A stretch of 64,000 nt of DNA from Acidimicrobiales bacterium (GTDB lineage Bacteria; Actinomycetota; Acidimicrobiia; Acidimicrobiales; SZUA-35). The DNA is taken from positions 9,260 through 73,259 of the forward strand of contig JBBKWJ010000286.1 of assembly GCA_037968895.1 (NCBI GenBank). The letters are read 5' to 3'. Below, one piece after another: positions 1-64,000 of this stretch. The notes under the pieces were generated by a model. That model was not told where the DNA came from. It saw only the letters and a list, made by a program, of their open reading frames with translations, and did not search any database. The position numbers and the translations under genes are program-made. The number at the start of each line of letters is the position of its first letter. Positions within the stretch are counted from its first letter, which is position 1.

Positions 1-55
1 GAGACGGGAACCCCTGACTCCGATAGGTTCGAGGGTCAGCAGCGAGCGAGGTACG

Positions 56-712
56 ATGACAGACGAGCCAATCCGCGTGTTCCTACTTGACGACCATGAG
101 ATCGTGCGACGTGGTGTCGCCGAACTTGTCAACGCCGAACCAGACATGGAAGTAATCAGCGAAGCGGGGAACGCCCATGATGCGTTCAACACCGTTGGGC
201 TCACCATGCCAGACGTTGCTGTGCTCGATGTCCGCCTTGGCGACGGAAACGGCATAGAAGTGTGCCGTGAGATCACCTCGGCCTATCCCGATATCGCCTG
301 CCTGATCCTGACCTCGTTCTCTGACGATCGGGCACTCATCGACGCCTCATTGGCCGGAGCAAAAGGCTTTGTGCTTAAGCAGATCAGAGGCAACGACCTC
401 ATTCGATCTATTCGCCAGGTCGCGAAGGGCAATTCACTCCTCGACGCAGGCACCGTCAGAGCCTGCGTACAACGCCTAAAGCAGGGCGACGAGGGACTCA
501 TCGAGACGCTGACCTCACAGGAACGTAAGATCTTCGATCTCATCGGCGAAGGTTATTCGAATCGCCAGATTGCAGGCGAGCTCTATCTCGCCGAGAAGAC
601 GGTCAAGAACTACGTGTCCAACATGCTGTCGAAACTCGGCATGACACGACGCACCGAGGCCGCCGCCTTCGCCGCTCGTATCGATGAGCGCAATCTGAGG
701 AAATACGACTGA
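56..712 (+). CDS. NarL/FixJ-family response regulator (receiver + LuxR-type HTH)
   Basis: 218-aa ORF. Receiver pattern (VFLLDDHEIV, DVAVLDVRLGDGNG, LTSF, KG) followed by a LuxR HTH (TSQERKIFDLIGEGYSNRQIAGELYLAEKTVKNYVSNMLSKLG). Its stop lies 4 nt before the kinase ATG. Confidence 0.9.
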   Translation: MTDEPIRVFLLDDHEIVRRGVAELVNAEPDMEVISEAGNAHDAFNTVGLTMPDVAVLDVRLGDGNGIEVCREITSAYPDIACLILTSFSDDRALIDASLAGAKGFVLKQIRGNDLIRSIRQVAKGNSLLDAGTVRACVQRLKQGDEGLIETLTSQERKIFDLIGEGYSNRQIAGELYLAEKTVKNYVSNMLSKLGMTRRTEAAAFAARIDERNLRKYD

Positions 713-716
713 CCAG

Positions 717-2558
717 ATGACAGAGCCTGTGCAGAGCCCGCAGCAAGACGGCGAACTGGCGTCTGTCTACCTCGCCAGCGCGCCAGACGCCATCATCGTT
801 GTTGAGGCCAACGGCATCATGACGATGGTCAATAATCAGGCCGAGGCTCTGTTTGGATACGGCCGAAGCGAGATGCTCGGACAATCAGTCGACATGTTAG
901 TTCCGCAGAGTTTCAGCTCTTCGCACGAGGCGCATCGTCGTCGGTACGCGGGCGAGGCTCGTATTCGGCCGATGGGCGATGCAGGAAGTCGTGTGCAGGG
1001 CCGAACCAAGGACGGCACGCTCGTGCCAGTCGACATTGCCCTTAGCCCGCTCAGCGGTGCCGCAGGGGCTGGCGCAATCGCGATTGTGCGTGATCTTAGG
1101 CAGCGGCTCGCCGCCGAGGCTGCCCATGAAATTGTCCGACGCACGTTGGACGCCATCGACGATGCCGTCTTCATTTTCGACCCTGTCACGCTCCAGTACA
1201 CCTACGTCAACGAAGGAGCGCAGAGCCAGGTCGGGTACGACCGTTACGTCCTCATAGGTGGCAAGACGCCAATGGACATTGCGCCCCAGTTCACCGAGGA
1301 CGACATTCGAGAACTCGTAAGCGGCTTGCTTGAGGGGACGCAAAGCTCGGTTGCTCTCACCACGACGCACCAGCACCGAGACGGTCACTCAGTTCCCGTC
1401 GACATCCTCATTCACTATCCCTATATCAGCGAAACCGCGCCTCGGATGTTGGTTGCAATCGTGCGAGATATCACTGAGCGGCAAGCGGCGGAAGACCTTC
1501 GCGATCGTCGGGAGCAGCTCCTCGCCTCCCTCGCCGATGTCAGACGAGCAACGATGATGGAGGCGCCGATCGATGACGTACTTCACAGCCTGCTCAACGC
1601 AACATGCGAACTGCTGACCGCCGATCATTCGTTCATCGCCGTTCGCTCGAATGACGGAGCACTTACCTACCGAGCGATGTCGAGCACTATCACAAAAGAC
1701 CAATCTGGCCTTTCAGTCCCCGACTACCCGCTCATTCAGCAGGTTCTTTCTGACGGTACGGCCCGAGCAGTTGCTTCTCTGTCGGAATTCGGTCCTGGCT
1801 TTGTGGCACCGCTGATTGCCTCTGGCTCACTCGCAGGCGTCTTCGTCGCCGCCCGGCCAAAAGGAGCCAAAGGGTTTACAGCCGACGAGATCGCCATCGG
1901 ATCGTCGCTCGCTTCCGAGATTGCAGTCAACATGGATCTCGCCAGAGCCCGGTCTGACCGTCGCCGAGTTTTTCTCGTTGAAGACCGGGAGCGCATTGCG
2001 CGCGACCTGCACGACGTCGTGATTCAGCGTCTTCTCGCGGCCGGTATGGGTTTGCAGGCATCGCTCAACAATCCTGAGAAACTGAACGAGCGGGCGACTA
2101 CCACCCTCGATGAGCTTGACGGCACGATCGATGTCATCAGGGAGACGATTTTTCACCTCACCCAACCCGATCTCTCCCTTGAGGGCGAGATTCGGCGAGT
2201 GGTAGATCGATACCGAACCGTCGGTCGAAATGATGTGAGCTACGAGATCGATGGCGAGATCGAAGAGCTACCAGATGCGATCGGGGCCAACCTCGTCCCG
2301 ACCATCACTGAGCTGCTCTCGAATGTCGAGCGACACGCCGAGGCGTCGAAGGCAACTGTTGCGCTTGTAATCACCGACAGCTATCTCACGCTCACCGTCG
2401 TCGACGACGGGTGCGGGATCGACGATTCTCGACCTCGGGGCTTTGGCATTCGAAACATCACGAACCGCGCCGAATACCTCGGAGGGTCGACCCAGATCGA
2501 ACCCGGACCGAGCAACCTTGGCACCAGCGTGACCTGGTCGGTGCCTCTCTCTCGTTAA
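717..2558 (+). CDS. PAS-PAS-GAF sensor histidine kinase (HisKA_3 / HATPase_c)
   Basis: 613-aa ORF with two PAS-like segments (the second ends VAIVRDITERQAAE) and a GAF-like middle part. It has the HisKA_3 H-box ERIARDLHDVVIQRLLAAGMGL and ATPase boxes (ELLSNVERHA, DDGCGI, GFGIRN). No obvious TM helix. Confidence 0.85.
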   Translation: MTEPVQSPQQDGELASVYLASAPDAIIVVEANGIMTMVNNQAEALFGYGRSEMLGQSVDMLVPQSFSSSHEAHRRRYAGEARIRPMGDAGSRVQGRTKDGTLVPVDIALSPLSGAAGAGAIAIVRDLRQRLAAEAAHEIVRRTLDAIDDAVFIFDPVTLQYTYVNEGAQSQVGYDRYVLIGGKTPMDIAPQFTEDDIRELVSGLLEGTQSSVALTTTHQHRDGHSVPVDILIHYPYISETAPRMLVAIVRDITERQAAEDLRDRREQLLASLADVRRATMMEAPIDDVLHSLLNATCELLTADHSFIAVRSNDGALTYRAMSSTITKDQSGLSVPDYPLIQQVLSDGTARAVASLSEFGPGFVAPLIASGSLAGVFVAARPKGAKGFTADEIAIGSSLASEIAVNMDLARARSDRRRVFLVEDRERIARDLHDVVIQRLLAAGMGLQASLNNPEKLNERATTTLDELDGTIDVIRETIFHLTQPDLSLEGEIRRVVDRYRTVGRNDVSYEIDGEIEELPDAIGANLVPTITELLSNVERHAEASKATVALVITDSYLTLTVVDDGCGIDDSRPRGFGIRNITNRAEYLGGSTQIEPGPSNLGTSVTWSVPLSR

Positions 2559-2570
2559 CGATCGGCTGCC

Positions 2571-3005
2571 TTAACGATCGTCGCCGACAACTTCGATGTC
2601 GAGCGACCCGGAACGCTCGAACTTAAGAATCACCGCGATCGAGTCGCCAACCTTCACTGGCTCAGCCAGGCCAAGACACATCAGGTGAAGTCCATTTGGC
2701 TCAAAGACGACGTCGCCGTCCGGCTCGATTGGAACTTCAAGTAGTTCATCCATGCTGGACACGTCATCGGTCGTGACCGACTCGTGGATCTGCATCTCAT
2801 CGCACGATGAAGAGGACGCACCAACAAGTGAGTCTGCGGTCGTGGTGAGATTGTGAATGGTGAAGTAGAACGCAGCTACGTTCGTGACAGGCGGAGTTGG
2901 TGGCGACCATGCGTCACGCACCACGATGTCTGCGGAATCGCTGGTGCTGCAGCCGGCCATGGCGATGACAAAGAAAAGAACGAGGAGAAACCTGCGCCGT
3001 GTCAC
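2571..3005 (-). CDS. PCu(A)C-type periplasmic copper chaperone, probable lipoprotein
   Basis: ORF 2571-3062 trimmed to GTG 3005, giving a GTGA overlap with the SCO1 stop at 3002-3004. Lipobox-like VIAMAGCS. Exact H-x10-M-x21-H-x-M copper motif, counted by hand in HESVTTDDVSSM...(21 aa)...HLM. Confidence 0.85.
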   Translation of the reverse strand: MTRRRFLLVLFFVIAMAGCSTSDSADIVVRDAWSPPTPPVTNVAAFYFTIHNLTTTADSLVGASSSSCDEMQIHESVTTDDVSSMDELLEVPIEPDGDVVFEPNGLHLMCLGLAEPVKVGDSIAVILKFERSGSLDIEVVGDDR

Positions 3006-3643
3006 GTCAGCAGGGCCTTGAGATCGTCGGCGAGAACCTGAGCCTCGATCGCTGGGGGCCACACGATGCGGAGGTCGCCGTTGGTGTCGATACCCATCAG
3101 GCTCGCCGTGTGGTCCATCTCATACGTGCCGTCTGCTTCGACCTCGCTTGGCTGGAAGAACACGCCGTATTGGCTGGCGACCTGTGTGGTGGCTTCGGGT
3201 GCGCCAGCAACGCCGTAGAAACGCTCATCGAAGAATCGCACATACTCACCCGTCGTCGCGAGCTCGTCGCGTTCCGGATCGATCGACACCATTAAGAGAG
3301 TCACTCGGTCGCCATCGTCGCCGAGCAGATCGAGAGCCTTTGCCACATCGCGCAACGTCGTCGGACATACGTCAGGGCAGTTGGTATACCCGAAATAGAC
3401 GAGCACGATCTTGTCGTCAAAGTCGCCGAAGTTGACAGGTTGGCCAGTATCAAGCAGTAGTCCGTCCATTGCTGGAGCTGGCGTCGACTGCTGAAAGACG
3501 GTGCCGGCGTACAGGTGCGGGCTGAAGAGACTGACCGCGAATCGAGCAACGAGAATCCCGGCAAGGATGACCGCCGCCAGAATCAGAACGAGGAGCCAGC
3601 GTGGACGGCGGTTGGTTGATGATGTGGCCATAGTTGAACTCAC
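3002..3643 (-). CDS. SCO1/SenC family copper chaperone / thiol-disulfide oxidoreductase
   Basis: 213-aa ORF with an N-terminal TM helix (WLLVLILAAVILAGILVA), CPDVCP (CxxxCP) and the downstream His ligand region YEMDHTASL. GTG 3643 forms a GTGA overlap with the upstream stop; ATG 3631 is the alternative start. Confidence 0.9.
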   Translation of the reverse strand: MSSTMATSSTNRRPRWLLVLILAAVILAGILVARFAVSLFSPHLYAGTVFQQSTPAPAMDGLLLDTGQPVNFGDFDDKIVLVYFGYTNCPDVCPTTLRDVAKALDLLGDDGDRVTLLMVSIDPERDELATTGEYVRFFDERFYGVAGAPEATTQVASQYGVFFQPSEVEADGTYEMDHTASLMGIDTNGDLRIVWPPAIEAQVLADDLKALLT

Positions 3644-4308
3644 GGGTAGCAGAGGAATAGGTGGGCAGCTTCATAGGCAACCCCGGCCGCGCCGTCCGAG
3701 TATCGGACCTCATCGACGAGGATCCCCACATGGCTGACGATTTTGTCTTGATCGTTTGCAATCGTTTGATAGCGGTACTCGCCTCGCACAACTCCCCAAC
3801 CGTCAACTAACACGTAGGCCGGGTCGAACTCCACTTCGCCGCTGGCCTCGTCGAACTCGAAGAATCTACCGAAGCCAGCGCCAACGACCGTCTTCAGAGT
3901 TGCCTGGTCGCCGCTAACCCACCGCCAGTTCGTACCGTCGGCTCCCGAGGCGTCTGAGGCCGCCGCGAGTTCCGCCTTAGGCGGCGAATCGAGCGCAATC
4001 GTCACAAGTTGGAACGAGATGTCGTCAAGCTTGACTTCGGTTGGCACCCTGGCTGCGAGGCCGGCCATCGTTGCGTTGATGTCATCGCACCGCTCGTCGC
4101 AATCAGCTGGCATGAAGGTGTACAACGTGAGGGCGCCACGGGCGTCTTCACTTGTGGTTAGCTCACCACTGTCGTCTTGAAGGGCATAGCCGGGCGCCAA
4201 GCCAATGCGGGGCAAGACCTGGATTGGCTCCACAATCACAAACGCCAACGCGGCCACAATCAGCACACCGATCAACGACGCTGTGACCTTCAGCCATAGA
4301 GGGATCAC
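3640..4308 (-). CDS. SCO-like thioredoxin-fold membrane protein with degenerate metal site
   Basis: C-terminal 222 aa of track ORF 3640-5031. It has a TM helix (VTASLIGVLIVAALAFVIV) then SCO-like spacing (ALTLYTFMPADCDERCDD, CxxxC). I saw no DH(T/S) His-ligand motif. The start is set at GTG 4308 because the upstream part of the ORF looks non-coding (see findings). Confidence 0.6.
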   Translation of the reverse strand: MIPLWLKVTASLIGVLIVAALAFVIVEPIQVLPRIGLAPGYALQDDSGELTTSEDARGALTLYTFMPADCDERCDDINATMAGLAARVPTEVKLDDISFQLVTIALDSPPKAELAAASDASGADGTNWRWVSGDQATLKTVVGAGFGRFFEFDEASGEVEFDPAYVLVDGWGVVRGEYRYQTIANDQDKIVSHVGILVDEVRYSDGAAGVAYEAAHLFLCYP

Positions 4309-4332
4309 GAGCCGGTCGCTACCATCGTCGAG

Positions 4333-4752
4333 ATGAAGTGGCTCAAGTGGATCGCCCTCGTCGGCGCCTTTCTCGCGATGTTGTATTACACCGCCCTCCC
4401 CGGTGACCTCGTCACCAATAAGGGAACCGACGGCGAGGGAATCGCCGGTACCTACACTGTCAACGGCGAAGGCCCTACCGGCATCGAGTATTCCGGCACC
4501 GTCGTGATTGTCACCACGGACGACACCGATCTCTACGAGATTCAGTGGATCGTCACCGGCGCTATCGACAAAGGAACCGCTCGCCTCTCGGGCACCAAGC
4601 TCGAGGTCGACTGGGAGTCGGTCGCCACGTCCGGCGACCCCATGGTCGGGACTGGCGATTACACCGTCACCGCTGAGGGCCACATCGTCGGAACCCGCAG
4701 CGTCGCCGGAAATGACGCGCTGAGCACCGAGGAGTTCTTCCCCGAGAGCTGA
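4333..4752 (+). CDS. Small membrane-anchored or secreted beta-rich protein, unknown function
   Basis: 139-aa ORF with strong C/G preference at codon position 3 (hand count about 85 percent). N-terminal hydrophobic anchor MKWLKWIALVGAFLAMLYY. Internal repeat GTYTVNGEG / GDYTVTAEG. It lies on the opposite strand to all of its neighbours. Confidence 0.65.
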   Translation: MKWLKWIALVGAFLAMLYYTALPGDLVTNKGTDGEGIAGTYTVNGEGPTGIEYSGTVVIVTTDDTDLYEIQWIVTGAIDKGTARLSGTKLEVDWESVATSGDPMVGTGDYTVTAEGHIVGTRSVAGNDALSTEEFFPES

Positions 4753-4769
4753 GTCTTTCTCGTTTGCAG

Positions 4770-7016
4770 TCATCCGGTTTCTTCCGTGAGCGAACCGAGA
4801 TACACGACAAGCGCTTCGAGATCTTCGGGCGAAAGTCGCTCTTGATAGATATCGAGCATCTGACCGCTCCGATACCCGTCGACCACGTAGGCATCGGGAG
4901 ACAGGATTGACTGACGAATGTAGTCGGCTGCGCTCAGCCCAGGCAGACGGTCGGCGCCGTTCGTTCCGATACCGGCAAGCGACGGGCCGACTCCGTTCTC
5001 CCCCGCATCGACCGAATGACAGACCTTGCAAGCTCCCCCCGACCGCGAGTCGAAGACGTCTCGTCCCTCCGCCACGCCGGGAGGGGCAGGAATATCGGCT
5101 GCCTCAACGACAAGCCGTCGACCTGAGTCAAGGTTTGGCGTGCCTTGATACAACAGAGTCGGCTCCGTTTCATCGCCACGTTCGTAGAGCAACACTGTGA
5201 GGTCGACCGGTCCGGGAGCCACATCAACATCAATAATTCCAACCGCCCGATCTCCATCGCGGGGCACGCGTTGTCGAGCAATCTCGACATCGTCGGCGGT
5301 CACCACGATGCTGACGTCGGTGCCAGCGACACCAGTCGGCGCTGCTTGCGACTCAAGTTGAGCACCAGGCTCATGGTCGATGATCACCCTGACGCCGGCC
5401 TCGTCTCGTCCAGGCGAAAACGGTGTGCGCGTCGCAGCAGCAACGGCGGCAAGCGACACGATCACCAGGAGCCCAACGTGTACTAGTGCCCTTCTTGAGG
5501 ACGGTTCGGCTACCGCGTCTGGGTGCAGGCCGCGATCGCCAAGCGAAGTTCGCAGTTCTCCAGGGGCAACGAAGTCTTCGGCCGCTACTCCTACCCACTT
5601 TCGGGTGACATGCGGTGCCCTCGTTCCTTCCAGGCGCTCCGCGGCGAGAACATTGCCAATCCCATACGAGCAGTCACCAGGCGGGCAACCAACAACCTGC
5701 ACGCCAGTTGCCCCTCGCTCCATCAAACTACCAACGGCCTGACTATGGAACATCCCAGCGCACGACACGCCAACGAAGACAGTTGCCTCGTCGGCTGCTT
5801 CCTCAGAATTGGTCGCACGAAAATGAGTGAGGTGCCGATCGCAGGCAATCACTACTTGCTTGCCTTTCGGATCGACCTTGTCAACGGCGTCAGAGCCCGG
5901 CAGTGACATCGCCCCGAACGAGCACGACCCGATACATACGCCACAGCCAACGCAGGCGTGCGGGTCGACGATGGCGACAAGCCGTTTGTTCTGCGAATCG
6001 GTCCGTGAGGTCATCTCAAGCGCGGCATACGGACAGTCGATGACGCAGAGATCGCAACCGGTGCAGGCGTCTTCATCGATTTCGACAACCGCAGGATCAG
6101 ATCGGGTGAGAAGCCGAGGTAAAAAGAGCACGCCGATGCCGGCGAGAACCCCGAACACAAGCACGAGCCAAGCTGCACCAGACAACAGCGGCGGCAACAG
6201 GAACATGATGAACGGATCGAGCGGCATATCGGCCACAAACTGAGCGGCGTCTGCTCGCTCCAGTAGATCGGCTGGCAATGCGAGCGCCGCAACGAGCAGC
6301 GCTCCAGCCATCAACGCCATCCAGTGCCGCGGCGGGACCCACCCAAGCCGAGATCGGCGTACATGTCGATACGTGGCGTACCCGATGGCGGCCGTAAGCC
6401 CGAGATGGATGAACCAGATTGCAAGCAGCAGGGTCCATCCAGAGCCAGCGTTAGGACCCATAATCCGGTCGACTGCGAACGTTGCTCCCCACGACGTGTC
6501 GCCGAGCATCGAGATCATGACCTCGTTGAGCGCACCGGCACGTCGATCCCACACGAGCCAGTAGCCAGTGACTCCCGCAAGCCAGACCATCACCAACGCC
6601 GCGACTCCGCTCACCCAACGCCATCGCCGCTTGTGGCCGGTAAATCGCTTGGCCCCGAAAATCCGCCAGGCGTGTACAACGGTGGTCAACACCAGACCTG
6701 CAGACGAGTAGCGATGGATGGTTCGCACCACCGACTGGATCGGGTGGTTCTGCATCTTCAGGACCGAGTTATACGAGCTCTCAAACCCAAACTCGTAGAA
6801 GAGGGTGATGTAGAGGCCCGTTACGGTCACTACCGCAAGCAGGAACACACTTATTGTGCCCGCATGCGGTAGTGGGTTAAGACGATTCGAGCCGGCAATT
6901 CGTCGGATCGGTCGCTCCGCCGCAAGCGAACCGCCCTCGATCGAATTGATTACCCGTTCCAGGCGAAGCGGGCCCGGTTTGGCCCCCTTTTTCTGGTTGC
7001 TCGGGCTATCTACCAC
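4770..7016 (-). CDS. Multidomain fusion: di-haem cytochrome b core + 2x[4Fe-4S] ferredoxin + MvhD/FlpD-like module + TM + beta-rich domain + class I cytochrome c
   Basis: Single open frame. Two bis-His pairs sit 14 residues apart (IHRYSSAGLVLTTVVHAW; FIHLGLTAAIGYATYRHV). Ferredoxin motifs CTGCDLCVIDCP and CVGCGVCIGSCS. MvhD-like VSCAGMFHSQAVGSLMERGATGVQVVGCPPGDCSYGIGN. TM helix LVHVGLLVIVSLAAVAAA. CKVCH is encoded at 5016-5030. The start is taken as GTG 7016, which overlaps the cbaA stop (GTGGTAG); the track start at 7121 would overlap cbaA by 112 nt. Confidence 0.8.
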   Translation of the reverse strand: MVDSPSNQKKGAKPGPLRLERVINSIEGGSLAAERPIRRIAGSNRLNPLPHAGTISVFLLAVVTVTGLYITLFYEFGFESSYNSVLKMQNHPIQSVVRTIHRYSSAGLVLTTVVHAWRIFGAKRFTGHKRRWRWVSGVAALVMVWLAGVTGYWLVWDRRAGALNEVMISMLGDTSWGATFAVDRIMGPNAGSGWTLLLAIWFIHLGLTAAIGYATYRHVRRSRLGWVPPRHWMALMAGALLVAALALPADLLERADAAQFVADMPLDPFIMFLLPPLLSGAAWLVLVFGVLAGIGVLFLPRLLTRSDPAVVEIDEDACTGCDLCVIDCPYAALEMTSRTDSQNKRLVAIVDPHACVGCGVCIGSCSFGAMSLPGSDAVDKVDPKGKQVVIACDRHLTHFRATNSEEAADEATVFVGVSCAGMFHSQAVGSLMERGATGVQVVGCPPGDCSYGIGNVLAAERLEGTRAPHVTRKWVGVAAEDFVAPGELRTSLGDRGLHPDAVAEPSSRRALVHVGLLVIVSLAAVAAATRTPFSPGRDEAGVRVIIDHEPGAQLESQAAPTGVAGTDVSIVVTADDVEIARQRVPRDGDRAVGIIDVDVAPGPVDLTVLLYERGDETEPTLLYQGTPNLDSGRRLVVEAADIPAPPGVAEGRDVFDSRSGGACKVCHSVDAGENGVGPSLAGIGTNGADRLPGLSAADYIRQSILSPDAYVVDGYRSGQMLDIYQERLSPEDLEALVVYLGSLTEETG

Positions 7017-8719
7017 GGGGTGAAATCGGTCCCCGGAGAGTTGAGATTCATGTTCCAGATCTGGTCGACCAACTGGGGACCATAGGCAATCACCAGCAGC
7101 AGGGCGGCTGCGATGAGCCATGGTTTGAAGCGGTCAAGCCACAATGGAGTGAGCTGGGGCGACCTCATCGACTCTGCGATCGGAACCGTTGGCACCAATG
7201 CCGGATCGATCTTTGGTCCAAGTGCGGTACGAAGCATGATGTAGCCGAAGGTGTAGACCGAGTAGAAGAGAATCGTGCCGCCAATCGAGACCCGCAACAG
7301 GTGACCACTCCACTCCTCAGGAACGTATGGAGCTGAACCGAGTGGAGTCCGGCGTGGTGCTCCAAGGAGTCCGACAACGTGCATCGCGTTAGAGAAGATG
7401 ATCATGCCGACGAACCAAGTCCACGCCTGCACGAGCGCCAATTTTGGCTTGTAGAGCGCTTTGCCGGTGATGTAGGGAACCATCCAGTACGAGATTCCCA
7501 TGAACGACAGGGTGACTGCGGTTGCCACTGTGAGGTGGAAGTGGCCAGGCACCCACGCCGTGTTGTGGATCACAAGGTTGAGGCTGTATGACGCGTTGGT
7601 CAGGCCGCCAATGCCACCAAAGACAAATAGGAGCGCGGCGAGCAACTGGGCGGTGACCGACGGATCTTTCCATGGCAATGCCCGAATCCAGCCGACCAGA
7701 CCGGTGCCCCCGTTGCGGCGAGCGCCGTATTCAAGCGAAGCGATGACGGTGAAGGCAGTGATCATCGATGGGAAGAAGACCGAGTAGGTAAGCATGGCGT
7801 GGATGAACTTCCACGTCTGCGGCACACCAGGATCGGTGAACTGGTGGTGGAACCCGACTGGCACCGAGACAATCAGGAACATCCAGAACGAAAGTCGAGC
7901 CAGCGAATCGCTGAAGAGTTTTCCACCAACCTGCTTCGGGAGCATCGCATACCACGAGGTGTACGCCGGCAGCAGCCAGAAGTACACCAACGGGTGGCCG
8001 GTCCACCAGAAATAAGTGCGAGCCAGCTCAGGGTCGGTGCCATCAATGAGCCCGACCGACCATGGCAGCAGCATCGTGAGAATTTCGACCGCAATCCCAA
8101 GAGTTGCGATCTGCCACATTGCCATGTTGATGATTGGCGCTAGCGCGACGAGCGGCGAACGAACGCCGGGGTTGTCTTTGCGCCACGCATGGAGCGTGAA
8201 GTAGAAGCCGTAGCCCTCGATCCAACTGCCGACGACAACGAGGGTCAGGCCGAGGTAAAAGGCCCAGCTCGCCTTGAGTGGCGGATAGAAGGTGTAGAGG
8301 ACCGTCGCCTTGTTGAACAGAATCGGAATGGCAGCCATCACCAAGCCGACGATCATCGTGTAGAAGCCGAACTTGTTTAGCTTTGGTTTCGCAAGTGGGC
8401 GACCAAGCGCCTTGATCGTCGTCAGGGTGGTGAAACCAGTGATGAAGATGGTCGTGAAGACAAGGGCGTTCAGCACGCCATGAAGCGTGAGTCCCTGGTA
8501 ATACGACTTGATGACCGGTTCAAGGTATGGGTAGAGGTCAAGGCCCCCGAACTCGAGAGACTGCAGCGGGCCGAAGAAGCTACCAACCATCAGTGCGGCG
8601 AACGCCACGATGAGGTGCTGGCCGACGAACTTCTTTTCATCTGGGGTGAGGTCACGGCCACTGTCTATGCGACGGGTACCGACAGAGCCTCCCTCGATTG
8701 GTTCCTCAGTCAACGTCAT
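7010..8719 (-). CDS. cbaA: Haem-copper oxidase subunit I, B-family (ba3-type)
   Basis: 569-aa ORF. Long stretches match my memory of Thermus ba3 subunit I (YYQGLTLHGVLNA, ATVLYTFYPPLKA.WAFYLG, FWWTGHPLVYFWLLPAY, VGFHHQF.DPG, HNTAWVPGHFHL). ATGA overlap with the cbaB stop at 8716-8719. Confidence 0.93.
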   Translation of the reverse strand: MTLTEEPIEGGSVGTRRIDSGRDLTPDEKKFVGQHLIVAFAALMVGSFFGPLQSLEFGGLDLYPYLEPVIKSYYQGLTLHGVLNALVFTTIFITGFTTLTTIKALGRPLAKPKLNKFGFYTMIVGLVMAAIPILFNKATVLYTFYPPLKASWAFYLGLTLVVVGSWIEGYGFYFTLHAWRKDNPGVRSPLVALAPIINMAMWQIATLGIAVEILTMLLPWSVGLIDGTDPELARTYFWWTGHPLVYFWLLPAYTSWYAMLPKQVGGKLFSDSLARLSFWMFLIVSVPVGFHHQFTDPGVPQTWKFIHAMLTYSVFFPSMITAFTVIASLEYGARRNGGTGLVGWIRALPWKDPSVTAQLLAALLFVFGGIGGLTNASYSLNLVIHNTAWVPGHFHLTVATAVTLSFMGISYWMVPYITGKALYKPKLALVQAWTWFVGMIIFSNAMHVVGLLGAPRRTPLGSAPYVPEEWSGHLLRVSIGGTILFYSVYTFGYIMLRTALGPKIDPALVPTVPIAESMRSPQLTPLWLDRFKPWLIAAALLLVIAYGPQLVDQIWNMNLNSPGTDFTPW

Positions 8720-9300
8720 TCGTCAGCTCCATCGTCTGTCTTGTCGTCGTCGGTTGGCGCGGCGGCTTCGTCGGAACTTTGGGGCACGACATTGACCGTG
8801 CCGAACATGCTTGCGTGTCCTGAACCGCAGTATTCGTGGCAGATATAGGGGAACTCGCCAACCGTGTCGAAGGTGTAGTCAAGCTTTGACACCTGGCCAG
8901 GTATGACCATGAAGTTGACGTTGGTGTCGGTGATTTTGAAGCCGTGCTGGAGATCGACGCTTGTGACGTAGATCGTCACCTTTGAGCCGACAGGAATCTC
9001 GAGCTCACGCGGGCTGAATGTCCAGGCCGAGGCAACGACATAGGCCTCGTACACACCATCGGATATCTCCCTGAGGCCGGGAGTAGCCCAGGGCTCCGAG
9101 TCAGTGACGTTTCGAGGATCAACCTCGCTCTCGGCCCCATTGACTTGGATACCCATGGCGAAGCCAGCCACGACAACGACGGCGAAGAAACCAACGAGGA
9201 GGGCAACTGAAAGCCGCATCCAGTTGCGCTCATAAGGATCGATCCCCATGGTGAGACGCTTGTCGGTCGCAAACTCTTCAGTCTCGTTGGCTCCCGTCAC
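8716..9300 (-). CDS. cbaB: ba3-type cytochrome c oxidase subunit II (CuA)
   Basis: One N-terminal TM helix and a cupredoxin domain with the CuA motif CHEYCGSGHASM. The start is set at GTG 9300, forming a GTGA overlap with the stop of the small upstream ORF. The track start TTG 9345 lies inside that ORF. Confidence 0.88.
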   Translation of the reverse strand: MTGANETEEFATDKRLTMGIDPYERNWMRLSVALLVGFFAVVVVAGFAMGIQVNGAESEVDPRNVTDSEPWATPGLREISDGVYEAYVVASAWTFSPRELEIPVGSKVTIYVTSVDLQHGFKITDTNVNFMVIPGQVSKLDYTFDTVGEFPYICHEYCGSGHASMFGTVNVVPQSSDEAAAPTDDDKTDDGADE

Positions 9301-9452
9301 GTGGTGACGCCTCTGCTGAGCAAGATCGCATAGACCGAGAACCAAAGAAGGATGAGTATCACGACGAAGATTGCAAGCAAGAAGAGCGTGCCCGTTGGCT
9401 TGAAATGCTCTTCGTTTGATGCTTCGTCAAGGTCAGCGTCTGGACTGCTCAC
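9297..9452 (-). CDS. cbaD: ba3 oxidase subunit IIa-like single-TM peptide (51 aa, absent from ORF track)
   Basis: Hand translation: VSSPDADLDEASNEEHFKPTGTLFLLAIFVVILILLWFSVYAILLSRGVTT*. The KP.G.L...W..VYA....RG pattern matches Thermus subunit IIa as I recall it. An SD-like GGGGAGAA lies 7 nt upstream of GTG 9452. Its stop overlaps the cbaB start. Confidence 0.7.
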   Translation of the reverse strand: MSSPDADLDEASNEEHFKPTGTLFLLAIFVVILILLWFSVYAILLSRGVTT

Positions 9453-9593
9453 GCGCTTGTTCTCCCCGGTTGATTACGACCTAGGCATGCTCGCAAGCGC
9501 ACACGACGTCAAATAGGGACCAAGTGCTCTAAATCCGGCGCGCCCCTGCTCCTAGGTTCGTTCAAGACACTTACGCCGGACTGAGGAGTGGCA

Positions 9594-10406
9594 ATGAACC
9601 GAGCCCATCGGGTTCTGGCAATACGGAGAGCGCTCATCCTTCTTCTTGGTTTGGCGCTCGTTTTCGTTGTTGCCACACCGAGCTCAGCCCAGACAGACGA
9701 GCCAGCCAGCGCAGCGGAGGGCGAAGAAGCTGCCGATCCCGAAGACGAAGCTCAGAATCAAAAGCTAAGAGATGGCGAAGAGGTCTACGCCGCCGTGTGC
9801 CAGTCGTGCCACCAGCCGGGCGGCGTTGGCCTCAGCGGTCAATTCCCCGCCCTAAAGGGAAATCCGAATGCGACTGATGCTGCCTATGTTGAAGATGTCG
9901 TCACCAACGGCAAGTCCGGCGAGATAACTGTCAACGGCGAAACCTTCAATGGCGTGATGCCGCCGTTCTCGACACTTTCAGACGACGACATCGCCAGCGT
10001 CGTTGCCTATGTCACTAACGATCTCGTGGCGCCCGCAGCAGTAGGAGCCGTCGTCGGCCCTACCGGTCCGGTCGCTGGCACCGAACTCCCTGGGTTCGCC
10101 AACACCACTTATTACATCGCATTCGCGATGGCGGCCTTTGTCGCACTCCTTGTTCTTGGCCCGCGCCTTGCTTCGCAGAACGACCGCCTCGACACCCCCT
10201 GGTTCGATGTCGGCCTCAAGACCACAACCATCGTCCTCGGGTTTGTTATCGGAACCGTCTTCATCCCTAACTGGGCGATGCAGTCCAGCACCGTTAGCAA
10301 ACTCGACCGACCGATCCAGGATCTCATCGGCTCTGGCCTGTGGATCGGGGGCCTTGGCATCGGCCTCTGGACCCTCTGGTACACCCACCGAGAGTCGAGG
10401 ATCTAA
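9594..10406 (+). CDS. Membrane-tethered class I cytochrome c (signal peptide, CQSCH, three C-terminal TM helices)
   Basis: GAGGAG at 9583-9588 sits 5 nt before ATG 9594. Signal-like LILLLGLALVFVVATPSSAQT. Haem motif CQSCH with a distal GVMPPF. The C-terminal third is hydrophobic (three predicted helices). Confidence 0.85.
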   Translation: MNRAHRVLAIRRALILLLGLALVFVVATPSSAQTDEPASAAEGEEAADPEDEAQNQKLRDGEEVYAAVCQSCHQPGGVGLSGQFPALKGNPNATDAAYVEDVVTNGKSGEITVNGETFNGVMPPFSTLSDDDIASVVAYVTNDLVAPAAVGAVVGPTGPVAGTELPGFANTTYYIAFAMAAFVALLVLGPRLASQNDRLDTPWFDVGLKTTTIVLGFVIGTVFIPNWAMQSSTVSKLDRPIQDLIGSGLWIGGLGIGLWTLWYTHRESRI

Positions 10407-12220
10407 TGGCAGACAACGCCGGGCTGGAGTTCTACGACCAAAACATCCCGTGCCTCGCGGCGTGCCCCGTGCACACAAACGCTGGCATGTACGTTGCGGC
10501 CATTGCTGACGGCGACGACGAGCAGGCCTATCTCACCGCCCGAATGCCGAATCCTTTCGCCTCCGTGTGTGGCCGGGTGTGCGCCGCTCCATGCGAAGAC
10601 GCGTGCCGGCGGGGCGAGATCGATCGCCCTATCGCAATCAGGGCGCTAAAGCGTTTCGTCACCGAGCAGTTTGGCCCTGAGTCAGGCAATGTCGAAGAAG
10701 GCAGCGCTGTTTGGAACAAAGTGGTCGCCCCGCCAGCTCACGAGCGCCCGGAAAGCATTGGCATTGTCGGTGGCGGCCCCGCCGGTATGGCGTGCGCGCA
10801 CGACCTCCGCCGCTGGGGTTACCAAGTCACGGTGTATGAGGCAACCGACAAGCTTGGCGGCGCTATGTGGCTCGGCATTCCCGAGTATCGCCTCGATCGC
10901 GGAGTTCTTGCTGGCGACATCGACGCCATAGTCAACCTTGGTGTCGAGGTGCAGTACAACACCAGACTCGGCCGGGACGTCACGCTCGACGAGCTACGCG
11001 AACGCCACGACGCAGTCTTCCTCGGTATCGGCGCAACCCTCGGCCGTGGCCTCGATGTCGAAGGCCACGACGCCGATGGCGTGTTTAAGGCAATTGAGTT
11101 CCTGATCAACATGAACCGGGGCTTTGAAGTCAATATTGGCGAGCGGGTCATTGTGATTGGTGGCGGCGACGTCGCCATGGACGCAGCCCGAACCGCACTT
11201 CGGGCCGACGACTATTCCGACAAGCGTGACGAGGATGGCCCACACCCTGCCGCTCTCGATGAGCGTTCGCCGATGACAGAAGCATTCGACGTTGCTCGCA
11301 CCGCAGCTCGGTCAGGAGCACGGCACGTCACGATCATGTCGCTCGAAGATCGCGAAGAGATGCCAGCCCACGACTTCGAGGTTGAGGAAGCCGAACACGA
11401 AGGCATTGACTTCCTCCCCCGCCGTGGTCCGAAGTCGATCAAGGTGAAAGACGGCAAGGTCGTTGGTCTTGAAACCATTGGCGTCCGCTCCGTCTTCGAC
11501 GCTGACGGCAAGTTCAGCCCCGACTTCGACACCGACGATGTGCAGGTCACCGAGGCCGACACCATCATTCTCGCGATCGGTCAGGCGATCGATCTCGATT
11601 CGCTCGGCAATGACGGACCCGAGATCAGTCCTCGCCGCACCATCCAGATCGACTGGGTAACCGGCGAGACCTCGATGCCAGGCATCTGGTCAGGTGGCGA
11701 TGCGGCAAAAGGGCCTCGCACTCTGATCGACGCCATCGCAGACGGTCGACGTTCGGCCGAGTCAATCCACCGCTCCTTTGGTGGCGAAGTTGAAGCCGAC
11801 AAGCCAGGCAAGATGGTGCAACTCCAGCAGTTCCACCGCCTCGATGACACCTACGACCGAGTCAATCGCCTCGACGTGCCAACACTCGATACTGGCCGCC
11901 GCATGGGCTTGGCCGAGGTTGAGCTTGGCTTCACTCCCGAGCAGGCACGATGCGAGGCAAATCGCTGCCTTCGCTGCTTTGCCAACATTCTGCTCGAGAC
12001 CGAAAAGTGCGTGTTGTGCGCCCTCTGTGCCGACGTCTGCCCCGTAGACGTCATTTCGCTGGTCCCTTCAGAAGAGATTGATCCTGAGGTTCATGGCGGC
12101 ACGGCCCTGCTCCTCGACGAGACCGCCTGCATCCGTTGCGGACTCTGTATTGAACGATGCCCACCTGATGCGCTGTCGATGGGAATGTGGACAGGAGTTG
12201 GTGTTCCGAAATGGACGTAG
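10406..12220 (+). CDS. GltD-like NAD(P)H-dependent flavo-iron-sulfur oxidoreductase with C-terminal 2x[4Fe-4S] ferredoxin domain
   Basis: ATG 10406 overlaps the upstream TAA (TAATG). Cys-rich N-terminus typical of the glutamate synthase small subunit (CLAACPVHTN...CGRVCAAPCEDAC). Dinucleotide folds IVGGGPAGMACA and VIGGGDVAMDAA. C-terminal CVLCALCADVCP and CIRCGLCIERCP. No TM helix. Confidence 0.85.
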   Translation: MADNAGLEFYDQNIPCLAACPVHTNAGMYVAAIADGDDEQAYLTARMPNPFASVCGRVCAAPCEDACRRGEIDRPIAIRALKRFVTEQFGPESGNVEEGSAVWNKVVAPPAHERPESIGIVGGGPAGMACAHDLRRWGYQVTVYEATDKLGGAMWLGIPEYRLDRGVLAGDIDAIVNLGVEVQYNTRLGRDVTLDELRERHDAVFLGIGATLGRGLDVEGHDADGVFKAIEFLINMNRGFEVNIGERVIVIGGGDVAMDAARTALRADDYSDKRDEDGPHPAALDERSPMTEAFDVARTAARSGARHVTIMSLEDREEMPAHDFEVEEAEHEGIDFLPRRGPKSIKVKDGKVVGLETIGVRSVFDADGKFSPDFDTDDVQVTEADTIILAIGQAIDLDSLGNDGPEISPRRTIQIDWVTGETSMPGIWSGGDAAKGPRTLIDAIADGRRSAESIHRSFGGEVEADKPGKMVQLQQFHRLDDTYDRVNRLDVPTLDTGRRMGLAEVELGFTPEQARCEANRCLRCFANILLETEKCVLCALCADVCPVDVISLVPSEEIDPEVHGGTALLLDETACIRCGLCIERCPPDALSMGMWTGVGVPKWT

Positions 12221-12966
12221 TCAATAAGGAAAGCGGAGACCTGTTTGATCGGCTGCGCGAAACTCGCGTTGGCCGTTCGATCTGGCGAACTCCGCGAAAG
12301 ATCACGCCACGCGATCGAGCGGCTGGCCACTGGTCGAGCTTCGCCCTCCACATCTACCCAGTCAAGGTTCGCAAAGCCGAGCTCGGATTCAAGTATTCCT
12401 GGTACTTGGGCGTCATCTCGACCGTGCTGTTTGCCTCGCTCGTCTTCTCGGGCATCGTCCTGATGTTCTTCTACGTCCCGTCACCCGGTTCGGCATACAC
12501 CAACATCCAGACACTGCAGACCGAGGTCGCATTCGGCCAATACCTTCGCAACGTCCACCGCTGGTCAGCCCATCTCATGGTGCTGGCGGTGGCGATGCAC
12601 ATGGCCAAGGTCTTCTATCGAGGTGCCTACAAGGCGCCTCGCGAGTTCAACTGGGTTATCGGTGTTGTGCTCCTCGTCATGACGCTGTTTATGTCGTTCA
12701 CTGGCTACCTCCTCCCCTGGGATCAGCTCGCCTACTGGGCCGTCACCGTCGGTACCGAAATGGCAGCGTATGTGCCATTTGCTGGAGCGAAGACCCAAAC
12801 CATGCTGCTCGGCGGACCAGCCGTCGGGTCAGCAACCCTGCTCCGTTTCTATGTTCTGCATGTCGCCGTGCTTCCACTCATGATGGTGATGGCCCTCACC
12901 ATTCACCTGTGGCGCTGGCGCAAGGACTCAATGCTCGATCTCGACCGTGGAGAGCCCAATGACTGA
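12211..12966 (+). CDS. Cytochrome b6-like (split cytochrome b, N-terminal di-haem half)
   Basis: ATG 12211 overlaps the upstream gene by 10 nt. Helix-B His pair in HRWSAHLMVLAVAMH (14 apart). Helix-D pair in LHVAVLPLMMVMALTIH (15 apart, the b6-type spacing). Also contains PREFNW and GYLLPWDQ. Confidence 0.9.
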   Translation: MDVVNKESGDLFDRLRETRVGRSIWRTPRKITPRDRAAGHWSSFALHIYPVKVRKAELGFKYSWYLGVISTVLFASLVFSGIVLMFFYVPSPGSAYTNIQTLQTEVAFGQYLRNVHRWSAHLMVLAVAMHMAKVFYRGAYKAPREFNWVIGVVLLVMTLFMSFTGYLLPWDQLAYWAVTVGTEMAAYVPFAGAKTQTMLLGGPAVGSATLLRFYVLHVAVLPLMMVMALTIHLWRWRKDSMLDLDRGEPND

Positions 12967-13540
12967 GAAGACCGAGTCAAAGGACACCGAGACCAAGGTG
13001 ACTCTTGGGCTAAAGCCAGCCACGACGAGTAGCCCGACCGTGCTCGAAGGGCGTCGAGTCCTCGGCATGGTGCCGGGCAAGCCAGTCGCTGGTGTGCGCA
13101 AAGATCCAGCGGAGGATGACAACGTCCTCGTCTATCCCCACCTGCTCGTCCGCCACGCCGTAGCAGCGCTCGTCACGCTCCTGACCGTGATGGTCATCGC
13201 GGTTCTGTTCGATGCGCCACTTCGAGCGATCGCCAACCCGACAGTCACTCCAAACCCAGAGAAGGCGCCCTGGTACTTCGCAGCTCTGCAGGAACTACTT
13301 GCGCACTTCCATCCACTCGTTGCCGGCGTGCTCATTCCCGGCGCAATCATCATTGGCTTGGTCGCGCTTCCTTACATCGACCGCAGCCTGTACATACGGG
13401 CGTCACACCGTCGAGTTGCGGTATCGACCTTCACAACCTTCATGGTGATCTGGATCATCCTGACGATTATCGGCTTCGCCTTCCGCGGTCCCAACTGGGG
13501 CTGGGTATGGCCTTGGCAAGAATGGCACGGTGAACTATGA
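12947..13540 (+). CDS. Cytochrome b C-terminal half / b6f subunit IV-like
   Basis: 197-aa ORF starting at GTG 12947 or ATG 12959, both overlapping the upstream stop at 12964-12966. It carries a Qo-loop-like PEKAPWYFAALQELL followed by three hydrophobic helices. Confidence 0.8.
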   Translation: MESPMTEKTESKDTETKVTLGLKPATTSSPTVLEGRRVLGMVPGKPVAGVRKDPAEDDNVLVYPHLLVRHAVAALVTLLTVMVIAVLFDAPLRAIANPTVTPNPEKAPWYFAALQELLAHFHPLVAGVLIPGAIIIGLVALPYIDRSLYIRASHRRVAVSTFTTFMVIWIILTIIGFAFRGPNWGWVWPWQEWHGEL

Positions 13541-14043
13541 GTGAGACTCTCAAGCGACGCCAGTTCGTATCCCGTATCTGGATGGCCGGTGCTGGCCTCA
13601 TTGGTGCCGCTGGTGCGTGGACCGGATGGGAACTCCTTCAACCACTCGCAACCACCGGATTCGGTGGCAAGGTCCGAGCGCTACTGCCTGATGCTGTCCC
13701 CGAGGGTGGTGTCATTGAGGTCCCGGCCGCTCGTGCGTACCTCGCACGAATCAACGGTGAGATCGTTGCGATCTCAGAGAAGTGCACTCATCTTGGTTGC
13801 CGCGTCCCTTACTGCGACTCATCGGGCCAGTTCGAGTGCCCATGCCACGGGTCAAACTTCAATCGGGCCGGCGACTATCGATCGGGACCAGCACCACGAG
13901 GGCTCGACTACTACCCGACCGAGGTCGGCGATGACGGCATGATCTACATCGACACCGGAGTCAAGATCGACGGAGCTGCGCCCGGTGGCGAGCAGATCGA
14001 CGAACCACAAACCGGGCCCATGTGCGCCGGAGGTGGACACTGA
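13537..14043 (+). CDS. Rieske [2Fe-2S] protein with twin-arginine leader
   Basis: ATGA overlap at 13537-13540. Tat-like KRRQFVSRIWMAGAGLIGAAGAW. Rieske boxes CTHLGC and CPCHGS. Confidence 0.92.
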   Translation: MSETLKRRQFVSRIWMAGAGLIGAAGAWTGWELLQPLATTGFGGKVRALLPDAVPEGGVIEVPAARAYLARINGEIVAISEKCTHLGCRVPYCDSSGQFECPCHGSNFNRAGDYRSGPAPRGLDYYPTEVGDDGMIYIDTGVKIDGAAPGGEQIDEPQTGPMCAGGGH

Positions 14044-14540
14044 TGCAATACGGAGGAGAAGACGAGGAACTCGAAGCCTCGACAACCAAAGTGATGACTA
14101 TCGGCGCGGTCCTACTCGTGTCCTTCGCTCTCATCTTTCCGCTCTACCGCTTCTTCGAGCCAAGCAACCGTGACGCGTCTCGTGAGACGCACTTGCAATC
14201 GCTAGCGGCCGAAGGCGAGAACACCTGGGGCTTCAACTGCGCCTCATGTCACGGGCTTTCTGGCCAAGGCGGCACGGCACCGGCGCTGAACTCGAAAGAG
14301 TTCTTGCAAGCAGCCACCGATCTACAGATCGAGCAGTTCGTGTCAGTCGGATTGCCAGGCACCCAGATGTCAGCCTTCTCGCAAGACTTTGCCGGGCCGC
14401 TCACCAGCGCCCAGATCAAAGCGGTCACGACCTATATTCGGTCGTGGGAGCCAGACGCTCCGTCGAACCCCGATTGGCGCCTCGGCGCTCCCGTTGAAGC
14501 CGCCGCAGGCGACACGACCGGGACAACAGTCGAGGAATAG
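14043..14540 (+). CDS. TM-anchored class I cytochrome c
   Basis: ATG 14043 overlaps the Rieske TGA (TGATG). N-terminal anchor VMTIGAVLLVSFALIFPLY. Haem motif CASCH, and GTQMSAF as a probable Met ligand region. Confidence 0.85.
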   Translation: MQYGGEDEELEASTTKVMTIGAVLLVSFALIFPLYRFFEPSNRDASRETHLQSLAAEGENTWGFNCASCHGLSGQGGTAPALNSKEFLQAATDLQIEQFVSVGLPGTQMSAFSQDFAGPLTSAQIKAVTTYIRSWEPDAPSNPDWRLGAPVEAAAGDTTGTTVEE

Positions 14541-14571
14541 TCCGAACCGCGGGTGTGATATACCTCTGAGG

Positions 14572-15792
14572 GTGTCAGAGACCACCCGATTCGGGTTCCG
14601 CATCAAGCCAGACGAGCGAGCAGACGCCGGCTGGCAGATTGATGCCAGCCGCTTCGAACGCTTTCCCCAACGCGACGACGTCTTCAATCGTTCTTGGTGG
14701 GACGAGCGAATCCGCTCGACGACAACCGAACGCTTCTTTCAGTCATACCGAGAGCCGCTACTCGAATGGCGCAAGGCGAGAGGTTTCCGTCGCAAAGACT
14801 ACGCGTTGCGAAACGCGGCCTGGCATGGCGCCGACATCTTCGCCGAACTGAAAGAAGCTGAAGATAGACGCGAGGGGTTCCTTGATCCTCTAAGCGTGTT
14901 GCGTGACGCCTCAGACGAGAAGATGCCGGTCGATGACCCGGTGCAAGAAGCGATTGAGCTTAAGCAGGTAGCCAAGACGCTCGGCGCGGACCTTGTTGGC
15001 ATCACCTCGGCCGACGACCGCTGGCTTTATGCCAGTCGCTACTCACGAGCGGTTGATGGCCCAAAGCCAAACCCGATGGACGAAAGCCTGACGCAAGTGA
15101 TCGTCGTTGGCCAGGCGATGGACCGCTCCATGATCGCCACCGCACCTTCGGCTCTCGCAGGAGCCGCGACCGGGCTTGGCTACTCCCAAGATGTAATCGT
15201 GCTGCTTGCCATCTCGCAGTACATCAGGAACCTCGGCTACCAGGCGGTGCCAACGCTAAACGACACGGCCCTGGCTATTCCGTACGCCATCAAGGCCGGG
15301 CTCGGCGAATACGGCCGTCACGGACTTGTGATCACACCCGAGCACGGGTCAAACGTTCGATTCGGCAAGATCTTCACTGACCTTCCGCTGGCGATCGACT
15401 CGCCGATTCGTTTTGGTGTCGAGGAGATGTGCGGCCTCTGCAATGCCTGCGCCGAAGCCTGCCCGTCGAGCGCAATTCCCCACGACGAGCCGTCCGACCA
15501 CCGGCACAACCAGTCGAACATCAAGGGGATCACCAAGTGGACCGTCGATGGTGAAGCCTGCTTCGGCTATTGGGCCAAGATCAACAGCGACTGCTCGGTC
15601 TGCATCAGGGTCTGTCCTTACACTCGCGACTATTCGACGCTCGAGAGCAAGCTATGGAGCAGACTCGCACAAGGGCGAGGACGACGGCTTGCGCTGTGGT
15701 GGGACCGCCGCTCTGAACGAGGCGCTCGGGTGAAGAGTTCCGAATGGTGGGGTACGACCACTCCGGTGGAACTGACCGTCAAGCCGAGCTAG
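14572..15792 (+). CDS. Reductive dehalogenase (RdhA) family homologue, no Tat signal
   Basis: The track ORF (14389-15792) overlaps the cytochrome c gene. The first in-frame start after its stop is GTG 14572. RdhA-like features: FERFPQRDDVF.RSWWD, GADLVGITSADDRWLYAS, and Fe-S motifs CGLCNACAEACP (Cx2Cx2Cx3CP) and CFGYWAKINSDCSVCIRVCP (Cx10Cx2Cx3CP). Confidence 0.72.
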   Translation: MSETTRFGFRIKPDERADAGWQIDASRFERFPQRDDVFNRSWWDERIRSTTTERFFQSYREPLLEWRKARGFRRKDYALRNAAWHGADIFAELKEAEDRREGFLDPLSVLRDASDEKMPVDDPVQEAIELKQVAKTLGADLVGITSADDRWLYASRYSRAVDGPKPNPMDESLTQVIVVGQAMDRSMIATAPSALAGAATGLGYSQDVIVLLAISQYIRNLGYQAVPTLNDTALAIPYAIKAGLGEYGRHGLVITPEHGSNVRFGKIFTDLPLAIDSPIRFGVEEMCGLCNACAEACPSSAIPHDEPSDHRHNQSNIKGITKWTVDGEACFGYWAKINSDCSVCIRVCPYTRDYSTLESKLWSRLAQGRGRRLALWWDRRSERGARVKSSEWWGTTTPVELTVKPS

Positions 15793-15885
15793 GAGTGTGG
15801 GTCTGAATCGGTTGACACAATCTCGGGAAGGACTCGATCTGGTTCGGTTGTTGACCCGTGTTGTAAGTGTCTAGTTGCTGACGGT

Positions 15886-16893
15886 TCAGTTGTTGCTTGA
15901 GGGATGCCGTCGCCAGTGACACGGAGCGCACCGCAGTTGCAGTTCGTCAACAACCGTTCGCCGGCTCGTCTCAAACTCAGGCACATGATCAAACGTCAGC
16001 AACTCGCGACGTCCGCAATCTACACACACCCGATCGCGTTCCTTGACCACTCGTTTCTGCCGCGTCGTGGGATGACGATGCTTGCCAGACACGTTGATTG
16101 GCTTGCTCTCCGCGTCGTGGATCATGGCTCGAATAGTGGCTGTGTCAGCGATCCGGCCAATAACGCTGTCGGGGATCGGTGTGCCGTCATCCATCGTCGT
16201 TCCGTCACCCCGCACATGCACCACAACCTCGGTGTTGATGGTCCCGGCACCCTCGTTCAGTAGTTCTTCCAAGGCGTCTGCGTGTTGTTGGGCCAGAGTC
16301 GGCCAGGTTCCGTCGGCCTGGCGGCGTGGCTTGGAGCGCATCACCAAGCTGGTGATGATCGCAATGAACATCGAAGCCAACAACGGCGGTAACCGCATAC
16401 TGATACTGACCATGCCGTCAGGGTCGTTACGCCATTTGATTGACCGCCGTTGCCGGTGAAATTTCTCTAACGCATCAGGGTCAGACGACTTCTGTAGCCA
16501 TGCGGCGATCGCACGACCCAAATCAGCTGCCGAAACCGATTTGGCGAGGGCAACTAGTTCGGCTTCGTTCTCGACTGTGGCGACTCTGGTCAAGGTCCGG
16601 ATCTTCGAATACGACAATTCACTCGCCTCAAACGCTGCCGCGGACGCGTGCAAAACCTGTAAACAACGCCCGATCCGGATCCATTCACGAGTTGTGCACG
16701 TTTCAACGTCAGCGATATCAGATAGCCATGAGGCAGCTGTTGGCGCACCTTCAAGTACCCATTCACCAGAGTCAGCGAACTGTGCGGCGAGGATCACTAA
16801 CTCGTATTGGCTTCTGGCCCACACACCAGCGGTTTCGCGTAGTTTGGTCGCCAACGGCGACCGTGTTGATGGGGTTGAGAGTGTTGTGGTCAT
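15886..16893 (-). CDS. DUF222 domain + HNH endonuclease protein (13E12-repeat-like family)
   Basis: C-terminal HNH region CVDCGRRELLTFDHVPEF...LQLRCAPCHWRRH with a DUF222-type body. ATG 16893 is preceded by GAAAGGCGGAA. The track start at 17004 would translate a motif that is non-coding at the second locus. Confidence 0.8.
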   Translation of the reverse strand: MTTTLSTPSTRSPLATKLRETAGVWARSQYELVILAAQFADSGEWVLEGAPTAASWLSDIADVETCTTREWIRIGRCLQVLHASAAAFEASELSYSKIRTLTRVATVENEAELVALAKSVSAADLGRAIAAWLQKSSDPDALEKFHRQRRSIKWRNDPDGMVSISMRLPPLLASMFIAIITSLVMRSKPRRQADGTWPTLAQQHADALEELLNEGAGTINTEVVVHVRGDGTTMDDGTPIPDSVIGRIADTATIRAMIHDAESKPINVSGKHRHPTTRQKRVVKERDRVCVDCGRRELLTFDHVPEFETSRRTVVDELQLRCAPCHWRRHPSSNN

Positions 16894-16952
16894 TGAAGGT
16901 TCCGCCTTTCGTTTCGAGTGGCTGCCGATTGTGTGCCGCTCGAGCTCCGCTC

Positions 16953-16978
16953 GAGTAAGCCTAATCAGGGGGTGTGAC
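16953..16978 (-). repeat. Conserved 5' motif shared by both DUF222 loci (copy A)
   Basis: The minus strand reads GTCACACCCCCTGATTAGGCTTACTC. Copy B at 43165-43191 reads GTCACACCCCCTAAGTAGTGTTTACTC. They share an identical 12-mer plus TAG and TTACTC. Confidence 0.7.
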
Positions 16979-17162
16979 ACTCGAAGAACAGCCCTTTTCG
17001 TCACTACGAGTGGCTGTCACGCGTCCGCAGCCACGCCTCGACCACCGAACGTGAGATATCCAGGAGGCATCGGTGAGCGTCTCGTCCGTGCGCCATCGGT
17101 GACGGCGAAGTAACGCACGCTAACCAGGATCAATAGCGACCCACGCTCCTAGTGAAGCCGAA

Positions 17163-17897
17163 CTAATACAGCCCGATCATTCGACCGGCCAACGCGAGAA
17201 CAGAAACGACCAACACTGGGCGGATTACTCGCTCGCCGCCCTCGACTGCGAACTTCGCTCCGACGTAGCCACCAACCGCCATACCGGCGGCAAGCACAAT
17301 GGCGGGTAACCAATCGACTTGTCCCTTGTAAATGAAGACTGGAACGGCGGTGATCGTGACCCCGAGGATCACCAGCGTCTTAATCGCGTTCGCCTCAACG
17401 AGGTCGAAGCCAGCGCGTGCCAGGATCAACAGAAGAATGATCCCTACCCCCGCCTGGATAGAGCCCGCGTACACTCCGACAAGGAAAAATACGACGACCG
17501 AAAGCCACGTAGGCCAGGGCTGCGGAGCAGCGGTCGCCTTTGGCTTCCAGATAGCAATCACCAGCAACGGAATCATGAGTACGCCGAAGAGCCTCTCAAA
17601 GACCTTGTCGTCGACGTTCGAGATAATGGTTGCGCCAACCAGCCCGCCAACGACCGCGGGCACCACGACGGGCACGCTCCTCCGCCATACATCAACGCCG
17701 CGTTTCGCGTAGCTGTAGGCCGAGCTTGCGTTCTGTACCAACACGGCAACTCGATTGGTGCCGTTGGCTACTAAGCCCTCAAGCCCGACGACGCTGAGCA
17801 ACGGAACAGTGAGCAATGATCCGCCGCCAGCCATCGAGTTAATCCCGCCAGCAAACACGCCGCCAATGAACACGAGGATGACGTTCAAAGCCGACAT
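17163..17897 (-). CDS. TauE/SafE family sulfite/anion exporter
   Basis: 244-aa polytopic membrane ORF with Gly-rich helices (GGVFAGGINSMAGGGSLLTVPLL) and a two-fold internal repeat, typical of TauE/SafE. Confidence 0.8.
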   Translation of the reverse strand: MSALNVILVFIGGVFAGGINSMAGGGSLLTVPLLSVVGLEGLVANGTNRVAVLVQNASSAYSYAKRGVDVWRRSVPVVVPAVVGGLVGATIISNVDDKVFERLFGVLMIPLLVIAIWKPKATAAPQPWPTWLSVVVFFLVGVYAGSIQAGVGIILLLILARAGFDLVEANAIKTLVILGVTITAVPVFIYKGQVDWLPAIVLAAGMAVGGYVGAKFAVEGGERVIRPVLVVSVLALAGRMIGLY

Positions 17898-17946
17898 TCC
17901 TCGAAGCTACACCGCTTAGGGCAAAACCAGTGGAAGAATCGTCCCC

Positions 17947-19098
17947 ATGCGTAGAGGACTAGCTGGACTCATACTCGGCCTATCACTGGTGGTCGCCTCG
18001 TTGGCCTGGGCCGGGTTCGTGATGACCCACACCGTTCTCGATCCAGATCGCTCCGAGCGTCTCGCCGATCAAGTACTTGACAACGAAACGTTGCGGGCCG
18101 CACTCGTGTCCCGGCTGACCGACTCGATCGCCGCCGCCCTGCCCGAAGGCACGCCGATCCCTCGCCAACAGCTTGAGGCCATTGCTGACACTGCACTCGA
18201 CGACCCAACGGTCGAGAGCATGGTGCGCGACGGCCTTGTCGCATCACACCAGAACGCGCTAAACGGAGTCGACGACCCCGTCATCCTCAATGCGACTGCG
18301 CTCACCGTTGCCGCTCGAGCCGCGTTGGTGAGCGAGCGGCCCGAGCTTGACTCGGTGCTCCCCGAGGGACCGGCGCTTGCCATCGAGATGCCCTCAACTG
18401 GGCTGTCGTGGCTCGGAAGCGTGCGGACGTTCGTTATCCGCTTCACGTGGGGGGCGGCGCTCGTCGCGATTGTGGGAGCGCTCAGTTCGCTGATCGTGGC
18501 CAAGAACCGCGCTGCTGTCTTGCGCCGAGTGTCAGCCTGGGCGTTTGGCGCCGCAGCATTCTGGCTCGCCGTTGGGTACCTCATCCCCTATCTTGCAACC
18601 CGAGTCGGGCCGACGTCTTCTGCGGTCGCAACCGCCTTCATCGACGTGCTCTTTGGTGCGATGATCCGACCTGCGATCCTCATGGCCGCATTCGGGCTAT
18701 TGCTGCTTGGATTCTCGTTTGCCATTGCGGCGGTGCAAGATCGACGGCCCGCTCGCCTGCTCCAACCCACACAAAAAAGGGTCCCTGCTCCCGTCGAGCC
18801 TCGGAAGGTGCCAAGGGCGGGCCAACAGTCAAACGTTCGCCGGGCACCAAGCGCGCAACCGCCCCATCAGCGCAGCGGTCATTCCCAAGGCGCTGATCAC
18901 ACGGCGGTTCAGCCGCGGCCGGCAACCCCCACCGCCTTTCCCGGATCCGCGGCAAGGCAGCCCCCAGCGGCAACACCGCCGACCCAACAATCACCCCAGC
19001 CAGCACAGCAGGCGCCAACGGCCGTGCCTCAACCGTCGCGCCAACAGCAGTCACGCTGGGTTGAGGGCGTCGGCTACGTGGACGAACCCGAGATCTGA
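17947..19098 (+). CDS. Membrane protein with long Pro/Gln/Ala-rich C-terminal tail, unknown function
   Basis: 383-aa ORF with an N-terminal TM helix, four further hydrophobic segments and about 110 aa of low-complexity PQ-rich tail. Its 3' end overlaps the convergent hydrolase gene by 25 nt. Confidence 0.6.
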   Translation: MRRGLAGLILGLSLVVASLAWAGFVMTHTVLDPDRSERLADQVLDNETLRAALVSRLTDSIAAALPEGTPIPRQQLEAIADTALDDPTVESMVRDGLVASHQNALNGVDDPVILNATALTVAARAALVSERPELDSVLPEGPALAIEMPSTGLSWLGSVRTFVIRFTWGAALVAIVGALSSLIVAKNRAAVLRRVSAWAFGAAAFWLAVGYLIPYLATRVGPTSSAVATAFIDVLFGAMIRPAILMAAFGLLLLGFSFAIAAVQDRRPARLLQPTQKRVPAPVEPRKVPRAGQQSNVRRAPSAQPPHQRSGHSQGADHTAVQPRPATPTAFPGSAARQPPAATPPTQQSPQPAQQAPTAVPQPSRQQQSRWVEGVGYVDEPEI

Positions 19099-19982
19099 CT
19101 CTCGGCTGAGGTTGCGAGCGCCGCCACCTGTGCGTCGAGCCAGGCAACCATCTCGGTCATGACCTCGACCTGCTCAGGCTCGTTGAAACACTCGTGGCGA
19201 AGGCCTGGCCACATTCGCCTGGTCACGTTGACGAGGCGGTCAAGCGGGGCTGAAGCCGCTGGCGGCACGAGCATGTCGGCCTCACCGTGCAGCACATACA
19301 GTGGCAACTTCAACAAGTGCAACTGGGCCGTTGTTGCTTTCATTGTCTTGAAGATCTCAGCACCCAGTCGAGCGGTTGCCCCCTTGACGACCAAAGGGTC
19401 GTTCATATATGCCTCTTGTACCGCGACGTCTCGCGTAAGAATGTCGCCGTCAATTTCGGCCGGGATGAATTGCTTGCCTCGCAACTTCCCAATGATCGGA
19501 GCCGCGTAGCGCTGCCATGCGGGGACGACGGCGGCCAAGGCCGGTGCACTCAGCACACCAAGATCTACCGCGGGCCGGTCGGCGACAAGATAGGTGGCCA
19601 CAATGAGACCACCAAGCGAGTGGCCGAGCAGCCCAATCGGAACACCAAGGGCTGAGCGTTCTTCGAGAAGCGCTTCGATGTCGTCGAGGTATTGGTCGAA
19701 TGAGTCGACATACGCCCGCTCACCGCTCGACTGTCCGAATCCGCGATTGTCGGCGGCCAGCACGTCGTAGCCGTTGGCGGCAAGGAACTTACCGACGTGC
19801 TCATACCGCCCGGTGTGCTCGCCAATCCCGTGCACCAGCAGTATGGCGGCCTTCGGCTCATCGACTGGCCATCTGCGGCGAAGCTGGGTTCGACCATCGG
19901 AGGCCGACGCAAAGTATGGAGACACGAGGGGCTCAGTCACAGGACGATCGTAGCCATAACGGACTCGCCAGCCCCACCTCAC
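19074..19982 (-). CDS. Alpha/beta hydrolase (lysophospholipase / monoacylglycerol lipase-like)
   Basis: LLVHGIGEHTGRYEHV and the nucleophile elbow GHSLGG. Start uncertain: GTG 19982 or GTG 19940. Confidence 0.85.
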   Translation of the reverse strand: MRWGWRVRYGYDRPVTEPLVSPYFASASDGRTQLRRRWPVDEPKAAILLVHGIGEHTGRYEHVGKFLAANGYDVLAADNRGFGQSSGERAYVDSFDQYLDDIEALLEERSALGVPIGLLGHSLGGLIVATYLVADRPAVDLGVLSAPALAAVVPAWQRYAAPIIGKLRGKQFIPAEIDGDILTRDVAVQEAYMNDPLVVKGATARLGAEIFKTMKATTAQLHLLKLPLYVLHGEADMLVPPAASAPLDRLVNVTRRMWPGLRHECFNEPEQVEVMTEMVAWLDAQVAALATSAESQISGSST

Positions 19983-20047
19983 AACCTGGGCTAATCTCTC
20001 GTGGATCGCACGCTTCAGCGCGACGACACACTCGGGAGCACGCTGCC

Positions 20048-20410
20048 ATGCAACCTTCGCAGTTCCAGGCGATCCTTCTCGTTGCTGGTGGTGCCATAGT
20101 TGGCGCCGCCGTGCGTTATGGGGCGCAAGAGGTTGCAGGAACCGGCTGGTGGGTCACTCTGATCCTCAACATCGTCGGCTCTGCCATAGTCGGTTGGATG
20201 ATGGGTCGCCGACTCGAATTCGTCGATGGCATTTGGCTTGCGGGGGCCGTCGGCTTCTGTGGTGGCCTTACGACCTTCTCTGGGTTCGCCCTTCAGGTCG
20301 CCGAATACCTTTACCAAAGCCAGTGGCTGAGTGCGGCCGGGATCGTGCTCAGCACCGTGGTTCTGGCTGTTGTTGGCGCCGGCGTCGGCTATCGGGCGGC
20401 AACGCAATGA
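20048..20410 (+). CDS. crcB: Fluoride ion channel CrcB/Fluc, subunit 1
   Basis: 120 aa from ATG 20048 with four hydrophobic helices and the CrcB signature GFCGGLTTFSGF. The upstream part of the track ORF (19700-20047) is antisense to the hydrolase gene. Confidence 0.9.
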   Translation: MQPSQFQAILLVAGGAIVGAAVRYGAQEVAGTGWWVTLILNIVGSAIVGWMMGRRLEFVDGIWLAGAVGFCGGLTTFSGFALQVAEYLYQSQWLSAAGIVLSTVVLAVVGAGVGYRAATQ

Positions 20411-20751
20411 TCGCCGTCTTGACCGTAATTGGGTTCATGGTCGCCGCCGGAATCGGGGGCAGCCTCCGCTGGATCAGTTCGGAATATGGCGACGGCGAGG
20501 CGCCACTTGGCACCTTTGCGGTCAACGTAGTCGCCTCACTGGTGCTCGGACTTCTCGTCGGCTTCGACGTCGGCGGAGAGTTGTTCTTCCAGGTAGCCCT
20601 TCTCGGCACGCTTTCGACCTGGTCAACGCTGGCCAACCAGGTGGCCAAGCTTCTTCGAGCGGGAAACGATGGTCTCGCGGCGGTCTACCTCTCGACCTCA
20701 ATCGTTGCTGGTGTGTGCGCCGCCTGGGGTGGGCTACTCCTCGGCCGCTAG
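20407..20751 (+). CDS. crcB: Fluoride ion channel CrcB/Fluc, subunit 2
   Basis: 114 aa from ATG 20407, with an ATGA overlap onto the crcB-1 stop. Contains GTFAVNVVASLVLG and LLGTLSTWST. Confidence 0.9.
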   Translation: MIAVLTVIGFMVAAGIGGSLRWISSEYGDGEAPLGTFAVNVVASLVLGLLVGFDVGGELFFQVALLGTLSTWSTLANQVAKLLRAGNDGLAAVYLSTSIVAGVCAAWGGLLLGR

Positions 20752-21036
20752 GCGAACCGCTTGACAATCGGCAGTTATGACCCCGACGACCTCGTTGGTG
20801 TCTGGGTCGACAATCTGAATCGTCCCTTCGACAAGCGACTCGTCTTCGAGACACTGGTCATCGGCCAATTGCTGGGCCTGAGCCCTGACTTCTGCATTCG
20901 GGTCGACATCGTCGGTATTCGAACCGTGCGGATCAACCACCGTCGTTGTGGTCGGACTCAGATCAACCGGGGTGGCGTCTTCGCCCGTGCAACCCACGCC
21001 GACGAGAAGTAGGGCGGCGGCCAGGAGAATTCGCAT
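20734..21036 (-). CDS. Small acidic lipoprotein, unknown function
   Basis: 100-aa ORF with signal + lipobox MRILLAAALLLVGVGCTG and two further Cys residues. Overlaps the crcB-2 3' end by 18 nt (convergent). Confidence 0.55.
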   Translation of the reverse strand: MRILLAAALLLVGVGCTGEDATPVDLSPTTTTVVDPHGSNTDDVDPNAEVRAQAQQLADDQCLEDESLVEGTIQIVDPDTNEVVGVITADCQAVRLAAEE

Positions 21037-21065
21037 CGACTCAGCGTAGAAGTTGAGAAACGAAA

Positions 21066-21091
21066 AGAGCCGCCCACGAGTGGACGGCTCT
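21066..21091 (-). terminator. Intrinsic terminator downstream of tRNA-Glu
   Basis: The minus strand reads AGAGCCGTCCACTCGTGGGCGGCTCT followed by TTTCGTTTCTC. The outer stem is 7 bp (AGAGCCG/CGGCTCT) with 3 inner pairs around a CGAG-type loop. Confidence 0.7.
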
Positions 21092-21100
21092 GCTTCTCTG

Positions 21101-21173
21101 CACCCCGTACGGGATTTGAACCCGTGTTACCGCCGTGAGAGGGCGACGTCCTAGGCCGCTAGACGAACGGGGC
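21101..21173 (-). tRNA. tRNA-Glu (anticodon CUC)
   Basis: Hand-folded cloverleaf of GCCCCGTTCGTCTAGCGGCCTAGGACGTCGCCCTCTCACGGCGGTAACACGGGTTCAAATCCCGTACGGGGTG. Anticodon loop CTCTCAC, T-arm ACGGG/TTCAAAT/CCCGT. No CCA is encoded. Confidence 0.9.
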
Positions 21174-21255
21174 CTGTTGTGCAGTTCAGCCCGAAGGCTG
21201 ATTTCGCCAAGCGATCCTAACGACCCCCGCAGGAGAGGCCAACATCGCTCGGTTG

Positions 21256-21327
21256 TTCGGAGGGGAGGACTTGAACCCCCAATGACTGGATCAGAACCAG
21301 TTGTGTTGCCAATTACACCACCCCCGA
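21256..21327 (-). tRNA. tRNA-Gln (anticodon CUG)
   Basis: Hand-folded TCGGGGGTGGTGTAATTGGCAACACAACTGGTTCTGATCCAGTCATTGGGGGTTCAAGTCCTCCCCTCCGAA. It has a U1-A72 pair (typical of bacterial tRNA-Gln), perfect D stem (GTGT/ACAC) and anticodon stem (ACTGG/CCAGT), and loop TTCTGAT. No CCA is encoded. Confidence 0.9.
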
Positions 21328-21400
21328 TCGGTGGTTCTCTTACGAGAAGCCGTAATCGTAGCGGACCAACGCCAACGCTCCGACTTCTTTTCGAAGTTCG

Positions 21401-22015
21401 TTATCGGTCGTCGAGGAGCGCATCGAGGCGGCGGAAGCTGAGCACGCGGCCGACCGATACGGCGACGGTCTCGTGGACGAGGCGTCCAAAGGGCGCAGCC
21501 GACGCAGTTGGTGCCGCAGCTGCGTCTAGGCCAACTGACTCCGCCACCAATTCAGCCCGCCTGGCATGGTACGAATCAGTCACAACGACAACATCGGTGA
21601 TATCTGGCACGAGGAACCGGGAGACCGCAGCCAGTGACTGGTATGTCGAGTCTCCCTGGACTTCGAGCAGCAAAGCTTCGTCAGGTATCCCGAGGGCACG
21701 CAAATAGTCGTATCCCGCCTTCGCCTCTGTCGTCCGATCCCCCACCTGGTTTCCGCCAGTCACGACGATCATCTCGATCGCCCCTGAAAAATATAGCTCA
21801 GCGCCAAGGTCGAGTCGCCCCGCAAAAACGGGAGAAGGTCGACCGTCATACTGGGCGGCGCCGAGCACAATCGCCGCTTGCGCCTCCCCACCGAACGAGC
21901 GCCGCGAGGTCAACCAGATATCGACAAATGTCGAACCCACGTAGAGCAGAATCAACGCCGAGATCACCGAAAGCCAACGGACAATTCGACGTCGGCTGGA
22001 TCTCGCTGCGGTCAT
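21401..22015 (-). CDS. DUF218 / YdcF (SanA-ElyC-like) family protein
   Basis: 204-aa ORF with an N-terminal TM helix. Family-typical AIVLGAAQYDGRPSPVFAGRLD...VVTGGN...TEA and VVVVTDSYHARRA. Confidence 0.78.
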   Translation of the reverse strand: MTAARSSRRRIVRWLSVISALILLYVGSTFVDIWLTSRRSFGGEAQAAIVLGAAQYDGRPSPVFAGRLDLGAELYFSGAIEMIVVTGGNQVGDRTTEAKAGYDYLRALGIPDEALLLEVQGDSTYQSLAAVSRFLVPDITDVVVVTDSYHARRAELVAESVGLDAAAAPTASAAPFGRLVHETVAVSVGRVLSFRRLDALLDDR

Positions 22016-22018
22016 TGC

Positions 22019-23383
22019 CTACGCGAGCTTCGCCAGTGCCGCATTGATCCGCTCGATGACCACCGACCGGTCCATCTCGGCCATAGGTTCGAACAGCGGG
22101 ATGCCGGAGCCTCTGCCAGTCACTGCGACCCGTGCTGGAAGCTGCGTCTTCACGTCGAGTTCGCCACCGACCCCGAAAACAACGGCTTCGAGGGCTTCTG
22201 GGGTCCATTCACAAGTCGCAAGGCGCTCGGCGATGAGGGTTAGGGCGGCCGACGTCTTCTCGTTTCGCATCGCCTTCTTCCACTCTTTGTCGGTCGGTTC
22301 CGCGGGCGGACCGTGGATCCAGTCGACGAATGGAGCAACCTCATCGAGTCGCTTGACCCGGTCTTGCACAAACACAGCCATTCTTGCGAACAGCGCCGGA
22401 TCAACGTCGCCGAGATATGGAATCGCCTGGGCGACAAATTCGTCGATCGGCAAGGCCCGTATGTAGTCGCCGTTGAAGGCGTCGAGCTTCTTGATGTCAA
22501 AGAAGGCCGGGGACTTGTTGATGTCGCTCAGCTCAAAGGCATCAACAAACTCCTGGATAGGCCTGATTTCAATCTCGTCTTTTGGACCCCACCCAAGCGT
22601 CAGCAAGTAGTTACGCATGGCGTCGGGCAAGTAACCGCGAGCCGTGTAGTCGCCGACGGAAACATCGTCGCGGCGCTTCGAGAGCTTCTGACGTTTCTCG
22701 TTGACGATCAGCGGCAGGTGGGCGTACATCGGGTGTTCGGTTGATCCAAGCGCCTCACGCAGCAGCAAGACACGCGGCGTCGTGTTGACCAAGTCTTCGC
22801 CTCGCACCACGTGCGTAATGTTCATGTCGAGGTCGTCGTAGGCGTTGGCCAAGTGGAACATTGGCACACCACTCGACCGCACAATGATGAAGTCTTCGAG
22901 AAGTGCGTTCTCGAACTCGACCGTGCCCCGAATGGCGTCTTCCCAGCTAGTGGTACCAGTGTCTGGTGTCAGGAACCGGATAACGACTCCCTCACCAGGT
23001 GCGACATCACGGTCTCGACAGAAACTGTCGTAGCCGGAAGCACCAGCCCCCCGGGCCTCGGCCCGCTCTTTCACCGCATCCTGAGTGCAATCGCAGTAGT
23101 AGGCCTTGCCGTCGTCGAGAAAGGTCTTGGCGGCGGCGATGTACTGGTCGAACCGATCGGACTGCCGGTACTCCTCGTCCCAGTCGATACCGAGCCAGGT
23201 CAGGCTGTCGTAGATGGCTTGAATCAACTCAGGCCGGGAACGATCGGCGTCGGTGTCCTCAATACGGAGAACCATGGTCCCGCCTGTATGGCGGGCATAC
23301 ATCCAGTTGAACAGAGCCGAGCGGGCTCCGCCAACGTGTAAGTATCCGGTCGGGGCTGGGGAGAATCGAACGCGTACGGTCAC
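22019..23383 (-). CDS. gltX: Glutamate--tRNA ligase
   Basis: 454-aa ORF with a class I HIGH region (RFSPAPTGYLHVGGARSALFNW) and the KMSKS variant KLSKR. tRNA-Gln and tRNA-Glu lie downstream on the same strand. Confidence 0.95.
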   Translation of the reverse strand: MTVRVRFSPAPTGYLHVGGARSALFNWMYARHTGGTMVLRIEDTDADRSRPELIQAIYDSLTWLGIDWDEEYRQSDRFDQYIAAAKTFLDDGKAYYCDCTQDAVKERAEARGAGASGYDSFCRDRDVAPGEGVVIRFLTPDTGTTSWEDAIRGTVEFENALLEDFIIVRSSGVPMFHLANAYDDLDMNITHVVRGEDLVNTTPRVLLLREALGSTEHPMYAHLPLIVNEKRQKLSKRRDDVSVGDYTARGYLPDAMRNYLLTLGWGPKDEIEIRPIQEFVDAFELSDINKSPAFFDIKKLDAFNGDYIRALPIDEFVAQAIPYLGDVDPALFARMAVFVQDRVKRLDEVAPFVDWIHGPPAEPTDKEWKKAMRNEKTSAALTLIAERLATCEWTPEALEAVVFGVGGELDVKTQLPARVAVTGRGSGIPLFEPMAEMDRSVVIERINAALAKLA

Positions 23384-23394
23384 GCTGTCAAAGG

Positions 23395-23919
23395 CTAATG
23401 GGCTTGACCCAAGATCAGGTTGGCCCAGCCAGACTGATATGCCGACCGAACCCCGTGCACATCCTTTGCGAGCACGTCGGCTCCGACCATGTCGACGATT
23501 TCGCGACGCTCACGGTAGTGATGGCTGCTTGCCACCTCGGCGAAAAGGGTCTCTCGCAGCGCCACGAGATCTTCCGGGGGATTGGGGTCGAGGAACCCCC
23601 ACACTGTGAAGGCAATCTCGATGTCTTCGGCCATTGGACCGCGGCCGAAAGAGGCCGCTCGCTTGGTCGCAATTCCCACGCACGCGGCAACGGCATCGGC
23701 TCGGCTCACGCGCCCAAGCTTGATATCGAATTGGTCGACCAACTTGAAGGCGAAGCCCTGATCAGGTCCTTGCGATCCCAGTTGTGCGCCGTCTGGCTGG
23801 CCAACGTCGAGATCACCAGGCCGATTAGCCGACCACGAGCGGATTCGTCGTGGCGGCGAGTGGTATCCGCGAACAACTTGCGATCGATCTGTTGGGACAA
23901 AGTCAGGAGCAGCCACCAA
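23395..23919 (-). CDS. Hypothetical protein
   Basis: 174-aa ORF, 11 nt downstream of gltX on the same strand. Its translation looks far more protein-like than the fully overlapping plus-strand ORF 23398-23967, which is Arg/Ser/His/Cys-rich. I recognised no motif. Confidence 0.5.
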   Translation of the reverse strand: MVAAPDFVPTDRSQVVRGYHSPPRRIRSWSANRPGDLDVGQPDGAQLGSQGPDQGFAFKLVDQFDIKLGRVSRADAVAACVGIATKRAASFGRGPMAEDIEIAFTVWGFLDPNPPEDLVALRETLFAEVASSHHYRERREIVDMVGADVLAKDVHGVRSAYQSGWANLILGQAH

Positions 23920-23980
23920 TGGAGACTAGCGTACGGACTTCAGCATCGTCATCTCTCGAAGCGCTAAGGAACTACCCAAA

Positions 23981-24466
23981 ATGGACAGCACTCTGTACAA
24001 GATCGTTCTTCTGCTCCACATCGCGGCCGCGATCGTTGGATTCGGTGGCGTCATCGCCCACGGCGCCTACAACGCAAAGGCGTTCGCGGCCAAGGCGGGC
24101 GAAGCAGGAGTGATCTTGCGAGCGACACAAACCGTCACCAATCTGGCCCACTACGCGATCTACGGCGTCTTCCTTCTTGGCATCATTCTTGTCTCGCTCA
24201 GCGACAAGGTGATCAGCATGGGCGCCGCTTGGATTTCAGCCTCAATGCTCGTGTGGTTCCTCCTCGTTGGCGTGGCCCATGGTCTGGTCAAGCCAACTGT
24301 TCGAGGTCTGCTCACCGAAGCCGACGCAATGGCCGCTGACGACGTCATGTCGTCAAGTCCTGGCGTTGTTGCCTTGGCCAAGAAGCTCGCGTTGGGCGAG
24401 GCACTCACTCAGATCCTGCTGGTTATCTCAATCATTTTGATGGTCTGGAAGCCAGGCCAGAGCTAA
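23981..24466 (+). CDS. Integral membrane protein (4 TM), unknown function
   Basis: 161-aa ORF with four clear hydrophobic helices (KIVLLLHIAAAIVGFGGVIAHG etc.). Confidence 0.7.
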   Translation: MDSTLYKIVLLLHIAAAIVGFGGVIAHGAYNAKAFAAKAGEAGVILRATQTVTNLAHYAIYGVFLLGIILVSLSDKVISMGAAWISASMLVWFLLVGVAHGLVKPTVRGLLTEADAMAADDVMSSSPGVVALAKKLALGEALTQILLVISIILMVWKPGQS

Positions 24467-24498
24467 CCCACTCGTTTTCGCCCTGAGCTTTAGAATCG

Positions 24499-27009
24499 GT
24501 GCCCTCATGCCGATTGGAAGAGATGAACGCAGGGGCGACAGAACTGTCACATCATCTCCGGGGCGTGCTTTCGCGCCATCCGATCGCTGTTGATTGTGCA
24601 AGAAGCGCCTCGACCTTCGCGAAGAGCGTCGCCGAGGTCGTGGTATTTGAGGATTCCCGCGCCTTCATTGTCGCCTCAAGCGCCCCGAACGTCCTTCAGC
24701 CACGGCATCTAAAGGCCGCTGAGCACCAGTTGATCGCCAAAGGTGGCGGTGCTGCAATTGAAGAAGGCGCGGCCAGCTTCGCTATTCGCGATGGTTCCGG
24801 CCACACAGTTGGCGCACTCACGCTTCACGACGCGACAGACCTTGGCGACGCTGATGGATTCCACGCCCTCTGTCGACTCATCACCGCTGCGGTTATCGGG
24901 GCCGAGAAGGAGCTTGGATCACAGAGCATCGAAACCGCGGTGCTCGAAGGTCTGCGGGACGCCGTGGTTGTGCTCGACGCTGAGCTCAACGTCACCTGGG
25001 TCAACCGGGCCGTTGGATCGCTCTTTGGCCGTACGCCGGCCGATGTCATCGGAAAATCAGCAATCGACTTACTTCACCCCGACGATGTCGTTGTTGCATT
25101 CGATGCGATTACACGGCTGAGCGAAGGGCTCGAGATCTGGCGTGTATTCGTCAGAATCGAACGAGGCGATGGCGATTTCGAGCGAGTCGAGGTCACCGGC
25201 GTCGATCAATCTTCGCATCCTGCGCTCGGCGGCATGGTCCTATCGTTACGAGCGGCTGGCCAAGCCGATGAACTCCAACTCGCAATTGAGCGCGCCGCTC
25301 GCATGAATGATGCGATCCTCTCTGGGCTCCACGACGGCATCGTCGCAACCGATAGTTTCGGGGCGATCACGCTCGTAAATGACTTTGCTCGAACGATGTT
25401 TGGCCTCGATCCCGATGCGCCACCCTCAAGCCTCAACCTCGCCGATTTCGCCCTCCTCGACACCGACGGACGAACACTCGCTCACGACCTCGGCCTCAGT
25501 TCCGAAGCCTTCGGCGATGAGCCCCGAGAACTCTGCGTTATCTCAACCCGTTCCGAACTTCGTCACGTCATCACCCAGCGACGGGTAGTCCGTGATGCGG
25601 CCGGCGAAGCGCTTGGTTCGGTTGTTGCCTTTCACGACATCACCGATGCTCGCCGATCGGCCGAGGAACTCCGAGACCAGGCGCTTCACGACCAGCTCAC
25701 CGGTTTGCCGAATCGCCGACAGCTGGAGAATCTCCTGCTCGAACTCTCGGCGTCAAGCCCAGATACCACCGTCGCCGCTTGCTTCATCGACCTCGATGGT
25801 TTCAAGACTGTCAACGACACGCACGGACACCGCGCTGGCGATCGACTCATCAGGGTCGCCGCTCAGCGCCTCGAATCCGAGCTTCGCACCAACGATCTTC
25901 TCGTTCGTCAGGGTGGCGACGAGTTCGTCGCCTTGCTAACCGAGGTCAGCGGACCTGAAGAAGCACTTGCGGTCGCCGAGCGACTTCGGGTCGCGTTGCA
26001 CCGGCCGTACACGCTCGACGATGATCGCTTCGATCTCACCGCCTCTGTCGGCGTTGCCCTCGCCCCCACCACCGAACTCGGCGACGACACGCTTCTTCGC
26101 CAAGCAGACATTGCGCTGTACTCGGCCAAAGCGCGCGGACGAAATCGCGTCGAGGTATTCGACGCTGACCTTTCCGTCGCCGTCGAGCTTGAAGAACGCC
26201 AGCGTCGTCTCCTTCGCGAGGCACTAGAGAACGATCGCCTTGTGATGCACTTTCAACCGCTGATCGACACCCTCACCGGGAGAACGACAGGCTACGAGGC
26301 GCTCGCCCGCTGCCGCGATGAGCACGGCACGCTGGTTGGTCCGGCTGGGTTTATGGAATCGATCACCCATTCCGGTCTGATGTGGGATCTCGACCAAGCC
26401 GCCTTCAAACTTTCGTGCCAGGCCGCCGCCGTACTAGCAAAGGTCACTCCCGGCAGCCCACCGATAATCGCTTGCAACTTCTCCGCTATCAGTCTTGTGC
26501 AGACGGGTCTCGCCGCTTTCATCTGTGAGACCACGGAGCGTTACGGCGTCGAAAATTCACAGATCTGTATTGAGATAACTGAGAGCTCAGCATTCGACGC
26601 GGGGCCAAAGAGTCTTGCGACCCTCGGCGAGCTTCACTCGAAGGGCTTCTTACTAGCGCTCGACGACTTCGGCACCGGCTACTCGTCACTCGCTCACCTT
26701 CGTGACCTTCCACTGACGTCGGTGAAAGTCGACAGAAGCTTCATTGCGAAGCTGACTGACCGCAGCTCTGAACGAGCAATCGCCGAAGCAATCGTCGGTC
26801 TTGCCGCTGACCTTGGCCTAGGCGTTGTCGCCGAAGGCGTCGAGAACCTCGAGCAGCTCACGCACGCACAATCGATGGGCTTCGGCACGATCCAAGGCTG
26901 GCATTACTCACCCGCCCTTGCGCTCACCGAGATTCTGAGCGACTGGCTCGGCACCTCTTCAGACGACGCGAATACCGCTGCCGCGTCAAGACTCCGCCCT
27001 GGAAAATAG
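24499..27009 (+). CDS. PAS-domain GGDEF/EAL protein (c-di-GMP turnover)
   Basis: 836-aa ORF. PAS-like segments, then GGDEF (RQGGDEFVALL, preceded by LTGLPNRR) and EAL (YEALARC, DDFGTGYSSL, KVDRSF, EGVE) domains. The exact start is uncertain. Confidence 0.9.
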   Translation: MPSCRLEEMNAGATELSHHLRGVLSRHPIAVDCARSASTFAKSVAEVVVFEDSRAFIVASSAPNVLQPRHLKAAEHQLIAKGGGAAIEEGAASFAIRDGSGHTVGALTLHDATDLGDADGFHALCRLITAAVIGAEKELGSQSIETAVLEGLRDAVVVLDAELNVTWVNRAVGSLFGRTPADVIGKSAIDLLHPDDVVVAFDAITRLSEGLEIWRVFVRIERGDGDFERVEVTGVDQSSHPALGGMVLSLRAAGQADELQLAIERAARMNDAILSGLHDGIVATDSFGAITLVNDFARTMFGLDPDAPPSSLNLADFALLDTDGRTLAHDLGLSSEAFGDEPRELCVISTRSELRHVITQRRVVRDAAGEALGSVVAFHDITDARRSAEELRDQALHDQLTGLPNRRQLENLLLELSASSPDTTVAACFIDLDGFKTVNDTHGHRAGDRLIRVAAQRLESELRTNDLLVRQGGDEFVALLTEVSGPEEALAVAERLRVALHRPYTLDDDRFDLTASVGVALAPTTELGDDTLLRQADIALYSAKARGRNRVEVFDADLSVAVELEERQRRLLREALENDRLVMHFQPLIDTLTGRTTGYEALARCRDEHGTLVGPAGFMESITHSGLMWDLDQAAFKLSCQAAAVLAKVTPGSPPIIACNFSAISLVQTGLAAFICETTERYGVENSQICIEITESSAFDAGPKSLATLGELHSKGFLLALDDFGTGYSSLAHLRDLPLTSVKVDRSFIAKLTDRSSERAIAEAIVGLAADLGLGVVAEGVENLEQLTHAQSMGFGTIQGWHYSPALALTEILSDWLGTSSDDANTAAASRLRPGK

Positions 27010-27065
27010 GCGCAGCTTCATCAGCGCGGCGGAATGAAGCGAGGCCTGTGTCGTGTTTCACACCC

Positions 27066-27281
27066 ATGGCCCAATCGCAAGGCAAGAAGCAAACCACACA
27101 ACCAAAGGGAAAACCGACACCGAGTAGGAAGTCGACCGAGTCCCGGCCGATACGCGCATCCACTCGCCTCGTCCCGCTTCAGTGGATTGGTTTCGCAGCA
27201 CTCCTGATCGCCATCATTGTTCTGGCGATCATCTTCGGCCCCGAAGGAAGCGGCGGGAGAACTGGCGTCGGCCACAACTGA
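27066..27281 (+). CDS. Possible small basic single-TM protein
   Basis: 71 aa from ATG 27066: a Lys-rich N-terminus then the TM helix WIGFAALLIAIIVLAIIF. Codon bias is only moderate and I recognised no homology. Confidence 0.35.
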   Translation: MAQSQGKKQTTQPKGKPTPSRKSTESRPIRASTRLVPLQWIGFAALLIAIIVLAIIFGPEGSGGRTGVGHN

Positions 27282-27326
27282 TCACCTGTCCGCCTGGATC
27301 GCAGAAGTTGGTGCGAGACTTCGGCC

Positions 27327-28172
27327 ATGAGCGAGCGGACGATGATCACTGGAACGAGCGGACGTATTGGTCGAGCCGTCGCCAAGTTGTTCGAAGAGAA
27401 CGAAAGTCGCATCGTCGGCGTCGATAAGCGTGCAGGATCTTTCACGACCATTGTTGGTGACTTGGCCTCGATCGACCTCGGCCCGGTGCTTCGAAAGTGC
27501 CATACGGTGATCCACTGCGCTGCGCTTCATGCGCCCCACCTCGCCGACCACAGCCGAGCCGAATTCGTTTCGGCAAACCTCACCGCAACCGATCGACTAC
27601 TTGCGACCGCGGTTGATGCTGGTGTGACACGGTTCGTATTCATCAGCACGACCTCTGTGTACGGTCGCTCCCTAGAAAATGCTCAGGCTGCCGTTTGGGT
27701 CGACGAAGAACTGCAGCCGGAACCCCGAGATATCTACGACGAAACGAAGTTCGCCGCTGAGGCGCTCGTCGACAACGCCCATGGCGCAGGCTTCACGACC
27801 GTCACACTTCGCCTTGCCCGCTGTTTTCCCGAAACACCAAGCGAGACCGTGGTGAACCGGCTGTATCGGGGGCTTGACATACGAGATGCAGTTCAGGGCA
27901 TCTCAGCTGCTACCGACGCAGATCTCACCCAGCATCACGTCTTGAACATTGCGGGTCCCCGGGTGTTTGAGAAGTTCGACGCGCACGATCTGCGGCACGA
28001 CGCCTCCAAAGTCATCGCCAGGCGACTTCCTTGGCTCAGCGCTGAGTTCGCTGACCGAGGATGGGAACTCCCGAAATCAATCGATCGGATCTACGTCTCC
28101 GACGCCGCCGGGCTCCTGATCAACTACCGCCCGGCTCACGGGCTGAGGAGCGCTCTCGCGTCACCTCAATGA
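27327..28172 (+). CDS. NAD-dependent epimerase/dehydratase family protein
   Basis: N-terminal Rossmann motif ITGTSGRIGRAV and the SDR-extended catalytic YDETK. Confidence 0.85.
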   Translation: MSERTMITGTSGRIGRAVAKLFEENESRIVGVDKRAGSFTTIVGDLASIDLGPVLRKCHTVIHCAALHAPHLADHSRAEFVSANLTATDRLLATAVDAGVTRFVFISTTSVYGRSLENAQAAVWVDEELQPEPRDIYDETKFAAEALVDNAHGAGFTTVTLRLARCFPETPSETVVNRLYRGLDIRDAVQGISAATDADLTQHHVLNIAGPRVFEKFDAHDLRHDASKVIARRLPWLSAEFADRGWELPKSIDRIYVSDAAGLLINYRPAHGLRSALASPQ

Positions 28173-29839
28173 ACAGCGTCGGCGGCGGAAATTGCGTAGA
28201 CGATCGAATCGGACAGCGCTTGCCACGATGCTTCGATGATGTTTTCGCTCACGCCGATCGTTGACCATCGTGTATCCCCGTTTGTTGCGTCAATCAGCAC
28301 GCGAGTGACTGCCCGGGTGCCGCTGGCCGAATCGAGAATACGAACTTTGAAGTCAGCGAGACGGACCTCGGCAAGCGCTGGAAAGCGGTCGCCGACGGCC
28401 GATCTGAATGCGGCATCGAGCGCGTTGACCGGTCCGTTTCCTTCGCCAGTTGCGACAACCCGCTCCTCGCCGATCTGGAGTTTGAGCGTCGCCTCTGTCT
28501 CAACTCCGTCGTAGTGACCGAGCGGATTCTCTGAGAGCGCCATCTTCTCACCCGGTCGATGTTCGACGATTACTCGGAACGACTCAAGCGTGAAGTATGG
28601 GTTGGTCCAACCGGTCGCCCGGCGCATGAGTAGCTCGAGCGATGCATCGGCGGCTTCGAAGTGATAGCCGACGTGCTCGAGTTCCTTGAGCTCATCGAGC
28701 ACCGACTTCAGTTGAGGCCCAGTGAGTTCGAGACCAAGGCTCTTCGCCTTTAGCTCAACCGTGGAGCGCCCTGAAAGATCGCTCACCAAGAACCGGGTGC
28801 CGTTGCCGACTAGCGCTGGGTCGACGTGTTCGTACGCGTCGGGGCGGCGAGCGATGGCGGAAGTGTGGAGACCGGCCTTGTGCGCGAACGCAGACTTGCC
28901 GACGTATGGCAATGCATCGTTTGGTGGCAGGTTGACCAGTTCGGCGACGTGACGACTCACTTCGGTCAGGCGCTCGATAGCACCATCTGGCAGCGTGCGA
29001 ATGCCCATCTTCAGCGAGAGGTTCGGCACGAAGGTGGTGAGGTCACAGTTGCCGGTTCGCTCGCCGTAGCCGTTGATGGTTCCCTGCACATGGGTGGCCC
29101 CAGCCCGAACGCCAGCAACGGCGTTTGCTACGGCGCAGCCAGTGTCGTTCTGGGTGTGCATGCCAACTTTGATCTCGGGGAACATCTCAACAACAGTGCG
29201 AGTCGCCGACTCGATGTCGTGAGGCATTGAGCCACCATTGGTGTCGCACAGCACGAGTACCTCGGCACCAGCGAGGGCAGCCGCTTCAACCGCACGAAGG
29301 GTGAACTCAGGATTGCGCTTGTAGCCATCGAAGAAGTGCTCGAAGTCGACGAACACTCGGCGGCCCTGCGAGCGCAGGTATTCGACCGAGTCGAAGATCA
29401 TCGCTACACCCTCGTCGAGGGTGGTACGGAGGGCCTCAAGAACGTGATAGTCCCAGCTCTTGGCGACGATGCAGCAGATTTCGGTTTTGGCGTTGATCAA
29501 GTTGGCGAGCGTCGGGTCGTCATCGACCTTTCCCTTTGGTCGACGAGTCGAACCGAAGGCCACAAGCTCCGACGTAGCGAACGTCAGCTCGCCGGCCGCA
29601 ACTCTGGCGAAGAACTCATCGTCACGCGGGTTCGAACCTGGCCATCCGCCCTCGATGTATTGCACTCCGAGATAGTCGAGCCGTTCGGCAATGCGAAGCT
29701 TGTCGTCGGCGGTGAGAGCAATGCCTTCAAACTGCGAGCCGTCACGAAGCGTCGTGTCGAAGATCTCGACGCTCTCTGGCCACTCGTCTCGATGGATCGC
29801 CGAACGCGAGATAGTCATTTGCTCCGGCGAATCGGTCAC
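28166..29839 (-). CDS. cimA: (R)-citramalate synthase (LeuA-related)
   Basis: 557-aa ORF with the DRE-TIM fold start IFDTTLRDGSQFEGIALT, LGVQYIEGGWPGSNPRD, and the long C-terminal regulatory domain typical of the CimA subgroup. 4-nt overlap with ilvE. Confidence 0.82.
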   Translation of the reverse strand: MTDSPEQMTISRSAIHRDEWPESVEIFDTTLRDGSQFEGIALTADDKLRIAERLDYLGVQYIEGGWPGSNPRDDEFFARVAAGELTFATSELVAFGSTRRPKGKVDDDPTLANLINAKTEICCIVAKSWDYHVLEALRTTLDEGVAMIFDSVEYLRSQGRRVFVDFEHFFDGYKRNPEFTLRAVEAAALAGAEVLVLCDTNGGSMPHDIESATRTVVEMFPEIKVGMHTQNDTGCAVANAVAGVRAGATHVQGTINGYGERTGNCDLTTFVPNLSLKMGIRTLPDGAIERLTEVSRHVAELVNLPPNDALPYVGKSAFAHKAGLHTSAIARRPDAYEHVDPALVGNGTRFLVSDLSGRSTVELKAKSLGLELTGPQLKSVLDELKELEHVGYHFEAADASLELLMRRATGWTNPYFTLESFRVIVEHRPGEKMALSENPLGHYDGVETEATLKLQIGEERVVATGEGNGPVNALDAAFRSAVGDRFPALAEVRLADFKVRILDSASGTRAVTRVLIDATNGDTRWSTIGVSENIIEASWQALSDSIVYAISAADAVH

Positions 29840-30762
29840 GTTGTCTCGTTCGCTAGTTCACACCAATGGCGGTACTCGTCGACCTGACCGCGAACGGCTT
29901 TTGCGTAGACGTCGGCGATCGCCTTTGTGATCGGCCCCGGACACGGGATCTCACGATCGTCGACCGAGTTGACCGCACTGACTTCAGCCGCCGTGCCAAC
30001 AACGAACATCTCTTCGCAGACGTAGAGGTCGCTGCGTGAAAGGTCGGACACTCGAACCTCGTAGCCAAGATCGCGAGCGATGGTGGAGACGGCGTGTTGC
30101 GTGATGCCTTCGAGTGCACCTGATGCGGACGGCGGCGTGAAAATGACGCCACCGCGCACGATGAACAGGTTTTCGCCCGAGCACTCCGCCACGAGACCAG
30201 CACCGTTGAGCATGACCGCTTCGTCGTAGCCGGCCTTGAGCGCTTCCATCTTGGCGAGGGTTGAGTTGGCGTAGTTACCGGTGGTCTTCGAGGCCGGCGG
30301 CATGATGTTGTGATCGTGACGCTGCCACGACGAAATCTTCAGACGGACGCCCTTCGAGATCGCGTCGTCACCGAGGTATGCGCCCCAAGGCCAGCAGGCA
30401 ATAGAAACGTCGGTCTTGCACTCGGTCGTCGCCAAGCCCATCTCGCCGTAGCCGTAGTAGGCAAGCGGACGGATGTAACACGAGTTGAGCCCAGTCGAAC
30501 GCACTGTCTCTTTGGCCGCGTCGACGAGTTCTTCGACGCTATATGGCATGTCCATCATCAGGATCTTGGCCGAGTTGTGCAGACGTTGCATGTGTTCGGT
30601 AAGTCGGAAGATGGCCGGCCCGTCGGCCGACTCATACGCTCGGATTCCTTCGAATACGGCGGTGCCGTAGTGGAGTGAGTGGGTGAGAATGTGGACGGTC
30701 GCGTCTTCCCAGTTGACGAGCGAACCGTTCATCCAGATCTTGGGTGTTGGGGTGATTGGCAT
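29836..30762 (-). CDS. ilvE: Branched-chain amino acid aminotransferase
   Basis: 308-aa ORF, class IV aminotransferase pattern (HSLHYGTAVFEGIRAY, NYANSTLAK, EGITQ). Confidence 0.93.
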   Translation of the reverse strand: MPITPTPKIWMNGSLVNWEDATVHILTHSLHYGTAVFEGIRAYESADGPAIFRLTEHMQRLHNSAKILMMDMPYSVEELVDAAKETVRSTGLNSCYIRPLAYYGYGEMGLATTECKTDVSIACWPWGAYLGDDAISKGVRLKISSWQRHDHNIMPPASKTTGNYANSTLAKMEALKAGYDEAVMLNGAGLVAECSGENLFIVRGGVIFTPPSASGALEGITQHAVSTIARDLGYEVRVSDLSRSDLYVCEEMFVVGTAAEVSAVNSVDDREIPCPGPITKAIADVYAKAVRGQVDEYRHWCELANETT

Positions 30763-30779
30763 GAGGATCTCCTACGGCG

Positions 30780-31757
30780 CTAGGCCAACTTGGCGGCGAC
30801 GGCGTCACCGATCTCTGACGTACTACCGGTCATGCCGGTTAACTCATCACACGCTGCTTCGACTCGAGCAGCCGCTTCTTTCTGGCCGAGGAAGTCAAGC
30901 ATCAGCGCGCCGGACAAGATTGCGGCAAGCGGGTTTGCCTTCGCTTGGCCCGCAATATCGGGAGCCGAACCATGGACGGGCTCGAACATCGACGGCCCGG
31001 TTCGGGCCGGATTGAGATTGGCCGATGAGGCCAGTCCGATTCCACCGGATACAGCGCCACCGAGGTCGGTAAGGATGTCACCGAAGAGGTTGTCGGTGAC
31101 AATGACGTCGTAGCGCTGTGGGTCTTGTACGAAGTAGATGCAGGCTGCGTCAACGTGGTTGTATGCGGTATCGACGTCGGCGAAATCGGGGGCGGCTTCG
31201 TTGAACGAACGCTCCCACAGATCACCGGCGAAAGTCAGGACGTTGGTCTTGTGTACGAGAGTGAGATGCTTGCGCCGGCTCTGGGCGAGTTCGAATGCGT
31301 AGCGAACCGCTCGCTCGGTGCCCATTCTTGTGTTGACCGAACCCTGGGTTGCGACCTCAAATGGTGTGCCTTTGCGGAGAAAGCCACCTTCACCGGCATA
31401 GGTGCCTTCGGTGTTCTCTCGAATCACAACGAACTCGTGGCCAGGCGCCTTGAACGGCCGCTGGTTGATATAGAGGTCGAGCTCAAAGCGCATCTTGAGC
31501 AGTAGCCCACGCTCAATCACACCAGGCGTGACGTCAGGATGGCCAACGGCGCCGAGATAGATGGCGTCGAACTCGCGCCACTCGTCAAGCACCGAGTCAG
31601 GAAGAATTACGCCGTCTCGAAGGTAGCGGGCACCGCCAAGGTCATAGTCGACAGTATCTAGCGAGACGCCAGCTGCAGAAATGACCTTAAGTCCCTCGGC
31701 AATGACCTCTGGCCCAATTCCATCTCCTCCGACGACGGCCACATTCAACGAACTCAC
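30780..31757 (-). CDS. leuB: 3-isopropylmalate dehydrogenase
   Basis: VAVVGGDGIGPEV near the N-terminus and NLFGDILTDLGG. Start chosen at GTG 31757, with GGAG 5 nt upstream. The track start is TTG 31805. Confidence 0.93.
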   Translation of the reverse strand: MSSLNVAVVGGDGIGPEVIAEGLKVISAAGVSLDTVDYDLGGARYLRDGVILPDSVLDEWREFDAIYLGAVGHPDVTPGVIERGLLLKMRFELDLYINQRPFKAPGHEFVVIRENTEGTYAGEGGFLRKGTPFEVATQGSVNTRMGTERAVRYAFELAQSRRKHLTLVHKTNVLTFAGDLWERSFNEAAPDFADVDTAYNHVDAACIYFVQDPQRYDVIVTDNLFGDILTDLGGAVSGGIGLASSANLNPARTGPSMFEPVHGSAPDIAGQAKANPLAAILSGALMLDFLGQKEAAARVEAACDELTGMTGSTSEIGDAVAAKLA

Positions 31758-31880
31758 GTGCGCTCCAATCAAGGTCGGATCCTCGCTCCGACATAAGACA
31801 GTCAACCTTACTGCTCAAGTACGCCGCCGGTTCATCCGATATCTCAAGTTAGTAACTTCAAGGTTCGCCGGCTCGGAGGA

Positions 31881-32438
31881 ATGATGAGCGCTCTAGATCT
31901 CGACTTTTCAATAAAGGGTGCTCCTGCAAGCTGGCTCGATAACGAGGCAGAGCAGGAGGAGGCCGAAACCATCTGGCGCCCAAAGCGCAAGAAGCACCTC
32001 ACCCACCTCAAGGGCAAACCAGCCGACGTCTTCACCGGCGCGACTGTAATGCTCCTGCTTAGCTCAGTAGTTGGCTACGCCTGGTACGAGGGCCAGCTTC
32101 AGGAAGGTAGGCCGCTCGCTGTCTGGGCGATTCCGATCGGTATTCTGTATGCATTGGTGATCAGACTCGCTTCCGGTAAGGGCGATCCTGACATTCGATC
32201 GATGCTTTCATCTGTCTTCTATGCAGTGACGTTGCTTGGATCGGCCTACATGGTGATCCGCCATGACTTCATCTTGATTTACGGCCATGAGCCCGGCCCA
32301 AGCGACATCGACCATTTCATGATCCGTGATCGCCTGCAGCAACCACGCGTCATTCTGAGCTGGGCTGCTGGCTTCTGGGCAACGATCCATGTCAGCTACA
32401 TGTTGCACGGTCGCAAGCGCGGAAGCCTTACTGGGTAG
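31881..32438 (+). CDS. Membrane protein, unknown function
   Basis: 185-aa ORF with a charged N-terminus followed by about four hydrophobic helices. Lies immediately upstream of greA. Confidence 0.6.
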   Translation: MMSALDLDFSIKGAPASWLDNEAEQEEAETIWRPKRKKHLTHLKGKPADVFTGATVMLLLSSVVGYAWYEGQLQEGRPLAVWAIPIGILYALVIRLASGKGDPDIRSMLSSVFYAVTLLGSAYMVIRHDFILIYGHEPGPSDIDHFMIRDRLQQPRVILSWAAGFWATIHVSYMLHGRKRGSLTG

Positions 32439-32459
32439 CTGACTCGTTAAGCTAGCTCG

Positions 32460-32927
32460 GTGGCACAGACATACGAACTATCTCAAGAGGCCAAAGATCG
32501 ACTCCAAGCCGAGTACGACGACCTCACTACGCGCGGTCGAATAGAGATCGCGAAGAAGATCGAAACGGCCCGTGAAATGGGTGATCTTTCGGAGAACGGC
32601 GACTATCACGCCGCGAAAGAAGAGCAGGGAAAGATGGAGGGGCGAATCAACCATCTAGGTGGCCTCCTCGAAAACCATGTGATCGTCGGCAACGCGCCTG
32701 TCACCGAAGTGCGTGCGGGATGCGTCGTCTCCATTCGCTACGAAGGCGACGACGAGATCGAGAAGTTTCTGATCGGATCAATCGAAGAACGGCGCGAAGG
32801 CGTCACGGTGATGTCGCCGGGTTCACCGCTCGGAACAGCACTGACCGGAGCGAAGAAAGGTGACGTCGTGAGCTACAACTCGCCAGGCGGCACCATGTCG
32901 GTCACCGTCGTCGACTTCGAGGCATAG
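32460..32927 (+). CDS. greA: Transcription elongation factor GreA
   Basis: 155-aa ORF with coiled-coil tip residues (GDLSENGDYHAAKEEQ) and the C-terminal globular domain (SPGSPLGTAL.G.K.GD). Confidence 0.93.
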   Translation: MAQTYELSQEAKDRLQAEYDDLTTRGRIEIAKKIETAREMGDLSENGDYHAAKEEQGKMEGRINHLGGLLENHVIVGNAPVTEVRAGCVVSIRYEGDDEIEKFLIGSIEERREGVTVMSPGSPLGTALTGAKKGDVVSYNSPGGTMSVTVVDFEA

Positions 32928-32941
32928 CGCAAGGAATAGCC

Positions 32942-33589
32942 CTACCTCCAGCCGAGCGCCTTCTCGAGCTGCCGAGCAGCTCGCACCGTTGCGGCGCCAT
33001 GCCTGCCATCTGTGCCGAGGCGCTCAATTGGGCCAGACACGCTTATTGCGGCGCGGACGATGCCGTCGCGATCAACGACCGGCGCGCTCACTGAAGCAAC
33101 TCCCGGTTCTCGCTCACCAACCGACTCGGCATACCCGCCTGGCCCACAGCTGCCGACGAGGGCCCGAGCGGCCGACCCGCTCTGCATAGTGAGACGAGCG
33201 CCGACGCCAACAATCGTGCGTAGCCCGTAGGTCGATTCGATGGCGGCGACACAGACGCGTTCATCACCATCGCTCACATAGAGCTGAGCACTCTCGCCAG
33301 TCTCGTCACGCAATGCGGCCAGAACCGAAGGCGCTAGCTCCACAAGGGGCAATCGCTGCACAACCTTGTGGCCAAGACCGATACAGCGCAAGCCAAGGGC
33401 AAACCGACCATCATCAAGACGTCGCGCCATGCCATGAACTTCGAGCGCGGCGGCGAGGCGATGCGCAGTTGCTCGGGTTAGTCCGGTGGCGGCAGTCAAC
33501 TCAGCCAGCGAGCAAGGCGTTGTCTCAAGAGCTGAAATAATCGTCATGGCCTTGTCGAGGACGCCGACACCGCTTATGCTCATATCCAT
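32942..33589 (-). CDS. IclR-family transcriptional regulator (LtbR-like, divergent from leuCD)
   Basis: 215-aa ORF with an N-terminal wHTH ([40 protein letters not shown]) and an IclR effector domain. Divergent from leuC. Confidence 0.88.
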
Positions 33590-33593
33590 CAGC

Positions 33594-33609
33594 TGAGACT
33601 AGCGTCTCA
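33594..33609. promoter_or_regulatory. Perfect 16-bp palindrome TGAGAC-TAGC-GTCTCA in the IclR/leuC intergenic region (candidate operator)
   Basis: Read directly from the sequence. It lies 5 nt from the IclR start codon and 37 nt from the leuC ATG. A further TGAGA half-site occurs at 33615-33619. Confidence 0.55.
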
Positions 33610-33645
33610 ACATATGAGATTCAAGTCACACTCCAAGGAAGCACC

Positions 33646-35067
33646 ATGTCACAAAGCCCCCGCACACTGATCGAGAAGGTCTGGGACCGTCACGTCGTCA
33701 GCCACGGATCCGTCGGAGAGCCAGAGCTCCTCTACATCGACCTCCATTTGATCCACGAAGTCACCTCGCCGCAGGCGTTCGACGGCCTGCGAATCAGTGG
33801 ACGGACGGTGCGACGCCCTGATCTGACCGTTGCCACTGAAGACCACAATGTGCCGACCGAAAACATCGATCAGCCAATTGCCGACCCCATTAGCGCGAAG
33901 CAGATCGACACGCTTCGGGCCAACACCGCCGAGTTCGGCATCACTAACCATCCGATGGGCTCGCCCGGTCAAGGCATCGTGCACGTCATCGGCCCCGAGC
34001 AAGGGCTCACCCAGCCTGGAATGACCGTCGTCTGCGGCGACTCACATACCGCCACCCATGGCGCCTTTGGCGCAATCGCCTTCGGCATCGGTACCAGCGA
34101 AGTCGAGCATGTGCTCGCCACCCAGACGCTCCCCCAGGTTCGTCCAAAGACGATGTCAATCACGGTCAACGGTCAGCTCCAACCAGAGGCGACGGCCAAA
34201 GACATCATTCTTGCGATCATTGGCAAGATCGGCACCGGCGGCGGCATCGGCCACATCATTGAGTTCAGAGGCGATGCGATCACCAGCCTTTCGATGGAAG
34301 GCCGAATGACGGTCTGCAACATGACGATCGAAGCCGGCGCCAAGGCCGGTCTCATCGCACCCGACCAGACGACCTTCGACTACCTCAATGGCCGCGAGTT
34401 TGCGCCAAAGGGTGCTGACTGGGAAGCCGCCGTTGCCGACTGGACCACGCTGGTCACCGACGAGGGCGCTATCTTCGACGCCGAGATCACCCTCGACGCC
34501 GCCGACATCGGGCCATACGTCTCGTGGGGCACCAACCCCGGTCAGGTCGTTCCGCTCAGCGCCAACGTGCCCGCTCCTGGCGACTTTGCCGACGTCGGCG
34601 ATCAGAGCGCCGCCCAACGAGCCCTCGACTACATGGGCATTGCCGCCGGCACCCCAATGAAAGACATCCCAGTCGACACCGTCTTCATCGGCTCGTGCAC
34701 CAATTCACGAATTGAAGACCTCAGGGCCGCCGCAGTTGTGGCCAAGGGCCGGAAAGTTAAGGACGGTATGCGGACGTTAGTTGTTCCCGGCTCGTTCAAA
34801 GTGAAAGACCAAGCAATCGCAGAAGGTCTCGACACAATCTTTATCGAGGCTGGCTTTGACTGGCGTGAGCCTGGCTGTTCGATGTGCCTCGCAATGAACC
34901 CTGACAAGCTCGCCGTTGGCGAACGGTCGGCGTCAACGAGCAACCGCAACTTCGAGGGCCGCCAAGGTCGCGGTGGCCGAACCCACCTCGTGTCGCCAGC
35001 CGTCGCCGCCGCAACTGCAATCGCTGGTCACTTCGCCGCGCCGTCTGACCTAGCCGACCTCGCCTGA
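33646..35067 (+). CDS. leuC: 3-isopropylmalate dehydratase large subunit
   Basis: 473-aa aconitase-family ORF with Fe-S ligand regions ([22 protein letters not shown]). Confidence 0.95.
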
Positions 35068-35106
35068 GCGCCACACGCCAAACCAAGTCTGAAAGAAGAA
35101 TTCATC

Positions 35107-35700
35107 ATGGAAGCAGTACAGATTGTCAGCGGAACCGCCGTTCCCCTTGACCGCAGCGATGTCGACACCGACCAGATCATCCCATCCGACTGGCTGAAAC
35201 GGGTCGAGCGCACTGGCTTTGAGAAGGGCTTGTTTTCTGAATGGAAAGATGATCCTTCATTCGTCATGAACGACGAGAAGTTTGCCGGTGCCTCGATCTT
35301 GGTTGCCGGGCCCAACTTCGGTGTCGGGTCATCTCGCGAACACGCGGTATGGGCCATCCAGCAAGCCGGGTTCCGGGCCGTCATCACCCCCCGATTTGGC
35401 GACATCTTCCGAAACAACTCAACCAAGAACGGGCTCGTTCCTGTTGTTGTTTCGGCCGAGCTTGGCACACGTCTTCTCCGTGAGGTTGAAGCCAACCCTG
35501 AGCTAGAGATCACCATCGACGTCGCCCGGCGAACGATTGAGGTGCCGGCCCTCGGCATCACCGAGTCGTTCCCCCTCGACGACTCAACCCAAGAGCGATT
35601 CCTTGAGGGCCTCGACGACATCGGCATCACCATGAGAACCACCGAAGCCATCGATACCTTCGAGTCGTCTCGACCCGCTTGGATGCCAGCCCAGAAGTAG
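35107..35700 (+). CDS. leuD: 3-isopropylmalate dehydratase small subunit
   Basis: 197-aa ORF; the GPNFGVGSSREHA swivel-domain motif. Confidence 0.95.
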   Translation: MEAVQIVSGTAVPLDRSDVDTDQIIPSDWLKRVERTGFEKGLFSEWKDDPSFVMNDEKFAGASILVAGPNFGVGSSREHAVWAIQQAGFRAVITPRFGDIFRNNSTKNGLVPVVVSAELGTRLLREVEANPELEITIDVARRTIEVPALGITESFPLDDSTQERFLEGLDDIGITMRTTEAIDTFESSRPAWMPAQK

Positions 35701-35791
35701 TTCGTTCGACCTAATTACGCTTTGCGGGAACCAGATCCTGCTGATCGATCGTCTGAAGGCTACACACACGCTCTAGCTGAAAAGACTCATC

Positions 35792-37879
35792 ATGCGCAGA
35801 CAACGCCAAATTCTGGTCCCCTTCATCGCCCTTCTGCTCGGCGCATCAGCGTGCACGAGCACAGAAGCAGCGAACGAGTCAATCGATCTTGGCTCTGACG
35901 AGGTCGTCCTTACGGGCGGTCTTCGTCGCGTCGATTCTTGTGACTCTCTGCTCAACGAGTTCAAGAAAATCGGCGCCGAGCACGTTGGACCGTATGGCTT
36001 TGGCGATGGCTGGTACGGGGGTCCAATGCCTATGGAAATGACAGACGTGGCGATGGAAGAGGGCGCTCCGGCCGAGACCACCTCAAGCGATAGCGCAGCC
36101 GGCGGCGAAGGCTCGTCATTCTCCGGGACCAACAATCAAGAGGCCAATGTCGACGAAGCCGACCTTGTCAAAACCGACGGGTCGCGGCTCGTTGTTGTCA
36201 CCGGGAACAAAGTGCGGGTCTTCGCCGTCACCGGCGACTCGCCTCAACTCACTACCACGATCACCCTGCCAGACAACGCCTACGGCGGCGAGATCTTTCT
36301 TAGCGGTGACCGTGCCTACTTGATGACAACAGGCTGGAGCCAATCACCTCTTCTTGACACCCTTTCTGTTCCTGGCTTCGCTGGCACCAACACGGCCAGA
36401 CTTCTCGAACTCAACCTCGTAGAGGGAACAGTCGGACGGGCAGTCGACATCGACGGCCAATATGTGTCGTCTCGTCAGGTCGGCGACACGATTCGGATCG
36501 TGCTTTCAGCCACGAGTCAGAACTTCCCGTTTGTCTACCCATCGAATCCGGGAGCCGAAGAATCGGCAAAGAAGGCCAATCAAGATCTTCTCGCCGAGTC
36601 GTCAATCGAGATGTGGCTCCCCAGCTACCGATTGAGCGACGGTGAGAGCACCATCGCCGACGGCATGCTCGTCCCCTGCAACCGCATGTACCTACCAACC
36701 GAGTTCTCCGGATTCGGAACGGTGTCGGTCTTGACCATCGACACCAACGAAGGATTAACCCCACAGTCAATCGGATCGGAGACCTCGCTTGGCGTGATGT
36801 CTTCTGGCGAGACCGTCTACTCATCAACCAACCGTATGGCAATCGCAACCGCCCGCTGGCCACAGTTCGATGGCAACGGCGAACCCGAAGTCGTTGACGA
36901 CTACACCACCGCAATCCACACCTTCGACATCAGCAATCCAGACACCACCGAGTACGTCGCTTCTGGATCAGTTGATGGCCATCTCCTCAGCCAATACGCC
37001 ATGAGCGAATTCGACGGTTACCTCCGAGTTGCGACCACTGAGGGCGCACTCTGGTGGACCAACGAATCGAGCGAGAGTTCCGTCGTGATCCTCCAAGAGA
37101 ACGGCAACGAGCTGAAAACAGTTGGCGAAGTTGGCGGCCTCGGCAAGGGCGAACAGATCTTCGCTGTCCGTTTCATGGATGACCGGGCTTACGTAGTCAC
37201 CTTCCGCCAAACCGATCCGCTGTACGTGATCGACCTCTCCGATCCGACCAATCCGGTCACAAAGGGTGAACTCAAGATCCCCGGCTTCTCGGCCTACCTC
37301 CATCCGCTGCCGGACAACCGCCTCCTTGGCATAGGCCAGGACGGAACCGAAGACGGGCGAACGACCGGTGCCGCGATTTCCTTGTTCGATGTGAGCGACC
37401 CCGCCAACCCAACCAGGATCCAAGTCCAGAACCTCGGCGAAAATAGCTACTCAGCCGTCGATTGGGATGCCAAGGCCTTCACATGGTGGGAGCCATCAGC
37501 GACAGGATTCGTACCGATTAGCTGGTGGAACTACGACGAGGCAAGTGGCGGCGAAGACAACGGCTCAGCTGCAGTCGCAGTCCACATTGGATCCGAAGGT
37601 ATCGAAGAGCTCGGCCGCATCTCACACCCAAAGGTCAGCCAGTGCGAAGGTCCAGACGGAATGGTGCCTGCACCAGAACCACTTGAATCCGACGACGCTG
37701 AGGCCGCTCTGATAGAGACACAGCCGGTGGCCGAAGGTGAGCCATACTGCTGGAGCTATCAAGCCGAGATTCGTCGGACCATTGTCATCGACAACAAGGT
37801 CTACACCGTCTCCGACGCTGGCCTTAAGGTCAATGCCCTCGACGGACTGGCTGAACTCAGCTGGACCGCCTTTAGCTAA
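35792..37879 (+). CDS. Secreted lipoprotein with C-terminal beta-propeller domain
   Basis: 695-aa ORF with lipobox LLLGASACTS. Contains segments typical of the bacterial 'beta propeller domain' family (FRQTDPLYVIDLSDPTNPVTKGELKIPGFSAYLHP). Confidence 0.72.
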   Translation: MRRQRQILVPFIALLLGASACTSTEAANESIDLGSDEVVLTGGLRRVDSCDSLLNEFKKIGAEHVGPYGFGDGWYGGPMPMEMTDVAMEEGAPAETTSSDSAAGGEGSSFSGTNNQEANVDEADLVKTDGSRLVVVTGNKVRVFAVTGDSPQLTTTITLPDNAYGGEIFLSGDRAYLMTTGWSQSPLLDTLSVPGFAGTNTARLLELNLVEGTVGRAVDIDGQYVSSRQVGDTIRIVLSATSQNFPFVYPSNPGAEESAKKANQDLLAESSIEMWLPSYRLSDGESTIADGMLVPCNRMYLPTEFSGFGTVSVLTIDTNEGLTPQSIGSETSLGVMSSGETVYSSTNRMAIATARWPQFDGNGEPEVVDDYTTAIHTFDISNPDTTEYVASGSVDGHLLSQYAMSEFDGYLRVATTEGALWWTNESSESSVVILQENGNELKTVGEVGGLGKGEQIFAVRFMDDRAYVVTFRQTDPLYVIDLSDPTNPVTKGELKIPGFSAYLHPLPDNRLLGIGQDGTEDGRTTGAAISLFDVSDPANPTRIQVQNLGENSYSAVDWDAKAFTWWEPSATGFVPISWWNYDEASGGEDNGSAAVAVHIGSEGIEELGRISHPKVSQCEGPDGMVPAPEPLESDDAEAALIETQPVAEGEPYCWSYQAEIRRTIVIDNKVYTVSDAGLKVNALDGLAELSWTAFS

Positions 37880-39444
37880 CCCAGGCGCACGCGGTCGACG
37901 CTGCTGATGCCGTCGATCGCGACCAAGGCCGCAACGATTGAGTCGGGAATCGGCTCACGAACCGAGATGACCATGATGGCGCCGTGGCCGGTCGGGGTGC
38001 GGCCGACGTCCATGTTGTCGATGTTGAAGCCAGCATCACCGAGCAATGTTCCAACGATACCGATGACCCCAGGCCGGTCGTCATTGCGTACGACGAGCAT
38101 GTTGTCAGCCGGTGGAATGTCGATAATCGACGCATCGAGGCGAACCAGACGGGCTTCGTCTCGTCGACCCATGACGGTTGCGGCGATACGGCGTCCGCCG
38201 CCCCTGATCGCAAGGCGATTGACAAAGTCGTTCGGTGTCGACGACTGCACTGGCACGACGCTGATACCACGGTCGGCCAAGATGCTATTGGCGTTGACAT
38301 AGGAGACCGGATCGTCGGTTGAAACGCTCAGCATGCCTTTGATCGCAGCAAGTGTTGCCAAGCGGTTGTCGAACCCACCAATGTCACCCTCAAATACGAC
38401 CTCGATGTCAGTGGGCAACGTGCCAACGATGCTGGCAAAGATCGCCCCAAGCTGTTCGGCCAGAGGCAAGTATGGCTTCAGGGCCTCTGCGACCTCGGCG
38501 GCGTCGATATTGACGGCGAACGGCACGAAGTCACCAGCGAGCGCAAGGGCTACTTGGCCTGCGATCGTGACGCCGGCCTTGTCTTGGGCCTCTACGGTTG
38601 AAGCCCCAAGGTGCGGTGTCGCAATAACCTGAGGCAGCGAGAAGAGCGGCGAATCGGTGCATGGCTCAGAGTCGAATACGTCAAGACCGGCGCCAGCAAC
38701 TTTGCCGGAGATGATGCCGTCGTATAGTTCGGACTCGTTAACGATGCCGCCGCGTGCGACATTAATGATCCGAATTCCGTCCTTGGCCTTGCTTAAGAAA
38801 TCGGCCCCGATAAGCCCGATGGTTTCTGGAGTCTTCGCAACATGGACCGTCACGATGTCTGACCGTTTGGCGAGCTCGTCTAAACCAACGAGTTCGACCG
38901 AGAGCTGACCAGCTCGATCGGCGGAAATGTATGGGTCGTAAGCGATGAGTTTCATGTCGAAGGCCAGCGCTCGCTGGGCGACCAGTTTGCCAATTCGACC
39001 AAGGCCGATAATGCCAAGCGTCTTGTGCTGGAGCTCGATACCTGTCCACTTTGACCGTTCCCAGCGCCCTAGAGCAAGTGCCGCGCTGGCCTGAGGAGTG
39101 TTGCGAGCCAGGGCCAGGATCAATGCCATCGTCTGCTCGGCGGCTGACACCACGTTCGATTGTGGTGCATTGACCACCATGACTCCGGCCTTGGTAGCCG
39201 CATCAACATCGACGTTGTCGAGACCAACTCCGGCTCGGCCAATGACGACCATCTCGTCAGCCGCAGCAAGAACTTCTTCGGTGACAGTGGTTGCGCTTCG
39301 AATGATGAGGCCGTGGGCACCCTTCACTGCGCCGACGAGCTGCTTAGGGTCGAGCCCTAATTGCACGTCAACGTCGTGACCAGCAGAACGCAGCTGGTCG
39401 AGTCCAGCATCAGCGATTTCCTCAGTAACCAAAATACGAGCCAT
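37876..39444 (-). CDS. serA: D-3-phosphoglycerate dehydrogenase (long form with ASB/ACT domains)
   Basis: 522-aa ORF with NAD fold GIIGLGRIGKLVA, catalytic ARGG...TPHLGAST, and a C-terminal ACT-like region. Confidence 0.95.
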   Translation of the reverse strand: MARILVTEEIADAGLDQLRSAGHDVDVQLGLDPKQLVGAVKGAHGLIIRSATTVTEEVLAAADEMVVIGRAGVGLDNVDVDAATKAGVMVVNAPQSNVVSAAEQTMALILALARNTPQASAALALGRWERSKWTGIELQHKTLGIIGLGRIGKLVAQRALAFDMKLIAYDPYISADRAGQLSVELVGLDELAKRSDIVTVHVAKTPETIGLIGADFLSKAKDGIRIINVARGGIVNESELYDGIISGKVAGAGLDVFDSEPCTDSPLFSLPQVIATPHLGASTVEAQDKAGVTIAGQVALALAGDFVPFAVNIDAAEVAEALKPYLPLAEQLGAIFASIVGTLPTDIEVVFEGDIGGFDNRLATLAAIKGMLSVSTDDPVSYVNANSILADRGISVVPVQSSTPNDFVNRLAIRGGGRRIAATVMGRRDEARLVRLDASIIDIPPADNMLVVRNDDRPGVIGIVGTLLGDAGFNIDNMDVGRTPTGHGAIMVISVREPIPDSIVAALVAIDGISSVDRVRLG

Positions 39445-39519
39445 TGGGTAAGGATTACCCCGTTGAGCCAGACACCGCTACGACATCGACCACTTTCAAC
39501 AAACTAGTAGAGAGCGACG

Positions 39520-40212
39520 CTATTTTGCCCGGGAGGCGACGACCCAGAAGCCGGACCCTGCCCTCGCAGTCACGCCAGTCCAGCGGCCTGGTAGCGCACG
39601 GAGCACATCCTCTGGTGGCAGATGAATCGGGGTCTGGTCGCCAAGCGAATTGACCCACATCAGGACGCCCGTATCGTTCAGAACCCGATCAACCTCGCTG
39701 GGAAACAACAGCATGTTGACGCAAAGAACCGCATCAACCGAGCTATTCCGCACGGGCAGCTGCGACGAATCCCCCTGGACCTGGGGTGCGAGGTTTGGGT
39801 CGGCGTGCTCGAGCATTTGCCTGGCCAGATCGAGAGCCACCACGTTGATGCCTGCCTTTCGCAGAACCGCTGTCCCCGCCCCGGTGCCAGATCCCAGCTC
39901 AAGCCATTGGCCGTCACGGGGAACCCCGCCGCGTTCAATTCCGTCGACGATTGAAGCCGCTCGAGGCTCATCAGCCCGTTTACCCCACTCGGCCGCCATC
40001 GAATTGAAGAGTTCACCAACTTTGCGGGCCCTATCCTTGTCCCACGAGCCATCAAACGCGACTCGCCGAGTGACCTTCCGCATTGGGTGGTCAGGGCCAG
40101 CGAATGGTTCGGGATCGATCGTTCCAGGGGCGTCAGGGAGCTGGCGAATCATCTGAAGAGTCTGGCCGCTATGGCTGGCGCCGTCCAGATCGGTTGTTAG
40201 CGTCTTGTACAT
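39520..40212 (-). CDS. Class I SAM-dependent methyltransferase
   Basis: SAM motif I WLELGSGTGAGT and motif II-like DAVLCVNMLLF. Start uncertain: ATG 40212 has GGGTGAG upstream, and ATG 40152 and the track start at 40263 are alternatives. Confidence 0.78.
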   Translation of the reverse strand: MYKTLTTDLDGASHSGQTLQMIRQLPDAPGTIDPEPFAGPDHPMRKVTRRVAFDGSWDKDRARKVGELFNSMAAEWGKRADEPRAASIVDGIERGGVPRDGQWLELGSGTGAGTAVLRKAGINVVALDLARQMLEHADPNLAPQVQGDSSQLPVRNSSVDAVLCVNMLLFPSEVDRVLNDTGVLMWVNSLGDQTPIHLPPEDVLRALPGRWTGVTARAGSGFWVVASRAK

Positions 40213-41437
40213 GGTCGCACTCACCCTAAAGACATCGATCGAGCCGTCGCCCGACTTTCTCAACCTCGACTGGACAACACCCCTCGATCAGTGGCCAGAC
40301 GAGACAGCCGTTCGGCTACCAAGAGGACGCCACCGCCACGTGGTCCGATTCATCAGTCACGGAGGTCAATTTTTTGCGTTAAAGGAGCTACCTGGTCGCC
40401 TTGCAGAGCTCGAATATCGTAACCTCGAGTTCCTCCAAGAGGCCGATCTGCCCGTCGTTGGACTTGTCGGCATCGTTACTGAACGTGTGTCGGCCGATGG
40501 TGATCACCTTGACTCAATTCTGATCACCAGGCACCTCTCGTACTCACTGCCCTACTTACATCTCTTTGCTGGTGAGGCTTCGGCGTCACTACACCTTCGC
40601 GTCGTCGACGCGCTCGCCATTTTGCTCGTTCGTCTTCACCTCAATGGCTTCTACTGGGGTGATTGTTCGCTCGGCAACGCACTGTTTCGGCGAGACGCAG
40701 GTGCCCTCATGGCCTACATCGTCGACACCGAGACATCGGCCATCCATGACGAACTTTCCAGCGGCCAGCGTGAACTCGATTTGTCGATCGCGACCGACAA
40801 CTTTGCGGGCGGGCTCTTCGAACTCGAGAGCATGGGCAAGCTCAGGAAAGACATCGATCCGATCGAGGTTGTCGAGCTTCTGCAAGTTCGCTACGACCAG
40901 CTGTGGAACGAATTGACCAAGACCGAAATCGTCGACTCAACCGAGTTATGGCAGATTCAGCGCAGGCTCGACAATCTCAATGAACTTGGCTTCGACACTA
41001 TTGAACTTCAGATTGTTGAGCGAGAGGGAAAGCGTCGTGTCGAGTTCAGCCCTCGCGTCGTTGAAGAAGGTCACCACCGACGCGAGCTCATGAAGCTGAC
41101 GAGCATCTCGGCGCAAGAGAACCAAGCCAGACGACTTCTTAGCGCCCTGTATGGCTACGGCGCATGGCTAGCCGAACGTGAGGGGGTCGACCTCCCATCC
41201 GCCATGCAGGCGTATCGCTGGTTGGTGGAGCGCTACCACCCGACACTCGACGCCATTCCAGCCGAGCTTCGGTCGAAACTCTACGACGCCGAGCTCTACC
41301 ACCAGATCCTCGATCACCTGTGGTTCATGTCAGAGGCTGCCGGGGCCGACGTTGGCATCGATACTGCTGTCATTGACTACGTCGACCGCGTCCTCAAAGC
41401 CAAGCCGGACGAGCGAGTCATCATCGAGGCCGAGTAG
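40211..41437 (+). CDS. DUF4032-like protein (kinase-like N-terminal fold)
   Basis: About 408 aa. The N-terminal pattern LDWTTPLDQWPDE..VRLPRGRHRHVVRFI...FALKELP matches my memory of the DUF4032 family. Start is ATG 40211 or TTG 40205. Confidence 0.68.
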   Translation: MVALTLKTSIEPSPDFLNLDWTTPLDQWPDETAVRLPRGRHRHVVRFISHGGQFFALKELPGRLAELEYRNLEFLQEADLPVVGLVGIVTERVSADGDHLDSILITRHLSYSLPYLHLFAGEASASLHLRVVDALAILLVRLHLNGFYWGDCSLGNALFRRDAGALMAYIVDTETSAIHDELSSGQRELDLSIATDNFAGGLFELESMGKLRKDIDPIEVVELLQVRYDQLWNELTKTEIVDSTELWQIQRRLDNLNELGFDTIELQIVEREGKRRVEFSPRVVEEGHHRRELMKLTSISAQENQARRLLSALYGYGAWLAEREGVDLPSAMQAYRWLVERYHPTLDAIPAELRSKLYDAELYHQILDHLWFMSEAAGADVGIDTAVIDYVDRVLKAKPDERVIIEAE

Positions 41438-42287
41438 TCGCTTGGCTCGCAAACCACTTGAGGATGTCGTCTGCAATTCGCACAGGGTCCTGCAACGGCC
41501 CGAAGTGGGTGAGATCGAGGTACTCGACCAGTGTGAGGTGATCGTATGCCTCGGCCGCGGCGTACGTCATCGTGGCCGGTGGCTGCCCATCACCGCTCGC
41601 GGCAATGGCAAAGGGAAACTGCGCCGTTCCGGCCGCTTCAAACGCCCCGGCGCTGTGGTGCTCAAAAACGCTTGCTTCGTTCTCGGGTGTGCACCGAAGC
41701 TCAACACTGCCGTCTGGCATATCGACAAAGCCATGATCGACGTACGCCTGCAATGCCTCTGGGGCCAGCAAGCTCAGGGGTGGTCGTGAGGCATACCGTT
41801 TGTATACGTCGGCCCGTGAAGCGAAGTTGCGCCGCCGTTTCCGCGCTCCTTGAGCAATTCCAGGAGCGTCGCTCCCCGCGTCGACTTTGCCTCGCCGAAA
41901 CAAGATCGGCTCAAAGGCCCATGCCGCTAGAAACTGCGATGGCCTCATCTCGGCCGCGAGCGCTATGGCGGCGCCGCCCATCGAATGGCCCACCGCTCTC
42001 ACGGGGCCGCCGTCGCTGTACTTGTCGATGACCGCTAGAAGGTCGTTGGCCATGCCGCTCCACACCAACTCGACGCCGTCAGGGAGAAGAGTCTGGCCGT
42101 GGGCCCGAAGGTCAAAGGCGACGCAGTGATACTCCCCCGCCAGCGTCTCAATCAGCGGCGCCCACACTCCGCCACAGAACCCAGTGGCATGACACAAGAC
42201 GACGAGAGGCCCCTCGCCACCAAAATCGTAGGTAGCCACTTCAACGCCATCGGTTGATGACACAAACAAGGGTTCAGGAAGACGCAC
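41421..42287 (-). CDS. Alpha/beta hydrolase
   Basis: 288-aa ORF with LVVLCHATGF and the nucleophile elbow GHSMGG. Confidence 0.85.
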   Translation of the reverse strand: MRLPEPLFVSSTDGVEVATYDFGGEGPLVVLCHATGFCGGVWAPLIETLAGEYHCVAFDLRAHGQTLLPDGVELVWSGMANDLLAVIDKYSDGGPVRAVGHSMGGAAIALAAEMRPSQFLAAWAFEPILFRRGKVDAGSDAPGIAQGARKRRRNFASRADVYKRYASRPPLSLLAPEALQAYVDHGFVDMPDGSVELRCTPENEASVFEHHSAGAFEAAGTAQFPFAIAASGDGQPPATMTYAAAEAYDHLTLVEYLDLTHFGPLQDPVRIADDILKWFASQATTRPR

Positions 42288-42360
42288 CCCGACATTGTGC
42301 TCAGACGACTCCGATCGCCGCCAATCGGGCCCGGTCGAACCCCAGTGCTAGATTGCGGCC

Positions 42361-43107
42361 ATGTTGCATCGAGTCTGGTTCGGCGATGACGCCAACCCGC
42401 TGACGCCAATCGTCTTACTCCACGAAGGTTTGGGATCGGTGTCGTCGTGGGGATCGTTTCCGGAGCGACTCGCTGACGAACTCGGGCGGCGGGTCTTGGC
42501 CTACGACCGGTTGGGGTATGGCGAATCGCCGGCCAACCCTGGACCATGGGGTGCTGACTTCATGCACCGCGAGGCTGCTGCGCTTGCCGACCTCCTGCGG
42601 TCCGAGGGCCTTACCGAGGTGATCCTCATCGGGCATTCCGATGGCGGTTCGATCAGCTTGCTGTATCCCGCCGTCATTGGCGGCGCCACAGCCCCGCTCA
42701 TTACCGGCATCGTCTCGATATCCGCTCACACCTTCCTCGAACCCGTCACGGTGACCGCGATCCAGCGTTTGCGAGCGGGTTTTGCCGACGGGCTAAGAAG
42801 GGGTCTCGCCCGACATCACGCTGATGTTGACGCAACCTTCGAGGCCTGGTCGGGAGTGTGGGTCTCTGACCGATTCAGCACGTGGGCGATCGACGACGAC
42901 CTCAGTGCAGTCGAATGCCCGGTGCTCGCCATTCAAGGCACCGACGACAGTTACGGCTCGTGGCGACAAGTTGAGCGCCTTGCCGACGGCGTCACCGGGC
43001 CAACAACGATCGTCGAACTCGATGGAGTTGACCACTGGCCTCATCGTGAGGCGACCAACGACGTTGTCCGCGAGATTCGCTTGTTCCTCGCAACGCACGA
43101 CCTCTAA
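42361..43107 (+). CDS. Alpha/beta hydrolase
   Basis: 248-aa ORF with VLLHEGLGS, nucleophile elbow GHSDGG, and the C-terminal His region DHWPH. Confidence 0.85.
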   Translation: MLHRVWFGDDANPLTPIVLLHEGLGSVSSWGSFPERLADELGRRVLAYDRLGYGESPANPGPWGADFMHREAAALADLLRSEGLTEVILIGHSDGGSISLLYPAVIGGATAPLITGIVSISAHTFLEPVTVTAIQRLRAGFADGLRRGLARHHADVDATFEAWSGVWVSDRFSTWAIDDDLSAVECPVLAIQGTDDSYGSWRQVERLADGVTGPTTIVELDGVDHWPHREATNDVVREIRLFLATHDL

Positions 43108-43164
43108 CGCCTCAAAGAAATTCTTCAAAATTCTTTTCTGACCAGGCAAAACGCACCGGTCGTT

Positions 43165-43191
43165 GTCACACCCCCTAAGTAGTGTTTACTC
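43165..43191 (+). repeat. Conserved 5' motif shared by both DUF222 loci (copy B)
   Basis: GTCACACCCCCTAAGTAGTGTTTACTC directly abuts ATG 43192. All three forward frames through it contain stops, so it is non-coding here. Confidence 0.7.
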
Positions 43192-44335
43192 ATGAACTAC
43201 TCACCAGTGCAGGTCGCTGCACACACGGAAAACTGCGAACCGGACGCTGAAACAGTGATCGACGATCTGGCCTCAGTACTGGCTCGCGTTGGCGATCTAC
43301 CCGTGACCACCAGCGGTGCGAAACAAGCTCAACGCGAACTCTTCGAACTCTGGGCCGCTGCCGTTCGTCGGCCTTGAGGCCTCCTCTCTCAGCAAGTTTC
43401 TCGCTGCGCTCCAAACTTGGCCAACTTGTGGCTTTGTACACCGCGGACACGCGTTATGTCGCTCACCGAGCCGTTCGTCAGCCCTGACGGGCTTCCGCAC
43501 TCTCCGCCTTTTCTCGCTGCGCTCCAAAACCCTCCGCGTACCAACTTTCACTTGCTGCTCCCCACCTGGCGAGATCAGTCTCGGACACGCCGACGCATTG
43601 GCCTCGGCTTGGCGCTCACACCGCGAAGAGTTCGCTGACATTGAACAGCAGTTTTTGGATGCCATCCCTGGCCGTGACGTTGATTCGTTCAACCGCCTGG
43701 TGAAGCAATGGGAATGGCGGATCACGAAAAACGGCTCCGATGACGTGGAGAAAGAATTCGAGCGGCGTTCGATCTGCGCCCAATCGACGCTCAGTGGTTC
43801 TGTCACCGGGTCGTTCTCACTTCCTGGTCACATGGGCGAAGTGTTCCTCGACGGGATTTTCTCCACGCCTGACCCGGCTAGCGGAGTCGTAGAACCCCGC
43901 ACGCTACGACAACGGCAGGCAGACACCCTGATCGAAAACCTCACGGGCGAAATCACCGGCATCGCGGATGACGAAGGTTCGACCAGTGCCAGTGGAGCAG
44001 GGAGTGACCGCAGAACCAAGATTGATGCGGTGATCGATATCGCAACGCTGGGTGGGATTATTGATGGTGTCGGTAAGCAATGGTCACTCGAGGATTTACG
44101 CAGCGAGCTGCATCGTTCGGGCCAGTTGCCGCCAGCAGTGATTGAAATGCTGGTGTGCGACGCCGTATCTCGCTCCGCTCGAACTCACCTTTCGGCGCTG
44201 GGGCGCCGAAACGTGCCCGCCTGAGACTCGGCGCGTTTTTGCGCCAGCAAAAAGGCGGTAAGAGACGGGGCGCAGCCGAGGAACGACTGCGATTGTTCAT
44301 CACTTAGTCGAGAGATCGAATGGCGGAAAAACTGA
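43192..44335 (+). pseudogene. Decayed DUF222/HNH gene (frameshift, in-frame stop, eroded HNH)
   Basis: The 61-aa N-terminal ORF (43192-43377) overlaps a second-frame ORF (43316-44224) carrying the DUF222 body (PGEISLGHADAL...MLVCDAV). In-frame TGA at 44222. The same frame continues to 44335 with only a vestigial C..C / W pattern where HNH should be. Confidence 0.5.
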
Positions 44336-44538
44336 AGAACCGAATCTTGGACTTGTCTGTCGACGACATCACACGATGCTCCACCTCGGCCAGATCGTGT
44401 TGAGCCGAGACCAACAAACCGGAGCGTTTTCGACCAGCCTCCCCTGACCGGGTGGAGGCAAGGCCATGCCAATGGCGTTACTGACTACCCACACCTCACG
44501 GCGTGGTAGAAGCGTGCGCTTGGCGACGAACCGCGGTG

Positions 44539-45360
44539 TTAGCGGCGCCGGTCGCTTGTCGCCACTACTCGGTGCATCACGCGACGGTCGGGAAGATAGT
44601 CGGCGACGGCGTAGTGCTGGGTTCCATAGTTGTCCCAGATCGCAAGCGTGCCGGGGCGCCAGCGAAGGCGCATGTGGAACTGAGGCCGGTTGATGAACTC
44701 GAACAGAATAGTGAGCAACCGGGCACTCTCGGGGGCCGACATCCCAATGATCCAGCGCGTGAACGACTCGCTCACGTTGAGATAGGGGCGGCCGGTGATG
44801 GGGTGGTGAGCGATCATTGGGTGGACCGCAGTTCCGGCATCGGTCATCGCCTTCTCCAGTCCCTCTGCTCCGCCACTTCGGTAGGCACCGGTTCGAAAGG
44901 CTCCCATGTCATGCACGGCTTCGAGGCCTTCGAGGTCGGCCCGAAGTCCCGCAGGTAGGTCGTCGAGCACGGCGTACATCGACGCCCACAGCGTGTCGCC
45001 GCCCGCGTCCGGTACAACCTGGGCCTGGAGGAACGTTGCGAAGGGAGGGGCGGCCTTATAGGTCATGTCGGCGTGCCATTCGACGGCATCAGGCTTCATG
45101 TCGCCATGCCAATCGAGCACGACGATGTCGTCGCACTCTTCGTGGGTGACGTAGCTGTGATGGCGCAAACCAAGGGGCCCGAATGACTCGGCAAGCGCGG
45201 CCATTGCCTTTGGGGCAAGGTTGGCATCGGGAATCACCAATACCTGGTGCTCCATGAGTGCCGCATGTAAGGCGTCTGAGGTTGCGGCGCTCACTGATTC
45301 GCCGAATTCGGCATCGAAAACCTGGGCGCCAATTGGCCGAGTTATTGGTTCAAACTTCAC
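44539..45360 (-). CDS. TauD/TfdA-family Fe(II)/2-oxoglutarate dioxygenase
   Basis: 273-aa ORF with WHADMTY (HxD facial triad) and the C-terminal RVMHRV. Confidence 0.87.
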   Translation of the reverse strand: MKFEPITRPIGAQVFDAEFGESVSAATSDALHAALMEHQVLVIPDANLAPKAMAALAESFGPLGLRHHSYVTHEECDDIVVLDWHGDMKPDAVEWHADMTYKAAPPFATFLQAQVVPDAGGDTLWASMYAVLDDLPAGLRADLEGLEAVHDMGAFRTGAYRSGGAEGLEKAMTDAGTAVHPMIAHHPITGRPYLNVSESFTRWIIGMSAPESARLLTILFEFINRPQFHMRLRWRPGTLAIWDNYGTQHYAVADYLPDRRVMHRVVATSDRRR

Positions 45361-45387
45361 ACCAGGACCCCTATTGATTTGTGAACC

Positions 45388-47364
45388 TTAAAGCCCGACG
45401 GCGCCTTCGACTGGAGCGATGACGTCGGCGGGCTCGAACCCGAGCACTCGACCGTAGAACCAAAGCTCAGCCTCGAGCGAGCGAACAATCGTTTCCGCCT
45501 TACGGAAGCCATGCTGCTCGCCTTCAAAGTAGATGGCGGCGTGCGGCAAACCACTATCGGCGACGGCGGCGACGATCGCCTCCGATTGGCTTGGCGGCAC
45601 GACCTCATCATCGAGCCCTTGCATCACGAGCAGCGGGGCCGAAATCTTCGACGCGTGGTTGATCGGCGAACGAGCTTCGTAGATCGCCTTGTCTTCGGGA
45701 TAGCGACCGATAAGCCCATCGAGATAGCGCGCCTCGAACTTGTGTGTGTCGGTGGCAAGCGCCTCTAGTTCGGCAACGCCGTACAGGCTGGCCCCTGCGC
45801 TAAATGTTTCAGACGTTGCCAGTGCGAGCAGCACCGTGAGACCGCCAGCCGAGCTACCACGGATCGCACAGCGAGACCCGTCGACTTTGCCCGCGACGAC
45901 GAGCTGTTGGGCGGCGGCAATGCAATCTTCGACGTCGACGATGCCCCAGTTCCCTTGCAACAACTGGCGGTAGACCCGTCCATAGCCGCTCGAACCGCCG
46001 TAGTTAACGTCGGCGACCGCAAAGCCACGGCTGGTCCAGTAATTGATCTTGAGGTTGAGCTGGGGGGAAGAGTGAGCGGTGGGGCCACCGTGCCCGACCA
46101 CAATCAATGGTGGCAACTCTCCTTCGACTCCAGTGAGTTGCTCGCCAGCTGGCGGGTAGTAGAAGGCATGGCTCGGTCGATCGTTCGCCGACACAAAGTC
46201 GAATGTTTCAGGTTCGGAGAACCAGCCTTTGGCAACACCGAGGTCTTCGCCTTGTCGCCTCACTCGATTGGCGCCGGTTGCCAAGTGAAACTCTGTGATG
46301 TCTGGCATGCCGGTGGCCGACGAGCAGATGGCAATCGCAGTGCCGTCTTTCGTCGTGGTCAAACTCGAAAAAGCGGTGTAGCCCGACCGGATCGTCGACT
46401 GGCTTCCGTCCGACTTGATAAGGACGAGTTCGTCAACCGCATCGCGAGTGACAATCGCGACAAGCGAACCGTCTAATGCCTCATGCCACGCCTGCCCACC
46501 GAGCGTCCAAGGAGGACCGCCGACCTCAGCCGCAGTGAAGCTCGTCAGGTCGGCGACAGTCTGGGTGCCAGGCAACCAGCAGCGTAGGTTCCAGAAGCCG
46601 CTTGAATCAGAAGAAAAGATCAGGCGTCCATCGGAGTGCCAATTGGCGTGGATGATCGACTCATTCGGGTTGCCGGCAACCACGTGCACGTTGCCGAGGC
46701 GAGGTCCGTCAAATATCGGAGCCGCACACAGCTCAGTTCCGTCCCACGGCATCTGAGGGTGGTTCCAGCGAAGCCAGCTCAGCCAGCGACCGTCAGGCGA
46801 AATCCGAGGGGCCGCAACGAAGTCTGTTCCGCTCGCGAGTACGACAATCTCGCCCTCGCCATTCACTGGCATGGCAACTATCTCATTGCGAGCTTCGACT
46901 ACAGCCGTTTCGCCAGCAGCCGCCTTGTCAGCAAGGGGCGTGTGATCTTCGCGGACGCAGATCAGCGACCCGTCTACGGTTTCGACGCCGTCAGCGAAAC
47001 GCCACGCATGGCGCTCGACTGGTTCAGGGCTCACCGACTCGGGTTCGCCGCCGTCAATGCCAACTCGGTAGACGCGTTGGTCATCCCAGTTGACGAAGTA
47101 GAGGTGACTGCGCCCAAGCCACCATGCGCCACCCCCGTACTCGTGGACTCGCGAACGAGCGGCGAAGCCGGCGGGCAGTACCTCTTCGAATGGGTCGCTG
47201 CCGACGGAACGCACGATTGCGACGCGGCCGCCTTCTTCGGGCCGACGTTCTGACCAGAACAGGCGATCCCCATGGACATCGACTGATTCGAGGCCGACTG
47301 CACCAGAGGCAACAAGGGAAGCACTAATTGGCGATGGCCAAGATCCGTATGGCAGCGATGTCAC
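45388..47364 (-). CDS. S9 family serine peptidase (prolyl oligopeptidase / dipeptidyl aminopeptidase-like)
   Basis: 658-aa ORF with an N-terminal beta-propeller-like region and a C-terminal hydrolase domain with GSSAGG, D..V and GEQHGF. Confidence 0.9.
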   Translation of the reverse strand: MTSLPYGSWPSPISASLVASGAVGLESVDVHGDRLFWSERRPEEGGRVAIVRSVGSDPFEEVLPAGFAARSRVHEYGGGAWWLGRSHLYFVNWDDQRVYRVGIDGGEPESVSPEPVERHAWRFADGVETVDGSLICVREDHTPLADKAAAGETAVVEARNEIVAMPVNGEGEIVVLASGTDFVAAPRISPDGRWLSWLRWNHPQMPWDGTELCAAPIFDGPRLGNVHVVAGNPNESIIHANWHSDGRLIFSSDSSGFWNLRCWLPGTQTVADLTSFTAAEVGGPPWTLGGQAWHEALDGSLVAIVTRDAVDELVLIKSDGSQSTIRSGYTAFSSLTTTKDGTAIAICSSATGMPDITEFHLATGANRVRRQGEDLGVAKGWFSEPETFDFVSANDRPSHAFYYPPAGEQLTGVEGELPPLIVVGHGGPTAHSSPQLNLKINYWTSRGFAVADVNYGGSSGYGRVYRQLLQGNWGIVDVEDCIAAAQQLVVAGKVDGSRCAIRGSSAGGLTVLLALATSETFSAGASLYGVAELEALATDTHKFEARYLDGLIGRYPEDKAIYEARSPINHASKISAPLLVMQGLDDEVVPPSQSEAIVAAVADSGLPHAAIYFEGEQHGFRKAETIVRSLEAELWFYGRVLGFEPADVIAPVEGAVGL

Positions 47365-47367
47365 GAA

Positions 47368-48570
47368 CTAGCCCTCAGCAAGGAAGTCGGCGATTCGGTT
47401 CAAGCCCTCACCCATGTCGTCGTCGCCAAGCGCGAACGAGAACCGGGCGTAGCCGGGTGTGCCGAAGGCTTCTCCGGGGACGAATGCAACCTTGACCTCG
47501 TCAAGGATGAGGTCAGCCAACTGCACCGTGCTTTCGACGGTGACCCCACGGAAGGTCTTGCCCATCACACCTTCAAACGACGGGTATGCGTAGAACGCGC
47601 CCTGAGGCGACAAGCACTCGACGCCGGGCATGCCGGAGAGAATCTGGTGCATAGTCTTGCGGCGACGGTCGAACGCCTCTCGCATCATCATCACGGCATC
47701 GAGGTTTCCCGAGACCGCGGCGAGCGCTGCGGCCTGGGCGACGTTGTTGACGTTTGACGTCTGGTGTGACTGGAGCGAGGTGAGTGCCTTTGCCATGTCG
47801 GGCGGCGCGATGAGCCAGCCAACTCGCCAGCCCGTCATCGCGTACGTTTTGGCGACGCCGTTGAGGACGATGCACTTATCGGCGATCGCCGGCACGAGAG
47901 TTGGCATCGAATGAAACTCGACACCGTCATAGGTGAGGTGTTCGTAGATCTCGTCGGTGAGCACCCAGATGCCGTGCTCGACAGCCCATTCGCCGATGGC
48001 GATGATCTCCTCTTTCGAGTAAACGGCGCCCGACGGGTTAGAGGGGCTGACAAAGATTAGGGCTTTGGTTCGATCGGTTCGAGCAGCCTCAAGCTGCTCT
48101 ACGGTGGCCCTGAATCCGCCCTCGATGTTGGTGTCGACGGTGACGGGAACGCCGCCAGCGAGACGAACTGGCTCGGGATAGGTGGTCCAATACGGCGCCG
48201 GAATGAGCACCTCGTCGCCCGGGTCAACGACGCCTGCGATTGCGTTGTAGACCGCATGTTTGCCACCGTTGGTGACAACGACTTGCGCAGGGTCGACCTC
48301 GTAGCCGGAATCGCGCATCGTCTTGACTGCAATGGCGGCCTTCAGATCGGGTTGGCCGCCGGCGGGCGAGTAGCGGTGACTCTTCGGGTCGCGACACGCC
48401 AGAACTGCAGCCTCGACGATGTAGTCAGGGGTCGGAAAATCTGGCTCACCGGCGCCGAACCCGATGACGGGTTCACCCGCCGCCTTTAGGGCCTTCGCCT
48501 TGGCGTCAACGGCCAGAGTTGCGGAAGGGGAAATCGCAGCGATGCGAGCAGAGATACGGCGGTCAGCCAT
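47368..48570 (-). CDS. Pyridoxal-phosphate-dependent aminotransferase (aspartate aminotransferase-like, class I)
   Basis: 400-aa ORF with [15 protein letters not shown], and [15 protein letters not shown] (PLP Lys). Confidence 0.9.
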
Positions 48571-48665
48571 TACTCACTCCTAGGAGAAGACAACAATGAA
48601 ATTGCATCCTCGCACGTCTTTACGCGAACGACTCCCGATTTCCGCAAACTATGGCCGAAAACGAC

Positions 48666-49070
48666 TCAGGCGTCTTCTCCCTCGACGGGAGCGAGCCTCA
48701 GCGACGCCGAGTTCATGCAGTACCGCAAGCCGGTCTCGGTAGGACCGTCAGGAAATACGTGGCCAAGATGAGCCCCGCAGCCCGAGCACACCGTTTCAAC
48801 ACGAACCATGCCGTGGCTTACGTCGCGCTTCTCGGTGATGAGTCCAGCGGCCTTTGCTTCTGAGAAGCTCGGCCAGCCGCAGCCGGCATCGAACTTGGTC
48901 GACGAGTCAAACAGCTCCTGATCACAAACCACGCAGTGATAGGTGCCGTCATTCCAGACGTCCCAGTATTCGCCGGTGAAGGCGCGTTCGGTGCCCGCAT
49001 CTTGCGTTACCGCAAACTGGATTGGGGTCAGGCGCTCTTTGAGCCCTGCGAGATCTACTTCGTGTGCCAC
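48666..49070 (-). CDS. msrB: Peptide-methionine (R)-S-oxide reductase
   Basis: 134-aa ORF with two CxxC zinc motifs ([16 protein letters not shown]) and the catalytic RYCMNS. Confidence 0.93.
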
Positions 49071-49631
49071 TTACTCATCTCCTGCCTCGGTGATGGTGAC
49101 CGACTCAATGACCACGTCAGTCTTTGGTCGATCGCCCATACCGGTTGAAACCTTCTCGATGGCATCAACAACATCTAGGCCCTTGATTACCTTCCCGAAT
49201 AACGCATATGCCGGGGGAAGGCCCTGTCCGCTTGGGCCACTGATGACGAAGAACTGGCTGCCGTTGGTGTTTGGCCCAGCGTTAGCCATCGCCAAAGAAC
49301 CCAGCTCGTAACGGCCAGGCTTTGGCAGCTCGTCGGCAAACTTGTAGCCCGGTCCGCCCCGGCCTGAACCCTCAGGGCAACCGCCCTGGAGCACGAAGCC
49401 TTGGATGACGCGGTGGAAAATGAGGCCGTCGTAGTAGTGGTAACGAGCGAGGCTGACGAAGTTGTTGACCGTCTTTGGCGCCCCTGCTGGATCGAGCGTG
49501 GCGATCATGGTGCCCATGCTGGTAACGATCTCGGCGGTGTAACGCTTCGACACGTCGATGCACATCGGGAACTCGCCATCGAACTTGGTTTGACGAGGGC
49601 TTGATCCGTCAACTTCTGGGCATACAGGCAT
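49071..49631 (-). CDS. Peptidyl-prolyl cis-trans isomerase, cyclophilin type
   Basis: Contains FHRVIQGFVLQGG, GSLAMANAGPNTNGSQFF. The start may be one of the internal Met codons. Confidence 0.9.
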   Translation of the reverse strand: MPVCPEVDGSSPRQTKFDGEFPMCIDVSKRYTAEIVTSMGTMIATLDPAGAPKTVNNFVSLARYHYYDGLIFHRVIQGFVLQGGCPEGSGRGGPGYKFADELPKPGRYELGSLAMANAGPNTNGSQFFVISGPSGQGLPPAYALFGKVIKGLDVVDAIEKVSTGMGDRPKTDVVIESVTITEAGDE

Positions 49632-49687
49632 TTGGGGCTCCTAGATTTGAGTCAGCAACGCGCCAACGGCACGCGAACGCCAACACC

Positions 49688-51004
49688 CTATCCGATTGCC
49701 CCGAAACCCTTTTCGAGGTCGGCGATGATGTCGTTGATCGACTCGAGGCCAACGCTCAATCTGATGAGTCCTGGCTCGACGCCAGCCGTTCGTTGTTCGT
49801 CTTCGGTGAGCTGGCTGTGAGTGGTTGAACCTGGATGAATGACGAGTGACCGCACGTCACCGATGTTGGCGACATGGCTATGCAGCTCAAGTCCTTCGAC
49901 AAACTGCACACCAGCCTCGCGGCCACCCTTGAGCACGAACGACGGGACCGATCCGAACCCACGGCCGCCCGCATACTTCTTGGCCGTCTCGTGCCACGGC
50001 GAATCAGGCAGACCGGCATAGCTAACCGACTCGACCTCGGGACGAGCGTTCAGCCACTCGGCGACCGTCTGGGCGTTCGACAAGTGACGCTCCATCCGCA
50101 GCGAGAGTGTTTCGATGCCTTGGATGACCTGAAAGGCGTTGAAAGGGCTGACCGCAGGGCCGAAGTCGCGCAGTAGTTGCACTCTGGCCTTCGCAATGAA
50201 CGAACCGTGGCCGAGCATTGGCCAATAGGTAAGGCCGTTGTAGCTCGGGTCTGGCTCATTGAAATTGGGGTATCGCTCGGCGTCGGAGAACTCAAAGGTG
50301 CCGCCGTCAACGATGACGCCCGCGATCGAGGTTCCGTGACCACCGAGAAACTTGGTAGCCGAATGGACGACGATGTCGGCGCCCCACTCGAGCGGGCGAA
50401 TGAGGTATGGCGACGCCACAGTGTTGTCGATGACAAGCGGCACTCCAGCGTCGTGAGCGACGGCGGCGACGGCTTCGATGTCGAGCACGTTGTTCTTCGG
50501 GTTACCGATTGACTCGCCGTAGAACAGCTTGGTGTTCGGCTGAACCGCCGCTTTCCACTGCTCTGGGTCGTCGGCATCCTCAACAAACGTGGTGGTGATC
50601 CCGAACTTCGGCAGCGTGTAGTGAAGGAGGTTGTAGCTACCGCCATAGAGGGCCGCGGAGGCAACGATGTGCGACCCGGCCTCGGCAATGTTCATGATTG
50701 TGAGCGTTTCGGCGGCTTGGCCTGAAGCCACGACCAATGCCCCCGGCACACCGGCGGCCGTCGACGACAAGCCGTTTTCTAGAGCTGCGACACGGGTCTC
50801 GAGCACGCCCTGGGTCGGGTTCATGATGCGGGTGTAGATGTTGCCGGGCTCGCCGAGCGCAAACAGATTGGCGGCATGCGCCGAGTCTTTGAACTGATAG
50901 GCCGTCGTCTGGTAGATCGGCACGGCCCTCGCGCCCGTCGTCGGATCGGCAACCTGCCCTGAGTGGATTTGGCGGGTCTCAAAGCCCCAGTCTTGCTCGC
51001 TCAT
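49688..51004 (-). CDS. metY: O-acetylhomoserine (thiol)-lyase / sulfhydrylase
   Basis: 438-aa Cys/Met-metabolism PLP enzyme with [11 protein letters not shown] (PLP Lys) and an AGGAG SD 6 nt upstream of the ATG. Confidence 0.92.
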
Positions 51005-51112
51005 CGTGTACTCCTCGAAAGTGAAATTCGTTGAGAACGCACACTACGGCCTAATTCATGACAAAACCACCCGGGTTTATCAAGATTTGCAATATGGACG
51101 ACGTATCCCTGC

Positions 51113-51670
51113 TCAGGAGCCGGTATAGACGCCGATATATGGAAGGTTCCGGTAGCGCTGGGCGACGTCAAGACCGTAACCGATCACAAATGCCTCGCCT
51201 GGAACTGAAAACCCTGTGTAGTCGACCTGCACTCCGTCGGCCTGACGCCCGTCGCGGACAAGCAAACTGCACGTTCGAACTGTTGCCGGACCCTGAGCGC
51301 TGATGTGATCGAGCAGGAACTTCATGGTGAGCCCGGAGTCGATGATGTCTTCGACGAGAATCACATGCCTCCCGAACACGCTCTCATCAAGGTCCTTAAC
51401 GATTTTTACGATGCCGCTCGAGGTCATCTGGTTTCCGTACGACGACACGGCCATGAAGTCGACTTCGACCGGACCCTCGATGGTTCTCATGAGATCGGCC
51501 ACAAAGATGACCGATCCTTTCAGAATCGCGATGAGAAGCGGCACCTCGCCTGCGAGGTCGCGAGTGATCTCCGCCCCGAGTTCGGCGACCCTGGTCTGTA
51601 GCGAAGCCGCATCGATCAGAATCTCGCCGAGGTCGCCTTCAGGTGGGAACTGTGCTGATAGGTCGCTCAC
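51113..51670 (-). CDS. hpt: Hypoxanthine phosphoribosyltransferase
   Basis: 185-aa ORF; the PRPP-binding motif HVILVEDIIDSGLTM. Confidence 0.92.
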   Translation of the reverse strand: MSDLSAQFPPEGDLGEILIDAASLQTRVAELGAEITRDLAGEVPLLIAILKGSVIFVADLMRTIEGPVEVDFMAVSSYGNQMTSSGIVKIVKDLDESVFGRHVILVEDIIDSGLTMKFLLDHISAQGPATVRTCSLLVRDGRQADGVQVDYTGFSVPGEAFVIGYGLDVAQRYRNLPYIGVYTGS

Positions 51671-52452
51671 TGGCCGGTGAAGGACGCCTTGCCGGGCCCT
51701 GACTCCAAGAAACTGGTGATGCCAATGACTGCGTCGTCGGTTTGGAACGAGGCGACGAATTCGCGCTTCTCGATTGCGATCGCTTCTTCGATGGAAACGT
51801 GCAGACCATCCATGATGGCCTTCTTCACGTTGGCCAACGCAGCCGGTCCCTTCGCATACTTGCCCGCAAGCTCGAGTGAGCGGGCGAGAACCTGATCGTC
51901 TGCGACAACCTCAGACACGAGACCAATGGCGAGTGCTTCTTCTGCCTTGACCTGTCGGCCCGTGTAGCTGATTTCCTTCGACCGCGTGACTCCGACAAGG
52001 CGAGTGAGCCGCTGGGTGCCACCGGCGCCTGGGATAATGCCGAGGAGAATTTCGGGTTGGCCGAACACTGCGCCTTCGCCGCAGATACGGAAATCTGTGC
52101 TCATCGAAAGCTCGCAGCCACCGCCGAGGGCGTAGCCGTTGACGGCGGAGATTGTGATCTGCGACATATTCTCAAGTCGGAAGTTGGCCTCGTTCAGCAG
52201 ATCAACCATTGCTGAGGGGTCTCGAAAATCGCCCTCAATTGGAAACTCTGAGATGTCGGCACCAGCAGCAAAGATGCGCTCGCCGCCCCAGACGACGACG
52301 GCTCGGATGTCGCCACGGGCCTCGATCTCGTCAACGACCTCGATCAGCTCTCGTCCAACCTGACTGTTCAACGCGTTGACCTTCGGGCGTTCAAGTCGAA
52401 TGATCGCAACCCCATCAACATCACTTGGCTGTAGACGTACTACCTCACCCAT
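51667..52452 (-). CDS. Enoyl-CoA hydratase/isomerase (crotonase family)
   Basis: Crotonase pattern (RPKVNALN, FAAGADI, GYALGGGCEL). Start moved to ATG 52452, which has GGAGA 6 nt upstream. 4-nt overlap with hpt. Confidence 0.88.
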   Translation of the reverse strand: MGEVVRLQPSDVDGVAIIRLERPKVNALNSQVGRELIEVVDEIEARGDIRAVVVWGGERIFAAGADISEFPIEGDFRDPSAMVDLLNEANFRLENMSQITISAVNGYALGGGCELSMSTDFRICGEGAVFGQPEILLGIIPGAGGTQRLTRLVGVTRSKEISYTGRQVKAEEALAIGLVSEVVADDQVLARSLELAGKYAKGPAALANVKKAIMDGLHVSIEEAIAIEKREFVASFQTDDAVIGITSFLESGPGKASFTGQ

Positions 52453-52539
52453 ATCGATCTCCATCGTCGTTCGCCGAACTCGTGCGAGCCCCAGTCTGGT
52501 GGCACCGCCATTCAATCATCAACGTCTATCGTCACTCCA

Positions 52540-53541
52540 ATGGAAACTATTGTTGGGCGACGAGGCTGGCACGCGCGATTCGCCTTCGTCGCCGTTGCCG
52601 CCTGCCTCGGCGTCGCAAGTTGCGGTCAGTCACTCAACGACTACCTCAATGAGACGGCGGGATCCGAGACCGTCGATTCAATCGCAGCTGAGGGCGAAGA
52701 ACCGGTCGAGTCAACGACGACGATTCCCGTTCCTGTGGAGTTCATCGCATTTGGCGACGCCGCCGACTGCCGCGGTCGAGACGCCGAGGTGGCGGCTCTC
52801 GTCGATGCCTCTGAGGCCGACATTCTCTTCGTCGGCGACGCCGCGTACCCAAACGGCTCGGCCGAAGATTTCGCCAACTGCTTCCTTCCGCTCTACGGCG
52901 ACGACCTCGATCGCTTCCACGCCGTTCCTGGCGACAACGACTACAAGACTCCGGGAGCATCCGAGTTCTTCTCGGTGTTCGGCCCGGCGGCCGGCGCTGC
53001 TGGCGCAGGTTGGTTCGCATTCGAAACGAACGGCTGGCAGATAATCGGAATGAACTCTGAGTGCGACCAGGTCGGAGGATGCGATGAGGGATCACCCCAG
53101 TATCAGTGGCTTCAGGCGACCCTCGCTGCGGCCCCAGACGCCTGCCGCCTGGCCTTCTGGCAGCTCCCCCGATTCACTTCGTCTGCGAATTATCAAGAAA
53201 TCAACCGCCTCGGTCCCCTCTACGACCTCCTCTACGATGCACGAACCGATCTTCTCCTGGTTGGCAATTCGCACCATTATGAACGCTTCGACCGGCTCGG
53301 CAAGGATGGCTCGACGGACGATCGGGGTATTCGCAACATCACTGTCGGCACCGGCGGCGCACCGCTGACCGAGTTCTCACCCGAACCTCGCGCTGGATCG
53401 GCGGTTCGCAACAACAATTCACATGGATTCCTGCAGCTCTCGCTGCTACCAAACGAGTACAGCTGGACCTTCGTCGGAGCCACCGAACAGTCCGATCTCA
53501 TCGACTCCGGGGCTAGTTCCTGCGTCAAGTCCGAGTCCTGA
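52540..53541 (+). CDS. Calcineurin-like metallophosphoesterase, probable lipoprotein
   Basis: 333-aa ORF with lipobox ACLGVASCG and metallophosphatase motifs (GDAAD, GDAAYPNG, GDNDY, GNSHHYER). Confidence 0.8.
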   Translation: METIVGRRGWHARFAFVAVAACLGVASCGQSLNDYLNETAGSETVDSIAAEGEEPVESTTTIPVPVEFIAFGDAADCRGRDAEVAALVDASEADILFVGDAAYPNGSAEDFANCFLPLYGDDLDRFHAVPGDNDYKTPGASEFFSVFGPAAGAAGAGWFAFETNGWQIIGMNSECDQVGGCDEGSPQYQWLQATLAAAPDACRLAFWQLPRFTSSANYQEINRLGPLYDLLYDARTDLLLVGNSHHYERFDRLGKDGSTDDRGIRNITVGTGGAPLTEFSPEPRAGSAVRNNNSHGFLQLSLLPNEYSWTFVGATEQSDLIDSGASSCVKSES

Positions 53542-53572
53542 GGCAGCCCGCTAACCATCAGCTAGCGTTGTC

Positions 53573-55183
53573 GTGATGGATCAAGCAATTGCCACCCGGC
53601 GCGCGGCAGAACTCGCAGCACTCGGCGCTGAAATCTTCGACGTTGTGATTATCGGCGGCGGTATCAACGGTGCGACATCGGCGGCAGCCCTCTCGGCCAA
53701 GGGCGCTCGGGTTGCGCTCATTGAGCAAGGCGACTTCGCGTCGGCGACGAGCCAAGAATCTTCCAACCTCGTGTGGGGCGGGTTCAAGTATTTGGAGAAC
53801 TACGAGATCCCACTTGTCTTCAAGCTATGTCGCTCGCGCAACCGACTCATGAAGAGCTATCCCACATCGATGGCCGAGATCGACTTCCTGGCAACGCTCG
53901 ACAAGTCATCGCCGTTCCCAAGCTGGCTCGCCTCGCTCGGCACTTTCGGCTACTGGGGACTCGGCATGTTCGCGACCAAGCGACCCCGTTATCTGCGGCC
54001 AAAGACCATTGAGAAAACCGAACCGATCATCGACACCGACAACGCCTCGGCCGCAATCCAATACGGCGATGCGTATCTCAAAGACAACGATGCCAGGTTC
54101 GTCTGGCAGTTCGTTCGATCAGCCATCGACGACGGCGCCACCGTTTCCAACTACGTCGAGGCCACTGGTGCGCAGTGGGATCCAAACGACGGAGGACTCT
54201 GGAGCGTTGATCTGGCCGATCAGGTCAGTGGTGACAAACTCACATTGAAGGCGCGATCGGTCGTTAATGCGGCTGGCCCATTCGTCGATGCCTTCAACGC
54301 ACGAATCGACCTCGCCACGAAGAGCCGCATCGTCTATTCAAAGGGAATTCACCTCATCGTCCCTGCGCTGACCTCGGGCGACCGAATTCTTGCGTTCTTC
54401 GACGACACCCAACGCCTTTTCTACGTCATCCCGATGGCCCATCGCTCTGTTATTGGCACAACCGACACACGGACAAACGATCCGAACGAGGGCGTGACAG
54501 CACAAGACCGGGCGTTCCTGCTTGAGCAGATCAACGAACGCCTCGACCTCGAACACCCCCTCACCGAGGCCGACATCATTTCGGAGCGATGCGGAGTTCG
54601 TCCCCTCGTTGTGGACAACGACGGCGACGACCACGAAGAAATTGATTGGACGACCCTCTCACGGAAGCACGCAGTCGAGGTCGACAAGCCTCGCCGAGTG
54701 GTATCGATTTTCGGCGGCAAGCTAACCGACTGCCTCAATGTTGGCGAAGAAGTCATTGAAGAATTGACCGGGCTTGGCATCAAGCTTGAGGTCGAGTCAG
54801 ACAACTGGTTCGGTGAGCCATCGGCTGAGGAGCGTACGCGCTTCCTCGACCGGGCGAAATCGCTTGGCCTTGATCGAGCGCCAACGGTCGAGCACTCCGA
54901 GTCGATCGCTCACGTGTTGTGGCGTCGTCACGGCCTTACCGCTCACCAGGTGCTTGATCGGATCGCCGAAGACCCACAGCTCGGCGACGAGGCCCTTCGT
55001 GACAGCGACCTACTACGAGCCGAGCTGCCAATCATTGCGGCACGCGAGCGCATTGTGTATCGGGAAGACTTCTTCCGCAGACGAACCAAGTTGTCACTCA
55101 TCCACCGGATGACGGAGCTTGAGGCCGATCCTGGCTATGCGGAAACCATGGCGGCCCTTGGCCTCCAAACCACCCCCGCGTAA
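53573..55183 (+). CDS. glpD: FAD-dependent glycerol-3-phosphate dehydrogenase
   Basis: 536-aa ORF with an N-terminal FAD fold (DVVIIGGGINGATSA) and a GlpD-type C-terminal domain. Confidence 0.88.
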   Translation: MMDQAIATRRAAELAALGAEIFDVVIIGGGINGATSAAALSAKGARVALIEQGDFASATSQESSNLVWGGFKYLENYEIPLVFKLCRSRNRLMKSYPTSMAEIDFLATLDKSSPFPSWLASLGTFGYWGLGMFATKRPRYLRPKTIEKTEPIIDTDNASAAIQYGDAYLKDNDARFVWQFVRSAIDDGATVSNYVEATGAQWDPNDGGLWSVDLADQVSGDKLTLKARSVVNAAGPFVDAFNARIDLATKSRIVYSKGIHLIVPALTSGDRILAFFDDTQRLFYVIPMAHRSVIGTTDTRTNDPNEGVTAQDRAFLLEQINERLDLEHPLTEADIISERCGVRPLVVDNDGDDHEEIDWTTLSRKHAVEVDKPRRVVSIFGGKLTDCLNVGEEVIEELTGLGIKLEVESDNWFGEPSAEERTRFLDRAKSLGLDRAPTVEHSESIAHVLWRRHGLTAHQVLDRIAEDPQLGDEALRDSDLLRAELPIIAARERIVYREDFFRRRTKLSLIHRMTELEADPGYAETMAALGLQTTPA

Positions 55184-55199
55184 CACCGGGAACGCCCCC

Positions 55200-55230
55200 A
55201 ATAGTTCACGTACCAGGTACGTGAACTATT
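55200..55230. terminator. Perfect 15-bp inverted repeat between convergent glpD and lipoprotein genes (bidirectional terminator candidate)
   Basis: AATAGTTCACGTACC-A-GGTACGTGAACTATT, read directly from the sequence. It is AT-rich relative to its surroundings, and its 3' end touches the stop codon of the minus-strand gene at 55230. Confidence 0.6.
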
Positions 55231-55676
55231 TAGTTGTTGGCGCCGAGGAGGCTCTCGGAAAGCTGCACAAGCGCGCCGAGTGCTTCAGGCGGAAGTGCGC
55301 TGAACATGTGGTTGACCAGATCTTCTTGAGTCAAACCAATCGCCTCAAGGTCACTGAGCGGCTCGCAAGCTGACTTCAACGCCAAGTCTTCGGTCTCAAT
55401 CTGAGCCTTGATGGCGTCAATATCGGCCTGGGTCGTGTACTCGACTGTCAGCAAGTAGTCGTTGAGCGCATCGCTACAGGCCGTGAGAATATCGACCTTA
55501 TTCATGACAGCTGGTGCGTCTACCCCGCTGCCAGAGTCGTTGGCTGACGAGTCAAACGCGAGCGCTGCTGGCGTCGCACCATTGTCAACCTCGATCAGGG
55601 TTGCCTCGTCGGTCGAGCCGCCACAGGCCGATGCCAAGAGGGCCACTGCTACTGAAAACGTTAGGAGTCGTTGCAC
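55230..55676 (-). CDS. Small acidic lipoprotein, unknown function
   Basis: 148-aa ORF with signal + lipobox MQRLLTFSVAVALLASACGG. Confidence 0.6.
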   Translation of the reverse strand: MQRLLTFSVAVALLASACGGSTDEATLIEVDNGATPAALAFDSSANDSGSGVDAPAVMNKVDILTACSDALNDYLLTVEYTTQADIDAIKAQIETEDLALKSACEPLSDLEAIGLTQEDLVNHMFSALPPEALGALVQLSESLLGANN

Positions 55677-55734
55677 AGAACCTCATCGGCTCAGCGCAAC
55701 GACTCCTTGAGAAAGCAGTCAGGTTTGTTGCGTG

Positions 55735-56835
<1,101 letters not shown>

Positions 56836-57360
56836 TCAGATGTGGACGCGGCGGACGTTCTGACCAATCTTGGCCAGCGCAATCGCCCCGGTTCGCTGGA
56901 GCTCAGTGATTTCGTATTGCTCGAGCGCCGTCTCGAACTCTTCGACCAGCGAAGGATCGCTTTCAAGACTGATGGTGACCATCTCTTGTGCGTCGGCGAC
57001 AATTGTTGCGTCGTAGCGCGAGACGAGTTCGATGAGATCGTCTCGATCGTCTTCGGCTATCTCAACCGTGGCGAGGAGAAGCTCGCGAGCGATCGCCTTG
57101 TCGGCCGGAAGCTCGATTATTTCGATTACGTTGATCAGCTTAAATAGCTGTTTGACGATCTGCTCAAGCGGCGCCGACTCAGCGTTGACCACAATCGTGA
57201 TGCGACTGAAGTTCTCGTTCTGGATTGGGGCTACGGCGAGCGACACGATGTTGTAACCACGTCGAGCGAACAGGTCGGCGACCCTCGCGAGAACACCGGC
57301 TTTGTTCTCGACCTTCACGGTCAACGTGTGGTGCGCAAGATCTTCAGGTCGTCGATTCAT
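56836..57360 (-). CDS. ilvN: Acetolactate synthase small (regulatory) subunit
   Basis: 174-aa ORF with an N-terminal ACT domain (HTLTVKVENKAGVLARVADLFARRGYNI). 4-nt overlap with ilvB. Confidence 0.93.
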   Translation of the reverse strand: MNRRPEDLAHHTLTVKVENKAGVLARVADLFARRGYNIVSLAVAPIQNENFSRITIVVNAESAPLEQIVKQLFKLINVIEIIELPADKAIARELLLATVEIAEDDRDDLIELVSRYDATIVADAQEMVTISLESDPSLVEEFETALEQYEITELQRTGAIALAKIGQNVRRVHI

Positions 57361-59150
57361 TTGGCTGCTCCACGTTCTTTGTCGAGCATCGGTTGCTGCG
57401 ATGGGGCGACCAGCACATCATCATTCGATCCACCGGCGGTGACCATTGGGAACACGTTCTCATTTTCGACGCAACGGAAGTCGATTACGACAGGCCGGTC
57501 GTTGATCGCATTGGCCTTCTCGATAATGGCATCGACCTCGGAAACTTCTTCAACTCGGAAGGCGACACAACCCATAGCCTCAGCCCATTTCACATAGTCG
57601 GGCATGTCGTGGCTGAGATATACCTCGGAATACCGATCGTCGTAGAACATCTCTTGCCACTGGCGAACCATGCCGAGGTACGCGTTGTTGAGCAAGGCAA
57701 CTTTGATCGGGATCTTACTGACCGTGGCGGTCACGAGTTCTTGGGCCGTCATCTGAAAGCAGCCATCGCCGTCGATGGCCCAGACGGTCCGGTCTGGCAT
57801 GCCAGCCTTGGCCCCGATAGCCGCAGGGATGGAGAAACCCATAGTTCCCAAGCCACCGGAGTTGACCCAGGTATAGGGCGTGTCGAACCGCCAGTATTGG
57901 CTCGTGAACATCTGATGCTGGCCAACGCCTGACGCGACGATGGTGTCTCTTGGCGAGAGGTCTCGCAACCGTTCAAGCACATACTGGGGCTTAAGGAGCT
58001 CGCCATCGACCGACTGCTCGTACGTGACCGGATAATTCTCTTGCCAACCCGAGAGGGTCTGGCGCCACGGCGTGTGATCAGCCAATGCCTCGGGTGCCCC
58101 GTTTGCTTTCAACTGGGCGACCATCATTTCCATCGAGATGCGGCAGTCACCGACGACAGACGACTCTGGCCGCCTGACCTTGCCGTGTTCGGCCGGGTCG
58201 ATATCGACGTGAATCACCTTGGCGTCAGGAGCGAACGCTCCGACCTTGCCAGTGACCCGATCATCGAAGCGGGCACCCATGGCGATGAGGAGATCGGAGC
58301 GCTGGATGGCGGTGATTGCGGTGTAGTTGCCATGCATTCCTGGCATGCCAAGGCACAGCTCGTGGGAGTCGGGGAATGCCCCTCTCGCCATGAGCGTCGT
58401 GACAACTGGAATGTTTGTCAGCTCGGCCAGTTCGATGAGGATCTCTGCGCCACGAGCCTTCAGAACACCACCGCCGACGTACAAGACGGGACGCTCTGCC
58501 GTCATCATCAACGCAACCGCATCGGCGATTGAAGTCTCAGACGGTGTCATCTCTGGCTTGTAGCCGGGAAGGTCGACTGACTCAGGCCAATACCAGTCGA
58601 AGTAGGCGTCGGGGTTGCCCGCATCGACGATGTTCTTCGGCACGTCGATAAGCACAGGACCAGGGCGGCCGGTTGTGGCGAGGTGGAACGCTTCACGAAC
58701 CACGCGAGGGATGTCTTCAGCCCTAGTGACGAGGAAATTGTGTTTGGTGATCGAACGCGTGATGCCGGTGGTGTCGACCTCTTGAAATGCGTCAGTGCCG
58801 ATGGCGGCAAGACCAACCTGCCCAGTGATGCAGACCATCGGAACTGAGTCGAGGTAGGCATCGGCGAGTGGTGTAACCACGTTTGTGGCCGCAGGACCCG
58901 AGGTCACCATGCAAACGCCGGGCAGCCCAGTGGCATGGGCATAGCCCTCAGCCATATGGCCTGCGCCCTGCTCGTGACGAGCGAGCACATGCTTGATCGG
59001 CGACTCAAGAATCGGGTCGTAGACAGGAAGAATCGCGCCACCGGGGTAGCCAAAGACGACCTCTACACCTTCCATCTCCAAGCTCTTGATCAACGCCTGA
59101 GCGCCGTTGATTCGCAATGGAGAATTGTCGTCTGGCTTCTGGGATCCCAT
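57357..59150 (-). CDS. ilvB: Acetolactate synthase large subunit
   Basis: 597-aa ThDP enzyme with GGLGTMGFSIPAAIGAK...DGDGCFQM. GGAG lies 8 nt upstream of ATG 59150. Confidence 0.95.
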   Translation of the reverse strand: MGSQKPDDNSPLRINGAQALIKSLEMEGVEVVFGYPGGAILPVYDPILESPIKHVLARHEQGAGHMAEGYAHATGLPGVCMVTSGPAATNVVTPLADAYLDSVPMVCITGQVGLAAIGTDAFQEVDTTGITRSITKHNFLVTRAEDIPRVVREAFHLATTGRPGPVLIDVPKNIVDAGNPDAYFDWYWPESVDLPGYKPEMTPSETSIADAVALMMTAERPVLYVGGGVLKARGAEILIELAELTNIPVVTTLMARGAFPDSHELCLGMPGMHGNYTAITAIQRSDLLIAMGARFDDRVTGKVGAFAPDAKVIHVDIDPAEHGKVRRPESSVVGDCRISMEMMVAQLKANGAPEALADHTPWRQTLSGWQENYPVTYEQSVDGELLKPQYVLERLRDLSPRDTIVASGVGQHQMFTSQYWRFDTPYTWVNSGGLGTMGFSIPAAIGAKAGMPDRTVWAIDGDGCFQMTAQELVTATVSKIPIKVALLNNAYLGMVRQWQEMFYDDRYSEVYLSHDMPDYVKWAEAMGCVAFRVEEVSEVDAIIEKANAINDRPVVIDFRCVENENVFPMVTAGGSNDDVLVAPSQQPMLDKERGAAK

Positions 59151-59194
59151 GAAATGGCTCCGTTGTCGTATTGTTAACTGTTTGATTCTGGTGG

Positions 59195-59258
59195 GAAAAT
59201 TGGAAAAGCCTCCCCCGAAGGGAAGGCTTTGCGCACGCTTCTATGTCGTAGCGTGCGC
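59195..59258 (-). promoter_or_regulatory. ilvB attenuator RNA structures (upstream hairpin + terminator hairpin with U-tract)
   Basis: The minus strand carries hairpin 1, GCGCACGCT-(10 nt)-AGCGTGCGC (59258-59231). It is followed at once by AAAGCCTTCCC-TTCG-GGGGAGGCTTT (59230-59205) and then TCCAATTTTCCC. Confidence 0.75.
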
Positions 59259-59302
59259 TACGGGAGTACTACTACGAGTTGGAAGGTGTGTGCTCGTCTC
59301 AT
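59258..59302 (-). CDS. ilvB leader peptide MRRAHTFQLVVVLP (14 aa)
   Basis: Hand translation from ATG 59302 to TAG 59258. It contains a run of Leu-Val-Val-Val-Leu codons, and its stop codon abuts hairpin 1. Confidence 0.7.
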   Translation of the reverse strand: MRRAHTFQLVVVLP

Positions 59303-59386
59303 TGCAGTACAGACTAACCAGACGCACCCCGTCCATCAACACGAGACCTAGAATCTCCTCAATCGATCTCACGAGGGTGACGAAAC

Positions 59387-60103
59387 ATGACCGACTTCAC
59401 AGCGCTACGAGTCTTAAGTTTCGACTGCTATGGCACGTTGATCGACTGGGAAAGCGGTATCGCTGCAGCGCTCCGACCTTGGGCCGGCCGCAACCACATT
59501 GCCTTAAACGACGAAGAGCTCATCAACTTCTTTGGCGCCTTTGAGACGAAGGTGCAGAACGAGAGGCCCTTTCGCCTGTATCCCGAGGTTCTCGCCGAGA
59601 CGATGCGACGTATCGCGCACGAGTTGGAGCGGCCGGTGACCAACGTCGAGCTGTATGCATTTGCGCGGTCGGTCGGCTCGTGGCTTCCGTTTGACGACAC
59701 GGTCGCGAGCCTCCATACGCTCGCCAAACACTTCGAGCTCATCGTCGTGTCGAACGTCGACAACATCTCATTCCGCCAGAGCAACGACCATCTCGATGTC
59801 GAGTTTGACTCGATCATCACGGCTGAAGACGTTGGCTCGTACAAGCCGGCGAAGCGGCATTTTGCGGCGCTGGGTGATGCGCTCGCCGCCAAGGGCTACA
59901 GCCCCAGCGAACACCTCCACGTCGCCCAAAGTCTCTATCACGACCACGTGCCAGCGAAGGAACACGGTTTCACCACCTGCTGGATTGATCGTCGCCAAGA
60001 CCGTCTCGGCTATGGGGCGACACCGAAGGCGGCTGACGTTGAGCCCGACTTCAGGTTTGGCAACCTGATTGACTTCCTCGCTGCTGTGGTCCCCGCTACC
60101 TAA
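59387..60103 (+). CDS. HAD-superfamily hydrolase, haloacid dehalogenase type II-like
   Basis: 238-aa ORF with motif [11 protein letters not shown], motif II VSN and motif III K...D. Confidence 0.83.
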
Positions 60104-60147
60104 TTTCTGCCACACTGCAGCAATACCGCCGAAAGAAGAGGGGCAAC

Positions 60148-61233
60148 ATGCCACAAGAAGTACGGGGCGTCATCGCCCGAGCCAAGGGCGAGCCGGTCAC
60201 GGTCGAAACCATCATCATTCCCGACGTCGGACCAGGCGAGGCTGTCGTCGCTATCCAGGCCTGCGGCGTGTGCCACACCGATCTGCATTACCGCGAGGGT
60301 GGCATCAACGATGAGTTCCCTTTCCTCCTCGGCCACGAAGCAGCTGGCATTGTCGAATCCGTTGGCGACGACGTCACTACCGTCGCCCCTGGCGACTTCG
60401 TGATCCTCAACTGGCGGGCGGTTTGCGGCAACTGCCGCTCGTGTCTGAAGGGCAAGCCTCAATACTGCTTCGCCACACACAACGCCACGCAGAAGATGAC
60501 CCTCGCCGACGGTACTGAGCTCAGCCCCGCCCTCGGAATTGGTGCATTCTGCGACAAAACCCTCGTCGCTGCTGGTCAATGCACCAAAGTCGATCCAGCA
60601 GCGAAGCCGGAGGTCGCTGGCCTGCTCGGCTGCGGCGTCATGGCCGGCATCGGGGCCGCCATCAACACCGGCCAGGTCGGCCGCGGCGACTCCGTCGCTG
60701 TCTTTGGTTGCGGTGGGGTCGGAAACGCAGCGCTCGAGGGTTCGCGCATCGCAGGCGCTACCACAATCATCGCGGTCGACATTGACGACAGGAAGCTCGA
60801 ACTCGCCAAGCAATTTGGGGCAACGCACACCATCAACTCGACAAAGGTAGATGCGGTCGAGAAGATCCGCGAACTCACGGGCGGCAACGGTGTCGATGTC
60901 GCGATCGAGGCGATTGGCCTTCCGCAGACCTACGAGCAAGCGTTTTACGCTCGTGACCTCGCGGGCACGGTCGTGCTTGTTGGGGTGCCAAACCCAACAA
61001 TGACGATCGAACTTCCTTTCATCGAGATCTTCGGCCGAGGCGGCACATTGAAGTCGAGTTGGTACGGCGACTGTCTCCCTGACCGTGACTTCCCAATGCT
61101 CATCAGCCTGTATCTCCAGGGTCGGCTCAATCTCGAAGGCTTCGTGTCGGAGACCATCGCACTCGATGAGGTCGAGGAGGCATTCCACAAGATGGAGCGC
61201 GGCGAGGTTTTGCGCTCAGTCGTCACAATCTAA
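60148..61233 (+). CDS. mscR: Class III Zn alcohol dehydrogenase: S-(hydroxymethyl)mycothiol / S-nitrosomycothiol dehydrogenase-like
   Basis: 361-aa ORF that is near-collinear with my memory of mycobacterial MscR ([76 protein letters not shown]). Confidence 0.88.
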
Positions 61234-61294
61234 GTCGTTGAAGTCCTTCGAGCTGACGCTAACAATCTCTCTTAATAGGCCGATTGGACTATGT

Positions 61295-61912
61295 ATGGCT
61301 TCGGAATCAGCAACGACGTTCGGCAAAAATCCTAAGAAGGCAATGGGTAGCATCACGAAGGCAGCCGATGCCGTGATAGACCATCTGGCCTCACCAGCAG
61401 GCGGATTCGACACGCTCGCACACATGAGCGACCCTAACCAGATTGAGGCAATCGATCTTGTTCGCGTCTCCCTTCTCGGCAAGGCCGTCGATCCGTGGTC
61501 GTGCCTCTGGCTTATGAGCGACGACGGTCGTTGGCTGACCGCAGAGACACTTTCCGGCGTCCCGACTGATGTCAGACTTGGCGCGCCTCATGTCAACGCA
61601 GCATTCCGTTGCGTTGACCTGCTCGCCCTCCTTCGAGATGGCGCCGGTCTAGGCCAGGCGCAAGCAACAAGGCTCATCGCCGCGAAACGACCAAAGCTCG
61701 GCGCGATCGACGACAAGACAATTCGGCACGCGCTGGATACACCCAAAGACAATAACTGTTGGCGTCGTTGGAAGTCTGCGCTCGACGATGACCTTCTGAC
61801 CAAGGTGGAAGCAGTGCGATCGCTTGCAGCCACGACAGACCCCTTCGCCACCGAGCTCTCGTCGCTCCGCATCCTCGACATCGCGATTCGGGCGAAGGCC
61901 AACAGGGGCTAG
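61295..61912 (+). CDS. Hypothetical protein inserted between mscR and the MBL-fold hydrolase
   Basis: 205 aa from ATG 61295; the upstream part of track ORF 61085-61912 overlaps mscR. No TM helix or catalytic motif recognised. The segment ATRLIAAKRPKLGAIDD vaguely recalls an actinobacterial DUF family. Confidence 0.55.
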   Translation: MASESATTFGKNPKKAMGSITKAADAVIDHLASPAGGFDTLAHMSDPNQIEAIDLVRVSLLGKAVDPWSCLWLMSDDGRWLTAETLSGVPTDVRLGAPHVNAAFRCVDLLALLRDGAGLGQAQATRLIAAKRPKLGAIDDKTIRHALDTPKDNNCWRRWKSALDDDLLTKVEAVRSLAATTDPFATELSSLRILDIAIRAKANRG

Positions 61913-61930
61913 TTCTGCCATACTGCGTGA

Positions 61931-62554
61931 ATGATTAGTCTCGATCGCGTTATTACGTCCGGAATCTTCTCGCTCGACGGCGGCGACTACGAAGTCGACA
62001 ATAACGTGTGGATTCTGGGCGACGAATCAGAGGCGATCGTCATCGACGCGGCCCACGATCACAAAGCAATTCTTGAAGGCCTCGGCGGCCGCTCGCTCAA
62101 GGCAATCGTCTGCACCCATGGCCATAACGACCACATCAACGCGGCCGCTGAGCTTGCTGACGAAACAGGTGCACCGATTCTGCTTCACCCAGACGACGCG
62201 ATGCTATGGGAGGTTGTCTACCCCGACCGCCGTATCGACGACGCTCTCGCCGACGAGGCAACGCTGAGCGTCGGCGGCGACGACATCACCGTCCTTCACA
62301 CTCCGGGCCACTCCCCCGGCGGCTGCTGCCTCTACGTGCCGACCGAGGGCCTTCTCTTCTCCGGGGACACCCTGTTTCACGGAGGACCTGGAGCCACCGG
62401 ACGATCCTTCTCGAGCTACGACGTGATCCTCGACTCGATCGAGCATCGGCTCTTCAGCCTCCCTGGCGAAACGGTGGTGCATACCGGTCACGGCGACTCG
62501 ACCCAGATCGCAGCCGAGGCCGCCAACCTCGCCGAATGGCGAGCAAAGCAGTAG
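61931..62554 (+). CDS. MBL-fold metallo-hydrolase (glyoxalase II-like thioesterase)
   Basis: 207-aa ORF with the metal motif THGHNDH, plus HTPGHSPG and later His/Asp ligands. Confidence 0.85.
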   Translation: MISLDRVITSGIFSLDGGDYEVDNNVWILGDESEAIVIDAAHDHKAILEGLGGRSLKAIVCTHGHNDHINAAAELADETGAPILLHPDDAMLWEVVYPDRRIDDALADEATLSVGGDDITVLHTPGHSPGGCCLYVPTEGLLFSGDTLFHGGPGATGRSFSSYDVILDSIEHRLFSLPGETVVHTGHGDSTQIAAEAANLAEWRAKQ

Positions 62555-62604
62555 CTCGCCTCTCAAATCAGTAGTGAGGCCGCTGCTCCGGTAACGTCGC
62601 GGCC

Positions 62605-63897
62605 ATGGTGGAACCAGACTTTCTCCGATTCGACACCCTGAGCTTGCATGCGGGACAGCGTCCCGACCCAACCACGGGTGCTCGAGCCGTGCCGATCTAC
62701 TTCACGACGTCATACTCGTTCCCGGACACCGATGAGGCGGCGGCACTCTTCAACCTTGAGTCTCCCGGCCATCTCTACAGCCGCATCTCCAACCCGACCG
62801 TCGCTGTGCTCGAAGAGCGAATCGCGGCGCTCGAAGGCGGCGTTGGTGCGGTCTGTACTGCCAGCGGCACCGCGGCCCTACACCTGGCCGTGACCACGCT
62901 GATGAGTGCAGGCGACCACATCGTGGCATCGAAGAATCTCTACGGCGGCTCTTACAACATGATGGCGCTCACTCTCCCCCGGTTCGGCATCACCACCACC
63001 TTTGTCGACCCTCGCGATCCGCAGGCCTTCGCCGCTGCCATTCAGCCGAACACGAAGATGCTCTACGGCGAGACGCTCGGCAACCCCGGCATCGAGGTGC
63101 TTGACATCAGGGCCGTTGCCGACGTTGCTCACGCCAACGGTCTTCCGCTCGTCGTCGACTCGACGTTCTCGACCCCGTACCTCATGAAGCCAATCGAGCA
63201 CGGCGCCGATGTTGTCATCCATTCGGTCACCAAGTTCCTCGGCGGTCACGGCGTAGCCCTCGGCGGTGCTGTTGTCGACGGTGGTCGTTTTGACTGGGCG
63301 GCGTCCGGCAAGTTCCCGACACTGAGCGAGCCGTACGCTGGCTACCACGGCATCGTGTTCACCGAAGAGTTCGGCCCCGCCGCGCTTGGGATGCGGGCCA
63401 GGGCCGAGGGCCTCCGCGACTTCGGTGCGTGTATGAGCCCGGCCAACGCATTTCAACTCTTGCAGGGAGTCGAGACGCTCAGCCTTCGCATGGACAGGCA
63501 TGTCTCAAACACTGACGCTGTCCTCGAGATGCTTCAGGCCCACGATGCGGTGTCCTGGGTCAAGCACCCTCGCGTTCCCGGCCACCCCGACTACGAGCTC
63601 GCCAAGCGGCTCTACCCGAAGGGCGCGGGTTCAATTCTTTCGTTCGGCGTAAAGGGCGGGCGCGCCGCTGGCCGCAAGTTCATCGAGTCGGTCCAACTCG
63701 CCTCGCACCTCGCCAATGTCGGCGACGCCAAGACTCTCGTCATTCATCCCGGGTCCACCACGCATGGTCAGATGACTGCCGCCGAACTCGAAGTAGCAGG
63801 GATTAGCGAAGACCTGGTCCGGTTGTCCGTTGGCCTCGAAGATCCGGCCGACATCTGCGAAGATCTCTCCCGGGCCCTGAAGGCGAGCCAGCGATGA
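62605..63897 (+). CDS. O-acetylhomoserine/O-acetylserine sulfhydrylase (second paralogue)
   Basis: 430-aa ORF collinear with the metY product at 49688-51004. Roughly half of the positions are identical by eye, including [11 protein letters not shown]. Confidence 0.9.
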   Translation: MVEPDFLRFDTLSLHAGQRPDPTTGARAVPIYFTTSYSFPDTDEAAALFNLESPGHLYSRISNPTVAVLEERIAALEGGVGAVCTASGTAALHLAVTTLMSAGDHIVASKNLYGGSYNMMALTLPRFGITTTFVDPRDPQAFAAAIQPNTKMLYGETLGNPGIEVLDIRAVADVAHANGLPLVVDSTFSTPYLMKPIEHGADVVIHSVTKFLGGHGVALGGAVVDGGRFDWAASGKFPTLSEPYAGYHGIVFTEEFGPAALGMRARAEGLRDFGACMSPANAFQLLQGVETLSLRMDRHVSNTDAVLEMLQAHDAVSWVKHPRVPGHPDYELAKRLYPKGAGSILSFGVKGGRAAGRKFIESVQLASHLANVGDAKTLVIHPGSTTHGQMTAAELEVAGISEDLVRLSVGLEDPADICEDLSRALKASQR

Positions 63898-64000
63898 TTA
63901 CCACAGTCGACGGTCTCACCGCCCACGCCGCAACCGGCGGAGTCGAACTCACGGGTGACGATCCTGTCGTCCTCCTCGTCCACGGTGCCGGGATGGACTC
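63894..64000 (+). CDS. Alpha/beta hydrolase, 5' fragment (runs off the window)
   Basis: ATGA overlap at 63894-63897. The translation MITTVDGLTAHAATGGVELTGDDPVVLLVHGAGMD ends in the oxyanion-loop-like LVHG. Confidence 0.55.
   Translation, partial: MITTVDGLTAHAATGGVELTGDDPVVLLVHGAGMD

Follow-up and report, generated by a model that had tools for sequence, protein, structure and literature searches.

The window, a stretch of 64,000 nucleotides, carries at positions 9594-14540 of the + strand six ORFs that form one translationally coupled Rieske/cytochrome b operon. Gene starts and ends were refined, domains were matched by Pfam and NCBIfam profile searches, and transmembrane (TM) segments were called by hydropathy scan; the Pfam matches of all six ORFs are far above chance. 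The first gene, cytC1 (9594..10406), encodes a signal peptide, a class I monohaem cytochrome c domain with a CQSCH motif (PF13442, 3e-15; PF00034), and a C-terminal membrane module. It is followed by a cytoplasmic flavo-Fe-S protein of 604 aa (10406..12220; Fer4_20 1e-16, Pyr_redox_2 1e-25, two Fer4), a cytochrome b6-like subunit of 251 aa with four TM segments and two b haems (12211..12966; PF00033, Cytochrome_B, 4e-44), and a subunit IV-like protein of 193 aa with three TM segments and the Qo motif APWY (12959..13540; PF00032, Cytochrom_B_C, 1e-10). The last two genes encode a Tat-exported Rieske [2Fe-2S] protein with CTHLGC and CPCHGSNF motifs, including a Ser-Phe pair (13537..14043; PF00355, 2e-12), and cytC2, a monohaem cytochrome c with a CASCH motif and an N-terminal anchor (14043..14540; PF13442/PF00034, 1e-7; TM scan). 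Successive genes overlap by 1, 10, 8, 4, and 1 nt (TAATG, ATG..TAG, ATG..TGA, ATGA, and TGATG), and a GGAG-like sequence lies upstream of most starts. The first-pass annotation of this DNA had described six tightly overlapping genes, and the refined coordinates agree. The motifs that it listed (CQSCH, CTHLGC/CPCHGS, CASCH, and PEKAPWYF) were all found in the operon proteins, as were the Tat leader of the Rieske protein (KRRQFV) and the membrane anchor of cytC2 (one TM segment).

The cytochrome b6-like subunit has the annotated b6-type spacing of haem ligands (His residues 14 apart in helix B and 15 apart in helix D), and all four are invariant in 75 sequences. It also lacks, as annotated, the Cys for haem c_n, with Tyr at the CxGG position. 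An n-side His, His47 (numbered from ATG; H55 from GTG), is likewise invariant in the 75 sequences. It corresponds to His43 of the Kuste4571-type cytochrome b (cytochrome b identity 42%). His47 is also kept in the flavoprotein-less relatives L028, L071, L074, L080, and L088, and therefore it is not specific to flavoprotein docking. The Arg-Lys pair following the helix-D haem ligand is invariant too, and its counterpart in b6f lies at the Qn site. The L081 call has the same length, 251 aa. Subunit IV, with its three TM segments in the hydropathy scan, is 42% identical to the anammox SUIV. Its NP-x-KAPWYF-x-x-LQE sequence is kept in 80 loci, with AAWY in L069 and L071. Reading the Qo motif as an interrupted PEWY was rejected; it is APWY (in KAPWYF), a known clade-specific variant. 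NCBIfam ExtP scored 263 bits against cytochrome b6, under its cutoff of 290, and ExtQ scored 64 bits against subunit IV, under its cutoff of 150; the NCBIfam b6 and subunit IV models also scored under their cutoffs.

The best PDB matches of the Rieske protein are 9rk4 (3e-18) and 9rk3 (6e-18) from Kuenenia, with b6f PetC lower. An S-x-F pair dominates among the Rieske proteins of the family, and the window protein shares its Ser-Phe pair with Kustd1480 (+335 mV). Rieske proteins of the APWY clade are predicted to have mid-positive to high potentials. A Rieske protein of such potential in a menaquinone organism would imply a very low-potential haem bP. The cytC1 product had been described as a signal-peptide cytochrome c with three C-terminal TM helices. 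The signal peptide and two TM segments are clear in the hydropathy scan, but the third is Gly-rich and weaker. The cytochrome c domain stands, and it is fused to a conserved small membrane subunit. This TM module (residues ~177-272) is found elsewhere alone (78-176 aa) or fused to one or two cytochrome c domains; in 32 Actinomycetota loci its end coincides with the start of the flavoprotein, and it is retained in L028, a locus without the flavoprotein. Small 2-TM ORFs of a similar kind are present in L039, L040, and L043. The cytC2 gene, downstream of the Rieske gene, is kept in all 'order A' loci.

An oxidase operon adjoins these genes on the - strand. It includes a B-family (ba3-type) haem-copper oxidase subunit I (7010..8719; PF00115, 5e-95), whose top hits in the PDB are to Thermus ba3 subunit I (E 1e-152 to 3e-157), a ba3-type subunit II with CuA (8716..9345; PF00116, TIGR02866; translation probably begins at the ATG near 9249), and a 51-aa subunit IIa-like ORF with a single TM segment (9297..9452), whose orthologous position in L089 is PF08113 (CoxIIa). 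This ORF presumably resembles Thermus subunit IIa. Another member of the oxidase operon, Fus783 (4770..7121), combines a dihaem cytochrome b of the N-terminal type, 2x[4Fe-4S], an MvhD/FlpD-like domain, a TM segment, and a periplasmic cytochrome c (Pfam, TM scan). Fus783 recurs beside such Rieske/cytochrome b operons (L003, L004, L007, L011, L025, L056, L086, and L089). The terminal reductase adjoining the operon is ba3 in the window and L089, and cytochrome c-Nar in L081 and L090. A DosS/DosR-like sensor pair also lies near the window operon.

The flavoprotein is predicted to consist of NfnB/GltD-like FAD and NAD domains with four [4Fe-4S] clusters. The refined ORF ends bear out its annotated size, both dinucleotide-fold motifs (IVGGGPAGMACA and VIGGGDVAMDAA) are there, and the hydropathy scan found no TM segment. 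Its closest PDB matches are 9bov, 9n5u, 8oh5_C, and NfnB 5jca_L. Residues 489-526 align with the NfnB N-terminus (8-46), and judged by its domain order the protein is a circular permutant of NfnB. Owing to this permutation, the N-terminus, first called GltD-type, holds just one half of that domain. Sixteen Cys are invariant across the homologues (n = 64) and correspond to the four clusters. All 64 family members carry (S/C/A)-L-E (SLE in the window) where NfnB, StnC, and the anammox subunit have the NADPH motif YRR. Replacing the Arg pair by an acidic residue is the classical mark of enzymes that bind NAD and does not signal lost binding. NADH is therefore more likely the substrate than NADPH, which narrows the annotated NAD(P)H. 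With the anammox flavoprotein the window protein shares 36% identity over its full length (E 3e-109). In L086 the protein is split into flavin and Fe-S halves, both still in the operon. Arg511, near the extra haem in the Kuenenia model, is not conserved here.

A locus scan seeded with cytochrome b6 alone gave 76 loci that could be assessed for flavoprotein adjacency. Surveying related operons had been suggested by the first-pass annotation, and the flavoprotein gene is adjacent in 70 of the 76, in two gene orders and at least nine phyla. The lineages are Actinomycetota, Gemmatimonadota, Chloroflexota, Acidobacteriota, Verrucomicrobiota, Myxococcota, Zixibacteria, Binatia, and Ignavibacteria. 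The annotated order, cytochrome c - flavoprotein - cytochrome b6, is kept only in part of the Acidimicrobiia. Divergence of the flavoprotein correlates with that of cytochrome b6 (r = 0.93; Mantel 0/2000) and matches that of Rieske against cytochrome b6. Adjacency, co-divergence, and full-length anammox homology support the earlier claim that the flavoprotein truly belongs to the Rieske/cytochrome b complex.

The operon encodes an aerobic, respiratory relative of the unusual anammox complexes: a Rieske/cytochrome b complex into which an NAD-linked Fe-S flavoprotein is built. We propose, with a probability of roughly 45%, that the complex bifurcates quinol electrons at Qo to cytochrome c and NAD+. 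It would be a menaquinol-oxidising complex of the APWY clade, with the NfnB-like flavoprotein docked on its cytoplasmic face. Quinol would be oxidised at the Qo site formed with the APWY motif. The first electron would move uphill in potential to the Rieske cluster, with its predicted mid-to-high potential, and then through the membrane-bound monohaem cytochromes c to the ba3 oxidase next door (a Nar-type reductase in some relatives). The second would pass from haem bP to bN, possibly by way of an extra haem b that the invariant His47 would hold between the two monomers, and then through the four [4Fe-4S] clusters to FAD and NAD+. The complex would thus use Qo bifurcation to produce NADH from electrons at quinol level, with no recycling of them into a Qi site. 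By a rough estimate the energetics come out close to zero or slightly unfavourable when the membrane potential is full, which counts against this reading, and the reaction may therefore be reversible.

At the level of sequence, bifurcation is favoured by the translational coupling, the adjacency, the co-divergence, the identity to the anammox proteins, the invariant Cys and His residues, the Kuenenia matches of the Rieske protein with its Ser-Phe pair and predicted mid-positive to high potential, and the split flavoprotein of L086. The published co-migration, Rieske potentials, and AlphaFold3 path of the anammox complexes also point to it. The occurrence of His47 in flavoprotein-less relatives and the lack of conservation at Arg511 argue against it, and the change from YRR to LE would fit the entry of electrons from NADH no worse than the production of NADH. 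NADH is the usual catabolic donor. Heterotrophs are normally not short of NADH, which counts against bifurcation, and the DosS/DosR-like pair hints at hypoxic use, when NADH would be in excess.

Alternatively, the flavoprotein might oxidise NADH and deliver single electrons through its four Fe-S clusters to haem bN or an n-side quinone site, which would make the complex a built-in non-pumping NADH:menaquinone (or net NADH:cytochrome c) oxidoreductase. We consider this the main rival, at a lower probability than bifurcation. It can be likened to the electron input that FNR/ferredoxin is proposed to give to the haem c_n of b6f during cyclic electron flow, and there is a published precedent in the FNR that binds b6f. 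The (S/C/A)-L-E motif of all 64 members would suit the catabolic donor, the ba3 or cytochrome c-Nar neighbours and the sensor pair would fit a hypoxic branch that reoxidises NADH, and the invariant Arg-Lys pair would fit an n-side quinone site. However, NADH input leaves unexplained the clade-wide pairing of menaquinone with a mid- or high-potential Rieske protein, and it would waste about 250 mV per electron, an argument made for Kuenenia by Hauser et al. A four-cluster wire with a possible extra haem would also be elaborate for an NDH-2-like job.

It is quite improbable that the flavoprotein is co-transcribed without being a subunit, acting either in solution as an NAD(P)H:ferredoxin-type oxidoreductase or with another partner, possibly the cytoplasmic Fe-S/MvhD domains of Fus783. 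Some close membrane-core relatives do lack the flavoprotein (L028, L071, L074, L080, L083, L088, and Geobacter ExtOPQ), and recurrent Fus783-like neighbours would offer an alternative cytoplasmic Fe-S docking site. But many flavoprotein-bearing loci have no Fus783 within 8 kb, the flavoprotein gene always lies within or heads the Rieske/cytochrome b gene set with stop and start codons overlapping, its product co-diverges with cytochrome b6 as a true subunit would, and co-migration with the respective complex has been reported for the anammox homologue. Least probable of all is a flavoprotein that uses no pyridine nucleotide and serves another cytoplasmic partner (disulfide/polysulfide or ferredoxin), as some GltD-like enzymes do: a family-specific insertion of 25-60 aa with a duplicated helix interrupts the NAD domain, the NADPH motif is gone, and the NCBIfam list gives varied partners for GltD-like modules, but GGG-x-x-A-x-D-x-x-R and the downstream E-(E)-M-P-A are invariant in the family and the anammox homologue, and the acidic residue points to NAD. 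For the bifurcation that we favour, culturable bacteria could serve to test the proposed transfer of electrons from quinol to NAD(P)H through such complexes.

The system is not of a new kind; it is a member of the APWY clade, or subfamily G. Kao & Hunte (2014) and Dibrova et al. (2013, 2017) describe the same cytochrome b group, which shares with the window a split cytochrome b, the APWY Qo motif, and a mid-positive to high-potential Rieske protein, and which is phylogenetically patchy. They list Ilumatobacter (Acidimicrobiia) explicitly and note a link to large NAD(P)-binding Fe-S oxidoreductases 'in many other cases' (Kao & Hunte 2014; Dibrova 2017), and this link is published for anammox Kuste4569-74. 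The first-pass annotation had therefore overstated the novelty. In the text consulted, the Acidimicrobiia operon, the flavoprotein permutation, the change in the nucleotide motif, the small TM subunit, and the ba3/Nar link are not described. In the literature searched we did not find the absence of the haem c_n Cys in cytochrome b6, the invariance of the His proposed as extra-haem ligand in Kuenenia, the permuted NfnB architecture with 16 invariant Cys, the change from YRR to LE as a predictor of NADH, or the association of the operon with a ba3 oxidase (a Nar reductase in relatives).

The b6f and Firmicute b6c complexes share with the window the split cytochrome b6/subunit IV, the b6-type His spacing, and a b6f-type Rieske protein. 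The window differs from b6f in having neither haem c_n nor cytochrome f, and APWY instead of PEWY/PDWY. FNR, the n-side-associated flavoprotein of b6f, is a functional precedent, but it is unrelated to the window flavoprotein, a much larger Fe-S enzyme whose gene belongs to the operon. NfnB (of NfnAB), the NfnB-like module of StnC and related enzymes (5jca, 4ylf, 8oh5, 9bov, and 9n5u), and GltD have similar FAD and nucleotide domains plus the two-cluster Fer4_20 domain, and the permuted order, with RCLxC after the flavin domains, is common to the window protein, 9bov, 9n5u, and 8oh5_C. Unlike these enzymes, the window protein has no NfnA, GltB, or molybdopterin partner, and it adds a C-terminal 2x[4Fe-4S] ferredoxin domain, LE for YRR, and the family-specific insertion. 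ExtP and ExtQ of Geobacter sulfurreducens are the closest curated NCBIfam models for the window cytochrome b6 and subunit IV. In extHIJKLMNOPQS, ExtO, ExtP, and ExtQ are the Rieske protein, a cytochrome b of the same clade, and a membrane protein, but the Ext cluster lacks the flavoprotein and also encodes multihaem cytochromes and a porin.

The Kuenenia complexes Kuste4569-4574 (R/b-3) and Kustd1480-1485 (R/b-2) share with the window a split b6-like cytochrome b, an APWY SUIV, the His43 equivalent, a Rieske protein with a Ser-Phe/Tyr pair, and an in-operon gene for a permuted NfnB-like flavoprotein with four Fe-S clusters. Against an anammox cluster of the Kuste4569-72 type (L085), the four core subunits are 36-44% identical. 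All subunits of the anammox complexes, including the flavoprotein, are reported to co-migrate, their Rieske potentials are +303/+335 mV, and the AlphaFold3 path leads from bN through the extra haem and four Fe-S clusters to FAD; their function is a proposal. In contrast to Kuenenia, the window complex lacks the CxGG Cys (no haem c_n) and the C-D loop insert, and it has a 3-TM subunit IV plus a separate small TM module instead of a 5-TM SUIV. Two monohaem cytochromes c stand in place of hexa/octahaem cytochromes c and HAO-like proteins, and the flavoprotein has LE for YRR plus the insertion. The gene order also differs, and the window operon adjoins a ba3 oxidase, not nitrogen-cycle enzymes.

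Six consecutive genes on the + strand (9594-14540) encode a Rieske/split cytochrome b complex together with a flavoprotein. The first, cytC1 (9594-10406, +), encodes a monohaem cytochrome c with a signal peptide and a C-terminal membrane module. It is followed by the gene for a soluble flavoprotein of 604 aa (10406-12220, +) with a Fer4_20 domain, folds for FAD and NAD(P), and 2x[4Fe-4S] at the C-terminus. The remaining genes encode a cyt b6-like protein (12211-12966, +; PF00033, 4e-44), a subunit IV-like protein (12959-13540, +), a Tat-Rieske protein (13537-14043, +), and cytC2, a monohaem cytochrome c that is anchored N-terminally (14043-14540, +). The domain matches of all six were well above chance, which confirmed the six genes described in the first-pass annotation, and all the motifs cited there were found. 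The genome was also correctly read as actinobacterial, as the named relatives of the flavoprotein are from Acidimicrobiia, Ilumatobacter or Microthrixaceae. Consecutive genes overlap by 1, 10, 8, 4, and 1 nt, and GGAG-like sequences lie upstream of most of the ATG starts. At 251 aa, cyt b6 has the length of the gene as called in a close relative. The G+C content is uniform over the window, and ORFs on the opposite strand or out of frame in the operon region were attributed to its high level and set aside. Scans for promoter and terminator consensus sites were uninformative: the counts lay within shuffle expectation, and the divergent intergenic region gave nothing.

The scan for related loci was seeded with cyt b6 alone, with one genome per species, and thus it was blind to the flavoprotein. 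It returned at least 591 relatives, and the window proteins were mapped onto the best 80 loci. Among these best 80, a flavoprotein homolog adjoins the Rieske/cyt b genes in 70 of the 76 assessable loci. In this set the flavoprotein is absent at four loci (L028, L071, L074, and L080) and probably also at L062, and only a C-terminal remnant is left at L035. Two gene orders were found. The order flavoprotein, cyt b6, subunit IV (sometimes fused), Rieske, cyt c occurs in Acidimicrobiia, Gemmatimonadota, Myxococcota, and Chloroflexota; the order flavoprotein, Rieske, cyt b6, subunit IV occurs in Acidobacteriota, Verrucomicrobiota, Zixibacteria, Binatia, Ignavibacteria, and Anaeromyxobacter. Pairwise divergences of the flavoprotein and cyt b6 are correlated (r = 0.93); when Acidimicrobiia are left out, r is 0.92, and none of 2000 Mantel permutations reached it. 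This coupling is as tight as that of Rieske, an undoubted subunit (r = 0.90-0.94). Furthermore, locus L086 (4350-6422) has two genes for the flavoprotein, one for the flavin portion (444 aa) and the other for a 196-aa protein with RCLEC and two ferredoxin clusters, and both halves remain within the operon. The adjacency, the co-divergence, the split genes that are kept together, and the overlapping stop and start codons are strong genetic evidence that the flavoprotein is a subunit of the complex, as had been claimed.

Some genomes contain more than one such cluster. Locus L087 (561-11856) has tandem Rieske/cyt b clusters in one genome, one with the flavoprotein and a split cyt b, and the other with a long cyt b (433 aa) and no flavoprotein; multihaem cytochromes of ~690 aa follow both clusters. 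Two contigs of MAG CAYLVM01 (L023 and L034) each carry a complete flavoprotein-type operon, so an Acidimicrobiia genome can hold paralogous copies, or the bin is mixed.

Compared with NfnB/GltD, the flavoprotein is circularly permuted. The stretch 489-526 (…EANRCLRC) matches the NfnB N-terminus, while its own N-terminus starts at about NfnB residue 50, and the permuted order is common to the best PDB matches 9bov, 9n5u, and 8oh5_C. Matches to solved NfnB-type proteins had HMMER E-values of 1e-60 to 1e-91. Sixteen cysteines (16, 20, 55, 59, 63, 67, 521, 524, 535, 538, 541, 545, 575, 578, 581, and 585) are invariant in 64 homologs and the anammox protein; they would be enough for four [4Fe-4S] clusters, one of which is apparently built from both chain ends. 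The gene split in L086 coincides exactly with the permutation boundary, so that one Fe-S cluster would be shared by two polypeptides. The family also has an extra insertion of 25-60 residues with a duplicated helix.

After strand beta-2 of the second Rossmann fold, YRR(T/S) is found both in the anammox protein and in solved relatives that bind NADPH. In every one of the 64 family members its place is taken by (S/C/A)-(L/P)-E, and MSLED of the window protein aligns to VYRRT. By the classical rule, Arg binds the 2'-phosphate of NADPH and an acidic residue points to NAD. Since an acidic residue replaces the Arg, the flavoprotein is predicted to use NADH rather than NADPH.

For comparison with the anammox complexes, a 94-residue crystal-sequence fragment was used as query. 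It gave only relatives of at most 83% identity, and L085, an anammox cluster of the Kuste4569-72 type, was used as a stand-in for the Kuenenia proteins. Residue numbers such as His43 were counted in this close relative. None of the haem b ligands of cyt b6 (H124/H138 and H225/H240, GTG numbering) varies among 75 sequences. The CxGG Cys for the covalent haem c_n (c_i) was not found in any of the 70 flavoprotein-linked loci; in the window the site is occupied by Tyr, in agreement with the absence noted earlier. The Cys is kept in L085 and in the flavoprotein-less L074 and L080, and a C-D loop insert is common to the anammox cyt b and these two loci. CxGG is not a defining trait of the APWY clade of cyt b overall.

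His47 of cyt b6 (from the ATG; motif L-H-x-x-P) is also invariant in the 75 sequences. It aligns with residue 43 of the L085 cyt b, counted from MKVIPEF, which corresponds to His43 of Kuste4571. In an AlphaFold3 model, this residue was proposed to ligate an extra haem b between the monomers. The His was rejected as a mark of flavoprotein-linked operons, as flavoprotein-less relatives have it too. Arg511 of Kuste4570, near the proposed extra haem, was considered as a docking contact, but it is Leu or Gly in the window family; this position thus gives no support for an identical contact.

In subunit IV, PEKAPWYF aligns to the PEWY of cytochrome b6f as APWY. The Qo motif KAPWYF is present in the window and in 77 of the 80 loci; L069 and L071 have AAWY, and L012 is cut by a contig end. 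The best PDB matches of the window Rieske are 9rk4 (3e-18) and 9rk3 (6e-18), above b6f PetC. Both are Rieske proteins from Kuenenia complexes with an NAD(P) oxidoreductase. The window Rieske has CPCHGSNF, and its Ser-Phe pair (Rieske proteins of this clade have Ser-Phe or Ser-Tyr) is also found in the Kuenenia Rieske protein Kustd1480, for which +335 mV was measured.

In cytC1, the cytochrome c domain is fused to a small membrane module. Alone or fused, this module ends at the start of the flavoprotein in 32 Actinomycetota loci, and it is retained in L028, which has no flavoprotein. Possible counterparts are in L039 and in Gemmatimonadota L040 and L043. An intact module is missing upstream of the flavoprotein in the closest relatives of the window operon, L001 and L081. 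L001 has a decayed, out-of-frame remnant (5651-6133, …NLIGSGFWIGG…), and probably so does L081 (9605-9904). Some lineages can therefore do without this module, or have something else in its place. The idea that the 272-aa cytC1 goes with a terminal reductase, which came from L081, was discarded; the L081 protein is a dihaem cytochrome c with one TM helix and resembles cytC1 in the cytochrome c domain alone.

A minus-strand operon runs divergently and specifies an oxidase with a CuA subunit II and a B-family subunit I (E ~1e-152 to Thermus ba3). The O2 reductase that had been noted next to the six genes is thus a ba3 oxidase. Such an oxidase adjoins the Rieske/cyt b operon in the window, in the related locus L089, and in at least nine further loci. 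Upstream of CoxII is a 51-aa ORF with a single TM helix (9297-9452, -). The gene in the same position in L089 carries PF08113 (CoxIIa), and the window ORF looks like subunit IIa of ba3 oxidase. Because of this upstream ORF, CoxII, listed as a 209-aa ORF, probably starts at an internal ATG near 9249. The oxidase operon also contains a SCO1 gene and a gene for a 783-aa fusion protein, Fus783 (4770-7121, -). Between these two lies a gene for a 377-aa protein with no Pfam match (3640-4773, -). L089 has a 397-aa protein, also with no Pfam match, in the same position, so the gene is probably an as yet unnamed but conserved part of the oxidase operon. Fus783 consists of a dihaem cyt b of the N-terminal type with about six TM helices, a cytoplasmic 2x[4Fe-4S] domain, an MvhD/FlpD-like domain, and a C-terminal part with one TM helix, a periplasmic domain, and a cytochrome c (CKVCH). 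The layout is suggestive of electron transfer across the membrane, with Fe-S centres in the cytoplasm wired to the periplasmic cytochrome c. Homologs lie next to Rieske/cyt b operons of the window type in eight loci (L003, L004, L007, L011, L025, L056, L086, and L089), and Fus783 probably belongs to Dibrova's 'subfamily H'.

A LuxR-type response regulator and a PAS-GAF-HisKA_3 kinase with DosR/DosS-like architecture (56-2558, +) flank the oxidase operon, and the pair possibly controls the respiratory island by oxygen or redox. On the other side, a gene of the reductive dehalogenase family (~14572-15792, +; TIGR02486, 170 bits against a cutoff of 160; also QueG-like) begins ~30 nt past the cytC2 stop. 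No terminator-like site was found in this short gap, and thus the gene may be co-transcribed with the operon; it was not found beside the operon in related loci. The respiratory region is directly followed by a DUF222 gene with an HNH-like C-terminus (actinobacterial '13E12 repeat' type; 15886-17004, -), which may mark a mobile or variable junction. In two Acidimicrobiia relatives, L081 (2083-9354, -) and L090 (14053-21797, +), the operon adjoins a NarGHJI-type set led by a gene for a cytochrome c of 272-306 aa, in L081 the dihaem protein; the L090 region also has MFS transporters. A cytochrome c-linked Nar or Nxr-like enzyme might be an alternative electron sink.

By analogy with the anammox complexes, we give a probability of about 45% to quinol bifurcation at the Qo site, with electrons passed to cytochrome c and, via the flavoprotein, to NAD+. 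Menaquinol, the quinol of Acidimicrobiia, would be oxidized at the APWY Qo site. The first electron would pass to a mid/high-potential Rieske centre and then, by way of the membrane-bound cytochromes c, reach ba3 (or Nar). The second would pass through the two b haems, bP and bN, possibly through the extra haem, and then through four Fe-S clusters and FAD to NAD+. The direction is suggested by the argument made for Kuenenia that a high-potential Rieske combined with menaquinone implies a very low-potential bP, and the whole APWY clade has this mismatch. A rough estimate places the reaction close to equilibrium when the membrane potential is full, and it may thus run in both directions.

In the main alternative, electrons would enter from NADH, with the flavoprotein feeding an n-side haem or quinone site as an NDH-2-like input. 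This would suit the NADH-type motif and the hints of hypoxia in the context (ba3, Nar, and the DosS/DosR-like sensor pair) at least as well as bifurcation does, and FNR on b6f would be comparable; the Rieske/menaquinone mismatch favours bifurcation, and we consider NADH input possible but rather unlikely. That the flavoprotein acts independently or with Fus783 is improbable beside its genetic coupling to the complex. A substrate other than a pyridine nucleotide is slightly less probable still.

Bifurcation may be extended to a general scheme, which we hold with considerable doubt. It would be a widespread variant of complex III in which menaquinol is bifurcated at Qo, and NAD+ is reduced via bP, bN, a third haem b between the monomers, and a four-cluster wire, with the pull from a dedicated ba3 oxidase or a cytochrome c-linked Nar. 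The same tentative scheme would place it in mostly aerobic phyla, including Acidimicrobiia, Acidobacteriota, Gemmatimonadota, Chloroflexota, Verrucomicrobiota, and others. The variant may work with Fus783 as a second transmembrane electron wire. If true, it would provide reverse electron transport to NADH without complex I.

That the low-potential electron of a Rieske/cyt b complex goes to NAD(P)+ has been proposed since 2011-2013, but it has been approached only in anammox bacteria, which are slow-growing enrichment cultures with no genetics. The analysis places the anammox-type four-subunit core in many phyla that are mostly aerobic and, with an ordinary ba3 oxidase as its neighbour, in Acidimicrobiia. 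Flavoprotein relatives labelled Ilumatobacter exist, and according to Kao & Hunte (2014) an isolate of this cultured genus has the split cyt b of the clade; the hypothesis could thus be tested by standard biochemistry. The absence of haem c_n, the NADH-type motif, the permuted flavoprotein, and the small TM subunit offer experimental handles. The practical value would be an 'NAD(P)-linked complex III' of the anammox type in culturable aerobes, with testable sequence features. If bifurcation to NADH is real, complex III would have a second main mode of operation, and quinol-level donors would have a pmf-independent path to NADH. Should the flavoprotein inject electrons from NADH instead, the complex would parallel, in respiration, the debated FNR-b6f route.

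Among known systems, cytochrome b6f was rejected: the c_n Cys is missing, there is no PetA-like gene (a class I cytochrome c is present instead), the motif is APWY rather than PEWY, and the NCBIfam scores are below the cutoffs (b6, 182 against 325; subunit IV, 25 against 127). Actinobacterial QcrCAB, with a long QcrB, a dihaem QcrC, and a three-TM QcrA, was also rejected (NF050120, 104 against 500; NF050122, 37 and 29 against 200; NF050121, 37 against 275). NfnAB and the glutamate synthase small subunit do not fit either, as YRR is missing and all NCBIfam GltD/Nfn-type models are below their cutoffs; no NfnA/GltB-like gene was found in or beside the operon. Geobacter ExtOPQ was set aside on its scores (ExtP, 263 against 290; ExtQ, 64 against 150), and the operon has no multihaem cytochromes like the Ext partners.

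The kind of complex is already known. Kao & Hunte (2014) defined the 'APWY clade' of cyt b; they gave its span as delta-Proteobacteria, Chloroflexi, Nitrospirales, Planctomycetes, and Actinobacteria, named the split cyt b of Ilumatobacter coccineum as a member, predicted a mid+ to high-potential Rieske, and stated that none of its members had been characterized by then. From the split cyt b ligands, APWY, the Rieske pair, the flavoprotein homologous to Kuste4570/Kustd1483, and the His43 equivalent, we assign the window operon to this clade (subfamily G) with an NfnB-like flavoprotein of the Kuste4569-74 type. The interpretation in the first-pass annotation stands for identity and subunit status; its novelty was overstated. 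The L085 gene set comprises a Rieske protein, a 585-aa flavoprotein, cyt b, subunit IV, a multihaem cytochrome c, and an HAO-like protein. The window flavoprotein is 36% identical to that of L085 over 604 columns (E 3e-109), with the permutation and the 16 cysteines in common, and cyt b, subunit IV, and Rieske are 42%, 42%, and 44% identical. Whereas the anammox complexes use multihaem and HAO-type proteins, have a cyt b with the CxGG Cys and the C-D loop insert, and have YRR in the flavoprotein, the window operon has monohaem cytochromes c, a cyt b without the haem c_n Cys, and LE in the flavoprotein. The complex is thus a variant of a known, biochemically uncharacterized kind.
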